A stretch of 57,479 bases of DNA, counting the filler, from Circinaria calcarea (Eukaryota), in the NCBI GenBank assembly GCA_051942165.1. It is 7 parts of 7 records of this genome, joined end to end, with 100 filler letters (N's around TTAATTAATTAA, not from the genome) between each part and the next. Parts side by side here need not be neighbours in the genome. Positions count along the whole stretch, not along the records: positions 24,688 to 32,812 come from JAVECS010001170.1; 6 more parts are not named here. The stretch is one strand, 5' to 3'. The stretch's first letter is position 1. Every line of letters begins with the position of its first letter. The position numbers and the translations under genes were made by a program. This document shows, one piece after another, positions 1-57,479 of the stretch. The notes under the pieces are model-generated. The model did not search any database and had not been told where the DNA came from. It was given only the letters and a program-made list of their open reading frames with translations.

Positions 1-343
1 TCGAGAAGTGTGGGAGGAGTCGGGTGTCACCCTTGGGCGCGTGGTCATTCATTCGTCACAACCTTGGCCGTACCCCGCGAACCTAATGATAGGGGCCGTA
101 GCGCAGACGATACCCAATGGGGAAGAGATAGTTCTGAAGCACGATCCTGAGCTGGAGGACGCCAAGTGGCTGACCTTGGATGTAGTGAGAGAGGCGCTGA
201 GGGTGGGAACGAGTGGGTTAGGGGAAGGCCCTAGCGAAGGATACAAAGCAGGAGGGCTAAGGCTGCCGCCGAGGACGGCGATCGCAAATCAATTGCTAGA
301 AGCCGTAGTAGGGGGTTTCCTAGAGGTGGAATCAAAGATGTAG
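1..343 (+). CDS. NPY1: NADH pyrophosphatase (NudC-type Nudix hydrolase), 3' part only
   Basis: End of the Nudix box (REVWEESGV) followed by SQPWPYP, the signature of NADH diphosphatases. Ends in -SKM (PTS1-like). 5' part lies outside the window. Confidence 0.9.
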   Translation, partial: REVWEESGVTLGRVVIHSSQPWPYPANLMIGAVAQTIPNGEEIVLKHDPELEDAKWLTLDVVREALRVGTSGLGEGPSEGYKAGGLRLPPRTAIANQLLEAVVGGFLEVESKM

Positions 344-1187
344 ATATAGGTGTACATATATCCATAGGAAAAACAAATAGTAGATAGATCCTAGATAGAC
401 GGGTAATAGCGAAAGACTGCACACTGACGTCAGACAGTGCATACTTTTATCACATCCAAATGGAATTGTCACGGACGAGTCCCCTGGAAAAGCCAGAAGA
501 ACCTGCTGCAAATTTCAAGAATACATTTGGCTGCCTGGACGGCAGGCATACTTCAAATCAGCGCGGTTTTCTCGAGATCATCATCGACATGGAACTAAAA
601 GGCCCAAAGCACGGTTTGAATTGACATCAAACCTGGAAGAGCATCTGGAGGAACTCCCTCAACGTAAAATCTTCTCCTAATCAAAAACGTGCATAATCTT
701 TGAACTGAATCTACTAATCAATACCCTTTCATCAAGGCCCAAGTCGTCACAACTAGATACCTGTTATAGTCTCCTGTGAGTCAAAGACCCGTTGGGGCCA
801 TTGGACGGTGCAATGACTCGGCTTTTCTATTTTGTTTCACTACCTTTGGAGGCTACCCTTAGACACAAGTTCTCCCTTCGGCCTGCGGAAGGAATACGGT
901 GGTGGAGGCTATTACGCGTTACAGTGTATCATACTCTATACTTTTATGCATGAGAATGGTCGACAGGCTTATTGAATATAGTAGATAGTTAGGTTTTGAT
1001 ATTCAGGGGGGGACCATCGATTATAGTACCATTTAAACTGGAGACATCAGCCTGCATGGACCCTTTGGACCTGCATAAGTTCTATGAACATACCATGACT
1101 ACCACCACCACCACAATTATCCGTACATAGCAAACCAACTCCTTAACCAAGATCCGCTACATTTCTCAGTAAACACCGTTCCCATCC

Positions 1188-2486
1188 CTATGACCAGAAC
1201 CAACCCATTTTCTCCTTTTTCTCTTCCTGCGTTTTGCCTTCTCCAGCTGTGGCTTCCCCCGCAACTCGTTCAGCGCTCTGTGCGGCTATAGTTGATTGAC
1301 TCTTTTGAAGGGAAGAGCGTTGCGTAGTGTGCAATGTTTCGCTGCTCTCTTCCCTGCCATCCGCGAATCGCTTTTTAAGAATTACTTTAGTGTGGACAGT
1401 GCCATTTGGCAGCATTTTGCGCTCAGTCGTGGTAAGAGTTGAGATGATTCCAGTGTGCTCATCCTCTCCCGCACGTTCGGTACTAGGTTCCAAGAGCCGG
1501 GTGGTGATGGATGATGGTGATATTGGCAACTGCCCTTGTGTACCCAGAAATCGCTCGTAAAGATCTAGCTCCGTCGTTTCATTTTCTTGTGCGTCATGCT
1601 CGAGTCGTCTTGGGTCCACCTCCTTGGCTGGGGGTGATAATTCGGTCAATCGCTCATTGCTTGCTCCGATTGGTTTAAAGGGCCCAAGTAGGCCTCGTTC
1701 CAGCATCGACCTTACCCACTCGGAGCTGCTCCCTTGCTCCTGCGGCCTTTGCTTCTCTTCCACCATTTCTCTCCCACTCTGCACAGCTAGAAGATCCTCA
1801 AAGGCATTTCTCCACTTCGCTCCATGGTGGCGGAGACGTTCTTGTCGTTCGAGTTGTAGTGGGGAGTAGGGGCTCATTGCAACAAACCCGATCGGCCATG
1901 CACCTAATGGACGGAATGCACCATCTTCATTCAAATGCCTCGGGAGCATGCCACCGCTGAAAGGCAGATCCTCTTCAAGGAGTAGCCTTGGATACGGCAA
2001 TAGCAAGCTATAAGGCCGCTGTTGTACATCTTGATGAACAGGTCGATAGGGACACCGTAACTCCTCATCTTCTTTAACAGCTACTGAGCGCGGGCTGCTG
2101 GATCTTTGCGGTAACTCATCTGTTGAAGGCCAACGGGGATTTCTCGGAACCTCCGTCTCATGGGTCTTCCTCTCCAACTTCTGACTGTATTTCTTGACTG
2201 GTATTTCGATGGCGCTGCTCGCATGATTTGCTTCATCAGGCCGTCTCGGACCCCACTCGCGGGAAGATTGTGATGAGGAGCTCCGTGGGTCGGAAGAGCG
2301 TCGGCTTTCCCCTTCGTCAGACCAGCGAGGATCATGGGAATTCGATGTGAAAGCGGAGGGCAGACCGACTATGCCACGTAAAAGGGACGACATCTGCTCA
2401 TCAGCAAAGCGACGAAAGGCAATAAATGGATTGTCGTCGACGTCGGACGGAGCATTACGTCTAGGCTCCCCATCTGTGGCACCCAT
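1188..2486 (-). CDS. Hypothetical fungal protein (~432 aa), intronless
   Basis: Long ORF; first ATG (MGATDGE) at 2486. Contains protein-like blocks NPFIAFRRFAD, SPYSPL, WRNAFEDLL, VILKKRFADGREE and ends GWFWS. Function not recognised. Confidence 0.75.
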   Translation of the reverse strand: MGATDGEPRRNAPSDVDDNPFIAFRRFADEQMSSLLRGIVGLPSAFTSNSHDPRWSDEGESRRSSDPRSSSSQSSREWGPRRPDEANHASSAIEIPVKKYSQKLERKTHETEVPRNPRWPSTDELPQRSSSPRSVAVKEDEELRCPYRPVHQDVQQRPYSLLLPYPRLLLEEDLPFSGGMLPRHLNEDGAFRPLGAWPIGFVAMSPYSPLQLERQERLRHHGAKWRNAFEDLLAVQSGREMVEEKQRPQEQGSSSEWVRSMLERGLLGPFKPIGASNERLTELSPPAKEVDPRRLEHDAQENETTELDLYERFLGTQGQLPISPSSITTRLLEPSTERAGEDEHTGIISTLTTTERKMLPNGTVHTKVILKKRFADGREESSETLHTTQRSSLQKSQSTIAAQSAERVAGEATAGEGKTQEEKKEKMGWFWS

Positions 2487-3717
2487 GGCAACAAGTGCTC
2501 TACCGACAATTTTAGGTTCGATAGAATATTCAAGTGGTTCAAAGTTCACCGAGGGATTTGTCGTGGTTTTATGGTACGAGTAGAAGAGTCGGCGGGGTCA
2601 AGTATTTCATCTCTCGAGTATGAGGCAGGCAGAGCGGATCACGTGTGTCGTCTTGCCGAGCGATCTTACATCCCACTCGCAATGAAAGGTCCTAGAAGAT
2701 AGGCAGAGTTGAGAAATCTAACTTGAGGTCGAGCTCAGTCCAGTTCTCTTGCTGGAGTTGAATTCGAAATGCTAGATGTCTGCCCTTTGTATTCTAGACT
2801 TGGAGAAAATCATCTCATCGCATCCACCAACTGGCTCGCCTTCGTTTTCACGTCACGACCTTCAGGCCCTGAACAGTGGCGGTCCCCAGACGATCATTGT
2901 GGGTGGTGTGATGCAGAAGTGTCATATTTCTTTGAATGCAACTTTCATTCACCAACTATCATGGACGTCGTGGCACGGAGGGACCTGTATATCATAGGGA
3001 AGTCGAGAGGGAAGTTGGGTATGTCTTATATTGGGTTTCTTCGGGATACGAGAAATCCTTCAACTGACGGTTGTGCTTTGAGGCTGGATGCCGAGGAGAT
3101 CAAATCAATGTTTAAGCCTAGCTAGGGACTAAGTAATTCTACCATGTACAGGACCTCTGAATCGGGGTAAGTAGAAGTCCACTCATTCCTCTCAAGTCTT
3201 CTCGCTTCATGGGCCTATCTCAATCCCCCGGAATCCCAAAGAGCTCGAAGAATGATACACGGAGCAGGCCCTCAAAGGTGATCGGGCCGTACACATCAAA
3301 GCCGAGGAGTAGGTTATCCCGCACCGTCAGAGTCCCATCGGGTCTCTGCCGGACTGGACGAAGCGGACGATAATCGAAGAACATCTGTTGACAAGAGGGC
3401 TTCGTCACGCTCAAGAGAACAGGTTGTGGGTGAAAAGTAACTGAGCGTGGTAAGGGATTTGCTGCCGAAAAGGAAAGGCGAACCTGGCTTAGAGCTTGCC
3501 AGCTTTGGTGCCCGTCTAACACGATTTTCTTTGTAAAAGAGAAGCCCGTTCCTTCTAAGGTCAAGGTTCAGTTTGAAGACGGTAAGATGTGAAGAGATTT
3601 TATGTGACTAAGTATACATCATAGCGATAAGCAGTTGCACCCACCATCTCAAGCCGCTGAAAGTCCACGTTCCGGATATGCTTCTCAATTCTCCGAGAAG
3701 ACTGGAAGCAACTAGTC

Positions 3718-5485
3718 TCATAGCTGCGCTCTCGGGCGGTCCTCATACCTAGTGATATGGTCATATTAGTAGGTTGCAAGGAACGTAATCGGGCGGTCAC
3801 CCACTTGGTCCATGCTTCGTCAAAACCGGCGGAACGAACCCAGGTGTCGCCTGTGTCTTCAACCGAATCAATAACTGTGGCAATCGTCAACATATGACTC
3901 CATTGACTGTTTAAATCGGACTAATTTACCCATATTGGCGAGTTGCGACCACATTGCCTGTTTAATTCTAAATCTTCCACTCTCTTCATATGGCTCGCAT
4001 ATTTCTTTTCCATGAGCCAAAGCTCGAATGAATTTGCTAGCATGGCCATCATCTTCATGCTCCTTGACTCTGTCGAAGATTTTCTCCCAAGAACCAGATG
4101 ATGATAACGCTTCCTTGGGCCGATAATTGACAATTTCCTCGAGGAGAGGTTGCGGTGACCTTCGGGAGGCGTACATGCATAAGTCAAGACGGCCCTTCCA
4201 CTCCAAAAGTCGAGCCTTGTTGGCATCACTGATCCAGTGCTGGTTCAGGAAGGACGAGTAAAATATTGAAGCATTCACGCAGTGCATATAGTAAAAGTCG
4301 AATTTGATCTGCTTTGGGGGGTGCTGAGCTCCGCCAGTAAAGTACGCTAAGGCGGCTTTCGATCAGTCTTTTCCCTTAATGGCGTTTACCACAATAACCC
4401 ATACCTGCTGCATTGGTCATTTCCGCAGTCCTCGGCTGCAATTCGTCGATGCTGACGTTCCACTGACTCGCGTAATTGATCATTTCGTCTGATGCCCGGG
4501 CGAGTATGCCGTCCCGAATCTTATTGCCATCGTCCCAACGGGCAGCACTGCTCAATTTCCGATCCGCCCGGACTTGGTCAAGCAAGTCCACAAGACTATG
4601 AGCATCATTAGTCTTGCCACCAGCTCTTGCTACTTGTTCAGCCCCTTTGAAGAATGGAGTCAGCCAATTGTCATGAACGGCGGCCTGGGCAAGGGCCTCT
4701 GCAACAATTGCCGGCTGTTTAAACTCCACACCAAACCCAAGGTGGATCAGAGGGTGGAGGAAACCTGACCCTTCGGTTAGTTCTCCTGCAAAGGAATCGA
4801 CAGAATAAAACTAACCACTATATGTCCTTACGAGCAAGTCTTCTGCTCGCTCATTCCCTTTTAAGAGATAATCGTTGATGACCTCTTCGACCCCTTTCTT
4901 GTCGATCTCATTCTGGAAGAAAACCAGATAGTCGTGGTAATACCTTTCATTTCCCAGGCACTCTTGAAAGTTGGCGGGGTCGTGGAGGTCTTCCGCAACG
5001 CCATCAATTAGGGTTTCAGCGTGTCTCTGGTACGATTTGTTGTTATCGTAGTGCCTTTGAATTGTTGCGGGTGATGCGCCCAGGGCGTAGAGTGTGAGGA
5101 CATGATGGGCGATGTGATCTACAGTAGAACGTCAGAGTAGGATGTTCGACTTGACGCAAGCATCCGTTCACGTATGGGAATGCCTGGAACAATCACTATC
5201 CTCTAAAGTCGCAAAGTGGTCGGTAGAGAATCAGGGGGTTAGAACCTAAGGAGCCCCAGACCAAAGTTCATCTTCAGAAAGTGGGTGCTAAAGTCTACAG
5301 GGTAAACAGTAAACCGAAATTTTCAGCTTACTGTGAAATCCTTCCTGATTGAAGAAGATGTGGTGTTTTTCGTGGTTTTGCTGCAAAACCTCCGAAGCCT
5401 TGGCGGCGGATTCTTCGGTGATACCCTTGACATGGAAAACGCCGACGTCTTTGATTGAAAGGTGGATTTTCGAGGCAGTCGCCAT
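3718..5485 (-). CDS. HypA / questin oxidase-like oxidoreductase (AflY-like family), multi-exon
   Basis: Manually spliced exons give HHIFFNQEGFH-NHIAHHVLTLYALGA, FLHPLIHLGFGVEFKQPAIVAEALAQAAVH, FDFYYMHCVN, DDGHASKFIRAL and WVRSAGFDEAW. A last GT-AG intron yields the terminal exon YEDRPRAQL*. Confidence 0.85.
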
Positions 5486-6192
5486 GTTGCGAGATGGGAT
5501 AGCCAATGAGCGGTTCGGGTTACCACTTAAGTCAAAATAATCCGCGAGATGCCTGTGCAGAGTTTCGATGCCGTCTACGTAGACTAAAGATATTCGGGCT
5601 TGACAAAGTCACAAGGACACCGATGTTTGCCGGTAAGAAGCCGTTGTGACCTGTGGATGATATCCGTCGAGTTTATATAAGATCAACATTGGAGCATATA
5701 TCTCCAACGAAGAATGATGTCAACTGCTTACATGGATTAGTCCTACGGCAACGGAGTTATGATTCTGGACGCCGATCGATCCGACGCTTAGAAAGCAACC
5801 GAACGCAGAGAGGCCTTGACGAAGGCCCGAGTTTTACAGCAGGTCCAGACATCCCTTCTCGGCGCATGCAATATTAGTCATGTAACCCTTCATTATAGTA
5901 TTGTGGATGGCCTAGAACATATTAGATTCTTGCCCCCGCCGCATGCCCGCTGACCAAGTCAGATGGCTTCGCTAGAGCCATAGCCCGTGTCCGCACCCAT
6001 CTAAAGCAGAACCTTAAACAAAGTCTCACGTGCCCGTAGATTTTGCGTCAGGGCGTGATGGTATCGATGCCACGCGATTCTCACTCCAAGCCCCCTGTAG
6101 TGTGCGCCGTTCGCTATGCTCTGCAGAAGAAAAAAATGAAAGGGGAAGTAGCACCGTATCGGGCATGATCAATTAGCGGCCGAGTGCACCGC

Positions 6193-8134
6193 TTAGAGCT
6201 CTGCCCGCTGCGCTTTTCGCTTTTGGTGTTCTCGAGCCATTTTCTTGAACAGGGGATTGTGTTTGCCCTTGAGCTCTTTATTCCTGCTCTTGTTGTATTC
6301 GATGTAGGCCTGAGGAGAGTAAAGTTAACACAGAAGAGAAATAACCGAAAAGATCAGTGGCGAAGTGCTTACCATGTCTTGGCCGCCACTCAACTCGCTA
6401 AGCATACCAGCTGTCCGCTTTGCACCTTTCCTTGCTACACTGCTCTTGCCTTTGGGGCCCCCGGATCGAGCCCCGAATAAGTCGTCATCAATCTTCTCTA
6501 CATCCGCAGATGTTTCGTTCTGTAACATGACTTCCTGAAGGAGTTCTCTCCGTTCGGCAGGGGAAGCGTACGCCAAGCCTGGTAGGTTCTCGATCCCCTG
6601 TAGATGCGTGATAACTTTGAAAGCATAGCCCTGATCGACAAGAAACGCTTGTCGTTTCGAAGAATAGTACATCTCTTGAGTGTCTTTCGATACCAACGAA
6701 TAGAAAAATGCGTTGAATCCTTCATCATTTCTGCGTTTGGCCCGCAAGATGCGACCAAGGCGCTGTGCCTCCTGCCGCCGAGAACCATAATGTGAAGAAA
6801 TCTGAATCAGGCATGTCGCCTCCGGCAAATCGAGTGAAGTATCGCCAATCTTGGAGAGAAACACGGTGTTGACCTGATCGTTGTGTTGAAAGTTCTCCAG
6901 AATACGGAGACGCTCGTTTTGGGGGGTACCACCGTATATGTATGCTTTTTTCAGCTTCAACGCATACTTCTCCAAGGCATACACGTTATCTGAAAAGACA
7001 ATGACCTTATCGCCACGCTTTTCATGGTAATCAATCAGAAACTGACAAGCCTGAAACTTCCTTGGATTCATGATATAGAGGAGCGCTCTTTTCCTGGACG
7101 ATTCTCTCAAATACTCCTGATAAAATTCCGTAGTCATTGGGCACCACACCTCCGCGCATTGTACCTTGGCAATGTGCCCTTGCTCAGCGAGCTCCATCCA
7201 GTTAGCTTCGTACAACTTTGGGCCAATCAGGAAATTGAGATCTGTGATTTTGTCGCTTGGAGGTGTCAGTGAACTCCCACAATATGATTAACAGAGTACA
7301 ACAGACCAGCTACCTACTCTTCTCGAAGCAGCGTGGCCGTGAGACCCAGCTTAGAATGGGTTGCAATCTAGAGGACGGATAAGCATTTGTTACTTTTCGA
7401 TCTAAAGGGAAAAGCTTACCGACGAAGTCACTTTTCGGAAAATACTTGCGGGAACGACGTGAACCTAAGTTTCCGGGTCAGCAGACACTCGCAGGGAACG
7501 ATCAATCCTAGGTGAACGGACTTCGTCAAGAATCTGATGGGGTGTTAGTTGCGATGCTTGATTTTAGGTAGTGCTAGGACTGGGATATACAACCATTAGA
7601 CCCCACTCCCGAGATTGTAGGAAGTCCATCATCTTTTGAGCATCGTAGGACCGCGATCGTGTTTGTGTTACCATTGAATATGTTGAAACAATAATACCAG
7701 TACTCCGTGAAAATTTCTCTTTATGATCCGAAGTGAAAATGGCAATGTCGTTGGGACTAATGTTGGACCACTTAAGGAACTCATTACGCCACTGAACCAC
7801 ACTCATGGAGCTTGTGCAAAGAACGACGACCCCTTTCTTAATCGTGCAGCCGGCTGTTATGCCCACCAAAGTCTTACCTGCGCCGCATGGTAGCACGATG
7901 ATGCCACTTCTCGCTCGGCCGTTGCTGAACATTTTGCCCAGGCTCTTTTCTTGATATTGTCTGATTAGTGTGTTGGGCTTCAGATCGATATCAAGATTAG
8001 GGTTGAGTCGATCGTTCTTGAAGTCGTATTCCTCCAGTACTGGGAAACCAAGCTCCAGGCATCTTTTTTGAACTGACTCTACGCCTTTAGCTGGAACTTC
8101 AAAAGAATGTATGTGTCTGTCATCATCGTCGTCA
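6193..8134 (-). CDS. SSL2: TFIIH helicase XPB (Ssl2/Rad25), 5'-truncated by the gap
   Basis: Walker [15 protein letters not shown] (split across microexons), [27 protein letters not shown]. Last exon reads [14 protein letters not shown]...RAEL*. Confidence 0.96.
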
Positions 8135-8234
8135 NNNNNNNNNNNNNNNNNNNNNNNNNNNNNNNNNNNNNNNNNNNNTTAATTAATTAANNNNNNNNNN
8201 NNNNNNNNNNNNNNNNNNNNNNNNNNNNNNNNNN
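8135..8234. other. Artificial contig linker (N44-TTAATTAATTAA-N44)
   Basis: 100-bp N run with a central six-frame-stop 12-mer; identical to the five other linkers. Confidence 0.98.
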
Positions 8235-8339
8235 TCTCCAACCCTTCCCCCCTCTCACTTTTCCCCCTCTCACTTTTCCTCCGAAACCATCTCAACCCTC
8301 ACTCTAATCCTCCCCACCCACGATCTCGAAGGAAAATAG

Positions 8340-8634
8340 GTTGCTGGTGGAAATAGTATGCTTTCAAATCTCGAAGGATCCCTTCACCTTTGCTCGTGCT
8401 CAGGTGCGGTATACCTCGCTTACGGATTTAAGGTTAGGGGTTGAGGTTGTGAATGGGTTGTTTTCTAACTGAGGGCTATAGAGCTTGTTGACTTACTTGC
8501 TTCGGAGTCGGTACGAAGAGGTGATTCTCTCTGCTCCGCGGCTCCTTTGCAGTCTGCTTTCTGAATTTGGGTTCCAAACCCGGGGGGGCCGGGGGGCGCG
8601 CGATAGATGGAGATGGTTAAGCGTATGGATATAA
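8340..8634 (+). CDS. Possible last two exons of an unidentified gene truncated by the gap
   Basis: Branch site and AG acceptor before 8340, GT donor at 8404, CTAAC...TAG acceptor near 8479. Spliced reading LLVEIVCFQISKDPFTFARAQ/SLLTYLLRSRYEEVILSAPRLL looks protein-like but is not recognised. Confidence 0.3.
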
Positions 8635-8937
8635 ATTATTATTCGTTCCTGCTATTACTTGTGGATTAGGGGGAGCTGGACTGGGAATGGAGAGAAGGGA
8701 GAAGAAGGATTATGGTGAATGGGAGGAATTAAGTTGTCGATATCAGAAAAACGTCCGATGGCCGCCTTTCCGCTCCTTCATGGATCAACGACCCCAATTC
8801 TTTTCATACTCTAACCCTCGCAACCTCACACGACCAAACATTTGCCGTATAAAAATGCTATCTCCTCTTTCGGCTCAACCATACAATCAACGTCCCCCCA
8901 CACTTCTCCTCCGTCCCTTCTCATTTCCCATGACCAC

Positions 8938-9537
8938 CTAAATAGCCTTCACCCACACTTCAGCCCTCTGATGCGGCAGCGCCTGCCGCATCTGCATCAA
9001 CACCAACGCCATTCCCGTGATCCCATCGCTGATAAACCTCGCGCCCTGCGAACCCAGGTGCTGTACGAATTCCCAGTGACCGTCGCTCCTTTGGCGGTAG
9101 AGTTTGAAAAAGACTATTTTGATCATCAGCCAAAAGGTGATGATATAGGGGGAATGAAGGTAAAATAACATACTGGTGGCTTCAGCCTCCAGACCTCTCC
9201 TAAATTCCTCGATCCAATTTAAAGCATAAGCTCCCGCGGGCAGGTAGAAGATCTTGGAGCGGATGCCGTTGTCGAGGTTAGGGGAGAGTCCGGAAGGTGA
9301 CTGCGGTGAGATATAGTAGCAGATTCCATTGCCGCGGGTGGATAGTAGCTGGGGTTGGACATCGTTTAGGTTGAGGGCAGTGTTAGGTCGGTGGAAAGTG
9401 AGGGAGCGGGGGCGTCTGCCGATCCGGATTATGGGCGCTCGGAGGCAGTGGGGCCTTGCGTCGCCAGGAGAAGGGCTATTGATGATGGAGAGGCAGAGGA
9501 GGAGGGAGAGGGTGAATAGGGTTGGGAGAATATGCAT
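8938..9537 (-). CDS. Small putative secreted protein of unknown function
   Basis: ATG start with a hydrophobic signal-like N-terminus (MHILPTLFTLSLLLCLSII). Contains a probable 60-nt in-frame intron at 9114-9173 (GTATGT...GCTGAT...TAG). Confidence 0.55.
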   Translation of the reverse strand: MHILPTLFTLSLLLCLSIINSPSPGDARPHCLRAPIIRIGRRPRSLTFHRPNTALNLNDVQPQLLSTRGNGICYYISPQSPSGLSPNLDNGIRSKIFYLPAGAYALNWIEEFRRGLEAEATSMLFYLHSPYIITFWLMIKIVFFKLYRQRSDGHWEFVQHLGSQGARFISDGITGMALVLMQMRQALPHQRAEVWVKAI

Positions 9538-11795
9538 AGGACTGGGTGATTGGTGAAGGAGGGTTTGTGGCTGAAAATATTCAGATTAGGTAGGATGAGA
9601 AATTGGGAAGCGAGTGAAAGAGGCATTCTCTGTATGACAACTCGATAGTAAGAAGACAATGGAGCGCATGTCGTCTAGTATTTGCATCGCGTTGCAGTTG
9701 GAGCTTCCTGGAACGTCCGGGGCGGCAGAGGCGGAAGAAGGGTTGTAACTGTGGTATACTTGTTTCAGGTTTTGAGTTTGAGAACGACATCCATTTAAAG
9801 AAAGTCACCATGCAGCGCTGACAATCTACAGAGTTCGAAATTCCTGTGTCGTTGCCATGTTATGGAGCGGCCGCAAGCTCTTTGCTCCTTTACCAAGCCA
9901 GAGTCCGATGGACTCAATGTCATTCTAGCCAAGGCGAAGATCTATTTAGTAAATAGAAAATAACAGCTGTACGTATGGACAATAAGCTAAGGTCTCTGGA
10001 TGTATTGTTATACTGTCATTCTGGTCGGTTGAACTGAGCCATATCCCAAAGGAAGATCGAGCCGGAGAGAATTTCAAGGGGGTTCGACGTACGGATTTTC
10101 GATGATGGATCTCTGCTGAATGAAGAGGAATTGGCTCCGATATTAGATGCGGCTACGAGAAAAACGACGTTAGTTAGCATCTGCTACCAATCAAATCTTC
10201 CTTCGAAGCAAATCATCATGTCTACCATCTACACTTACCACCTCGGCAGTTCGCAATTACTCACCTGCTCCAAGCCAATTCAAAGATGTTCACAAGTCCG
10301 GCCAAGGTCTGGCCAAAGGCGGGCAATCCTTCCTTCTTCTCCCCAGTTTGACTTCTGCCTCCTACAATCTTCTGGTTCGATCACCTTTCTGTTCCCCCCT
10401 CCAGTCCACTCAATCCCGTGTTCCTTGATGCTTTTCATACTCCTCTCTAACCATGCTGCATACCTTCTGGGTAGGGTCCCACGAACGATGGCATGTTTTA
10501 CACCTCGAGTTCCCTCATACACCTTCAACTCCGAGTAATCACTTCACACCTATCTAGAATGCCATCGTATCCAACAATACCTTCCCAGGATGCCCAGCAG
10601 CATCCGAGATAGGCGTGACAAATTTCGAGATCCAGCTTTTCCGATCCACTGAAATATTGACTCGATATAATCAGGATTAGAGCATCCCTCGTCATCAAGC
10701 CTGATGAAACATTGAAAACCTCTGATCTGAGAATATAGAGAGGAGAGTGGACAAGACGCGACGGGTGATGTGCGAAAACTGGCTCTTCAAGCCAGGGGAA
10801 AACTTGAAGCTAGTTGCAGCCATAAAGGACAGAAATAGCTTCACGATGAATTGATCTTGGGAGACGGTGGATAACAGGACGTAGAATCCGAGCTAAAAGT
10901 GGCGTTCTGTTACCGGTTACATGGAGATCACACAGATGAACCTCCTCCGGTGTCTATGTGAGGAGTAGCTTGTAGATTTGGTTCCTGATTTCGGAGGTAA
11001 GTTGAACAACAAGACGGTACTACGAGGCCTCGAAGCCATATTGACGTAGGACAATTGAGGCGATACTGGTGATCAAGACGAAGACCATATTGTGGAATTG
11101 TTCTAATACACGTGAAGATAGCTGAAAGGTAGAAGGTTTGGGAATAAGCCACGATCTACGTTTGATATGGGGCTAGTATGTAATCGGCAAAGCCACTTTG
11201 AAGCTTTGTTTGGTAGCCGATCCCTGCGTCATTCCAACCGGGCTAAGTCTGGGAGGCCGATACTCTTCCCCACGTTCTCTTCACAGGCACTAACAACCCA
11301 CTCCATATCACGGCACTGAGGTATACGAGGAGGAAATCTGACCGGGGCCGAAGAAGACTGATGATCGGGATGATGGGGCAGCATATGACTGTAAGTATAG
11401 AGGACGCTGCTGCCCATTGGCATCCAGATCCGTCCTTTCCCCGACTTGCGCATTCCGTTCAGAGCTCCAGAAGCCTGCATCACAACGTGACAGGGCATCT
11501 CACCCACGCTTCCTAAGAGATATGAGTTTTCTCTAAAGAGCAAGTTGCTGATGCTGGCACTGGTAGATATAAACGACCAAGATTGACTCTTTACGACCCC
11601 AACTACCTAAGCTTCAAGGGTCTTTGTTTTGGCCAACATCGCCCTTATCTGGCACCCCTAATCTCACGTGCCCCAACAAGCTTTGATAATACCGGCGACT
11701 TTCAAAGGTATTCATCGAATCTCGTTAACATCATCAACCTGGCAGGGAATAAAGGCAGAAGGTTCTCCAGGGAAGGAGGAGGCCTGCTCAACAGA

Positions 11796-13633
11796 ATGTT
11801 CGGTACCTCGTCAAGTCCGCCAAAGGACAACGAACCGCCTCTCTCGTCCCCTACGCCATCAAAGCCGAGCAGCGGTCCAGGGAGCATCCCGAGTGATGCC
11901 TCCTTGTTCACCGAGAGCGAGATCAATAGTCCTGGGGGCGAGAAAAGAGACAGCCTGACCTTGGGCTCTGGACACAGATCGACCGATGACTTGGGCCCAA
12001 GTGGAGAGAAGAAGCGGAGAAGTAGTGGAGTAGCTAAAGCTAGTGCGCTCTTTTCAAGTGCGAAGAACACCTTTCACCTTTCGTCCTCGTCGCATTCCTC
12101 TTCGGAAGGTGCACAGTCTCCGCAGACGCCTATGCAGAAACTTGGAAAAACCGACCCTGTCCTCAGCGTACCCCAAGGTTCGCTGAACAATTCGGCTGGA
12201 GAGTCACGCCCAGGGCCTAGGTCAACTTTTCGTGTTGGTGTGACAGAGGATAAGAACAAGAAATGCAGACGCACAATGGAAGATACTCATGCGTATCTAT
12301 ACAACTTCTTAAGCACACCTGCCCCAATGATAGGAATAGATGTTGGATCTAACTCGAGCAAGAGTGATGTGTCAAGAGAAGCAACTGATTCGAGCACCGA
12401 TCTTACGGCCACCTCAAGCATTGTTGAAACAGACAATGGGTACTTTGCAATTTTCGACGGTCATGCGGGTACCTTTGCGGCGGATTGGTGCGGTAAGAAA
12501 TTACATGTACTACTGGAGGATATAATACGAAAGAATCCTAACTCGCCGATACCCGAACTTCTGGATCAGACCTTTACAAGTGTTGATCAGCAGCTTGATA
12601 AGCTTCCTCTGAAGAACAGCGGGTGTACGGCGATCTGTGCAGTTTTGAGATGGGAAGATAGGATTCCCAATCCCCAGTCGGCGACCGGTTCTACGGCGAT
12701 TGCACCCGCAGCCGCTGCTGTTATTAAAGCGGCCACGGAATCAGACAAAAGCAACGGCGCGACAGATTCTGCTTCTAGTCTAGCACCCCAGATCAATTCT
12801 ACGAACCCGACATCTAATTCAGCTACCGCCTTACCAAAACTCCAAGAATCTGCCTCACGCCAACGGGTCCTCTATACCGCAAATGTCGGCGATGCACGAA
12901 TTGTCCTGTGCCGGAACGGAAAGGCTCTCAGGCTTTCCTATGACCACAAAGGTAGCGATGAGCATGAGGGCCGACGTATCGCCAATGCCGGAGGACTGAT
13001 TCTTAACAACCGTGTCAACGGCGTCTTGGCGGTGACTCGAGCCCTTGGTGACGCCTACATGAAAGATTTGGTCACCGGACATCCGTATACTACGGAAACG
13101 GTCATACAGGCTGATATTGACGAGTTCCTGATCCTGGCTTGTGATGGTGTAAGTCATTCCTTGGGGGTCGGAGAGATGATATATGCATCGACTAACGGAG
13201 CACGCAGTTATGGGATGTATGCAGCGATCAAGAAGCAGTTGATCTCATACGACACACCCACGATCCCCAGAACGCATCGAAACAGCTGGTTGATTATGCC
13301 CTCGGCCGTTTCTCCACTGATAATCTTTCCTGTATGGTTGTCCGCTTTGACAACAAGGCGCTCCAGCAGACTGTGGAACGGAAGACGGAGGCCATCGGCG
13401 TTGAGGGCGATCCGCCTTCGAACAAGAAAGGCGGCATCAGTGAGGCAGATGCGATCGTCCGGGAGGCTCGGAAGAGCATGGGCGACATCCAAATCGACGG
13501 GACGACGGAGGAGAGGGCAGGAATCAGCCAGGAAGTCATCGAGGAAGAGGGGGAGAAGGAGCCGGGCCCGGAATTGGATCTCAATGGAGCCAAGATCTTG
13601 GCAAACCGCAGCAACCAGGCGTCCAGCACCTGA
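11796..13633 (+). CDS. PTC1: Protein phosphatase 2C, Ptc1 type
   Basis: [35 protein letters not shown] and LACDG/LWDV across intron 13149-13207 (GTAAGT..CTAAC..CAG), then [12 protein letters not shown]. Confidence 0.93.
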
Positions 13634-14335
13634 CCGGATAGGATGTGTTCTCTTTTGCGTTGTACTTGTTGATTCGACCCGATTTGGCACTGGAGTTGTA
13701 CCGGCCGACACGGTACGCCTGGCTTTGAACGGGAAGGGAGAGGTGACGAGTATGCAAAGCTGATTGATGAGGCTTCTGGAATGGACATTGTTTTCTGCAG
13801 CTTTAGGACACAATTGCCATGAATGACTGGCGCAAAGGACGCGGATCCGGGTGGGAGAGGCAATCCGAAGAGCACGTAGTATCTCACCTGGTCGGGTCAG
13901 AATAGAATCGGAAGAAACCGCCGAGGCTGACCCATTCGTGCGACTGTCCGAATTGACATGTGTATCATAGAGTATTGAACACGAATGAAAGGGTTACTGC
14001 GTTCTCTTCTGTATTCGCCGAGGCGCCCTCTGCATTGCTCCGGATTGGTTCACGACATGCTTTACGTCCGTCGTGATGGTATAAGGATAACTCTACCGTG
14101 GTGACTCCTCTCGGAAATAAGACCGCGGATTTTCCTCGCCGGCCTCCCATGTAATGTGCCCCAAACGGCAAAGTCGGCCGGAAGAGGATCTCTCGTGCCC
14201 GAATTAGAATGGGCTCATCCCTGCACGGCGAAGTCATCGGATTACTAGTCCGGATATTTTTTCTGGGAGATAAGAGGTCAGCTTCTTCATCGCAACGCAG
14301 CATCATCCGCTCCTCTCGCATCGTCCAACTTTGTA

Positions 14336-16135
14336 ATGGCAGCCAAACTGGTCGCCAGACTTCCAATTGCCTCAGCCAGAGCTTCTCCTACCTTCTGCCC
14401 GACTGCTCGACGCACCTTCACCACTTCCCTACAATCTTCTCTCGTTCCCCGTCCACGCCCCATACCTAAATCAACCTTCTCCAGATCAACACTTCAGCAG
14501 ACCTTCAGACGCTCATATGCTCATCAGATTTCGCCGGTGACCAAGCGGAGAGGTCGGGGCTTTTTTAAATGGACATGGCGGTTAACTTATCTGTCGGCGA
14601 TCGCTGGGACTGCGTGGTTAGGGTACAACATCTACATCCTGAGGACACCTCAAGAGCAGTTCGAACCTGATCCATCGAAAAAGACTCTGGTGATATTAGG
14701 TATTAATACCCCACACAACCCCTAGGTGATGGCAATTGATAGGTAGTTGGTAGGTACCGGCTGGGGCGCCGTTTCCCTCCTGAAGAAGCTCGACACCGAA
14801 AATTACAATGTCATTGTCATCTCCCCTCGCAATTACTTCCTCTTCACTCCTCTTCTGCCATCATGTACCACCGGGACCATCGAGCATCGCTCAATCATGG
14901 AGCCCGTCCGAAACATCCTCCGACATAAGAAAGCCGCGGTCAAGTACTACGAAGCAGAGGCTACCAAGATCGACTACGAAAAAAAGGTTGTATACATTAA
15001 CGACGACTCTGAAATCAAAGGCGATGTGTCATCAACAGAGGTGCCTTTTGATATGTTGGTGGTTGGCGTTGGCGCCGAGAATGCGACATTTGGTATCCCC
15101 GGTGTAAAGGAGCATTCCTGCTTCCTGAAAGAAGTCGGAGATGCCCAACGGATCCGAAAACGGATCATGGATTGTGTCGAGACAGCGAGTTTCAAGGACC
15201 AATCAGAGGAAGAACGAAAACGATTACTACATATGGTTGTTGTAGGAGGTGGTCCTACCGGTGTTGAATTTGCTGGCGAACTCCAAGATTTCTTTGAGCA
15301 GGACTTGAAGAAATGGGTCCCAGATATCACGGACGATTTCCATGTCACTCTCGTCGAAGCCCTTCCCAACGTTCTCCCCATGTTCTCCAAACAACTAATC
15401 GATTACACCGAGTCAACTTTCAAAGAAGAATCCATCTCCATCCGGACGAAAACAATGGTCAAGAAGGTAACAGACAAATACATTGAAGCCGAATTCACCG
15501 GACCCGACGGTAAGAAACAACTCGAAAAAATCCCCTACGGCCTCCTCGTCTGGGCCACCGGTAATGCCGTCCGCCCCGTGGTCAAAGACCTCATGTCTCA
15601 AATCCCCGCTCAAAAAGACTCGCGCCGCGGCCTCACGGTAAATGAATATCTCGTCGTCAACGGTACGGAAAATGTCTGGGCCGTAGGTGACTGCGCCATC
15701 GCCAATTACGCCCCCACCGCCCAAGTCGCCAGCCAAGAAGGCGCCTTCCTTGCCCGCCTCTTCAACTCCCTCGCCAAAACCGAAGTCATCAACGCCGAAC
15801 TCGCCCAGCTTTCGGTGGCGCAAGCCAAAGCCACGGGCGAGGAGCGCAACGAAATCTTCAACCACATCAAAGCTCTGCAGAAGCAGCTCCGGCGAACCAA
15901 GCAGATTGGGCCGTTTGAGTACTCGCACCAGGGCAGTCTAGCGTACATTGGTAGCGAGCGGGCGGTGGCGGATATCAGCTGGCTGAGCGGAAACTTTGCG
16001 AGCGGGGGCACGTTGACGTATCTGTTCTGGCGGAGCGCGTATCTGAGCATGTGCTTTTCGACGAGGAACCGGGTCTTGGTGATTGTGGATTGGCTCAAGG
16101 CCAAGATGTTTGGGAGGGATGTCAGTAGGGAATAG
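14336..16135 (+). CDS. NDE1: Mitochondrial external alternative (type II) NADH:ubiquinone oxidoreductase
   Basis: Arg/Ser-rich presequence, a TM segment, LVILG/TGWG FAD-binding motif across intron 14700-14753, VVVGGGPTGVEFAGE, WAVGDCA and PTAQVASQEG. Confidence 0.92.
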
Positions 16136-16361
16136 ATAGAGTAGGATGAGAGGACTTTGTTTGGAAGCGGGAGGTTGGAGGGAAGTAAGTCGGGCAAGGA
16201 AGGGTTCTTGTAATTTATTGTTCCTTAATGCGTAAATTGTGCGTTTCCCGGTTCCGGGGCGATTCCAAACCCATTTAAATCTTCTCCCCATTCTCACATT
16301 CCCCCCCGGGGCCAGCCGAGTCGTGCTCTTCTTCATCTCATCCCTTTATGTCCCCTTTTTT

Positions 16362-16461
16362 NNNNNNNNNNNNNNNNNNNNNNNNNNNNNNNNNNNNNNN
16401 NNNNNTTAATTAATTAANNNNNNNNNNNNNNNNNNNNNNNNNNNNNNNNNNNNNNNNNNNN
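16362..16461. other. Artificial contig linker
   Basis: N44-TTAATTAATTAA-N44. Confidence 0.98.
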
Positions 16462-16893
16462 TCGATGATGAGCAACCGCCCTTGGATGCGATTTGGGAAG
16501 CCATGGTAGGGAGTGACGGTAAAGCCAAAGTGGTGAAGCCTAATCAGGCAACTGTGCTAGTGCCGTTTCTCCAACCTACATTGCTCATCTGCAAGAACTA
16601 ATTCGAAGACGTGATAGGCACCCGCAACAGAATCCGACTATCTGTACGACCTAGATAAAACAACGCAAGAAACGCTAAACGTTCTGCTGGACTGGCAGAA
16701 AGACCATGCCGGAGAAGGCGGCGGCCAAGTCTCCGCTTTCGAAATGATAATAGACCTTCCAGCATCTCCTATCTCTCTGCCTCAGCTCCAACGACTCCGT
16801 AGGCAGTTCATCTCTCTGAATCGTCAGTATAAGCTGCCGAAGAGCAGAATACGGGAGTCATTTGCCGCGTACCTGAATGATAATTTTCAATAA
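16462..16893 (+). CDS. KTI12: Elongator-associated protein Kti12, 3' part (absent from the ORF track)
   Basis: Manual translation with one intron (~16560-16617): PPLDAIWEAMVG...VVKPNQATVL/APATESDYLYDLDKTTQE...LPQLQRLRRQFISLNR...FAAYLNDNFQ*. This matches the Kti12 C-terminus as recalled. Confidence 0.85.
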
Positions 16894-17349
16894 ACTGATT
16901 CTCCTGAAGCTTACGGGTTCCGGAGATGAGGTGCCATAGACGTGCACGGGGTCATCTTGACTAGGTCTCAGTGTTTCTAGGCAGGTCAGATATTTTAGTT
17001 GTGCTAGAATACCCCTAGATATGTACCGGTTAGAAAATCTCAACTAGCTCTCCCAATAACTTCTTTCAGCCTCCACAAGATTTTCGGACCTTTGCTGAAA
17101 ATAATCTTACTGCTGTCGGTTTTCTTTCCGAGTTGAAATATCTTGGACTCATGTATCTTTGTTGTGTACGGATCTCGTAGCAAATTTTCAACCAGTCATT
17201 TCGTTGAGAAAGAATTCCATAGATTGGAGGGTTCTAAAAGTATATCACACAACTTTTATGTGGCTAATGACTAGGCATTGCCCCTCAACCAGTTTTATCT
17301 TAAGTTGGTAAATCTCCGTCTATACATCTCTATATCTGTATATGCTCAG

Positions 17350-20300
17350 TTATCTACGCGAACGTGCCGCCTCGTTCTGTAATCGTTGATCCATCGTAAT
17401 CGACTCCAGCTGCTCCTGGAAATCCTTCGTGATGGCTAGGACAGTCTTAAGATGAGTAACATTCAGTCTTCCATCTCCATCGGTCTCATTGGCCTTGCTC
17501 CGGGCCAGCGATAGCGCCGACGAGACCACATTACGAATTTGCCGGCCGTTCAACTTGTTCTCGCTGCCGTATTCATCAATGAACTCGAGGATGCCTTCCG
17601 TGTTCTTGATGCTGTCAGGGTGGAGCTGTGCAAGAAAGATGCGGAAGATCTGCTTCTTCTGAGCCTTTGTTAAGTCCTCGTACCGGATCGCGAGGTGGAT
17701 ACGCGATTGGACTGCAATGTCCAGGACGTTGATGCGGTTGGTTGTTAGGATCATGATACCGTGGTAAAATTCAAGGACGCGAAGTAAAACTGAGCTGAAT
17801 TAGTAAAGCTCCTCCCAAAACCACTTTTCATCTGAGATTCCATACCTGATACGAGGGCATTCCGGTTAGGTTCCGAGTTACTCGTACGTGCCTCTAAAAA
17901 TACATCGGCTTCGTCGCTAATTCCATAGTAAGTGAATAGCTCGAACTCGTGTTAGAAATGTGGGATTTGACCTACACAAGCAAGACAGCCTCCCATTTGC
18001 CAGCAAGGTAGAACATTTGTTCCAAGTTCTTTTCTGCTTGAGAGGCATTGAGGCCAATCTCAGCGACGCTAACAATAAAGAGTGGCCTTCCAGTAGCTTC
18101 AGCGATAGTCTCCGCTGTGAGCTAAACCACACATACAACCGTGAGTAGTCGGCTCTCACTTTTTTTTAGGAGTACTTACTGTTTTTCCTACTCCAGGAGG
18201 ACCTTTTCACATTAGTAGCACTCATCAATGAGGATGGATCCGCATTTAACTGACCATGCAGTAGAAGAACAAGGCCTTTCCCCTTATCCTCGACGATGTC
18301 TTTTACTTGAGTCCTGTCACCTGATCTGTCTCCTCCTCTTCCTTCGTGCTCGTTTACGAGGGCTTGAATCATTGATTTGTATTTCTCATCGAGTTGAAGT
18401 TGGTTTTTGAACATTGATGGCTGCTTTCCTGGGACGTCTGAGGTTTGGTCAACGCTGAACTGGCCCCACATCTTCTCCTTTGTCGAATAGCCTAGGAATC
18501 TCGGCGGAAATAATAAGAAGGCATCTTCATTAGGATCCTTTCCCAACCCATTGGCTAATCGACGGGCTTCGTCTAACGACTCATTCAAATCTCCAACCCA
18601 ACAAGGTTCTTTGTCTCCGAGTATATGAACACCAGCTCCTAAATACCCATTAGCTATACGTACTAGCCCCGGGTAGCACGACAACAAAGCGAGGATTACC
18701 GTACTGCAAGAAAGCTTCGGGGTCAACAATAAACTTTCCTTGGACCTAAATGGCATGTCAGCTCTAATGTCTTAGCGGGTATACCTGAAGCACTTGCCAC
18801 GACTGTTTTCCGATGCTGTTTCTCCCTTAAATTTGAAGAGTTCTTCTCGTCAATGTTTGATCGACTCTCGTCTTCCTTTTCCGGTTGTTAGTGAGCTAAG
18901 TGCTATCTTTGAGATCCTATACTCACGGTTTCGTTTTTGATAGATCTAATGACACTCCGTCTATCAGACAGGGCCTCACCTTTATAGGAGTACATTTGCG
19001 TTGAACCAGGCCCGCTTCGGACAATTTTGTTGTACTTAGCTCCTCGCATCTTCAGTACTTTGAGGAGCTCTTCCTCATCTTCACTAGTACCGTCTTTGTG
19101 ATATTTGATCGGGTAGCAAGGGAGTAGGTTGATACCCTTGGTACCTCGAAACTTTTCAATATCCAACCAATAATATACTTTGCTCATCTCCTTCCCATTC
19201 CAGTCCCAACACCATGCAAGTACACTTAGCGTTCGGGGAACAGGTGTCTCATAGGGAATCGGTGCGGCCTCAACTTCGAAGACCTGAAGTGTGTTCAGGA
19301 ATGGCTTTGCGACTATTTTAGTCTTTGGAGGAAACAAGGTCCACATGGTCTCGTAAGTTGTGATAGCAGCATTAAGGTTGGAGTCTCGCGTTTTGAAATA
19401 TTTCTCAAGCTCTGGTGCGGCCCTCACAGTATCCAAGAGTCGTGCAAGATCTTCGCGTGCTTGTTTCTTATTTGGTAGATCATCTGGGTTCGGTGTCGCT
19501 GCTGCTTCGAGCTTTTCCCAACTATGGACCTAGTTGAATCACTAAGGTCAGCAATCGAAGAATACTTTATAAAGATCACATGAGACAGGCTTAACTACTG
19601 AATATTGTTGTCCGATCCGCCGAATGCTCACTTACTAAGGATGCGAATGGTGCGCCCATTTCAACAGTGTCACCATCCAAATTCTGCCCAGGATAATCTG
19701 TCCCAATCTGTTCTCTAAGCAGATCACGGAGCCCTTCTGCTTCGATGTCGATTTCACTAATTGCATCTTTGATCCCAGTTTCTGGGTCCATTGTCCTCCG
19801 AAAGGTGAACGCTATGCCTCCATCATTATTCCTTTTCTTGAATTCACCGAGATCAACGTCTTCTTGGGCTCCAGTTGTCTTATTCCATTGGCGAACTATA
19901 TTTCGGTACCTCGATTTTGCCTTCTCGTCCTCCGTCTTCTCCTTGTCGGCGGCCTTGTTTTGGTCCTTGGGGGCCTTGTATATCTACATTAGATTATTTA
20001 CTCGTCGCGTAGTAGGAGCTGCATCTTCCGCAAGCTTGCCTAATCATACCTCGGATACCATTTTACTCTCATTTGAGTTCCCATTTTCCTTGTCGGCCTT
20101 GGAGTCGTTGGTCTGTTGCACTCCCGACTTGTCTCCGTCTCGGTCGATAATCGTGTCAGGGAGTTTCTTCGAATCAGCATTGAGAAGAGCTTCTAGCTGA
20201 GCAATGCGCTTCTCAAGTAGCTCCGCGTATCGTTGCTGCATGCTAAAGTCTACGCTGACGGGCAGCTTGTGTGTCACACATTAGCAAGGTAGCTGTTATG

Positions 20301-20369
20301 GACGGAAGAAGAGCTTACCGCTGAGACCCCATTGGTGTTCGAGTTCGAGTTCGAGTCCTCAGCCGCCAT
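17350..20369 (-). CDS. Fungal AAA+ ATPase with DUF7025-like N-terminal region, multi-exon
   Basis: Spliced Walker A LLLHG/PPGVGKT/LTAE, Walker B VLLV/DEADVFLEAR, NALVS/VLLRVLEFYHGIMILTTNR, SRIH and lid motif LNGRQIRN. Upstream blocks YETMWTLFPP, WDWNG and FRGTKGINLLPCYP. Start MAAEDSNSNS at 20369. Confidence 0.9.
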
Positions 20370-21193
20370 TGTTGATTTTGACTCCGGTTCACAGGTCTAA
20401 GGAGTATTCCAGCACCAGCGGGTATGGAGCACAAGCTACAGAGTAAAAGTTGCCGACTGAAAGCCTTAAGACGTGAGCGGTTCTTGGACGGGTGAGAATT
20501 GGGCCGTATTATTGAGCCCCCACACCTTGTACTCCATAAAATTGCCCGCAACCCTCAGCCTCGCCAGAAGGAAGCCGTTTCGAGGGCCTCGCTTCCTTTC
20601 CATCTTACAATTGGGTGAGATTGTGTAGAGATTAACCATATTGTGTTCCGGAATTTCATATACATGACCAATTCGATTCATTGCGTCCATAACCTGGTCC
20701 CTATTGGCCAACTGGGCCACTCAGAAGGCAATAGGAATGAGCGTGAACGGGCAGCCGCCCCAAAGGATTCCCTTTAGCCGCGCTTACAGCAGCTGGCGAT
20801 ACGCCACCCGTTCAAGCCCCACTCCGAGGGCCCACTCAATATTGAGACCATGGATGGATTTCCTGGCGAGACGCCAGTAGTATGCATATGCAGGGCCAAA
20901 TTGTCAATTTCTGGGACTTGTAGAGGTCCCTTTCCAGTTTGACGCGAGGAGAACGATGGTGTGAGGCGTTATTCCAGTGGCGAACTGATGGCTGCTGTTT
21001 TGCAATTCCAGGCTGGAGGTGATTTGCATCCGCCATTTCAGCCTCATCGATTGCGGCGTTAAATAGATGAAAGGAGCCGGTGGGGGCCATTTACAGGGGC
21101 GGCAGGACGGGTTGCGAAACCATATTTCAGGTGCTTTCCTTGCAGTTGAATGGAAGAATAACACTCATTCAGGTCTGTAGGCGCATCATCGAG

Positions 21194-23687
21194 ATGGACT
21201 CCTCCGTGTTACTGGACCCGATTGCACAAGATGCCGCTGACGAATTGGTGGATAATACAAATGAAAAATGGTTCCAAAAGCAAGGGACTGACAGCGCTAA
21301 TGAGTAAGTCTACCGAGATATTTATTTTACATCAGTGCTCCGTATATGAGCCCAGTTTATACTCAGAAGTCTAAAGCATGGCTACTTGGAGTATACTAAT
21401 GCAGGATGTATTGCATCCGCCTGAAGCTTGCCAATCCCTGTTGTGGTAGCCTGTTTAATGCGCTACATGTACTTTTTTTTAATTATATCTCGAGCCCGAT
21501 TGGGACTAATCTATATGGTAGTCAGGTCCTACGGCCTGCCAAAGAAGCTATTCAAGGACATGGTTACTTTCGGGATAAGCTCCGGTTGGGCTCAAGAAAC
21601 AAGCAAGCGAACGCAAAGATTGCAAGTACGAGGACTGCCTTGGAGCAGCAAATTGCCGAATATAAACAAGACTCCAACTCCTTCGGCGATTTGAGACAGC
21701 AAGCAGCCGATTACATTACCCAGGCGAACGGCTTCCATAAGAAATATCAAGAAGACCGAACGACTGGTGCCAAGAAGATTGGGCGGTACGCCCAAAGCTT
21801 TGTAAACAGCTTTGCCGACTTTCTGTCGGTGTATTCCGGTATTATCGAGTTGCTTAAGGGAGCAGGACAAATTTACGGAACTGTGGCATACGAGACATTA
21901 TCGATTTTCTTTATTGTATGTTATCTTCGAGACTTTGCAAAAGCACGCCGAGAAGCTGATTGATTTAGATTGTTGTAAATAAAACCGGCAACGATACTAA
22001 AATCGCGGACCTTCTTTTCGAGCTTCGAAAGTCCTTCCCGCAACTAGATGACTGGGTCAATATATACCCTACCCAATCAATAAAGCTGTTGGTGGCCGAG
22101 GTTTATCAGCAGGCTATCCAATTTGCAAGGAATACGTCTAAATATTTCGCCCATTTTTCAAGTAAGGAATTCTCTATAACTCATCAGTTTATATAAAAAG
22201 AACTAAGAAACCTATTCAAATGTTTTCGAGGCCTATTTCTCCATGGGTCAAGTTTTGTTGATTTCTCTAAGATGAAGTCTTAACCCAGATTGGGCGTAGG
22301 GTGGTAGATCAAGAATATATTTGAGATATAAAATTTACTTGACTGTGATGATTCTCTCGAGAAGTACTCATTCGAAGAATTCTGAGGCTGAAAACGAAGG
22401 TGACAGCTAGGCTCTGGATGGCCATTGGAAAACCTCCATCCTTAGGTATCGATCAGACTGTGGCTACACTTCATGCGAAGCTTGCCGAAGTCAATTCCGA
22501 GGCTATGATTCAGCTCCACAAACGAAGCCAGAAAATCCATAACACAGTGGAAGACAACAACGCCCGTATCAAGGAGCTAAAGAATTCTAACCACGCCCTG
22601 GAAAGATCGAACATGGTTCTAGTTAGCGCTCTCGAGAGGCTCGAAGCCCAGCACCAGAAGTTTGTACAGGAAGTTGAATGTACGTAACTTTGAGAATTCT
22701 ATACACTCTGCAGCCAGTCTATAGGCACCTAACGAATGAGTATCCTTCTGAAACAGTAAAGGATCAACAAGATGATAAGCAACAGCTAGAGATATTCAAA
22801 GAGGCATTAGGCGTAGGTTCATCTGGTCTCATTCTTGGTGCTTTGTCCCGTCCCCCCAGAAAGCACGTGGTTTGAACGGAAAATGACTTGCTCAGGTCAC
22901 CTACCCGTCTCCGGAAACCGAGCTCGAAGCCTGCAAAAAGAGTCAACTTAACGCATTCGCAAAGCTACCCAGCCATCGGCGAAGTCCAAAAGTAGAGTAC
23001 ATGCAAATGAGCCCAGGATTACTCTCTACATCCGAAGCCTATCAGAAATGGCAGGACAGCGCTCAATCCTGCCTTTTGCTTTTAAGTGGCCGTACCGCAT
23101 CGGAGGGACGCAATAGTCGTGGCGACACTCACTCCTGGCTCTCTCCGGCCACGACGTACGTTACCGAAGAATTGCGGAAGCAAGACCAAAGGGTAGCGTA
23201 TTACTGCTGCCACCCCGATCTCCGCGCCGAGGACCATTCGGGGAAAGAGATCATCTCGACAATCATATACCAGATGCTAGACTGGAAGCCCGCTATTCTC
23301 CGTCACCGAAACCAGCAATTCCGATCAGTGGTGCAGAGTCCGGCGTGGCAAGATCCGGGAGACGAGAGCGCATCCATTGAAATCATGTTCCGACTAGTGC
23401 GCGAGATACTCGCTGAGATCAAGGACTTGGGTAGAATCACCGTGGTGTTGGATCGTGTCGATCTGTGCAGCTGGGAATTACACCATATCATGAAGGCACT
23501 GACGGGACTGGTTTTGGACGAGTCGTGGCACCTGAAGATTATGGCCACAATGGCTACGGCGCGTGACTACTGGGATGTTGATGATTTGGATGACACAGCC
23601 AGCGGCCGCGTTCTAATCCACCAGGGCTGGGATCAGCGGCAACTGACGCCGCAGGAGATGCAGAAACGGCTTCATTCGCCGCACTGA
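21194..23687 (+). CDS. NACHT/STAND-like protein with helical N-terminal domain, degenerate P-loop and no C-terminal repeats, multi-exon
   Basis: Exons splice in frame: FLSVYSGIIELLKGA..YGTVAYETLSIFF/IVVNK..IYPT..LVAEVY, a coiled-coil-like stretch, then YQKWQDSAQSCLLLLSGRT, VAYYCC, IISTIIYQML, ITVVLDRVDLC and LKIMAT. This is the layout of the N-terminal half of a fungal NACHT domain. Confidence 0.7.
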
Positions 23688-24587
23688 AGAGAAAGTATAA
23701 TGGTATCCCTTAAATTGTTGCTCCGGCAGCCCGAACCGTGCGTTTCTTGGATCACGCTTAGGATTGGTCAATCTAGGATGGCACGGACTAGTTGCTGGGG
23801 TGGCATGGCTCGGGCTGCCTGAGCAACAGTTTTAGGCGACACAAGCACAACAGAGCGGCATACGGAGTAAGTTGAAGATTAGTAGAAATAGAGCACAGAA
23901 AACCTTGACCTGCCCAGATGGAAGAAAGCACTTCGGGGTTTCAGTCAGCGTTTGGCAAACAGCCTAGAAAAATCCCTGTTTAAAACTGTCCACGGGAGGT
24001 GCACGCATCTAATGAGGTGAATAGAATTGATTAATTCTGTTTATGCCCGAAGGTCAGGCTTTAAGGCCCAAAAGCCTTTGGTTAGCCAGCTAACCTGCTC
24101 CTTCCTTCGCATAACAAAAGATTTAGACTTTGTGACTAGACTTTTTGCTCCTGTCGGGAATTTCATTGCCATACATAATTTACAGCCATCATTCCTTCCA
24201 CAAAGCAAATCATATCACTTTTACCAATCACTGCCACCCCTATGCACCTAGCAAAACCGAAGTCGAGTGTAGACTGGAAACCCCATCCATTTATTCTATT
24301 CCATCGCAGCCTTTTATCCTCCTCTTAACCGTCCACCCCCCCGCTCCTCCTCCCCACACAGACTCCCCAAACCATTGCCTACCTACCTCACCACGGTCCA
24401 ACCACCATCTTAAGGTTTTTCCGGTTTTCAAAAATCCCGACTCCACACCTTTTCCTTATTCCCTCTAAGAAAACACGATAGAAGCTAGAAATCCCCGCAT
24501 TCCTGTTTTTCTCCCAGTTTTATTTCTCCAGTTCAAACTTCGAGGAATTGCTTGGAGTCTTTTCGGCTTTGCCCGGGAGTGGGGGGG

Positions 24588-24687
24588 NNNNNNNNNNNNN
24601 NNNNNNNNNNNNNNNNNNNNNNNNNNNNNNNTTAATTAATTAANNNNNNNNNNNNNNNNNNNNNNNNNNNNNNNNNNNNNNNNNNNN
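24588..24687. other. Artificial contig linker
   Basis: N44-TTAATTAATTAA-N44. Confidence 0.98.
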
Positions 24688-24772
24688 TTTATATTTATTT
24701 AATTTATAATATATTTAATTTTTATAATATTAATTGTTTTTGTTATTCTATAATAATTAATTATTAAAAATT
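24688..24772. repeat. Nearly pure A/T tract at contig start, probable RIP-degraded repeat relic
   Basis: About 85 bp with only a few G/C and many TpA steps, followed by a G12 run. Confidence 0.45.
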
Positions 24773-25880
24773 GGGGGGGGGGGGACATACTGCGGCATTT
24801 AACCGGATGCGGCATAGCTTAGGGATCTCTGGTAAAGAATTAACGGCGGCATATACCACCGCTGTAACCAGTCACCGCTAATCGCCCGGTTTACCTCCAA
24901 CTTTACACCCTTTCCCTAGCTGGGAGAACCGTCTTTACTAATTGACGTGGTGTAACGAAGGATTGATATGGTGTCCGGCTAGGATGATTCAAAGCACTAT
25001 CTACTATGCCCTAGAACTACCTTACCGTGTTTCTTGGCAGTTTGAATTGCGCATATTTGGTATATTCTGTTTCCCCCTAGACACGGTGTATTCTATTCCA
25101 TGATTCGTGTCAAGCCTACTCGACTAATCATACCTTATGGTCAGGGAGAGGGCATGCGCCCAGTCTGGAGCAACTCCTTAGAAGGAATGGCAAGATAATA
25201 GTTTTGGTATGCTAACCCCCTCTCTTAGTTACCTGCTAGGCTTAGCAATACTTATTGCCCAATAACAACACCAGACTGCTCGGTACTCACACCTGCTTAA
25301 GGCTGAAACTATGACCAATATATGCGGCGAGCTATGTTTTATATTAACAGTTTCAAGTCCTTAACGGAGCTACTCTGCATATGTCTTTGCGTGGCTAAGC
25401 ATCTACCCACAAAGCTATCCTTCGTTGGTTAGCTTAGTAACCATATTTTTAATTATCAATATATATGATTGCTTGAAGCAATATGTTCTGTTGCCATCTA
25501 ACGCTCGACTTACCAAGGATACCTTTCACGTTGTTATCACCCAAGATTGGCAGGACTTTTTATACTGTACGCTATTTCACACCTAACATCCAACATGCTT
25601 CCTTGATCTACAAACGCCTTGCGGGCGTTAAGGCGAACCTTAGGACTGTTCCAGCCCGCCATATGCAATTTCATGATTATGAAGCTACCTAGAGGGGAGG
25701 CGGAAGTCACCAACATTGGGGAGATTAACAGCATTTACTACGCCAATCCAACTGCTCACTGTTTCCCTTCTATTTGGAAACGAAGTTATATATCGCCATG
25801 CTGAGTCCTAACTTCGCCATCCACAGCTGTGCCCTGACCTGAATCATATAACTCTATTTACTCCATCCCGATATATTAAC

Positions 25881-25887
25881 TATAAAA
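25881..25887 (+). promoter_or_regulatory. Candidate TATA box of the secreted-protein gene
   Basis: TATAAAA about 220 bp upstream of the ATG at 26102. Confidence 0.35.
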
Positions 25888-26101
25888 CCTCAGCTGGAAC
25901 ACGGAAGATCTCCATTATCACTCAAACAAACTCCACGACCTCCAGTATCATTCAAAGCGCTGGTTGCTTGACTACCTCATCTGTTCCTATCTTTTATATC
26001 CGTCTCTCAAATAATACGCCTGCGATCAATTAAGTGCACCTATATCTTTCAGTCTTTCCACTCCTTCTCTTAGTCTCGAGTTTAGCCTCTCGATACACAT
26101 C

Positions 26102-26961
26102 ATGAAGTTCTTCACGTTCGCCGCGGCTGCTCTTTGCTCCCTCGCACTGGGGTCCAGAGCGGCGCCTAACATAGATGGCCGATCAAACGCCCTTACCTCG
26201 CAACATTTAGCGTATAGTCTCCGCGCAAGAGATGCAGTCGCCGACGTTGGAGTCCTCATAGACCAAATTGCCGATATCCGCCTGCAACATCGAGCCATTC
26301 TTGGCAGAGCCCCTGCAAAAGGAACTTCTGGTTCTCCTGGAGGTTCTCGTGCTGGCTCCCCAGGACCGTCTACCGGAGGGACAGCAGCCTATACTAGAAT
26401 GTCTCAATATAAACCTGGTATGCAAGCCGGCCGTCGCTACATGTTCGAAGTTATCCAAAAGCCAGGAGGAGAATATCTCCATGGAACGAAAATGCAGGCG
26501 TATTGCGATAAAAAGGGTTATAAACAGTTTTCTTCTTGTTGGCGACGTCAAGGCTGATGCCCGAGGGAAACTGGACTTCTCGGGAAACATGTGGGATCTT
26601 CTCAAAGGCGAGGATGGCAAGCGCACAAACACTGAGGTGGACAAGCAACGATTTGATGCCGGTAAAGGTAACAGCCTGCAATTCAGATATGTTGGAGAGA
26701 CAACAGGGGTTGATGAAGATATCACCAGATTCGGTAAGTGCACGATAAGCTTAAATCTCAGGTCGACCAGCAGCACACGCTAAGAACGGAATAATAGGAA
26801 ACGATATCAATAAGGCGAATGGCGAAAAATGGAAGGGAGATAAGTATGACTGTAAGAGCTTTACAGAACAACTCGCAGCAAAGATAAAAAAATATAACGA
26901 CAATTTCCGGGGAGATATCAAGGTGTATATGTGGTGGAGCTGGGCAAGATGGCTAGACTAG
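26102..26961 (+). pseudogene. Secreted effector-like protein with one frameshift near 26525 (pseudogene or assembly indel)
   Basis: Signal peptide MKFFTFAAAALCSLALGSRA. Coding-like sequence continues in a shifted frame (FLLVGDVKAD...FRYVGETTG), then an intron at 26734-26797 (GTAAGT..GCTAAG..TAG) and a last exon containing KYDCKSFTEQLAAKI. Confidence 0.65.
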
Positions 26962-27159
26962 GGTTCTTTGGGCGTTTGGGCGCAAGCGTAGAAGGATACG
27001 GGGCAGAGCTTTGACAGCATACAGTCTTTACCCCATATATTCGAGTTAGTATATAGATAACAGAGCAAGCAGTAAAGCACAGAGCTGCGCATTGCTATTA
27101 CGAGCACCATACTGTAGCAATCAGTGCATCTCATATTGTCTTCGATTGTCCCATGGCTG

Positions 27160-27459
27160 CCAGTAGTCCGGCAGTACTGCCAGTCCGGACTGCAGTCCAA
27201 GTATTAATTTTAGTGGAAATTAAGCACGGGGAAAGAATAGTGAGGAACTTTCGGAGTCTTGATTTTCCGCGTCATTTAGGCTATAATCTAGGCTCAATGA
27301 GGCTAAATTTATATTTATATAAGTTTTGGCAGTCCGGACTGCGGTCTAAACTGACAGTTCAATCCAGTATACTAAACTGGACTATCAGTCTCAGTCCACC
27401 CTTCGAACAGCCAAGCCAATCACAGTCCAGAGGCTGGACTGCACTGTTGGGACTACTGG
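27160..27459. mobile_element. MITE-like non-autonomous DNA transposon relic (300 bp)
   Basis: 10-bp perfect terminal inverted repeats CCAGTAGTCC...GGACTACTGG. Multiple internal CAGTCC/GGACTG motifs, including the palindrome CAGTCCGGACTG at 27181 and 27330. AT-rich centre. No target-site duplication seen. Confidence 0.6.
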
Positions 27460-27906
27460 TAACCCTATCCAACAATCACTTTCTTAAGCCAAAGGTACTT
27501 CTTCTGACGATGCTGCATCACTCTCCTCTCCGCCAAGTAACTCAGTGTTGCCTCCTCCCTCTGCCGCAAATTGGCGATAGACCTTGGACAGGTTGCCAGG
27601 AATCGCTATGCTGTACCCACGATAGACCAGATCCGGGTTGTGCGGATCAAATTCATGGACGGTAGTTCATGAAGATCGCAGGCTCGATGGGCGATCAGGG
27701 TGTTCGGAGCGTTACGGACCAGCACTCGGTGTCCTGCGAAGAAGGAGGCTCCCCTATTTTATGCGTCTCCATTGAAATTGGTAGTCAATGAGATAACCCA
27801 CGGGCAATCGGCACAACTCTCACCGTGACAATATCTACTATCATTAGCAGCTTCCTACTAGGTCCCCTATGTGCAGAGATTTTACCGATTCAGCATCTTT
27901 ACCGAC

Positions 27907-29236
27907 CTATTCCTCTTCATCTCCGCTAATCGGCTCAGTATCAACGCTTTGCCCAGCCACGAATTTTTGATAAGCATCACGCAGGCGTCCAGAGGTTGTC
28001 TGGCTCATTCCACGGTGAACGAGATCCGGGTTTCTCGGATTGAACTCGTGTACAGTAGTGCCATGGAGCTTGGACGACTTATGGGCAGTCAAAGTATTCC
28101 GAGCGTTGCGCACCATCACTCCATAATCTGCGTAGTAAAACGTTCCCCCATGATCCGCATCACCGTTGAAATTCGTGGTCAAGGAAAAGACCCATGCGTC
28201 ACGATCACCCCTTTCACAGTGGGAATATCTATTCCAATCAGCCCATGAAGATAAATGTGTAGATGAACAGGAGCCGTACTTCTCATATAGGTTCGCACAC
28301 ACGCCACTAGGAGGTCCCAAAGGCAAGTTAGTAAGCTCATGATCTTGATTCCGTGTTTTAACTGAAATCACTGGCTCTGCTGAGCTCTCTAGCGAATTCC
28401 AGCCAAGGCGAGGTAATCCTTCCCAGCTGGCTTCTGCTTCTGCCAAGATTGATGGATCTAGCTTCTTCTGATGGATAGCTGTTAGTAACGAGCTGTATGA
28501 CGTAATGCTATGCATCTGGGTGCTCAGGAATCGCTGGCTGTGAGTTATCCTAGGTATATTTCTGGCCCACATAAAGGAAGGGCTCTTGCGTTCGCCGCAT
28601 GTGTAGCCAAAAAGAACCATCTTACCCCTATCATCTTTCTAGGATATGTCAACAGCGTGAAGATAACCAGTGTAGGAAGAAAAGTACCCTTATATTCCGT
28701 CCTATTTCGAGTTGAGTTGCCATGATTGAGTCCATGTGCTGTAGCACATCGTCGTTTCCCATATACCCCCGGATAACCGCACCAAACGGCTTTCCCGTGT
28801 TTTCGTCCGTCAAGATAACACTTTCATCCTCAGTAACTACCCGCTGCAGCTGCAGCTGATCAAGCACTGTAATCCCAAGACGCTTTTGCCTAGCGTCACT
28901 CAGTCGAGTGTTGTCAAACCAGTGCTGAAGCTGCTCAGCTGCTTCAAGCGACTCGGCAACCCAGCGACTTTTTGGAGGATACGGGTTAGCTAAGGGTTGA
29001 TATTCAACTGTCGGGATAGAAGATTGGGAGTCCCTTGCCTCTTCTTCAGACCAGGTTATTCCCAAGCTGTGGAGGAGATCAGGATCGTTGCGTATTTGGT
29101 TTATCCCAGGGAGAGGGTTGGGTAGGCCTGAGGGATATACTGCATAACGAGCACTTCGCACGCGCTTAGTGGTTTCGGGACTCGACTCCTTGTCTCCCTT
29201 AGTCGCTGTATTCTCTGGTGACTTCGAAGATGCCAT
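27907..29236 (-). CDS. TET/JBP-like 2-oxoglutarate/Fe(II) dioxygenase (3 exons)
   Basis: Introns 28639-28687 and 28229-28279 splice in frame. Resulting motifs: GKMVLFGYTCG, PPSG..YEKYSHCE (HxE), WVFSLTT, GGTFYYADYGVMV, LHGTT (distal His) and HRGMS (candidate 2OG-binding Arg). Confidence 0.65.
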
Positions 29237-30328
29237 GCTTGCAGTGTGAAATCTGTTGAAGCCTTTGTATGTTAATGTGAGGATGCTAGAGTCTCAAAGC
29301 TCAGAGTGTCCAAGTTAAGGCAATTGTACTGGCTTGATAGACTGATCGGGGCGTAAGGACAATAACGTTGATATATAATTAGTACGTAAATACTGTTGAA
29401 GCAGAGTAGGAGCGTTGGCTGTGCTTTGTATCTGGGTGGTGGTAGATACAAGCGTATGTACAAGAAGCTGTGTTGGAGCATGAAATACTAGAGAGAACAA
29501 AATCAAAGCTAGTTAATGGAACTTCAAATGCCAAATTGGCGGTATGTGTGCCGAGATGAAGCATTCCTAGGGCGAATAATAAACGAAGAAGACCACCTCG
29601 GTTGCCATATGATAGACCCAGGCTTAAAGTAGCACCTTGAAGACATGCTTTTCTCATACATATATACTAATGTAAATGCTGATCACGCTGACAACGAAAT
29701 TTAAAGAATATATAAACAATAAGGGTTCTTGAGAAGTTTGGCAGCTAGCAATGCTGATAGGAGATAGAGGACCTAGAGGACCGATGGAACGAGTCGCTAA
29801 CATAGCATCTGACAATGCTAGTCAACAGTCTTAATATGCTTTGCCCACTTGGATCCTAGACAGCAGCACCAACCCAATATCACTCATCAGGGATAACAAA
29901 CCCGCCCTATAAAGGATTACGAGAGGTCTCCTTCATTTCTTAGAACGAGTTAGTATACCTAGCACTACCCTTTCTTCGATCAGAGGTACTGTCGTATCGG
30001 CCATACATGGAGTTTCGACTTACGGTGGATAAGCCATTCCAGGGCTTCCTCTTGAACATTCTAAACCCAACGTCTCTGCTACCCACTCCGTCGAAAAGCC
30101 ATTCTTCAGTATTATCCCTCAAGCGCTTTACTTAAGAGCCACGATCCACGAACGATAGTCACAGAAGCTCAAACACCATGCAGCCACAACTGGGTAATTC
30201 ATATTCGTGAGGTTGTCATCACAACGAAGAAGAGTTGACTGTAACGTCGACTGAGTGCAATCCTATCAGCACATCAGAGCTTGTGATGAGAGCAGGCACA
30301 AATAGGTTCAGGCCGCCCCTGACTTTAA

Positions 30329-30355
30329 GAAGGGCTTTGAGAAGGGCTTTGAGAA
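30329..30355. repeat. Short tandem duplication (GAAGGGCTTTGA x2.25)
   Basis: Directly visible 12-bp unit repeated. Confidence 0.7.
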
Positions 30356-32812
30356 CGGTATCGTATAAAGATGTAAATCAGAATACTGCTTCCGCTATCA
30401 TTTAGCCTCGGTGAAGAGTGCCAAAAACGCCCTGACTGAGTAAAAGCAAGACTTCATGCTTTCATAAGCCTCAGAGTTATGGGACACATAAAATTCATAT
30501 ATACTTCTCTATGTCTTTCTCCCCATACACGTGCAATAGAATGCTGACAAGCTAGGCACATGTCCTCCTGAGCAAACCCGTGTGAATAAATACTTTCCTG
30601 CACGGTTGCTGTGTTTGAGTTTGGGGTTAGAAGGAAGTGAGCAGGAGTCTCCTTATTTGTTGCTGAAGAATTATCCATCTGAGGTGAAAAGTTATCGATG
30701 GATGTTCTCTAGCAATCTAGCTTCTAGCATCGCGGATACTCTAGTACGGGCAGGCGGAGTATACCTGGGTGATCCAAAGATCGGTGTTTATCACCTGACC
30801 TAGAGTATAGTCTGCGAACAGGCTCTGGAGTTTGCTTCCCCGGACTGGAGTCCTGTGGAATTTACGGCGGCATTTCTTGTAATGTGGTGGCAGGCAGAGC
30901 AGCGTACCATGTGGTTTGCAACTCTTACAGCCGCTAGCAACAGGTGCCGTGCCTCACGAGGTCTGTCACCGTCTTGCAAGCACAAACATGGCTGTCGGCC
31001 ATAGCATGGCGAAGGGTGGACGACGAAGTGAAGTCGGAGGTTGGAAGAAGGTCCTTGACTAAGCGCAGCTGAAATTTTGGTGCCTGCAGGTGTGATGCCA
31101 CAGTGCGCCAAGCTCTCCAGAATCGATAGTTACCGTGCTCCCTTAGGTGATGAGCTTGAGACTTCTTCAAGCAAACCGTATATATGATTGTCTTCTAAAT
31201 ATTGTACCTTGTTCTTTCCACGTCCATTTACCAAATCAAAGGGAGACTGGACCTGAAGCAAGGCCGGCGGGCGATAGGACCCCTGTTTGACAACCACGCA
31301 TACTCGATCGATTCATCTGCTTTCACCCCTTCCCGAAAATGGGGTTATCCGCCATTTGACCTATATGTCTAATGAAGGGTACTGCCGGCGGAGCCTACAT
31401 TTACCAATGTATTTTCTGAGCTTGTTGTGCGTCCAACAAATGACCCATCTCGCTCATGAATACCATGAAATCCTATCTCCAGAGCCGTCCAAGAAGGGCT
31501 CAGACACCACCTTCATGGTGCCTAGTGATCTACAAATTTACAGAAAGCGTTGTTCGGTGCAACGTGCCAGAAACCAGATACTGTACTGATATGGCAATAG
31601 TGAAATATCCGTGATCCCCTATCTATCTCGCACTTTGAACTTACTGTTCTACCTCAGTTAATGTACAGCCCTCTGATTGTATGGCCGTCTTAACGCAGAA
31701 TCCTCTTGTCCGTTGACTCAACGCACTCCATGGATTCAACTACGCCGAAAAACCGTTGATTTCCTGAACCTATTTTAGCCAGCCCCTTTCCTCCCCCTCC
31801 TTCCTGATAGACTGACGAAAATTGACTTCGTCAGGTATTATCCATCGTCGAGCCGTCTAACTCTCCAGTACAGCCCACTCGGCACCTACCACCAATATAG
31901 CTTTCTTCGGCTGCCCTCGAGGTAGTACCCCGTCGTTGCTTCTTCCCTTCTTCCGCTCCTGTCCGTAAGAGGCTTTGGAACGATGACGGTGATCAGAGAA
32001 ATACTTCCACTGAGAAGAGGTTGGAGTTGCTTCTAGGCCGCAAGTGAGCGGGCGGTCAAAAATGTGGCTTGTCTACATAGCGAAATCTGCTGGCTGGCTA
32101 GAGGGTTAGGCAGTTGGAACTGGGCCGCGGTTTCAAACGACAAGAAAGGCGTCAAGGATTATGAGAGCAAGACGGAAGCGAATGGGGCACGAGAGCACGC
32201 AGGAAAATGGCCCTACATGAGAATTGGCTTATGAAAATGATACGGAGGGGCCGGGTCACGGCGGTGAGTGAAAGGGGTACGGGAATAAGGAATGTCATAA
32301 ATGGGGGCATAGGCTTTTATAACTATCATTCTATAGGGAGGCTCCTTCCATAGCATAGCAAATGAGTAGTATATAGAGTAGGCAACGAATCTATAAAACT
32401 GTCCATGTACCGGGCCTACTCCCTACGAGCAATTAAATGGATGTATCTTTGAATACAATATGAGCATACTGACCTTTCAACCGCAAACTTACCATGACGG
32501 CTGCCTTTGAACATGGGACGCCGAATGACGAAGCACGCGAGCTTTGACAGATGCTAAATGCCGTTCAAGGAGACTCTTCACAACCACGAAAACCCAGATT
32601 ATATTGATGATTCTTTTTAGGTCTAACTGTTGATATACCCGAGTACTTGACCTAATACTTCTTGGAGAGTCACGGACACAGGAGAGATGCAGATCATGTC
32701 ATATTGATTTAATTAGAATAATCGTAGAAGCCCTTCCCACTTTTCTTTCCCAACCAACCTGCATCGACCATCTTCCTCAATAGAACAGCAGGCCTGTACT
32801 TGCTATCCCCAG

Positions 32813-32912
32813 NNNNNNNNNNNNNNNNNNNNNNNNNNNNNNNNNNNNNNNNNNNNTTAATTAATTAANNNNNNNNNNNNNNNNNNNNNNNNNNNNNNNN
32901 NNNNNNNNNNNN
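32813..32912. other. Artificial contig linker
   Basis: N44-TTAATTAATTAA-N44. Confidence 0.98.
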
Positions 32913-33519
32913 CGTTATTACACACACAAAAGCGTTGTTTTTCTCTCCATAGAACCATAGACAATTCATACTTTGCATAGCGTGCAATAACCACACGAAT
33001 TGATCTCACTTCAACACCATAAACTGCTCTGAGTGACTCCAAAAGTTCAACACGTTCGTATTCCCCAGCTACAAACGCGCTTCTCCTCCTGGTAGTCGAG
33101 ATTGAATCTGGGGAAATTGAAGCTAAAGTCGGTCTAACAATGGAGGTCCCCGGTTCCAGGGCCGTTATTGTGCTGCATTTGTGCAAAAGTCCATGGATCC
33201 ATCCTCGTGCAAATCACCCAGATCGAACCCAGGCCCAGGCCTATGCCTATTCCGGGTGCATCTCATTTCCAGTACCAACGCCTTTCTCCTCCTCGTGCTT
33301 GGTGTGTCGCCAAATGTAGTTGTACATTATTGCTTCCTTTTCCCATCTTTTGATGTTTTCTGTTCAGTCTGTCTCGCGTTGCTTTTGACCATACCACCGC
33401 TTCACTCTTTCAGCGGGCACTCGTTTGCAGTATATATCGTTATATCTTAATATTTACTATAATATCAAAGTTACTCTAATAATAGCCTCTCTGCTGTTCT
33501 TACTTCATTCAAGTTAGTG

Positions 33520-35018
33520 ATGAAGGGTTCGGTGTTGGCCATAGCAGCTTCGAGTCTGCTCTGTACTGCTACTGCTGGTTCCGTCCATGAGCGTCGACAT
33601 GCGCATGAAATTTTCCACCACTTACGGAGAGATGCCGCTCTGACTCCAGATAACGCGACTTGCGGCTGCACCACTTACGTGACGACTCTCTATGGCCAAC
33701 CTACATGTAAGCCAATTACCCATTCAATGTGACCCAAGGACCACAATTGGAGAGCATTGAGGTGAAGAGGGATCCCTACTGATATAGACCTATAGTGATA
33801 CAGCCTGCCGTAGCAAACACAACCACCGTCCTCTCCACATCCTACACTACCATTCAGATTACTGTCTCGCCAGTAGCTGCCTCAGCAACCGGGTCCTCCC
33901 AGTCACCCGCCAGTAGTTCAACTGCGGCTGCTACCTACAGCACATCCTCTTCCCCTCCTCTACCATTAGAGAGCAGCAGCCAAAGTCCGGGTATATCGTC
34001 GGCCTACCATGTTCCCCCACCACAGTCGTCTTCTGCCGCAGAATCATTCTCACATACTGCTACACCACCATCCTCGTCATCTGTCGCAGAATCATCTTCA
34101 TATTCTGCACCAGCGACGACCCCATCCTCAATCCCTATCGCATCCCCATCTTCTGCCTTGGCAGCACCCACTTCCTCAGCTTCCCCTTCAGCGTCTCCCT
34201 CTGCACCATCTGTACCTGGAACATCCGGTTCTCAGTGGTGCATGACATACTCCCCATACACCGAGCAAGGTGGCTGCAAAGAACCCGATGACATCAAAGT
34301 CGACATCGCCAACATAGCCGCCATGGGCTTCTCCTCGGTCCGCCTCTACAGCACAGACTGCGGTGGTCTCTCAGCCGTAGGCGCCGCCACAGCAACCCAT
34401 AAACTGAAACTCGTCCTGGGAATCTACATCTCCCCTAGCGGAATATCCGGCGCTGCCGAACAAGTCACCGACATCATCACTTGGGCTTCGGGTGACTACG
34501 CAGCCGTAGAAATGGTTGTTGTTGGCAACGAAGCCATTTTCAACAACTATGTCGACGCGTCCAGCCTCGCCGCTTTCATCTCTAGCACCAAATCAACCCT
34601 CCGCGCAGCTGGCTATACGGGTCCCGTCACTACAACCGAACCGATGAATATCATGCAGAACGCCACTTCCGTTCTCTGTCCCGTCGTCGACGTCCTCGCC
34701 GCAAACATTCACCCCTTCTTTAACCCGGCCGTCTCTGCTTCCTCGGCGGGAGCTTTTGTCGCAGACGCCCTCACGGAGCTCGCAACTCTCTGCGGAGACA
34801 CGAGAGAAGCGTATAACCTGGAGACTGGGTGGCCGCATGGTGGAATGGCGAACGGGGAGGCAGTTCCGGGAATGGAGGAGCAGAGGATGGCAATCGAGGC
34901 GATTCGAGGGCAGGCGGGGGGCAAGAGCGTCTTCTTCAGCTTCGTGGATGATCTCTGGAAACATCCGGGGGATTTGAACGTCGAGCAGAGTTGGGGGTGC
35001 AGCCAGTTGTTTACCTAG
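33520..35018 (+). CDS. Secreted GH17 beta-1,3-glucanase/glucosidase (Scw11/BtgE-like) with Ser/Thr-rich linker
   Basis: Signal peptide, CGCTTYVTT motif, intron 33707-33795, S/T/P-rich region, then MTYSPY..GGCK, VRLYSTDC, VVGNEA, NIHPFF and LETGWP (GH17 catalytic Glu motifs). Confidence 0.9.
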
Positions 35019-35372
35019 GAAGGAGGGGGGTGATCAGGAGGGAGGTGTGGACGAGGGCGAGGAAACGGGGAAAATGAGAGAGAAGGGTTTTTTTTTAGAT
35101 TTACTGTTGTATTTTCACGGTCAAGAAAAAATCAATACATTTTGCGATGTCGCGAGATGGAATTATTTTTGGCCGAATATACACAAAAATAAGCGAGCTG
35201 TACGGAGTAGTTTCTCAGCCCTACCCCAATGATTAGCAGCCGTTTCAAATGGTTGTGGATAGTAACAAACACTTTGAAAAACCAAACCTGCCAAGGCCAT
35301 AAACGATACAATCTCATCTCTAACGTCTTTCTTCCTCTCACCAACTTTATCCCCACCTCCCTATTCCACGAC

Positions 35373-36026
35373 ATGTCCAACCCCACCGGTCGGAGAAAAA
35401 AGCCTGCAATGCGGGCAGTCGTGCCCGAGAACCCACCCTTCCTCGACCACCGCGGCAATCCCAGCCTCACGGTCTTCTGCGTCCCTGCCGACAATACCCA
35501 CGCGCCGATCTTCTCCTTCCAAGTCTACGTGACCAACGGGCTGACCGCCACTGATTGCGGCACCCTCCCGACCGAGCTCCTGGACCGGTTGCATTCTTCC
35601 GGGTCCGGGGATTTCCAATGGTGGCGCCTCGACTTTTACTTCCTCCCCGGCGCCTCCAAAGAGGACTGCATGGACCACTACCGCGGCGAGAAAGAGGCGC
35701 GGAAGGAGGACAACGACCACCATCTCGTGCCGAGCTACGCCAACGGATATTACCACTGCTACCACAACTTCATCATCCTGGTTCCGGAAAAGGACTGGGA
35801 GAATCACGGCTTGGCCATCCTCAGTTGGGAGCCGGCCGAAGGCGAACAGATGGACAGCGTCATGGAATTCCAGGAAAACGTGCCCCCAACGCCAGGACCG
35901 ACGAGTGATGATCTTCTTTCGGCGGGACTTTGCCGCTCCGTGTCGAGCCGGTGTCGGGATTTATATAGCTTGTCACCGTTCAAGGAGGAGTACGATGAAC
36001 GGTGGGAACTAAAAGGACCCATGTAA
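35373..36026 (+). CDS. Hypothetical protein (~217 aa), intronless, GC-rich codons
   Basis: ATG at 35373 with strong C/G third-position bias relative to the flanks; protein-like sequence (WRLDFYFLPGASKEDCMDHYRGEK). Family not identified. Confidence 0.65.
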   Translation: MSNPTGRRKKPAMRAVVPENPPFLDHRGNPSLTVFCVPADNTHAPIFSFQVYVTNGLTATDCGTLPTELLDRLHSSGSGDFQWWRLDFYFLPGASKEDCMDHYRGEKEARKEDNDHHLVPSYANGYYHCYHNFIILVPEKDWENHGLAILSWEPAEGEQMDSVMEFQENVPPTPGPTSDDLLSAGLCRSVSSRCRDLYSLSPFKEEYDERWELKGPM

Positions 36027-36146
36027 CGATACATGGTGCAAAACAACTGGGCTAAAATACTTTTTTGCTCTTAGATAAACTAGGGCAAAAAATAGGTCAA
36101 GTGCGTTCAATCTCTGAAACGTACGGTTCGAATATATATTAAATAG

Positions 36147-36363
36147 TCACGCGCTTGATAGAAAAAATAGCGTAATTACTCGCTAATATTAACCTCTAGA
36201 TTTATAGGATCCCTTCCAATGTTGGTGGTCCCATACCCGAATCCTAGGCTAGAAGGTTAAGTAATTACGGCTGGGGGTAATACGAGGTTGCTGATTTTTT
36301 GTTAAGCACGTGGTAATCACGCGGGTAACAAAAAAATGCGACAGCAAAATCACCCCCGCTGTA
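36147..36363. repeat. Degenerate inverted/direct repeat cluster (foldback-like relic)
   Basis: 36266-36312 is an imperfect reverse complement of 36318-36363 (CACGYG..TAACAAAAAA..CAGCAA..ACCCCC..GTA). A third related copy starts near 36148. Confidence 0.45.
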
Positions 36364-36728
36364 GGCACACAAACTAATTTACGTGTTGATGAGCCCTAGC
36401 GTTAAAAAGGGGTCCTCACAAACTCTCGGCCTATACTTAGGCAAGTAATTACGGTGGGCGTCATATTATTTCTTATCGTCGCGGAAAAAGCTTGGCTCAC
36501 CGAGCTATCCTATCAAAATTTTACGATCACAGCCAAGGTCCAAGCCAAAAAAAATTTTAAACGTTCTCTGCCTTGAATCTTAAAATCAAATCAAGAGTCT
36601 TCCGACCAGTATAAGAAACAGCCACGCCACTCCTTCCCAAATATGTTGCGTGTGCACATATTTTGAAAGAGTGAAAGGGACACACAGGAGCGAGTGAGAA
36701 AGCGAATATATGGAATTTCTAAAAGCGA

Positions 36729-39700
36729 TCAAGAGGTCCCGACGCAGTAGTAATACCCTGCCCAGAAGTTTGCATCACATCCAGTACCATCATTCCCCAG
36801 TACCGCATTCCAGGTATACAGCTGCATAGTCGTGATATTATTATTCTGTGCAAAGATATAGCAATAGTCTCCAGCGACAGTAAGGGTGTATTTGTTACAG
36901 CTGCTGATGATACTATTCGGCTGCGTGGGGCTCGGCGCTGGAGCGGCACTTGAAGTGCTTGTGACGGCCAAGCTGGTGGGCCTCGTGGGATTATTTTCGC
37001 TCGTGCCAACGCAGTACGCATAATCCTTCCAGAGGCCATTGCACTGGGCGTCGACGGCCGGATTCCTGGAATTGGGTTAGCACTGGCATGATCAGGGCAA
37101 GACTCCTAGCATTTGTTACCATGCACGGAATTGCATATCGGAAACCAGATAGGTGGTCTCGATTGACACACAAGTATCGCCGACTATAAGCAGGTCAGCG
37201 TCTATGCTTGGGGTCGTAAATTTCATGACGCAGAAAAGATGGAGCAGGGTAGGATCAATTTAAACCCCTTGATGGTGCGAGAAGTGTAGAGACCCGGTTT
37301 GAGGTAAGAATCGTTCGGAAACTTTGAAAAAAATCCTTATCCAACTAAATGGGCTTACCTTGCGCGATGTACCATTCTACGCAATTAGTTGGTTGACCGG
37401 TCTGAGTCGGACCAGGCGCAGAAACCTGGCCCGTTGGAAAGCTTGTGGCGGAGATTGAGCCCGACGGCGACATTGGAGTTGCAGTGATGGTAGTGGTGGC
37501 TGATAGGGTCGAACTTGTTGCGTTGCTATTGGTGGAGTTGGTAATGCTGATGCAATATTGATAGCCTACAGATATCTCTGATAAGAATCCTGATGGATAG
37601 GACGGGGAGCCTTCGCCTAAAAAGCAAGCGAAACGTAAGATATACGCACCAAGCCACAGGTTAGAGCAGTCGGCTCCAACAGCAGAATTCCTGAGGCTAT
37701 ATCAGCTCCCAATATTCGTACAACTCGTGTAAATATACATACCAGGCATAGAATTGTGAAATAGTGATTTGGTACCAATCGAGGATTCTCTGACAATTAT
37801 CTCCTGTAACTACAGGAGCATACTCGGTACAGCTCGCTATCGCACCATCCTAGTAATTTTCAGCGTTTGCTGTTAGCTAAGAGTGTAAAAGGCTGCAGAT
37901 GTGAAAGTGGTAGATTTATGATCTGGTATTTGGCCTGGGGAACTGGCTTCCTGGGCTGGCGATCTCTGGACTTCTCCTAACAAATGAAGATAGCTCGAGA
38001 TTTCTCTCATATTAATTTTCTATTCACTAACTGATCCCACTTTGTGCCAATTTAGGGAAAGATAGACGTACTCTAATGGGAAGCAGATCTTCCGCTGGGT
38101 ACTGCTTTGGTTGCACTGCTGTCACGTCGTACGAAGAAAGACAGTATCGATATCTCGTATCTGGTTGACATGAGGTTGAGTTGGTTTCTAATGACGGATT
38201 CCTGCATGTATTAGAAAAGTGCTCCCCGCGGGAAGTAGTCCATATACCAAACCCCAAGTTCTTCCGGTGTAATACCGTAGCCTATGATGAGAGCTTCACA
38301 CACGGATCTGTAGAACATCCCAGAAATATCGATTTGTAAATCTGAGCCATCGATATAGAGGAAACAATCAGTTCGAGTGCCATTGGCAAGCGGTTTCGGC
38401 TCCGTAAAATTGAGCGGCGGTGGCTTATAGGTTGCCGTGGGGAAGCTGCTGTATGGTACGTTACTATAGGAGGAAGTAGGGGGGATGTATCCTGAGTGAC
38501 CGGGGTAATCATTGACTGTTTAATACTTAGTACAGTAATATCAAGGTTCTGATACGGCCAACGTACTGCTCCCGACTGGTTTAACGCAATAACTTTCAAG
38601 CGCGAAGAGATTTGTACAGCTTAAGTAGTATTAGCAGGGTAATTGCACTCGCTTTCGGGAATCTTTGTACTTTGAATTGATCTCAGGATTGAGTAATACA
38701 AAGTCTTCGAGAGAAATGCCGAATTTCAAAACAAGCAAATTACAAAAGTCCCCAGGCACAGCTTGGTAATACTGCCCGCATTTTGTATTGGTGCCATTGG
38801 CAATGTCCGTTGGAGCTGGCGCAGCAGTTGTAAGGATTGTCACAGGCGCGAAAGTGGTAGTCGGTTCCTGATACGGTGTCCCTGGCAGACCAACGCAAAT
38901 CTGGTCGCCAACAGATTTACCAATGTTGCTGCATTTCGGGTCGAGTACAGGATTCCCTGAAAATGAGTTAGACACGATTTGAAAAGAGCGTGATTCACAT
39001 ACAGCTGAGAATCTGGGACCACGTAGTATTAGAAGCCTGAGCGATAGTTGTGCAAGTATCGTTCTGCTGTACTGTGTAGATCTTGCACGTGTTTTGAATG
39101 CAAAGAGTGCCATTCTGAGGAAAGTCTGAGCAATACGCCGAGAGTGCATTGTCCTGCAACAGCCATGCAGTACCAATGCTATTTGCAATTGAAATAGAAC
39201 GGCAGCTGTCACTAGGCTGGACAGCGAGAGTTTTACCAGTACAGCTCGACGTGGGACTTGGACTTGGACTTGGCGATCCACTACCATCAAGATGAGATTA
39301 GCTGTTACGTTCAATATAGCCTCCCTTCTTTCCACAGATCGCCTGCCTTGCACGACAATTAAGACATTATGAATCCTAAGACTAGTTCGGCTTGTCAAGA
39401 AGGAAATAGCCTATAGTATTGAATACAAAATCTATATGGATGGAGTGCAATGCTGTTAAGTACCACGAGCAGATTATATACTTTTTATAACAGACGTGTC
39501 TGCTATCAAATTGATGTATTGGATAGGGGTAACAGAGGTAAAATAGGCTGCAACAATAGCAAACGGCCTTGCAGTGGTGAATAAGACCGAAAAAGACAAA
39601 TAGTCGCAAGCGCCAAAGATTTGAGGGAATTTCAGAAGCTTGATGTATTTCAATTTGAAAAAAACATGGGCTTACGTATTAATGGTAAAAGTAAACGAGG

Positions 39701-40522
39701 ATGTGGCAAGTGGAAATTCAGTCTTGGAGCAACTGGACGTCAATGAGCTATATTGAGAGGATATACGCGGCCCACCATAGAACGGTGAGCCTGCTTGGAG
39801 CTGCATAGCTTTAACGAAACAATTATCGCAAGGGTTGATTGCCTGGCCGGTGATCTGGATTTCGTTCCCTTAACAGACGTAAGCATTTCCGCGGGTTGTC
39901 AAGCGCGTTCTTGCCTGTCAAAACTCCACTGCGCGCAGATATACATAAGAGAGTGGGACAACAATGCCATCGAAATTGGGTCAAGATATGAAACAAGTAG
40001 TACGCAGTATTCAATCACTAGGCCCAAAATATAATATAGATTATATACCGAAAAAAAGACTGATTAGGAAATGCACAACGTACCAAGCGATTGTGGCGAG
40101 CTCGGATCTTGGGCTATTGCAGCCTGATATGCAATATTATTGCAGAAGCGGCCTCCGTCCGTCAGACATGAGCGGTTGTAATTATATCGCAGCAAGCTCG
40201 GAATGAAGGAGACTGGCAAAGTGCGTGAAGCGGAGTTGTTATACACTTGCTGCGAGCAAGCAGACTCGACCTTTGATTGATAGGAGCTAAGAGCAAGGTC
40301 ACAGTCTCTCCCGCATACCTTCGTCAACGCAGCCGATGAAAAGTATCCACCCGGGCGAAATCTGGTGATGTATTTATCGCATGCAATGTCCGCAGTCAGA
40401 GCTCCAGCGCAAGTGTCTGTCAATTTATCAGAGGGTAAAGAACTGTTGGCAACATACTGCATGCACTGCACTTGGGAGAAGGAAAAGATCAAAAGAAGGT
40501 GGAGAATCCGAAAGTAGGGCAT
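36729..40522 (-). CDS. Secreted multi-LysM (CBM50) protein, about 7 LysM repeats, many introns
   Basis: Signal peptide MPYFRILHLLLIFSFSQVQC and a Cys-rich N-domain. LysM-like units begin CTGKTLAVQPSDSC, CKIYTVQQNDTC, CGQYYQAVPGDFC, a degenerate CFLYIDG..WNPSL, CTEYAPVVTGDNC, CVEWYIAQ..GDTC and CNKYTLTVAGDYC; most have WN(P)..C..L..Y.YCV ends. Confidence 0.85.
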
Positions 40523-40868
40523 GTTGAAATTACGAAGGTAGATGGAAAACGAGTGAAGCGCACGAAAGGCGTGGGAACGAAGAGACAGAGAGAGGGGGGG
40601 CTCGAAGAGCGCTTTCAAAGAAAGTTGTTCATCAGAAGCAAAGAGTGGAAGGGAATCATCGACTACCACTGATAGTTGCCGTCCGTAGAGAAAAGGGGGT
40701 TGGCGAAGGAGCAGCAAGGGAAATGAGGAAATCCTTGGCAACCAATGGATCGATCTACCGATCTCAAATCGGTAGAATAGCCGGCTGTGCTGACAGCCAA
40801 GTCTCGTCAGGCCAGCCATCCAGTAAAATCTGCTTCATATACCCCAATTGAGGTATTTCGATTAATAT

Positions 40869-41033
40869 ATCCCCACTATCATGCAGGGCACGGGAGAGAC
40901 TTGGTAGATCCCCCGACTGTTATGCAGGGCATAGGAGAGAGTTAGACTACCTTAGGTAGGTACCTTAGATATCGATACAAATTTTAAATCCCCGACTGCC
41001 ATGCAGGGTGCAGGAGAGAGTCAGACTACCTTA
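40869..41033. repeat. Three imperfect direct repeats (~32-47 bp) at the contig end
   Basis: ATCCCC(G)ACTRYYATGCAGGGYRYRGGAGAGA at 40869, 40908 and 40988; copies 2 and 3 extend with GTYAGACTACCTTA. Confidence 0.8.
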
Positions 41034-41036
41034 CCT

Positions 41037-41136
41037 NNNNNNNNNNNNNNNNNNNNNNNNNNNNNNNNNNNNNNNNNNNNTTAATTAATTAANNNNNNNN
41101 NNNNNNNNNNNNNNNNNNNNNNNNNNNNNNNNNNNN
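41037..41136. other. Artificial contig linker
   Basis: N44-TTAATTAATTAA-N44. Confidence 0.98.
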
Positions 41137-41836
41137 CTCTCCCCCCTCCTCCTCCGCTACATCGCCGGCCCCCAATGGTCCGCCACCTCGGCCGGCGCCG
41201 TCCTCGCCCTCTACTGCTACTACATCCCCCTCCTCGCCACCAACGGCATCCTCGAAGCTTTCGTCTCCTCGGTCGCCACGCCGTCGCAGCTGCGTCGGCA
41301 ATCGCTGTGGATGTTTGCCTTCAGCGCCGGGTTCGCGGGGAGCGGCTATGTGGCGCTGAGGGCCTATGATCTGGGCGCCAAGGGCCTGGTGCTGGCGAAT
41401 GCCGTGAACATGGGGATGCGCATCCTGTGGAGCTGGGCCTTTGTGAAGGGGTACTTTCGAGGACGGGGCGTGGATCTGGGTGTCCGGGGCGTGTTACCGA
41501 GCGTGGGCACTGTGACGGTGGGGATCGGAGCCGCGTCGTATCTGGGCGCGGTGAGTGGCTTTCGCGAGGGCTTGGGGGATGTCGTGAAAACGGCAGCGGT
41601 CGGGGGACTCTACGGGTTGGTGCTGTGAGTGATGACTCCTTAAGAAGGGAGGGGGGTTCCGTACCCCTGGCTGCATAAATCATCGCTGATCATCAAGTAC
41701 CTGCAGACTCTTCTTCGAACGAGACTTCCTCCATCAGTGCTACCGGATGCTTCGTCCGCCATCTGCGCCCGGAATTGCAGTTGCACGATTAGAAGGAGGA
41801 AAGGAATCGCTTGGACGAATCGGGGTGGAGAAATAG
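41137..41836 (+). CDS. RFT1: Oligosaccharide translocation protein Rft1, 3' part
   Basis: YCYYIPLLATNGILEAFVSSVA and GAKGLVLANAVNMGMRILWS; intron ~41625-41706, then LFFERDFL...EK*. Confidence 0.9.
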
Positions 41837-42083
41837 ATTTCCATAGAAACCTCCTTTCCAGCTATCTATATGCACTCTAAATATTTCTAACCCTTTCCAC
41901 TCTACTTTTACTTCTCTCCTTTTTTTTCTCCGGTAAGAGAAGATGATGCAACCGCTCTATTCTATCGTCTCGTGCTTCAGTTGACCCAGCATCTGCGACT
42001 ATGTGAACCTGGTATACATGGAACCCCAATCAACCTCTTATCCATGACCATCAAAATCAGCATGAGCATAAGCACACGGGACC

Positions 42084-44167
42084 TTAATCCTCAAACTTAA
42101 TCTTCGTCGCGGCCTTGGAGTTCTCCGTTTCCTTGTAGAAAGCGCCGTACGCGTCGTGACCCTTTTTCTTGACCGTCGTGCCAAACTTCAACAGCTCGTC
42201 CGGAACGGGCTGCCCGGCGGCCTTGAGCACGTTGATCAGCGAGCCGGATTGCGCTTTGTCGTGATCGGTAAAGAGGGTGATGGCTAGACCCTCGGCACCA
42301 GCTCGTCCGGTTCTGCCAGATTGGTTAGTTCTGCGGTGTGGCATCTCCTAGGAGTGGGCTTTAGAAAGGATAGGCCATACCTTCCAATCCTGTGCACATA
42401 GTCCTCGACGGTCAACGGGAAGGTGACATTGATGACCACCTTTACGGCTGGGATATCCAATCCTCTCGCCGCTACGTCCGTTGCCACTAGTAACGGACAA
42501 CCCCCATCCCGCTTGAAAGCTTCCAAACTACTTGTCCGCTTCTCTTGGCTCAAGTCCCCGTGGATCCCCGCTACCCTCAAGCCCTTCGACCGTAGGAACC
42601 CTTCTACACGCGTGGCTTCTTTCTTGTAAAGGCAGAACACCAAGATGCGGTCATCTTTTGCCTTGCCGGACTGGTACTGCTTAATTAATTGCAATAGCCT
42701 CATTTCCTTGGACCGAGGATCCACTACTTCCACTTTTTGTACGATGCGCGTGTTTGCACGGAGTTCACCAGTCGGATTGTCACCGATGGCGATTTTGACC
42801 GGAGAGCGCATGAATGTGGCGGCAAGGTCGCGGACCGAAGCTGGCCAGGTGGCAGTGAACATCAGGGTTTGTCTTCCAAGGCCGTTGGAGGGTGAAGGGG
42901 TTGTGGAAATGATTTTTCGGATATCCTCCTCGAAGCCTTTGTCCAGCATGCGATCTGCTTCATCGAGGACGAGGTATCGGACATTACTAAGGTCTGCGGC
43001 GCCTTCGTTGATGAGGTCGTTAAGCCGACCAGGAGTTGCCACGACGATGTGAGAGGACATCAGTGCGAGTCGTTGTGCATCCTTGGGGACGCCACCATAG
43101 ACACAGACGGCTTGGAGACCAGCCGGTTTGGCGAGTTGAAGGATCTGTTCATATATTTGCACGGCGAGTTCGCGAGTTGGGGAAACGATCACCGCTCGCG
43201 CTGAACTTGTTTTCTTTGGTTGAGGCGGTAGGGAAGAGATATAACGGATACACGGGACACCGAAGGCAAGTGTTTTCCCAGAACCAGTCTCAGCAACGCC
43301 AATCACATCTCGCCCAGAAAATAAGAAAGGCCAGGCAGCGGACTGAATGGGTGTTGGGCTTTTAAAGGAAGCAAAAGGGGAAACTCCGGCGCCTGCGCGG
43401 GTGGAAGCCGGCAGCTGAGAAAAGGAGATTATGGGTCGAAGGTGCTCTGATGTTGTAGGGTCGGTGATGGTGATGAAACTCGATGAGAGAAATGAATCGA
43501 TTTCGGATTGAGGAAGTGCTGTAAGGGCCGGATCTTCCTTGTAGTTTGTAGAAGATCCTTTGACAGGTACGTTATGAGATGACGAATGGCCATTGGCCTC
43601 TGAATCCTGCTCTCTGTCAGTTCCAAGGCTCTCTGACAATCTCAACGCATTTCGCCTTGGCTTTTTAGCAGCCTCTACAGCGTTTTTCTCTAAAGCTCTC
43701 TGCGCCTTCAATTCTGTCCTCTTTGCTTCTTTAGTAGCCTTCGTATCAGCTGCGTCCGTACCAGCAGTATTCGTGATGTCCTTCCCCTCGATAATCCCTT
43801 CGCCAAGTTCCTCAGTGGCAGGAGCATTCTTATTGTCAATTTTATCAGCCTCCCCATTCAATCCATTTTGCTCGGCGTTTCTCGAGACTTTCAGTCTTGC
43901 CCTTTCCGCCTTTCTCGCTGCCTTTGAGACAGCCTTGCCAACATTGTCGCTCGTTTTGACTTCAGACTCCCTGCTCTCACTGTCTTGTAGCTTCTTTAGT
44001 TTCTTCTGCTCTCGCCGTTCCTCTTTGGACTGCTCAGTTTTCTCGGCGTCATCGGCCGCAGACGTTGCTGGCCTATGCTTAGCCTTACGCTTTTTGTTCT
44101 CTAACCTGTTCACAACACCGTTGTGTGGACCGGCCAACGCAGCTTCTTCTATTTGTCTCTTGCCCAT
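42084..44167 (-). CDS. DBP3: ATP-dependent DEAD-box RNA helicase Dbp3
   Basis: Lys/Glu-rich N-terminus, [34 protein letters not shown] across one intron, and a Dbp3-type C-terminus [23 protein letters not shown]. Confidence 0.95.
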
Positions 44168-44500
44168 TTTTGTAATTTGCGCCAAAATTTTCCCTGAAAA
44201 GTTTCGACACAGATGCCGGTGGTGTTCATGTGGCAGGTTTGCCGAGTACAGCCCTGATCCCAACTTTACCTCGAGGGAACTCTTTGTTCAACATTTGTAC
44301 CTTCATCAATTATTCTAAATTGCTCATACCGTCTCAACAGAATGTCTGTACTATACGGGCCCTCGCTTTGCATACACTTGCTCTCAGCGTTCTTCGCTCT
44401 AGTTTTAGTTCAAAACCGTCTTGATCAAACGTAGTAGATCACTGATACATGTTTGAAATCTTTGGGTAAATATCTATAGAGATACTTCAATGGTAACATT

Positions 44501-45680
44501 CTAACCTATCGTACATATTATTTTGCCTTTGGTCTTGTTCGACTCCATCAACTTGTGCGCTTGCACAATCTCCTCCCAAGGGAACACCTTTTCTATAAAC
44601 AGCTTGAAGGAGCCGTCCTTCATCTTTGGCAGGGCGTGCTCCACGAGGGTGTTTCTTAGTTTCGCCTGGTAATCCTCGTCTCGACTTCTCAAACTGCTGC
44701 CTTCGTACCTTAACCTTTTTAGCACGAATGCCCTGATGTCCACTCCTTCTGGTAATCTGGTGCCGCTCATAAGGCCTAGATTTACTATGCGCCCGTCTCT
44801 GGCTGCCACATCGAGGTTGCTTTGAAAGTAACTTGGGCCAATGAAGTCGACGACCACATCTACCCCCTTTCCATCGGTAGCCTTCAGTATCTCCTTCGAC
44901 CAATCTTGAGTGTGGTAGTTGAAGGCGGCGGTGGCCCCTAGTTCCTTGACACAAAAGTCGATTTTCTCTTGAGATCCAGCTGTAGCATAGATGGCGGCTG
45001 CGTTGTCAGCTCGGGAAAGTTGTATGCCTGCTATCGAGACCGAAGAGGCACCTGCATGCCACAGGATGGATTTTCCGGGGGTGAATTCCCCAACGAGATA
45101 CATGGCTTGCGTAGCTGTTATCCAGGTCTAGTCGATCAACATGAGCGTACTCTTAATACTACTGGGTAATAGCTGAACAGACAGTACCTCCGGAATACCA
45201 GCGGCTTCTTCCCACGACAGCTCCTTGGGTTTGTGAATTAGCATATGCGTCGATACGGCGATATATTCCGCGTAGGCCCCTGTCGAATGTCAGTTCAGTC
45301 GACTTGACTAAGCATGGCAGAACCAAGCCCTGACCTCCATAGGCCAAACCAAACACTTCGTCCCCCACTTTGAAGCCCTTCTCCGACTCTTCTGCCTCGC
45401 TCTCAATCGTGCCCGAGAATTCTACCCCTAGTGTTTTTGGCGCTTGAGGGGGAAGGGGATAGTGCCCTTCTCGTTGTAGGAGATCCATCCGGTTGAGGCC
45501 GAAGGCTTTGATCTTGACGATTGCCTCGGAAGCCTTGGCTTTGGGCTTAGGGATCTGGTTGATAAAGAGAGCGTCTGCATTGCCTGCACCGTTCTTGATG
45601 TCTGATTGCAGCCCGCGTCAGTATGAAGCTCTCTCCGGGTAAGCCGTTTACCTGCCGATAGCGCGCATCTTTTCCGCCAT
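44501..45680 (-). CDS. NADPH:quinone oxidoreductase, zeta-crystallin/PIG3-like MDR family (4 exons)
   Basis: MRAI/DIKNG, KAFGLNRMDLLQREGHYP, LGVEFSG, GLAYGG/AYAEY, IPE/TWITA, HAGASSV and MESNKTKGKII. Confidence 0.92.
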
Positions 45681-46375
45681 TGGGAAGGTCCTTTGCTCAG
45701 ATGTGATGGATGACAGTCAGGCGAAGTACATTTGTATTATCTGGGTGATTGGTGACGCTCTGAACCTTGTCAGTCGATGAAGCCCACGAACGACAGCTCG
45801 GACCATCACTTCTGGAGCTGAACTGAAAAGCTTCGGGATTCTGTTGATGAATAATCCATCGACTGCCTGCGCGACTGATAACTGAAGTCCGCAGTGCGTG
45901 GTTAGCTTCTCGTGTGCCAGTCACGTGAAGTATCTACTCCGTATGGTACGGAGCACAAGTAACTCGAGAACTGCGGGGCACCTTCGCCCTACCGGTTTTG
46001 GAACTCGCACATACGAAACGTTGCCCGAAAATAAAGAATACCATACTCTGTAGAAATAATGAGTCCAACCATCGACAATCCTATTCAACACCTCGTGACA
46101 CTATATGTACAGCTTGGTCCCAAAGTACCGGTGCATCCAACCGAGAAGGCATCCGGGCTTGCAAGACGAGGCTTGGGACGAGGCTGACTATTGTATGTTT
46201 GAGCCTTGTGGATCTTCCTCGATTGTGTCCTTGGCTAAGCCTGTCTCCGACAAGTCTCTTTCTCTTTCGCCTTCAGCGTTCGGATTTCCTGAGTAAGCGG
46301 CGGCTCACTATCGTTCATGTATTCTTTCCTTATGTTCCTGGTATCATTCTAGCATCCTCAATCGGTGTACCGTCC

Positions 46376-46801
46376 ATGGCACAGTCAAAGCTCCGACAAT
46401 TCCAGCCCTTCTCATCAAGTCTTCCCAAGAGAGATACATTGAGACAGGCTTTCGCCTCGGATATCCTGATCGAGTTGGGGAAACAATCCCATCCACTCTG
46501 GGGTGATACTAAGCTCGTTTCCCTCCTCGCTTCCGCCAACGGGGATTCAGTTCAGCCCACTATTTTAGCGAAAACTGATAAAGGATTCTTCCAAGCCGGT
46601 GAGGAATGGACTACCTATCGGCGAAACTACTTCTCGATAACATGCAGCTTTACACTCGAGCCAGAGGCTTCTGGCCCCCTTTATCTTTTTCGAGAAAAGG
46701 GTGAAGACAGCCAACGGGTCCTTAATTTCGCCATGGTAATATCTGCTGGGCATGGTACTGCCGAGGACAAACTTGAACCTGTGGAATTGATATCCAGATA
46801 G
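46376..46801 (+). pseudogene. Truncated NDT80/PhoG-like DNA-binding domain fragment
   Basis: DKGFFQAGEEWTTYRRNYFSITCSFTL matches the Ndt80-family signature. The frame stops at VELISR*, where the family normally continues with ELVQHTPKRDKGP. Confidence 0.7.
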
Positions 46802-46932
46802 TATTTTGGCAGCTTTTTGATTTTCCATTCCTTCTCCGAGCGCTCTGAAAAATGCTACAGAAGAGGTCCCACCCGACCCTAGTGACTCTGGGCCACTTTC
46901 CGATCACGCTCGCGGGAACGCGTTTGGCTAGT

Positions 46933-48348
46933 TCAGCTGGACTCTTTCGGTGCAACAATGTACGAACCGAGTCGATGGATCCAAACCTTCCCTTTGCATT
47001 GCTCCTCAAAGCCCTCTTGTGCTTTCCTTGTCTGAAATACCCATTGTATCGCTCTCTTCTTCTCCCCCGAAATTGAGATTGTCAGAACGTCATCCTCCTT
47101 GATTGTGTTGAAGTCTTTCATGCCCACGAATTTTCTGTCTTTCCCTGATGCAATATGACCTATGAGGAGGTCTTTGTCCTCGTATTCTGCAACGTCTTTA
47201 GGGAGATAACGCCCGTTACGGCAATGCCAAACTACATTTTTCCATGCAGGAGAAAACCAGAGGTACCCTGTATTTAGACCCTTAACCAAGGTTTCTGGAA
47301 CTGCCACCTGAATAATTGCAATCTCCGTGATTGGGAACTTGTGTTTTGCCCATTGAGCATATCTGTCGGCTGTTTCTTTTTGAGGTGTCCAATACGCCGC
47401 TCTCTTTATACCGTTAAAATCCCCAGGTATACAATAGACGGCCGATAGGTTGATTATGTGGTTTATTTCGTCGTAAAACTCTTCACTTTTGATTCTTGAT
47501 CCTGCACGCCAGATCATGGTATGCAGATTCATAGCACTGGGCGGGCCGAGGGTAGTCGCAACATTTGCACTGGGAGTGCCCTTTTCGTGTATGCTAGGAA
47601 TAATGGAAGGAGTCTGGCCCGTCGTGGGGTTGGGTGTGGGGGGGGCTGGGGTTGATATGACGTCCAGACCTGGGTGTGCGGTGTTTATCAATGGTTTCCG
47701 GCCCGAGGGACTGGCGAGAGCTGGCCTTTGCGAATGGCCCTTTTGACTTATTCTGTGACGGTGTGCCCAGACTTCATCTTGCCTCATCCGTTCGTTTAGG
47801 TTCACAAGAGTGTCATATCTCGTCTGTATAGCATCCAGTAACCAGAACTTACAGGTTGCGGTGAACCTAATATCCTCAAATTCCGTAAGAAGAATCGCCT
47901 GCTTTAGTTGATCGTCTATCCCAATATCTTCCATGCAGGATTTCCAATCGTCAGAACTCGAATGAGCATCTGTTATGCCCGGTTCTTCCACCGCCCATTG
48001 CGCCACATCCAGAAAGTCGGCATCCATGCCCTCAGGTTGAAAACAATATCTCTTCCAAAGATCGTCTGCCTTCGCTTTCGTGAAACCTAAAAACATGTAA
48101 GTCTCCATGCTCTGGAGATTTACCGGTATTTCAACTTGAGGCAGTTCTTCGGTGAGAGAGGTGGCTTCGAAGATTGAGTTGTTGGATAGAGAAGATTCTG
48201 CCGATGTTACACGCGAAGACGGGGGCGATATGGTTGAGGTTGATATTTTCCGTTTGTTGCCCGCGATAGGGGAGAATAGCCCATTACTCTCATAATATTG
48301 CGCTATCTCCTCTGAAAACACTCGAACCTCCGCATTCAAGACAGCCAT
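46933..48348 (-). CDS. Intronless 471-aa protein: helical N-domain, Pro/Thr linker and C-terminal DUF3990-like (ADP-ribosyltransferase-fold) domain
   Basis: Uninterrupted ATG-initiated ORF. C-terminal motif order: IWRAG, GDFNG..AAYWTPQKETADRYAQWA, AWKNVVWHCR, DLLIGHIAS, AIQWVFQTRKA. The ORF is solid; the domain call is by eye. Confidence 0.7.
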   Translation of the reverse strand: MAVLNAEVRVFSEEIAQYYESNGLFSPIAGNKRKISTSTISPPSSRVTSAESSLSNNSIFEATSLTEELPQVEIPVNLQSMETYMFLGFTKAKADDLWKRYCFQPEGMDADFLDVAQWAVEEPGITDAHSSSDDWKSCMEDIGIDDQLKQAILLTEFEDIRFTATCKFWLLDAIQTRYDTLVNLNERMRQDEVWAHRHRISQKGHSQRPALASPSGRKPLINTAHPGLDVISTPAPPTPNPTTGQTPSIIPSIHEKGTPSANVATTLGPPSAMNLHTMIWRAGSRIKSEEFYDEINHIINLSAVYCIPGDFNGIKRAAYWTPQKETADRYAQWAKHKFPITEIAIIQVAVPETLVKGLNTGYLWFSPAWKNVVWHCRNGRYLPKDVAEYEDKDLLIGHIASGKDRKFVGMKDFNTIKEDDVLTISISGEKKRAIQWVFQTRKAQEGFEEQCKGKVWIHRLGSYIVAPKESS

Positions 48349-48499
48349 GGTATTGGAGCGGTTAGGTGTGGTGACGTGGTCAACTGAGATGAAGCACTGT
48401 GTTTGTAACTGAAGGCACTATTCTCAATACCCCAGGCGTTTTTAACAAAGCCCCAGGTCTCAGCGGGGCCCGTATTACACCGATCCGAGTATTACGTAA

Positions 48500-48796
48500 T
48501 TACGAGTCAATCTTAACCATAGCATCCATCAAAACCCGAACCCGGGCACTTTGCATATTGGCTGGCAAGCTCATGGGTGGGGCATCCAGATCATCGAGGG
48601 CCCAAACGAGAGAGCGGTCCTCTGGCTGACTGGCGGGATCGTACTGGTGAGTCTGGCCGCGGCGCTTCTGTGGGCTTTCCTAAAAGGAGATGTCCAAGGG
48701 GCGTTTGGGATTGGGGGTTTTATCGTAGCGTCGGCGAGTATGTTGATGTTTGCGTTTTTCAACTATCATCTCGCACGACCAGTGACGAAATCATGA
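48500..48796 (+). pseudogene. Orphan C-terminal two-TM segment of a fungal protein family; no start codon
   Basis: GWGIQIIEGPN..TM..W..KGDVQGAFGIGGFI..TM, a tail normally found at the end of much longer fungal proteins. An in-frame stop lies just upstream and there is no ATG before the motif. Confidence 0.55.
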
Positions 48797-49259
48797 GCCC
48801 CAGACAGTAGACAGCTCCCTCATCGACGGCTTTCGCGGTCGCGCACACTTTGCACCAAATCGTATCTGGATGGGTTTATGGTGCAGCGCTGCGTTTTAGA
48901 TAATCTCATTTCGAACTACCTACAAAAACCGGTTGTTACATATTTTCCATGTATCATAAGTGTAGCGAGCTTGCCGAGTAGGATTCACTCTCACCTCACA
49001 CTTCCCCGCAAACGCCACACCCATCGCCAGGGACAATCCCCATACTCAGTAGCAGGGGCACATGGTCGGCACGTGGCAGGCCAAAATACACTTGCGGCTT
49101 TGATCCACCGCTATACGACGGTTATCTTGCCTAGTGTAGCTGATCTGCACAGGGGGGGTTCTTTTTCGAAGTAAAAATGGAGGGGCATTTTGATTTTTTT
49201 TTGGGGGGGGGACGGGGATTCTTGGTGGCGTCTGGTGGCGTTTTGACTAAGAGTAGCTG

Positions 49260-49359
49260 NNNNNNNNNNNNNNNNNNNNNNNNNNNNNNNNNNNNNNNNN
49301 NNNTTAATTAATTAANNNNNNNNNNNNNNNNNNNNNNNNNNNNNNNNNNNNNNNNNNNN
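49260..49359. other. Artificial contig linker
   Basis: N44-TTAATTAATTAA-N44. Confidence 0.98.
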
Positions 49360-49977
49360 ATATCGACGAAGACGTAGAGGGTTTTAATCTTAGTAACGTC
49401 CACCGGGATAAGACAACTGTGCGCGTAGTGTACAAGTAGATCACAGCCTAGAGCTCGTGCGGTGTAATCATCTATGCAGCAAGCACCATATGTTACATCA
49501 CCCATAATAAGGGTTTCGGTGCCAGGGCAGAAGCGAGTAAGGATATCGGAGATGGTGGTGGCGAACAGGAGGAGGCCTTCTGGAAACTGGAGAGCAACCT
49601 TGTGGGAGGCGGAGGAACGAATACGATGAATGGTCTTGTGGATCTCAAAGGAATAGTTGGGCGGTAGGAGTGCGATAGCCTCGTTGATCTCCGAGTCGTT
49701 GAGGATTTCCGGGGGAACTTGATTGAGGGCACGAGCTGTTCGGCGGGGATGTGCGACTGTGAAATTCTATCAGCTCTACTCGGCGTACATCACTGAGAGG
49801 ATTTAGCTAACCTTGGATGGCTCCGCTATCCTCAATCGTTTCCTGAGACCCTCCTTGTTCCTTTGCTTTTCTCCGCCCGATGAAGCGTTTCTTAGGATGT
49901 CGCGGTACATCTTCCTTTACAGGAATTTCGGAATTAACTGCTTGACCAATATCGGCGGCTGCACGATCTTCCTCCAT
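49360..49977 (-). CDS. DPH1: Diphthamide biosynthesis protein 1, 5' part (3' end lost at the gap)
   Basis: [36 protein letters not shown] and [32 protein letters not shown]; one intron near 49760-49811. Confidence 0.95.
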
Positions 49978-50562
49978 AGCGTTTTAGTAAGGAGTCCTGG
50001 TCTGAAGCAGTGCTCATCTTGCATAGTTCAGCTTTTTGAAATAAAGCTCTCGGAATTATGCTAAAGTCCGAACAACACCCTCTAGGCTTTTCTTTGATTC
50101 CTTCCTCTTGGCCAAGCTACCCAAGACTATAATGGTTCACATTGCCATTTATTTTCAAGGTTCATCATAACAAGTCAAATATACATTATTATATTTAAGC
50201 TATATTCAAGCTATTATGATATACCGTATACACGGCTCGTATGGAACTTCGAGTTCGGCGTTTATGCATATATGCCACTCACGCCACTGGCACTCTGACA
50301 CTCGGGGTGATCATAAATGGCTGGCCCCGTTCAAAGATCCTCTGCACCCTGTCTCTGGAAACAAATACGGCCGTGTCAACCTTGGGGATGGCCACCTGTT
50401 CATACTCATATAGAACATGTGGATCACGGATAACAACCCTATCAACAGTCACCTCTAACGAATAAAAGGTGAACACCGAAAACAAGATGGTTGGGTGTAT
50501 GTTGCAATGCCGCATCTTTTGCGGGGTATGAAACTGCAAATTTCTGTAGTATTAATGTGCTA

Positions 50563-51874
50563 TTAAGCAGGTTGGCATTGTAGTCTGGTGCTTCTCCTCT
50601 GCAATAATTGCTGAAGACGCATGTCTCCTCTATGACTCCTCAGCGCGTCATCCTTCCAAATCTGGTAAGAGCCAAGCTGCTCTTGCTTCTCGGCCCAAGA
50701 AGCCCTCAGTCCATTAAACAAGGCTTCAAACTCTTTCTGCTCGCACGAGACCTTTATCTCCATTGAAGAAGCTAAATCTCTGCATCCTCCTACCCTCCCT
50801 CACAATCGCCCCCGTATCTTTCCGCCCCCGTTTCTCGAAGATCGTTGCAAACTCAATCTCTTCAGGGCCGAGCTGGCTGTTCCCGTCGTAGAAATTAGAG
50901 CATACAGGGGCTGCTAAAGGCTAGTGATTTAGGTTCTGTCGAGGCAAACTCCCAGTCGATTATACCGGTGATATTGTACTCGCTATCGATCATTATATGA
51001 TCGCCTTTGTCGTCGAAATGCTTTAAGGAACAACTATCATCAGTGTGGAGAGCAAGGACTTTGGGAACCATGTCCCAGCGACATCCGTGAGAAAGGTAGT
51101 TGTTTATTGGTAGAGATGACAGTTCACCGTCCGCTATTAGCGTCATTCGTTGTGAAATATGGTCCTCAGGCACAACTCCAATGTAGCAAACGGCCCAAGT
51201 GATATATTTGGGGATTCGAATAGTAGCTTTTGCGCAAACCCACCTATTTGCTTGGTAGCATGACTAGGGCATATTGACCCTGTTGCTAAAAGGGGATGCT
51301 TTCCTAACTCCAAGAAGACATCGGCAAGTTGTTCCAATATTCTTATTCTTTGGGCAGATGTTGCCAGGACCCACTGAAGGGGTGCACAACTTATCTTTTC
51401 CATGATGATGAATGACACACCGACTGGATTTTCGCTGGACTCAGCCTCAAAATAGAAGACTCGCGGAGCTGGTACTTTGGTCGTTTCCAGAAGTCGAAGA
51501 GTGAAAACTTCACTTAAGAAAACATAGGCCTGAGTCTGTTTTGGTGAGAGCAACGGATCGTCAAGGGGAATCCTGGCAAGCCAGACGACCCCGTCTTGGA
51601 ACTTGATTTCCACGTGGCAGTTCTGTACACCCATCAGACCTAAAACAGCCTCGAGGTCGAGCTCTCCTTTGGTATTAGGCATAAGCGCAGGTACAACGCA
51701 GGGAACTCCGGCGCGGATTTTGCTCGCCACAGACAAAAGTGCGGTAACATTGATCTGGCCGAGGTGCTTTAAAAGAAGGTTCTTTTTGGAAGAATTATAT
51801 GCAGCATAATATGCATCTGGATCGTCGTCCTGGCATAAAAAGGAACTGCCATAGCTCATCCACTTTCGTGGCAT
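50563..51874 (-). pseudogene. Aminoglycoside-phosphotransferase-like (APH/kinase fold) pseudogene
   Basis: MGVQNCH..FQDGVVWLARI, SEVFTLRLL..TKVPAPRVF, GVSFIIMEK, LKHFDDKGDHIMID and ITGIIDWEFA are spread over different frames. Frameshift near 51150-51170; stop plus apparent deletion after SSPCML at 50895. Confidence 0.8.
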
Positions 51875-54291
51875 GTATACCTGGGCTGGGTAGGTGTGGA
51901 ATGGAAAGGACAAGTGTTCGGTACAAAAATGGGAGGAACAAATCATGTAGCTTCAATTGTCCGCTCCACTGGCCGCGAACACGACTTATACCCACAATTT
52001 CGGAGAGGCATCAACAACTAAGACTCTAGAAACATAAAAGGTGGAAGACGAAGTCCAGACAAAGCCCTAGCCTGAGAACCCTTAAGAAGTTTGTTACCCT
52101 CAGAGGTTATTAGGAATGCCACCGATCAATATTGATCAATACCATCTCATTGTTACTCAATTCAGGCTAGCTTTAAGCTATTATCCCTTTAAACTGTTCG
52201 AACCGTCCCAGGACAGTACGCGTTGACCAAAGTTTTGTACTGTCCGGAACATTTCTACAAGGGTGGAGTGGGCACTAAGCCAGGGTTTCGAAAGCTTTAA
52301 ATATTTACTCCCAGTAGATGCGCCAGAAAGGAGGTGCATTACAGGGAGGGCGCTACATCTTCAACAGGCTGCAGGTATAACCGGAATGTATGTGTTGATA
52401 AATGAACGCATTGCGGAGCAGCCGTAGGTGAGAAATCGACAAACCCATGCGTACCTTGGCTAAGGTAAGTCTTACAAGGTATGAGTTGGTCAAAGAGGGC
52501 TAACATGCACTAACTATTCGGAGTGTTCTCGGTTCGGTCCGCTTGAGCAGGGATAAGGGGACTGGTTTCAAGTAAGTTTCTGCGCACAGGTACAGAGTAC
52601 GGACAGATCCGGCCAGAATACACCAGGCTGGTATTTTACTGCACGGACTATTTTTGTGTGTAAAACCAGGATCAGAGTCAGTATTATTGCTGTACGCAAT
52701 GACCGGCCCCTTTTGTATTAAAAAAATAGTGACATTGAACACTGATGGTATAGATTTAGGCAGTGTGGGATGCGGTAAGTGGAATCCAGTACGAAAAAAC
52801 AATTAATGCCGTTATAAAGTTGTAGAATCTTCTGGGAAGTTGTCACGATTCCCGAGCTATTTTGAGAGCTTTTAGTATTTAATTTTTTATGCACCGGGGG
52901 CCGCCCCCAGGCCCTATTTTCCTAACCAGTGGAACTCACCCGTTAGGCCAAAGGTAGGATGATCGGGAGGAAGGTAGGGCATTGAATCCAGTGCGACAAC
53001 AATGAGAAATCACGACGGCGAGTTCGAACGTAAAATCTTTTACTACAGCCACGATACTTTCCGAGGAGCCAGAGAGGGCACGCCCTGTTTGCTCCTAGAG
53101 TATCCATATTATCATCCGAAGAGACGGTATCTATCCTTAGGACAACCTTCCGATGGAGACATGAACGCCTATGCCCCGACACATCCGCTTAGACAATACT
53201 TCTAGGATACTCGTATACAATCCAATGCAGCCGTCTCATAGCCCCAATGGCAGAATAAACCAGGAAAAGGGGACTCACAGATATTCCTGCTGGCACGGCT
53301 GACGCCCCATCGAGGGATACTCCACCGCACCCCCCATGTAGATATCAAGTCCTTTCTTATCCGAGAATTTTATCCCCAAGCTTGGATTCCCAGCCGAAAG
53401 AAGCACGCTTCCGTCTTACCTAAAGCCAATTTCCCATACCTTAAACAACGAGAAACAGGGAGCAAGCTCCATCGACTAGCTTAGGGAACGGAAAAAGCAA
53501 AGAGTTTATACCCCACTCTCCCGGCCTTGGATAATGAATTCCCTACGACCATTAGCTTCCTAGTGCACTCATCAGGTATTACAAACAAACATTCAAACCG
53601 CCTAAGGTTTTTTAGGATTCTACGATGCAGTCATATTTAGCGTTCCTCTTGAGCAAGAGTTTCACCATATAGTATGCCCAGACGGAGTATCCCAACTCGA
53701 AACTCCGCGCTAGAGTTCGTGGGATGAGAGGTGTGGGCTAGACAGTGCTGCTCTTCGAGGCAGGCGATGCGTAGATGAGTAGAGGTATGTGTGGGATACT
53801 GTGTCAAACCCGGGAGTGCATAGATAAATAGACTTGTGGGATACTTTCTGATTCCGAAAAACTAACACGCGGTGCCCTTTTCATCTGGTAGAGAGAATGC
53901 AGACATGTGTGATGAAATCTGCCTACGTTGATGTGCCATAAGAGTAGAGAGGTGTAGATGCTGGATCCAGAAACAACCAGTGTATCCTGGTACTTGCCCG
54001 CGTATCCATGGCCAATACGCCTCGACAAAAAGAGCGTGCGTAAAAGCAATTCCATCGCCAACAGAAGATAGATAGGTCCCCAAGGTCCGCACACAAATAG
54101 ACTCTCCTCATTCACGAGATAAAATAGCCCACCCCTGACATATCCACTGCCGTACTGTCGTGCCAATCCGAACACGAAATATGCCCAGGCTGACAAGAGA
54201 TATCACATCCTTCCCATCGATCCAAAAGGAGCAATACTGATCTTCAACCCCATACTCTCTCGTGCTCCTCACGAACGACCTTGAAAACTCT

Positions 54292-54975
54292 TCACATAAG
54301 CTGACAAGCTGCCGGACCCGAAGTGGGTGTTCCCAACTTCACGCGCCCGCTCGCACCACCACTAAAGATACCGTTCCCAGTCCCAGTCGCGGTAGTGTAC
54401 GCATTGCGATAGGAGAAATCGAATGCATTACTGCATGAACGGGAAGATTTTTTCGTGCTGTACTTGGCTTGCTTTTTCCCGTTGTACTGATCGTTGTACC
54501 GATCGTAGTTGTTGAGCTTGGAAGCGGCCGGGAAGACATTGTGGTTGTTCACGAGAGTGAAAGTTGAGGCTGGGGATGGGTGCGCGGAAGTGAAGTTTAC
54601 GTGCTCGGTAACGGAACCACGGTCACTGTGGCCGTAATTGGTGTGTCCGTGTCCGCCCTTCAGATTGCCAGTGTCCTCCCCGTTGAATTTTGCGGACGCC
54701 GCCGCGAGTATTTTCGGGGACGCAGACGTGGATGTAAGATTTCCGTATGCGACGCCAGCGCCGCGGTAACCGTCACCGACATGTTTATATCCCATTTTCT
54801 CGTTGAAGTCTGTAAACGTAGCTGGTGTAGATAAGGCATGACGGCGGCTGGTACGAGATTCGACATTGCCGTTGTAGGTAGGCTCGGGGTAAGCTGGAAG
54901 CTGGTCGAAAAGGGTTGAAGAGGAGCTGGAGTTCATAGAGCGAACGGTGGAGGATGAGGATGCAGAGTAAGACAT
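54292..54975 (-). CDS. Hypothetical Ser/Gly/Asn/Tyr-rich protein (227 aa)
   Basis: ATG-initiated ORF with C-ending codon bias and a pyrimidine-rich 5' leader; no recognisable domain. Confidence 0.5.
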   Translation of the reverse strand: MSYSASSSSTVRSMNSSSSSTLFDQLPAYPEPTYNGNVESRTSRRHALSTPATFTDFNEKMGYKHVGDGYRGAGVAYGNLTSTSASPKILAAASAKFNGEDTGNLKGGHGHTNYGHSDRGSVTEHVNFTSAHPSPASTFTLVNNHNVFPAASKLNNYDRYNDQYNGKKQAKYSTKKSSRSCSNAFDFSYRNAYTTATGTGNGIFSGGASGRVKLGTPTSGPAACQLM

Positions 54976-56148
54976 GCTGAATATTGGTTGCGATATTGGT
55001 TATTGGTGATAGACACGGATGCCGATGGAGGAAATGCTATAAGGAAAGAGTGTTAGGAACGTTGATTGAGAACGCTCAAAATGTTAAGAATGATGGTGGT
55101 TGGTGATGCAAGTGTAAGCAGGTAAGAGTATGAAGACAAGAGGAACTGTTGTGGAGGGTTGAAAATGACAGGCGAGTTACAAATTATGGAGGATAGGAGG
55201 AGGAACGAGGTGCGGGGTAGGGTTTGGGGTACCTTGAATGGAATTAATGACCGTCGACCCGCAATACTCAATGATTGAAAGGGTGAGGAGTATGAGCAAA
55301 AAGGATAGCCAAGGGACGGTAGGCTAGCTTAAGGGAGGAGGTATTTCGAGCAAATCGAACCAAGAGAAGATACTCCAAAAGGACAGTAATGTAAACTGTC
55401 CTGTGAAAACGGCCGTAGACTGCCTACAGAGTAATAGGATAAACTAACGTGAGGTTGGAGAAAGTTAGGATGTGCAAGAGCTGTAAGGGCTTTTGAGGGC
55501 ATGAAATTTGGACATCGGATATGTCGCAAAACAACAGTTCAGTGCGGCAAATCTAGTATGACGAAGGCATCGTACTGGGTATACGCAAGCTAAAGAACGT
55601 AAGGTCTTTTCAACATAGCACGCATCTTCCCACGACTAATCGCGTATTGACAACCAAAAACGTATATCAATAGGGGTGTTCAATATCCAAGATTTAAGCG
55701 AGCCACAATTAGAGATTTGACGAACGGGGGACTCGCAAGGTCCATACAAAACAAATCGACAAACAAATAGCGGAACCAGGTTATATTAGACTAAGGAATT
55801 CTTATGAGATCTCGATCTATAAATTGAAAAGAACAAGACCGGCGCGTATAGAGACGGCATACGAGAAACCATAAAGGCTTTCAACGAGTCTAACTCAACG
55901 AACGTAGCCAGCAGATCTGTGCACAATCACAAGAGTGTAGTATACCTCATTTCTGATCCAGATGTCTCCGTCAAATTATGCATAGAACATGATCCAGCGT
56001 CGGCGATATGTTCTTATCCCGAGAGACCCTAGCATGCAGGCTATCTACCGCCCGAGAAACAGATACAGCAGCAGTGGGAACCTTCCTAGGATTCTCCAGT
56101 TAGGATTCAGAGCCCAACACCTATACCTAGAATATTCATCCTGACTTG

Positions 56149-56772
56149 CTACCTTGGAGTAACTATCAGTGGTGGCTGGAGCGGTCTCTGGAAAGGCCCC
56201 AGGTATTCATGAAATTCTGCTTGACAGTACCCCTCCCGTGACTGGTGATATTGAAAAAGGAGCTTGTCGACTGGTTGTTGGTACTGAGGTTGATCGTTTC
56301 TGATAGGCGACGCTGATTTTGCCACTGGCTGGAACCGGCTGCGAAGTGCCAGTATGGCTATTGATCCCGCGTGCAGGAGAAATGACCTTGACTGCCTATC
56401 CAGCAGTCGTGCTTCTGTTGCTTTGAGATGGGCTTTAAGTGTTTCAAGTTCCGTGCTTTGGGAAGACACCGCTTGCTTCCTAGATGTAGTCAGCCCCATT
56501 TCAGTCAGCTTATCAAACCGATGCGCGGAAACTATTGAGACGCTTTGCTGAAAGCTTGTCACGGCACCTTAGAGTTCCTACATACTTTTGCTCAACAACT
56601 CGGGCGAGTTTGTTCAAACGGTTGTCGATACCGAAAGCATTATCAAGGGTATCTGAGAAACATTGTGCCAAAGCCCTGCACGCATCAGTCTTGTATGATG
56701 TCGTAGCTCCGTTGGGCTGGCTCACGATTGATGCTTGCCATCCAATCGCAACTGCCCCTCCGTATCTGACAT
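56149..56772 (-). CDS. Small coiled-coil fungal hypothetical protein, 5' end apparently frameshifted
   Basis: FSDTLDNAFGID..LARVVEQK, then an intron (GTATGT..CTGAC..TAG), then KQAVSSQSTELETLKAHLKATEARL. Neither upstream ATG (56741, 56772) is in frame. Confidence 0.45.
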
Positions 56773-57259
56773 GGTTAAATACCCGTTAGGTTAAGCTCCC
56801 CTGGGAGTGTCAATATGATCAGACGAAGAGATTGGTTTGCATGTAACGGATGTATAAATTAGGGAGCTACTGCGTGTAATCAATCAACTTTGAATCTCCA
56901 ACCAGAACATAAACAAGTCGTCGACATGTTGATTGGCGGTAGTCCAGTCCGAAGGAAATTACCAGGAATGTAAACCGAAAAGGAGAGATTGTCGGCACGT
57001 CCACTGTGTTCAACCACACACGTATTTAGCGCGCTCTTACCGCGGCAACAGGAGGCCATTCAACCTCAACTTTATGGTAGGTCTGTTGTGTTAGACTTCT
57101 CAAAACATCACCATCTTCGGCTCTGCTTGCGTCGCAATAAGAGTATTGTCGAATTCACAACGATTCAAAGTGTATGACATCAATACTGCGACGGTGGCGC
57201 CTAATTTAACAACACCGGAGAGCGAGGGTCGTGACGTTAATGTTCACCAAGAATGGGAC

Positions 57260-57479
57260 ATGGCTGATGCCACACTCCATACGTCGCTGGAAATGTTTCT
57301 GTTCTTCCAGTCATTAAGAGTAATGGGTGTAGAGACTACGAATTTCTCAAAGATCTCCAACCTTCTGGGGGAAAATGAATTTATTCGGGAAAACAGAAAC
57401 TACCGACCTGATCGCTTGAGTGCAGACTCCTTGCAACAATTATACCTTAGGCTCTTAAAGGATGAAGTTCGAAGCCAAA
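57260..57479 (+). CDS. N-terminus of a probable fungal bromodomain-containing (BRD8/Bdc1-like) protein, truncated by the window end
   Basis: MADATLHTSLEMFLFFQSL..FSKISNLLGENEFIR..RLSADSLQQLYLRLLKDE resembles, from memory, the conserved N-terminus of this family. The bromodomain itself is not in the window. Confidence 0.55.
   Translation, partial: MADATLHTSLEMFLFFQSLRVMGVETTNFSKISNLLGENEFIRENRNYRPDRLSADSLQQLYLRLLKDEVRSQ

What the first reader, a model, noticed from the sequence alone, without database searches (positions are those of the whole stretch)
17350..23687. Head-to-head AAA+ ATPase and inactive STAND/NACHT-like gene: candidate two-component fungal defence or non-self-recognition module
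Seen: two multi-exon genes that both splice into open frames, diverging from an ~820-bp spacer (20370-21193). The AAA+ gene keeps Walker A (GPPGVGKT), Walker B (DEAD), sensor 1 (TTNR) and SRIH. The partner has a NACHT-like layout, but its P-loop reads SGRTASEG (no GK[ST]), its Walker B reads LDRVD, and it ends soon afterwards with no WD/ANK/TPR sensor repeats. Known: fungal NLR-like STAND proteins mediate heterokaryon incompatibility, and bacterial conflict systems pair inactive STAND domains with MoxR-type AAA+ ATPases. Inference: the dead STAND protein is an adaptor or substrate of the co-regulated ATPase. I know of no characterised fungal system of this form.
Basis: partly seen in the sequence, partly recalled or inferred. 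Interest (0 to 1): 0.8.

Follow-up and report, generated by a model that had tools for sequence, protein, structure and literature searches.

The report
Conserved fungal ATPase and pseudo-NLR pair
Two neighbouring genes of a lichen fungus, one for an intact AAA+ motor ATPase and one for an immune-receptor-like protein that has lost its own nucleotide-binding loop, have stayed head to head in distantly related fungi, which suggests that they work together as an undescribed two-part unit.

Summary
Both genes splice into open frames that align end to end with orthologues. The 824-bp spacer and all the quoted motifs are present.

The ATPase gene has the architecture DUF7025 + AAA + AAA_lid_13. The partner has DUF7708 (Goodbye-like), an ~90-residue helix and an NPHP3_N/NACHT-like core.

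The partner is not a decaying NLR. It belongs to a family of 249 50%-identity representatives, nearly all 631 aa or shorter and without repeats. In this family the Walker A site reads SG-x-T...SWLSPA in 135 of 138 rows. The domain model has pLDDT 95.7 and matches Cdc6/ORC and STAND NTPase cores at Z 10-11.

The two genes were adjacent wherever I could check. That covers three other named genomes by consecutive locus tags (Trapelia, Geoglossum, Neoarthrinium) and four metagenome loci representing three lineages, all head to head. The flanking genes differ between loci.

Physical interaction and a role in defence or cell death remain inferred. I found no description of the pair in print.

The window is a concatenation of ~8.1-kb contigs, so the local context is only these two genes.

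The parts
16462..24587 (.). The single 8126-base contig piece that holds the finding, bounded by N linkers
   Evidence: N runs listed. The length equals the contig length recorded for P0003.
17350..20369 (-). AAA+ ATPase gene: 11 exons, 803 aa, architecture DUF7025 + AAA + AAA_lid_13
   Evidence: Spliced frame. Pfam hits. End-to-end alignment with P0004, P0008, P0164 and P0168.
18927..19529 (-). Exon 4 of the AAA gene, holding the DUF7025 N-domain
   Evidence: PF22942, E 6.7e-20, 71.7 bits (cut-off 27).
18180..18202 (-). Mini-exon carrying Walker A (GPPGVGKT; the first G is completed from the end of the previous exon)
   Evidence: G-P-P-G-V-G-K are invariant and the T is nearly invariant among 15 orthologues.
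17904..17915 (-). Walker B, DEAD
   Evidence: Nearly invariant.
17695..17745 (-). Sensor 1 (TTNR, 17734-17745) and the putative arginine-finger stretch (SRIH, 17695-17706)
   Evidence: The assignment of these roles rests on general knowledge of AAA+ motifs (recalled).
17353..17787 (-). Last exon, holding the AAA_lid_13 lid domain
   Evidence: PF23232, E 4.1e-12, 46.8 bits (cut-off 27).
20370..21193 (.). 824-bp spacer between the two start codons, presumed to be a shared divergent promoter
   Evidence: Approximate spacers of 0.8-1.2 kb in L001, L009 and L010, read off. No conserved motif was found.
21194..23687 (+). Partner gene: 6 exons, 605 aa, with a Goodbye-like/DUF7708 helical domain, a long helix and a P-loop-less NPHP3_N/NACHT-like core
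   Evidence: gene model; Pfam; alignment with orthologues.
21522..22161 (+). Exons 2-3, holding the DUF7708 (Goodbye-like) domain
   Evidence: PF24809, 1.6e-10 on exon 3 and 0.0022 on the end of exon 2. Orthologues reach 3.9e-21 to 1.9e-30.
22407..22812 (+). Exons 4-5, the long helical (coiled-coil-like) stalk
   Evidence: Only weak coiled-coil families hit. In the model of orthologue P0001 this region is one helix, residues 230-318.
22896..23687 (+). Last exon, the NPHP3_N/NACHT-like alpha/beta core, followed directly by the stop codon
   Evidence: PF24883, 2.2e-11, 44.6 bits (cut-off 24.8). Model pLDDT 95.7. VIA Z 10-11 to Cdc6/ORC and STAND cores.
23070..23150 (+). Pseudo-P-loop: strand CLLLLSG, then RTASEGRNSRGDTHS, then WLSPA at the start of the next helix
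23436..23462 (+). Walker-B-like strand, ITVVLDRVD
   Evidence: DR.[DE] occurs in 135 of 136 rows.

Best explanation
These two genes form an old, co-inherited unit of filamentous ascomycetes, transcribed divergently from a shared spacer of about 0.8-1.2 kb.

Gene A encodes a single-ring, classical-clade-like AAA+ ATPase. All its catalytic motifs are intact, and it has a DUF7025 N-domain, the sort of domain that in AAA+ proteins usually recruits a client.

Gene B encodes an NLR-derived protein. It keeps the Goodbye-like (HeLo/MLKL-related) N-terminal helical domain and the alpha/beta core of the NACHT-type NTPase. It has lost the Walker A lysine, the helical and winged-helix arm, and the sensor repeats. 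It has gained an ~90-residue helix that probably mediates self-association.

My reading is that B can no longer run a nucleotide cycle of its own, and that A supplies the ATP-driven step in trans. A would bind B through its N-domain and then remodel or disassemble B's oligomers. That would control when the Goodbye-like domain is exposed.

Shown here: the gene models, the domain identities, the fold, family-wide conservation of the altered loop, and conserved head-to-head linkage.

Inferred: physical contact, which protein regulates which, and a cell-death or non-self output. The last rests only on the fact that Goodbye-like domains otherwise sit at the N-termini of fungal NLRs.
For: Linkage in named genomes.
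- Trapelia coarctata: MMC30_009404 (P0015, partner) and MMC30_009405 (P0008, AAA), both on an 18362-b contig.
- Geoglossum simile: M1840_001541 (P0001) and M1840_001540 (P0164), both on a 48874-b contig.
- Neoarthrinium moseri: JX266_013201 (P0178) and JX266_013200 (P0168).

Linkage in metagenome loci (AAA on the minus strand, upstream of the partner on the plus strand).
- L010: AAA 6246-3386, partner 7773-9889.
- L009: AAA 7264-4348, partner 8772-10756.
- L001: AAA 1280-1, partner 2446-4337.
- L011: AAA 135-4, partner 1304-2862.

Other points.
- The neighbouring AAA genes are orthologues, 40-63% identical over 207-767 positions. More distant family members scored 31-34% to the Xylographa orthologue P0004.
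- Similarity between loci stops at the ends of the two genes, and L009's flanks are a P450, an F-box gene and a permease.
- Pairwise identities of the two proteins co-vary across 7 pairs (r 0.71; 23 of 5040 permutations reach that value).
- In a FastTree of 91 rows, all 8 rows known to be paired fall in one 47-row clade (support 97) and are spread over its subclades.
- The partner's motifs are conserved: W[LIVM][ST] in 135 of 138 rows, DR.[DE] in 135 of 136, and K in the next strand in 103 of 105.
- The ATPase motifs are invariant or nearly so among 15 orthologues.
- Goodbye-like domains share a four-helix bundle with HeLo and MLKL, according to passages of PMC9815663.
Against: - There is no direct evidence of binding or of co-expression.
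- Orientation is known only for the window and the four metagenome loci. For the named genomes I have only adjacent locus tags.
- L001 and L011 are 96% identical in the spacer, so they count as one lineage.
- Many cases could not be checked. For six further named proteins that sit in the paired clade (Glutinoglossum, Podospora appendiculata, Thozetella, Xylariaceae sp., Cladorrhinum, Xylariomycetidae sp.), no AAA orthologue from the same species was among the 21 hits.
- Conversely, for about ten species with an AAA hit (Xylographa parallela, Talaromyces stipitatus, Hyaloscypha, Clarireedia, Hymenoscyphus, two Monosporascus, Cercophora, Pyrenula, Hypoxylon), I identified no partner among the 30 partner hits whose names I looked up, 17 of which carried a name.
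- Both lists are incomplete. One search scored only the 8000 candidates that shared the most words, and holds one protein per 50% cluster.
- Two other clades of the partner family (19 and 18 rows) have unknown neighbours.
- The pattern seen, moderate divergence and apparently one pair per locus, is not what fast-diversifying immune receptors usually show.
- Conserved R72, R187 and K214 leave open that the core still binds a phosphate ligand.
- The N-terminal fold was not tested against HeLo/MLKL structures.
Confidence: 0.55

Rival explanations
1. The genes are linked but functionally independent. They stay together only because they share a compact bidirectional promoter, or because local gene order has not yet been broken. 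The proteins do not act on each other.
For: Head-to-head pairs can be held together by shared regulatory DNA alone (general knowledge). No binding evidence exists. The co-variation of identities is expected from shared descent alone.
Against: The pair persists across three classes at 25-52% (partner) and 40-63% (AAA) identity, while the flanks have been replaced. I found no conserved sequence in the spacer that would explain a regulatory lock. The domain logic also fits a functional link: an NTPase core without its Walker A lysine sits next to an intact ATPase.
Confidence: 0.25
2. The partner is still a working switch. Its remodelled loop (G65, T67, R72, S80-W-L-S-P-A), together with R187 and K214, binds a nucleotide or another phosphate ligand. 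It would then act as the sensor upstream of the ATPase rather than as a passive adaptor or client.
For: These residues are invariant or nearly so. The core folds with very high confidence as an NTPase domain. 13 of 138 relatives read G-K-T at the G65-x-T67 position.
Against: The residue at the lysine position varies across the family (R, I, L, G, H and others). A 15-residue insert separates the strand from the helix where GK[ST] normally sits. The second acidic residue of the NACHT Walker B is replaced by an invariant arginine.
Confidence: 0.12
3. This is a chance juxtaposition of members of two large fungal families, and the partner is a truncated, decaying NLR.
For: Both DUF7025-AAA and NACHT-like genes are numerous in ascomycetes (general knowledge). 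The window's contig is short, and its deposited gene model P0003 is imperfect.
Against: Adjacency recurs in every case I could examine: 3 named genomes and 3 metagenome lineages. The short architecture and the altered loop are shared by a family of 249 representatives. The frame is open and aligns end to end with orthologues.
Confidence: 0.02

Closest known systems
Fungal NLRs with Goodbye-like N-termini (NACHT or NB-ARC plus WD40/ANK/TPR; Dyrka et al. 2014, PMC4986451; Wojciechowski et al. 2022, PMC9815663; passages read)
   Same: Both have a DUF7708/Goodbye-like N-terminal helical domain followed by an NPHP3_N/NACHT-type alpha/beta core.
   Different: Here there is no Walker A lysine, no canonical NACHT Walker B, no helical or winged-helix arm and no repeats. 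A long helix is inserted between the two domains, and the gene is tied to an AAA+ neighbour. NLR surveys that require C-terminal repeats would not list this family (method passages of PMC12258605).
Bacterial iSTAND-MoxR-vWA ternary conflict systems (Kaur et al. 2020, PMC7159879; passages read)
   Same: An STAND-type NTPase core predicted to be inactive, with an N-terminal effector or adaptor-type domain, is encoded next to an active AAA+ ATPase in a conserved neighbourhood.
   Different: The ATPase here is nearest to classical-clade AAA (p97/Cdc48 D1, E 6e-16), not MoxR. No vWA gene is conserved beside the pair. The genes are eukaryotic, divergently transcribed and contain introns. I see no evidence of common descent. 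The bacterial systems are themselves predictions.
NWD2/HET-S and related fungal NLR-plus-effector gene pairs (PMC4344463 and PMC3321046; abstracts seen in search listings)
   Same: An NLR-type gene and a functionally coupled partner gene sit side by side in fungal genomes.
   Different: In those pairs an active NLR signals to a HeLo pore-former through an amyloid motif. Here the NLR-like protein carries the Goodbye-like domain itself, and the partner is an ATPase. I did not look for an amyloid motif.
Sir3 AAA+-like domain and ORC/Cdc6 subunits
   Same: These are among the best structural matches of the partner's core (Z 10.5-11.2, 150-168 residues aligned, rmsd 3.2-3.8). From recall, Sir3 is an example of an AAA+ fold kept as a non-catalytic interaction module.
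   Different: There is no detectable sequence relationship. STAND cores (Avs3, Apaf-1, Dark, MalT) score within 1 Z unit, so the fold search does not separate the two groups. The Pfam hit is to NPHP3_N.
Fungal DUF7025-AAA-AAA_lid_13 ATPases (Pfam PF22942 and PF23232)
   Same: Gene A is a regular member, with all three domains above the cut-offs in orthologues.
   Different: No member of this family is characterised in the papers I could search (0 papers). This orthogroup has its own conserved N-terminal helix (consensus LLEKRIAQLE) and a fixed neighbour.

Membership tests
AAA+ ATPase (Pfam AAA PF00004), fungal DUF7025/AAA_lid_13 group | Walker A GxxGxGK[ST] | tested here: met
   GPPGVGKT in the spliced frame. 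G-P-P-G-V-G-K are invariant and the T is nearly invariant in 15 orthologues.
AAA+ ATPase (Pfam AAA PF00004), fungal DUF7025/AAA_lid_13 group | Walker B hhhhDE, a sensor-1 polar residue and an arginine in the second region of homology | tested here: met
   LLVDEAD, LTTNR and QSRIH are present and nearly invariant. Their catalytic roles are assigned from recalled knowledge of the family.
AAA+ ATPase (Pfam AAA PF00004), fungal DUF7025/AAA_lid_13 group | Profile hits above the curated cut-offs | tested here: met
   Window exons: DUF7025 71.7 bits (cut-off 27) and AAA_lid_13 46.8 bits (cut-off 27). AAA scored only 12.8 bits, because the domain is split over four exons. Whole orthologues: AAA 63.5-74.6 bits against a cut-off of 21.2.
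AAA+ ATPase (Pfam AAA PF00004), fungal DUF7025/AAA_lid_13 group | ATP hydrolysis and ring assembly | not testable with these tools
   Needs purified protein.
NACHT/STAND NTPase (NLR) | Profile hit to a NACHT-type nucleotide-binding domain | tested here: met
   NPHP3_N 44.6 bits against a cut-off of 24.8. 39 of 43 family members hit it at E up to 1.
NACHT/STAND NTPase (NLR) | P-loop NTPase alpha/beta fold | tested here: met
   Model pLDDT 95.7. VIA Z 10.2-11.2 to Cdc6/ORC, Avs3, Dark, Apaf-1, MalT and a STAND-TPR protein, with 150-178 residues aligned.
NACHT/STAND NTPase (NLR) | Walker A GxxxxGK[ST] | tested here: not met
   The window reads SGRTASEG...SWLSPA. 13 of 138 relatives have K at that position and the rest vary.
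NACHT/STAND NTPase (NLR) | NACHT Walker B hhhhD[GAS]hDE (motif as quoted in PMC12258605) | tested here: not met
   The window reads VVLDRVDLC. DR.[DE] occurs in 135 of 136 rows. The first Asp is kept, the small residue is replaced by Arg, and there is no DE pair.
NACHT/STAND NTPase (NLR) | Helical and winged-helix arm after the core, and C-terminal sensor repeats | tested here: not met
   The protein stops about 45 residues after the sensor-1-like strand. The listed relatives are at most 631 aa, apart from one 874-aa row matched in six short stretches, and their matches end near the C-terminus. No repeat family appears in Pfam.
[quoted passage not shown] | Profile hit | tested here: met
   DUF7708: 41.5 bits on exon 3 and 72-106 bits in orthologues. 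Goodbye itself hits only 4 of 43 members, best E 1.2e-4. Atlas clusters mix DUF7708, Goodbye and NACHT_N (a lead only).
[quoted passage not shown] | Four-helix bundle shared with HeLo and MLKL | tested here: inconclusive
   The full-length model of P0001 is helical over residues 22-223, but both fold searches were filled by the C-terminal core.
Bacterial iSTAND-MoxR-vWA ternary system | MoxR-clade AAA+ and a vWA co-chaperone gene in the neighbourhood | tested here: not met
   The nearest solved relatives of the ATPase are p97/Cdc48/NSF. Only the two genes are conserved between loci.
Bacterial iSTAND-MoxR-vWA ternary system | A catalytically inactive STAND core as a constant component beside the ATPase | tested here: inconclusive
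   The Walker A lysine is absent and the linkage is conserved, but inactivity was not measured.

The most novel reading that the evidence does not exclude
An ancient cell-death or immune switch of filamentous ascomycetes in which the NLR-type oligomerisation domain has given up its own nucleotide cycle and is driven, or held in check, in trans by a dedicated AAA+ remodelling ATPase encoded head to head with it. This would be a eukaryotic counterpart of the predicted bacterial iSTAND systems, and the first assigned role for both the DUF7025 ATPases and a Goodbye-like domain.
Probability: 0.3. Interest if true: 0.8.

Novelty: new variant of a known kind. Interest (0 to 1): 0.66.

Why it matters
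Fungal NLR-like genes are numerous, but few have a known mechanism. Their most common N-terminal domain type, Goodbye-like, has no assigned function (Table 1 of PMC4986451; discussion passages of PMC9815663).

The DUF7025 AAA+ ATPases are a recognised fungal Pfam family, and the searchable papers hold nothing on them.

A pair kept together across Lecanoromycetes, Geoglossomycetes and Sordariomycetes gives each protein a concrete candidate partner. It also offers a simple genetic design: express the partner alone, with the ATPase, and with a trap mutant of the ATPase.

If the coupling is real, NLR-type signalling modules can hand their ATPase step to a separate protein. It would also mean that NLR surveys requiring repeats or an intact P-loop miss a whole class of NLR-derived genes.

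Tried and rejected
- Complex prediction. I sent Geoglossum AAA residues 1-510 with partner residues 100-585. The verdict was 'no answer' (score 0.00, controls not run). The ATPase module and the partner's first 99 residues were not included.
- Sequencing runs. None was listed, with no RNA holder, so neither the introns nor co-expression could be checked with reads.
- Promoter motif search. One search timed out. In one search the excess of shared 10-mers (9 observed in 3 of 5 spacers, null mean 0.07) comes from L001 and L011 being 96% identical plus one further locus. The window's spacer shares nothing beyond chance with L001, L009 or L010 (best blastn E 0.03).
- Fold of the N-terminal domain. 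Foldseek and VIA searches with the 585-residue model returned only matches to the C-terminal core.
- PDB sequence search with the family profile. Only coiled-coil noise came back (best E 0.019).
- Earlier findings of this scan. Nothing related turned up.
- Literature. 0 papers hold DUF7708, DUF7025, PF24809, PF22942 or AAA_lid_13. Searches listed NLR surveys, and the passages I read in them do not mention this family or an AAA neighbour. Their supplementary tables were not opened and could list members.
- Fusion proteins. The one 874-aa row, P0161, matched in six short stretches and does not align at the loop.
- dN/dS. Not attempted. The closest DNA available (L001-L014) encodes proteins only 30-46% identical, so synonymous sites are saturated. 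Motif conservation stands in for it.
- First gene models. My 625-aa and 645-aa models of the partner were dropped in favour of the 605-aa model, whose N-terminus matches the orthologues without a gap.

Full report
**What the window is.** The window contains paired runs of 44 N at 8135, 16362, 24588, 32813, 41037 and 49260. The pieces between them shrink by one base each time, so the window is a chain of separate contigs of about 8.1 kb. The finding lies on the piece 16462-24587 (8126 b). A Circinaria calcarea MAG protein (P0003, Q9187_005206) is 98% identical to exon 4 of the AAA gene, and its recorded contig length is also 8126. The organism is therefore a lichen-forming ascomycete, or a very close relative, and the only real context is the two genes themselves. 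No whole genome is held for the window.

**Gene models.**
- On the minus strand, eleven exons with GT..AG introns give an 803-aa frame. It aligns without breaks to orthologues from Xylographa, Trapelia, Geoglossum and Neoarthrinium. The deposited model P0003 (573 aa) lacks an internal stretch and the C-terminal third.
- On the plus strand, my first two models (625 and 645 aa) were open, but they carried a segment absent from relatives.
- A model with a single first intron (21304-21521) gives 605 aa. Its N-terminus matches Geoglossum P0001 with the same spacing between conserved residues.
- The two start codons are 824 bp apart (20370-21193).

**Domains.**
- The ATPase has DUF7025 (6.7e-20) and AAA_lid_13 (4.1e-12), with the AAA core split over four small exons. 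Whole orthologues hit AAA at 63-75 bits.
- Its Walker A, Walker B, sensor 1 and the SRIH stretch are present and invariant or nearly so in 15 orthologues.
- Its nearest solved relatives by sequence are p97/Cdc48 D1 domains (E 6e-16).
- The partner has DUF7708 (1.6e-10), a coiled-coil-like stretch and NPHP3_N (2.2e-11).
- Of 43 family members, 39 hit NPHP3_N, 32 hit DUF7708 and 4 hit Goodbye (best E 1.2e-4).
- Protein-atlas clusters nearest to the N-terminal 330 residues mix DUF7708, Goodbye and NACHT_N annotations (a lead only).

**The partner is a family, not a wreck.**
- A full HMMER scan with the last exon found 249 representatives at E up to 0.001, 109 at up to 1e-10 and 30 at up to 1e-30.
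- The 150 listed are at most 631 aa, except one doubtful 874-aa row, and the match runs to their C-terminal ends.
- I aligned the 152 hits in hand to the window's exon. 138 cover the loop region.
- Of those 138, 135 carry W[LIVM][ST] where the helix after the P-loop begins. Only 13 carry a G(x)K[ST] string. In the rows I read, that string sits at the G65-x-T67 position, where x otherwise varies.
- DR.[DE] replaces the NACHT Walker B in 135 of 136 rows, and a lysine sits in the next strand in 103 of 105.
- The altered site is therefore under selection, which argues against neutral decay.
- Whether the site still binds a ligand is open. Conserved R72, R187 and K214 would allow it.

**Fold.**
- I folded the last exon with an alignment of the window plus 123 of the 152 hits, leaving out short fragments and P0161. 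The model has mean pLDDT 95.7 and pTM 0.92. It shows a strand, a 17-residue loop and a helix where beta1, the P-loop and alpha1 would be.
- Foldseek gave only weak matches to AAA+ and ORC chains and to MalT (best E 1.6e-4, TM 0.27-0.40).
- The Foldseek-independent search put Cdc6/ORC, Sir3, Avs3, Dark, Apaf-1, MalT and a STAND-TPR protein at Z 10.2-11.2, with 150-178 residues aligned and rmsd 3.2-4.4.
- That is an AAA+/STAND-type core. The search does not separate ORC-like from STAND-like.
- The full-length Geoglossum orthologue (pLDDT 85.7) is helical over residues 22-223, has one 89-residue helix (230-318) and then the core.
- Searches with that model reported only the core, so the similarity of the N-terminal domain to HeLo or MLKL is untested here.

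**Linkage.** This is the main result. Adjacency in the named genomes rests on consecutive locus tags only, so their orientation is unknown.

| Species | Partner gene | AAA gene | Contig |
|---|---|---|---|
| Trapelia coarctata | MMC30_009404 (P0015, 52% to the window exon) | MMC30_009405 (P0008) | both 18362 b |
| Geoglossum simile | M1840_001541 (P0001) | M1840_001540 (P0164) | both 48874 b |
| Neoarthrinium moseri | JX266_013201 (P0178, in the 90% cluster of P0084) | JX266_013200 (P0168) | not compared |

- A scan of JGI metagenome contigs with the family alignment returned 14 loci.
- tblastn with the AAA proteins found an AAA gene on the opposite strand, upstream of the partner, in L010, L009, L001 (cut by the contig end) and L011 (N-terminus only, E 3e-6).
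- The other ten loci are uninformative. L002 has 1050 bases before the partner's residue 40, which the spacer alone could fill. The remaining nine have under 150 bases before the first aligned residue, which is residue 60 or later.
- L001 and L011 are 96% identical in the spacer and count as one lineage.
- Including the window, that makes seven independent lineages, spanning Lecanoromycetes, Geoglossomycetes and Sordariomycetes. I saw no counter-example.
- tblastx between the window piece, L001, L009 and L010 shows similarity confined to the two genes. L009's flanks encode a P450, an F-box protein and an amino-acid permease.

**Are the neighbouring AAA genes orthologues?**
- Yes. They are 40-63% identical to one another over 207-767 aligned positions and share the N-terminal LLEKRIAQLE helix.
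- More distant family members scored 31-34% to the Xylographa orthologue P0004.
- The partner proteins are 25-52% identical.
- The two sets of pairwise identities correlate (r 0.71; 23 of 5040 permutations reach that value). This is what joint vertical descent predicts, and it is not independent evidence of interaction.
- I built a FastTree of 91 rows: 87 of 153 rows (the window exon plus the 152 hits) with at least 180 of 263 columns filled, plus four added rows.
- All eight rows known to be paired lie in one 47-row clade (support 97) and are spread over its subclades. Pairing is therefore probably ancestral to that clade.
- Two other clades (19 and 18 rows) hold proteins from Letrouitia, Fonsecaea, Gyalolechia, Lepraria and Geoglossum umbratile. 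Their neighbours are unknown.

**Limits of the linkage test.**
- Six further named proteins that sit in the 47-row clade come from species with no AAA orthologue among the 21 hits. They are from Glutinoglossum, Podospora appendiculata, Thozetella, Xylariaceae sp., Cladorrhinum and Xylariomycetidae sp.
- About ten species with an AAA hit have no partner among the 30 partner hits whose names I looked up, 17 of which carried a name.
- Both lists are partial. One search scored only the 8000 candidates sharing the most words, in a family whose ATPase core is nearly invariant. One search holds one protein per 50% cluster.
- These cases are therefore unexamined, not negative.
- The named AAA hits come from few genera, and the best-sampled ones (Aspergillus, Fusarium, Neurospora) are absent from that list. 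This hints at a patchy distribution, but weakly, for the same reason.

**Mechanism.**
- What is shown: a conserved, divergently arranged pair consisting of an intact AAA+ ATPase with a client-type N-domain, and an NLR-derived protein that keeps the Goodbye-like domain and the NTPase core but lacks the Walker A lysine, the arm and the repeats.
- From passages of PMC9815663, Goodbye-like domains share a four-helix bundle with HeLo and MLKL plus an N-terminal extension. The authors leave their function open, and speculate that displacement of the extension might allow oligomerisation under a non-amyloid control.
- My inference is that the ATPase provides that control in trans, by remodelling or disassembling the partner.
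- I cannot say whether it activates or restrains. A restraining, antidote-like role would explain best why the two genes are never seen apart. Co-regulation alone is the simpler rival.
- A role in defence or non-self recognition rests only on the family's kinship with NLRs.

**Comparison with what is known.**
Kaur et al. (PMC7159879, passages) describe ternary systems of MoxR, a vWA protein and an inactive STAND protein with N-terminal effector or Death-like domains.
- The present pair shares the logic but not the parts. It has a classical-clade AAA rather than MoxR, has no vWA gene, and is eukaryotic.
- Fungal NLR surveys (PMC4986451, PMC9815663 and PMC12258605; passages) describe non-canonical P-loops that differ by single residues, NLR-NLR clusters and head-to-head NLR pairs. 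In what I read, they do not describe this family or an AAA neighbour.
- No paper in the searchable library holds the Pfam names of either protein's specific domains.

**Verdict.**
The two-gene unit is real and old, while its biochemistry and biology remain inferred.
- I rate it a new variant of a known kind (NLR-derived modules with a coupled partner gene), of clear interest to fungal immunity and AAA+ biology, and directly testable.

Noticed in passing
window 8135-8234, 16362-16461, 24588-24687, 32813-32912, 41037-41136, 49260-49359: Paired runs of 44 N with 12 bases between them recur every ~8.2 kb, and the spacing falls by one base each time. The window is therefore a chain of separate contigs sorted by length, not one stretch of genome.
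   Followed up: partly
window 17350-20369 (-): The deposited protein for this gene (P0003, 573 aa) lacks an internal stretch (exons 5-6 and the end of exon 4) and everything after the Walker B region, compared with the 803-aa model that aligns with four orthologues.
   Followed up: yes
window 20230-20290 (-), AAA residues ~26-45: A short N-terminal helix (consensus LLEKRIAQLE) is conserved in all AAA orthologues and was even picked up at the cut end of L011. Its role is unknown. It could pair with the partner's long helix.
   Followed up: no
window 21405-21468 (+): A 64-base segment with usable splice sites keeps the frame open if included (the 625-aa model), but it has no counterpart in orthologues. 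It is probably intronic, or possibly an alternative exon.
   Followed up: partly
L001:1360-2330 and L011:190-950: The spacers of these two metagenome loci are 96% identical over 740 bases, so the loci come from the same or sister species. A 13-base string is shared between them and L010's spacer, in the same orientation. This is too little to call a motif.
   Followed up: partly
window 6328-7287 (-), 11526-13760 (+), 14747-16132 (+), 42287-44287 (-), 44504-45127 (-), 45929-46798 (+): Other pieces of the window carry ordinary fungal genes: an XPB/RAD25 helicase C-terminal part, a PP2C phosphatase, an NDH2-type oxidoreductase, a DEAD-box helicase, a zinc-type dehydrogenase and an NDT80/PhoG-like DNA-binding protein.
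   Followed up: no
P0098 and its cluster (Zymoseptoria brevis and Z. tritici strains): A member of the same P-loop-less family occurs in the wheat pathogen Zymoseptoria, with gene models of 393-631 aa in different strains. In the tree it sits inside the 47-row paired clade, on a long end branch. Its neighbours were not examined.
   Followed up: no

Follow-up and report, generated by a model that had tools for sequence, protein, structure and literature searches.

A probable TET/JBP-type dioxygenase gene with an HxE iron-site motif in the lichen fungus Circinaria calcarea

We describe an intact three-exon gene from Circinaria calcarea that, judging largely from structural models, probably encodes a 409-aa Fe(II)-dependent dioxygenase of the TET/JBP family, of the PE type and within a lichen-fungus sub-clade of it. 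By its sequence, and as far as the available text of the defining report goes, the locus is a member of this HxE "PE-type" subgroup, which was first described in late 2025 among the TET/JBP dioxygenases of fungal DNA transposons (Kojima 2025, Biology 14:1741, PMC12730594). The proposed iron ligands are nearly invariant among 76 homologues, and solved TET enzymes are the top structural matches of two predicted models that stand in for the protein.

Gene structure and the iron-binding motif

The gene lies in a window of 57,479 nt, by which we mean the whole stretch of DNA that was analysed. It is open on the minus strand from 29236 to 27907, with an ATG at 29236 and a stop codon at 27909..27907 (Table 1). 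When the exons were joined by coordinates, the spliced CDS was 1230 nt long and gave 409 aa plus a stop, with 0 internal stops. An earlier note, made from the sequence, had proposed a 51-nt in-frame intron just before the catalytic motif, and this intron is real: the 409-aa frame is open, the splice is seen in the two deposited gene models P0003 and P0154, whose products lack the intron, and the full-length homologue P0161 can be aligned across both intron junctions. Its removal turns ...YEKYGSCSSTHLSSWADWNRYSHCE... into ...YEKYSHCE.... The motifs of the spliced product then run PPSG, Y.KYSHCE, WVFSLTT, GGTFYYADYGVMV, LHGTT, HRGMS, and every motif listed in the earlier note was found, in the order given there.

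Intron 1 is supported as well. Its spliced junction, R|KDDRGKM, is also present in P0003, P0154 and P0161, and a BLASTP comparison of exon 1 with the Xylographa protein P0161 (E 1e-18) ends at the ...IGRNIR junction. Several relatives are exon-sized ORFs that end or begin exactly at one of the two intron positions. Five relatives (P0004, P0160, P0008, P0012 and P0162) run into the intron 2 position and stop inside it, and P0015 has an in-frame insert that is read through at the same place.

Table 1. Coordinates of the gene, its exons and introns, and associated features in the window.
Feature	Position	Strand	Remarks
Gene's contig, 8,125 nt	24688..32812	.	Linkers at 24588-24687 and 32813-32912
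Exon 1 (aa 1-183)	28688..29236	-	From translation; N-terminal part of the TET-like domain
Intron 1, 49 nt, GT..AG, shifts the frame by one	28639..28687	-	Spliced junction R|KDDRGKM
Exon 2 (aa 184-303, last codon split)	28280..28638	-	Conserved blocks G.MVLFGYTCGERKSPSFMWARN and LGPPSGVCANLYEK
In-frame 147-nt stretch, 49 aa of conserved core (aa 188-236)	28479..28625	-	Intron in deposited model P0154
Intron 2, 51 nt, in frame, GT..AG, directly before the HxE motif	28229..28279	-	
Exon 3 (aa 304-409) and stop codon	27907..28228	-	Catalytic core: HxE, GGTFY, LHGTT, HRGMS
H306-C307-E308 (CAC TGT GAA), proposed Fe(II) ligands HxE	28213..28221	-	Columns H 70/73, E 70/73
H358 (CAT), proposed third Fe(II) ligand, in LHGTT	28063..28065	-	Column H 74/75
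R375 (CGT, in HRGMS), candidate 2-oxoglutarate-binding Arg, 17 residues after H358	28012..28014	-	Putative role
Decayed relic, last exon of a further copy, same orientation, directly downstream of the intact gene	27517..27848	-	

The sequence SHCE at aa 305-308 supplies the first half of a 2-His-1-carboxylate pattern, Hx(D/E)...H. All column counts come from an alignment of 76 homologue sequences (A1), which shows almost no variation at H306, E308 and H358 (Table 1). The HxE...H triad read from the sequence in the earlier note is thus present at these three putative ligand positions. The downstream Arg that completed that reading held up in part: it is present as R375, which corresponds to R259 in P0003 numbering, and it is found in all seven sequences of the gene's own clade (7/7) but in only 24 of 74 family-wide.

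Two other candidate 2-oxoglutarate-binding Arg columns are more widely shared. Column 207 is R in 59/76 homologues and F in the window protein, and R84 is found in 59/72 homologues and in the window protein as well. The window protein departs from strongly conserved columns at W120 (T in place of a W found in 67/72), R187 (K) and R207 (F). We considered whether Arg at columns 207 and 259 is mutually exclusive and rejected this, because 16 sequences carry both and 9 carry neither (R207 only, 41; R259 only, 8).

Predicted fold and relation to the PE type

A phmmer search of 1.84 billion proteins found 173 homologues at E<=1e-3, 45 of them at E<=1e-10, so the conserved pattern is more than a chance observation. 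Links to named families were scarce by sequence comparison. Neither translated part of the gene matched Pfam, even at E<=10. PF20515, "Tet-like" (2OG-FeII_Oxy_6), was touched by 6 of the 76 homologues at E<=1, with a best match of E 0.0015 and 19 bits, below its curated 27-bit cut-off; our literature search found no paper naming this family. PF12851 (Tet_JBP) appeared only as an Atlas lead (score 0.89). Among PDB sequences, phmmer with the exon 2-3 translation returned only a ribonuclease (E 0.4), and profile searches with family alignments A1 and A3 brought up nothing beyond chance rows (E 0.22-2.4), none of them a TET chain. Because Pfam and PDB sequence searches provided no such link, the connection to TET depends on the predicted structures together with the HHpred and AlphaFold comparisons already published.

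Models of two relatives stood in for the spliced window protein: the 96% paralogue P0003 (281/293 residues identical, without gaps) and the 36% homologue P0161, a full-length Xylographa protein. The AF2 model of P0003 had a pLDDT of 91.7 and a pTM of 0.90. With Foldseek, the best 20 PDB rows listed for it were all CMD1, CcTet or NgTET1 (E 1.8e-6 to 1.3e-5). VIA-align placed TET-family entries in all of its first 16 rows, with NgTET1 at Z 16.9 (rmsd 3.5, 214 aligned), TET2 at 16.6 (243 aligned), CMD1 at 16.1 and CcTet at 14.1, followed by ALKBH3 at Z 13.0. A search of 48,161 PDB representatives that did not depend on Foldseek ranked NgTET1 (16.9), TET2 (16.2), CMD1 (15.8) and CcTet (13.8) first to fourth, and the next rank after these four TET/JBP groups had Z 12.8. 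For the P0161 model (pLDDT 85.9), TET2 reached Z 19.8 over 274 aligned residues, CMD1 16.3 and the best non-TET entry 11.8.

These comparisons bear out the TET/JBP-type double-stranded beta-helix proposed in the earlier note, at the level of predicted models, and in the structure search that it had suggested TET-family entries scored well above metabolic 2OG oxygenases. An AlkB-like or prolyl-hydroxylase-like 2OG oxygenase was considered and rejected: ALKBH3, AlkB and PHD2 lay at Z 11-13 with 160-190 aligned residues, under all TET-family rows. Residues 1-46 of the P0161 model fall below pLDDT 50 and residues 48-410 are confident. About 45 N-terminal residues of the 409-aa product are therefore probably disordered, and the modelled TET-like fold spans essentially the whole protein past them.

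The earlier note treated the Glu in place of the usual Asp as a peculiarity of this protein. It is not one, nor is it new, because HxE in place of HxD is the stated hallmark of the PE type (section 3.4, PMC12730594). In the available text of that report, the closest solved structures of the PE type are CMD1, CcTET, NgTET and TET2, the hosts are confined to Pezizales and Agaricales, and no activity is reported for any PE-type protein (PMC12730594). One homologue, P0063 (phmmer E 4.1e-9 to the exon 2-3 translation), is, when compared by eye, a close match to the PE protein that directly precedes the Pyronemataceae row within Table S1's Pezizales block. Other PE rows of that table, also compared by eye, show conserved blocks as in our family consensus and in the same motif order.

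Genomic context and lichen-fungus relatives

The window chains unrelated contigs of about 8.1 kb, sorted by size (8134, 8127, 8126, 8125, 8124, 8123 and 8120 nt) with N...TTAATTAATTAA...N linkers between them; the gene's real context is therefore limited to 24688..32812. The description of this sequence as an accessory contig has no basis, given that the window is a concatenation of short contigs and that housekeeping genes lie on equally short ones. We could not sustain the label "mobile-element-associated" either: searches of the 8,125-nt contig, which may be too short to reveal a carrier, brought up neither a transposase domain nor a terminal or shared repeat.

The gene could still be cargo of a DNA transposon, either a non-autonomous one or one whose transposase lies beyond the contig ends, and we regard this as a real but somewhat unlikely possibility. 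All PE-type genes in the available text of the 2025 survey are on transposons (PMC12730594); the carriers are found in Pezizales (Helitron, IS3EU) and Agaricales, and the transposon groups named are Zisupton, IS3EU, EnSpm and Plavaka, together with Helitron (PMC12730594). Multiple copies fit this reading as well. There are at least two copies with 96% protein identity, the second being P0003 on a 3,796-nt contig of the same source organism, and the relic of a third directly downstream. The relic shows 48-52% aa identity by tblastn in two frames; at the DNA level 209/328 positions are identical to the gene. It contains an in-frame TAA, has lost 1 nt, and has its start at the AG of intron 2. Upstream of the gene, 3.5 kb hold no ORF above 109 aa. 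However, none of the 41 ORFs on the contig has a transposase, Rep or helicase domain at E<=0.05, and there are no convincing terminal inverted repeats, the sole flanking pair (27046 and 29652) being 19 nt at 79%, which we take as chance. The contig has no repeat in common with the other six, and the Xylographa relatives were each seen on one contig, the lengths being 230,659 and 77,245 nt. The survey itself, as far as its available text shows, looked for transposons and therefore says little on host-resident copies.

Other features of the locus gave no lead. We saw no signal of RIP on the contig (TpA/ApT 0.92, (CpA+TpG)/(ApC+GpT) 1.21, like the other six pieces) or in the relic relative to the gene, where substitutions occur about equally in each direction (C>T 18, G>A 14, T>C 19, A>G 17). 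An Atlas search with the neighbouring ORF at 26102..26554 had a best score of 0.77 and no lead, and a pattern search of metagenome contigs for related loci gave 75 matches with 0 confirmed.

The nearest named relatives are ascomycetes, which agrees with the host assignment in the earlier note. They come from Circinaria calcarea (P0003, P0154) and from Xylographa pallens and X. bjoerkii (P0006, P0161), and the named members of the sub-clade are lichen-forming Lecanoromycetes. In our tree, the Circinaria and Xylographa proteins group in a single clade of 8 rows (SH-aLRT 96), separate from the side with Lyophyllum and Fomitopsis (SH-aLRT 97). Our literature search found no paper linking TET/JBP to lichens or Lecanoromycetes. 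The lichen-fungus relatives, of a class absent from the available text of Kojima 2025, may be new, and so may the absence of a visible transposase on the contig relative to the PE type described there.

A more far-reaching reading is that Lecanoromycetes (Circinaria, Xylographa and relatives) hold a vertically inherited, host-resident, non-transposon branch of HxE-type TET proteins whose introns keep their positions and whose pocket carries a signature of its own. We offer this only tentatively and think it rather doubtful. The signature itself consists of His for Trp at column 236 and an invariant His-Arg-Gly after the second iron ligand. If the reading were true, it would mean a domesticated DNA-demethylation or base-modification enzyme in an ascomycete class with none described, and the lichen branch could have a different co-substrate grip or substrate.

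Proposed function and comparison with known enzymes

To our knowledge, no route for actively removing cytosine methylation is known other than TET-type enzymes, and nearly all reported ties of those in fungi are to transposons of basidiomycetes and Pezizales. The intact HxE-type copy described here is from a lichen fungus and has relatives in one or more other lichen genera, which widens the host range reported for the subgroup. In the mechanism that we propose, H306, E308 and H358 would form a 2-His-1-carboxylate site that holds Fe(II). The co-substrate, most likely 2-oxoglutarate and possibly held by R375, would be decarboxylated to leave an Fe(IV)-oxo species, which could then act on a modified base flipped out of the DNA, most likely 5-methylcytosine, and hydroxylate its methyl group. 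In biological terms, the enzyme would serve to remove or re-mark cytosine methylation, for the benefit of either a mobile element or the host. A role in opposing methylation-based silencing, as raised in the earlier note, is hypothetical, here as in the 2025 survey.

The same fold might instead serve another chemistry or substrate, such as thymine (JBP-like), 6mA (as CcTet also accepts), RNA, or a group transfer like that of CMD1. The fold does not fix the chemistry, because the best Foldseek match, CMD1, works differently (vitamin C, glyceryl transfer), and it is about 1 Z unit from NgTET1 and TET2. The candidate 2OG-binding Arg is not conserved across the family, with R259 (24/74) and R207 (59/76) in different sub-clades, and the available text of Kojima 2025 itself allows other modifications for the PE type (PMC12730594). 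We nevertheless consider such a departure unlikely, as TET2 is the clear best match of the full-length homologue (Z 19.8 versus 16.3 for CMD1) and 5mC is a substrate of oxidation for three of the four nearest enzymes with solved structures, according to the same text (PMC12730594).

Less likely still, in our view, is that this copy is non-functional, either as a young pseudogene or because its true product is the deposited 360-aa form, which lacks 49 core residues. Textbook splice signals (G|GTAAGA ... TACTAAC AG) mark the 147-nt stretch at 28625..28479, which is in frame and is excised in the deposited model; W120 is replaced by T only in the Circinaria copies, among rows having that column, and a decayed sister relic adjoins the gene. 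However, all 409 codons are open, none of the three ligand residues is altered, and the glycine-rich motifs are preserved. The 49-aa block (aa 188-236) is retained in P0161 and in the deposited model of the paralogue, P0003; in the model it makes up one long helix and two strands of the core, and it keeps the near-invariant columns G78, G82, R84, W91 and N94 of the 76-sequence alignment. The deposited gene model of this locus thus appears to drop 49 conserved core residues. That the contig is a basidiomycete contaminant binned with the lichen fungus is very improbable: the source labels the assembly a metagenome-assembled genome, the Atlas look-alike clusters are mostly Basidiomycota and the named homologues are for the most part Agaricomycetes, but the window protein clusters with Xylographa proteins from long contigs, apart from the named basidiomycete rows, and basidiomycete members share only about 25-31% identity with it.

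The protein can also be compared with the solved members of the family. The human TET2 catalytic domain (PDB 4nm6, 5d9y, 7ne3), the top structural match of P0161, shares 9-12% identity; the window protein lacks its Cys-rich zinc region and its large low-complexity insert, and carries Glu rather than Asp in the iron site. NgTET1 of Naegleria (PDB 4lt5, 5cg8, 5cg9; Z 16.9) and the AG-type CcTet of Coprinopsis (PDB 7vpn, 7w5p, 8jkk; Z 13.8-14.9) are compact single-domain proteins of similar size, each with about 9-13% identity and each with HxD. CMD1 of Chlamydomonas (PDB 7cy4-7cy8), the top Foldseek match (E 1.8e-6, Z 15.5-16.3), is about 860 aa long. It draws its glyceryl group from vitamin C rather than 2OG. 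Its PDB entries include a vitamin C complex. The available text of the 2025 survey describes conjugation of this glyceryl moiety onto the methyl group of 5mC by CMD1 and names Gly331 and Asp337 of CcTet as the residues related to 6mA (PMC12730594).

The closest known system is the PE type itself. It shares with the window protein the HxE motif, direct sequence homology through P0063, the same closest solved structures (CMD1, CcTET, NgTET, TET2) and a common order of blocks: R.xDxG, G(Y/F)xxGxR, F.W..N, PPxG...Y.(R/K)..H.E, TT, GG.F(Y/F), HGT(S/T) and (Q/H).G. At 409 aa, the window protein is a compact candidate for a first biochemical test of the PE type, both of Glu for Asp in the TET iron site and of substrate identity. 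The differences lie in host and setting. The hosts given in the survey are Pezizales and Agaricales, whereas the nearest named relatives here are Lecanoromycetes, and the PE-type genes described there are on transposons, whereas the 8.1-kb contig shows no carrier transposon. The clade of the window protein also forms a separate branch, with H rather than W at column 236 (7/7), H-R-G at columns 258-260 (R in 7/7) and Arg at column 207 in 2/7.

Gene structure and its support

Two long open frames, one of 214 and the other of 243 codons, run along the minus strand of 27907..29236 with a one-base offset between them. Translation gave an N-terminal part of 183 aa from the ATG at 29236 and a C-terminal part of 243 aa running to the stop codon at 27909..27907. 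Once the exons were joined by coordinate in a script, the coding sequence came to 1230 nt, encoding 409 aa plus a stop with no internal stop codons. The locus is an intact gene. The 51-nt in-frame intron proposed in the earlier note is intron 2; splicing it out converts YEKYGSCSSTHLSSWADWNRYSHCE to YEKYSHCE, and the motif order described there is retained in the spliced product (PPSG, Y.KYSHCE, WVFSLTT, GGTFYYADYGVMV, LHGTT, HRGMS).

Coordinates of the gene, its proposed active-site residues (numbered on the 409-aa product), the downstream relic and the linkers of the window
Feature	Position	Strand	Remarks
Exon 1	29236..28688	-	scripted joining
Intron 1	28687..28639	-	49 nt, GT..AG
Exon 2	28638..28280	-	scripted joining
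Intron 2	28279..28229	-	51 nt, GT..AG, in frame
Exon 3	28228..27910	-	scripted joining
H306, proposed ligand	codon 28221..28219	-	
E308, proposed ligand	codon 28215..28213	-	
H358, proposed ligand	codon 28065..28063	-	
R375, Arg of HRGMS	codon 28014..28012	-	
Decayed last-exon relic of a further copy	27848..27517	-	directly downstream, same orientation as the intact gene
Linkers, N44-TTAATTAATTAA-N44	8135-8234, 16362-16461, 24588-24687, 32813-32912, 41037-41136, 49260-49359		between pieces

The paralogue P0003 (293 aa) aligned without gaps to residues 117–409 of the spliced product (281/293 identical), and both introns are absent from it. P0154 (360 aa) was identical at all 360 aligned positions, with a single 49-aa gap at 188–236. 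Its contig of 8,125 nt is exactly as long as the window piece with the gene, and P0154 is thus evidently the model deposited for this locus. What P0154 lacks is an in-frame 147-nt stretch (28625..28479, minus strand) with near-perfect splice signals (G|GTAAGA, TACTAAC, AG); an alternative, probably inactive, isoform is possible. The 49 missing residues are present in P0161 (430 aa), a full-length Xylographa homologue whose alignment spans both splice junctions. They include the near-invariant columns G78, G82, R84, W91 and N94 of A1, our 76-sequence homologue alignment (columns numbered on P0003), and account for two core strands and one long helix of the structure predicted for P0003. We read the removal in P0154 as an over-prediction, that is, an annotation error.

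Judging from the relatives' sequences, the positions of both introns seem to be conserved. Several homologues are exon-sized ORFs, some starting just past the intron-1 junction (MxxYGY...) and others in which Y.(K/R)Y is followed by non-homologous residues and then a stop. In P0015, an in-frame insert is read through at the intron-2 position.

Predicted fold and sequence relatives

Sequence-family tools are nearly blind to this protein. Pfam gave no match for either translated part of the gene at E ≤ 10, phmmer against PDB sequences returned nothing relevant, and profiles from two alignments did not find TET chains among PDB sequences. An exhaustive phmmer search with the exon 2–3 translation yielded 173 proteins at E ≤ 1e-3, of which 45 reached E ≤ 1e-10 and 4 reached E ≤ 1e-30; A1 was hand-picked among 150 matches listed, mainly those of ~200 aa or longer. 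Thirty of 33 homologues scanned with Pfam had no family at all, and one carried unrelated DUF4139/DUF4140 domains. PF20515 ("Tet-like 2OG-Fe(II) oxygenase") was touched by P0063 (E 0.0015, profile positions 5–209 of 211) and, at E ≤ 1, by 6/76 A1 members. The near-invariant columns of A1 include H190 and E192 (70/73 each), H242 (74/75), G214 (75/76) and F217 (76/76), which are the H, E, H and GGxF motif of the earlier note. One homologue, P0065 (425 aa), has a C-terminal chromodomain (residues 368–412; Pfam Chromo, E 5.1e-7), a hint that some enzymes of the PE type, the HxE subgroup of fungal TET/JBP dioxygenases, target chromatin marks.

AlphaFold2 modeling of P0003 with A1 gave a pLDDT of 91.7 and a pTM of 0.90, and the predicted fold is a double-stranded beta-helix. 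Every row listed by Foldseek against the PDB down to rank 16 was CMD1, CcTet or NgTET1 (E 1.8e-6 to 1.3e-5), followed by AlkB, TET2 and PHD2. When this model was re-scored with VIA-align, the first 16 rows were all TET-family: NgTET1 at Z 16.9 (rmsd 3.5, 214 aligned), TET2 at 16.6 (243 aligned), CMD1 at 16.1 (245 aligned) and CcTet at 14.1, with ALKBH3 next at 13.0. A Foldseek-independent search of 48,161 representatives placed NgTET1, TET2, CMD1 and CcTet at ranks 1–4 (Z 16.9, 16.2, 15.8 and 13.8; next 12.8). The refuting outcomes named in the earlier note mostly did not occur, as the predicted fold is a double-stranded beta-helix and the best matches were TET/JBP enzymes rather than metabolic oxygenases.

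The full-length model of P0161 (pLDDT 85.9; residues 1–46 disordered, 48–410 confident) matched TET2 at Z 19.8 over 274 residues, the alignment starting at model residue 66. The best non-TET match was at 11.8, a wider gap than for P0003. This alignment implies that the exon-1-encoded region belongs to the same TET-like domain. As a weak check, in the VIA-align comparison of the P0003 model with TET2, 39 residues separate the second His from the point where the aligned range ends in each protein (model 242 of 281, TET2 1881 of 1920), with H1881 taken as the second His of TET2. The predicted fold is thus TET-like.

Clade signature and proposed mechanism

P0003 and P0154 carry the source name "MAG ... 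[Circinaria calcarea]", P0006 and P0161 come from Xylographa pallens and X. bjoerkii, and P0153, P0097 and P0155 from Lyophyllum and Fomitopsis. A quick maximum-likelihood tree was computed from 78 rows (A1 minus the 208-aa P0019, plus P0161, P0153 and P0155). The window-like protein grouped with both Xylographa proteins in a clade of 8 rows (SH-aLRT 96). This clade is nested in a 19-row side, split at SH-aLRT 97 from a 59-row side that includes the named basidiomycetes and P0063.

In A1, column 236 is His in 7/7 window-clade rows vs. Trp in 58/69 elsewhere. The clade has H-R-G at 258–260, with the Arg in 7/7 rows vs. 17/67 other rows having a residue there. Column 207 holds Arg in only 2/7 clade rows vs. 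57/69 others. Most members outside the clade have W236, Q258 and R207. The signature could mean that the co-substrate-binding Arg is placed differently in the two groups.

A mechanism is suggested by what is established for 2-His-1-carboxylate oxygenases in general and for TET2, NgTET1 and CcTet. Fe(II) would be held by H306, E308 and H358, the HxE...H that is conserved in A1; a co-substrate, probably 2OG, would be decarboxylated; and the methyl group of a flipped 5mC would be hydroxylated. Chemistry like that of CMD1, itself among the best structural matches, or of JBP is possible instead. How the co-substrate is gripped is uncertain: R375 is invariant in the window clade and not across the family, and most members carry Arg at the two columns that are K187 and F207 in the studied copy. 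The W120-to-T change is confined to the Circinaria copies.

Genomic setting and comparison with the PE type

Six evenly spaced N-runs with a TTAATTAATTAA core divide the window into pieces of 8134, 8127, 8126, 8125, 8124, 8123 and 8120 nt. The window thus joins seven contigs sorted by size; genes on separate pieces are not shown to be neighbours, and the gene's real context is 24688..32812 only. XPB/RAD25, PP2C, NDH2, Rft1, a DEAD-box helicase and a diphthamide synthesis gene are housekeeping genes on other pieces and were rejected as neighbours. The description of an "accessory contig" falls away, since ordinary genes equally lie on ~8-kb contigs in this assembly and a short contig is no sign of a repeat or accessory region.

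Several other features were seen. The contig edge (24688–24790), ~85 nt of nearly pure A/T and then a 12-G run, looks like a low-complexity assembly edge. A 151-aa ORF (26102–26554, plus strand) has a signal-peptide-like start (MKFFTFAAAALCSLALG) and a Gly/Ser/Pro-rich middle, and may extend in another frame to ~26783; it fell in no Pfam family and lacked a look-alike in the Atlas, where its best score was 0.77. A different piece (17350–19529 and 21400–23687) carries ORFs with fungal AAA+ lid and DUF7025 matches, as well as an NLR-like gene that is broken across several frames and has DUF7708 and NPHP3_N/NACHT-type N-terminal matches; all of these are unrelated to the TET-like gene.

The gene may belong to a mobile element or to the host. 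In favour of a repeat, a second copy whose protein is 96% identical bears the name of the same source organism, and the relic of a further copy lies downstream; it begins at the intron-2 AG, is identical at 209/328 nt (64%), and contains an in-frame TAA along with a 1-nt deletion. Other results speak against the gene being visible cargo. Forty-one further ORFs of the contig had no Pfam domain at E ≤ 0.05, with nothing relevant in another scan, and the 3.5 kb upstream held no ORF longer than 109 aa. Convincing terminal repeats were not found, no DNA was common to this contig and the other window pieces, neither the contig nor the relic substitutions had a RIP-like bias, and the Xylographa relatives are on long contigs. 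The gene is possibly host-resident.

Searches of a literature library turned up no study that connects TET/JBP with lichen fungi. Kojima 2025 (PMC12730594) sorts the fungal TET/JBP proteins carried by transposons into three types, PU, AG and PE, and gives HxE in place of HxD as the hallmark of the PE type; its ascomycete screen reported Pezizales only, and lichens and Lecanoromycetes are not mentioned (0 occurrences). Similarity to known TETs is described there as marginal in sequence, with CMD1, CcTET, NgTET and TET2 as the closest solved structures, and for the PE type both points agree with our results. PE-type sequences in its Table S1 have the same block order as our family's consensus, and P0063 bears a close resemblance, judged by eye, to the PE protein just before the Pyronemataceae row of the Pezizales block. 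On these sequence grounds, the studied protein is homologous to PE-type proteins. What the earlier note observed is confirmed; its reading had the enzyme family right, and the setting wrong or unproven. Since the protein fits the published PE type, the Glu-for-Asp change was already known. The locus belongs to a kind described in December 2025, whose host range it modestly extends.
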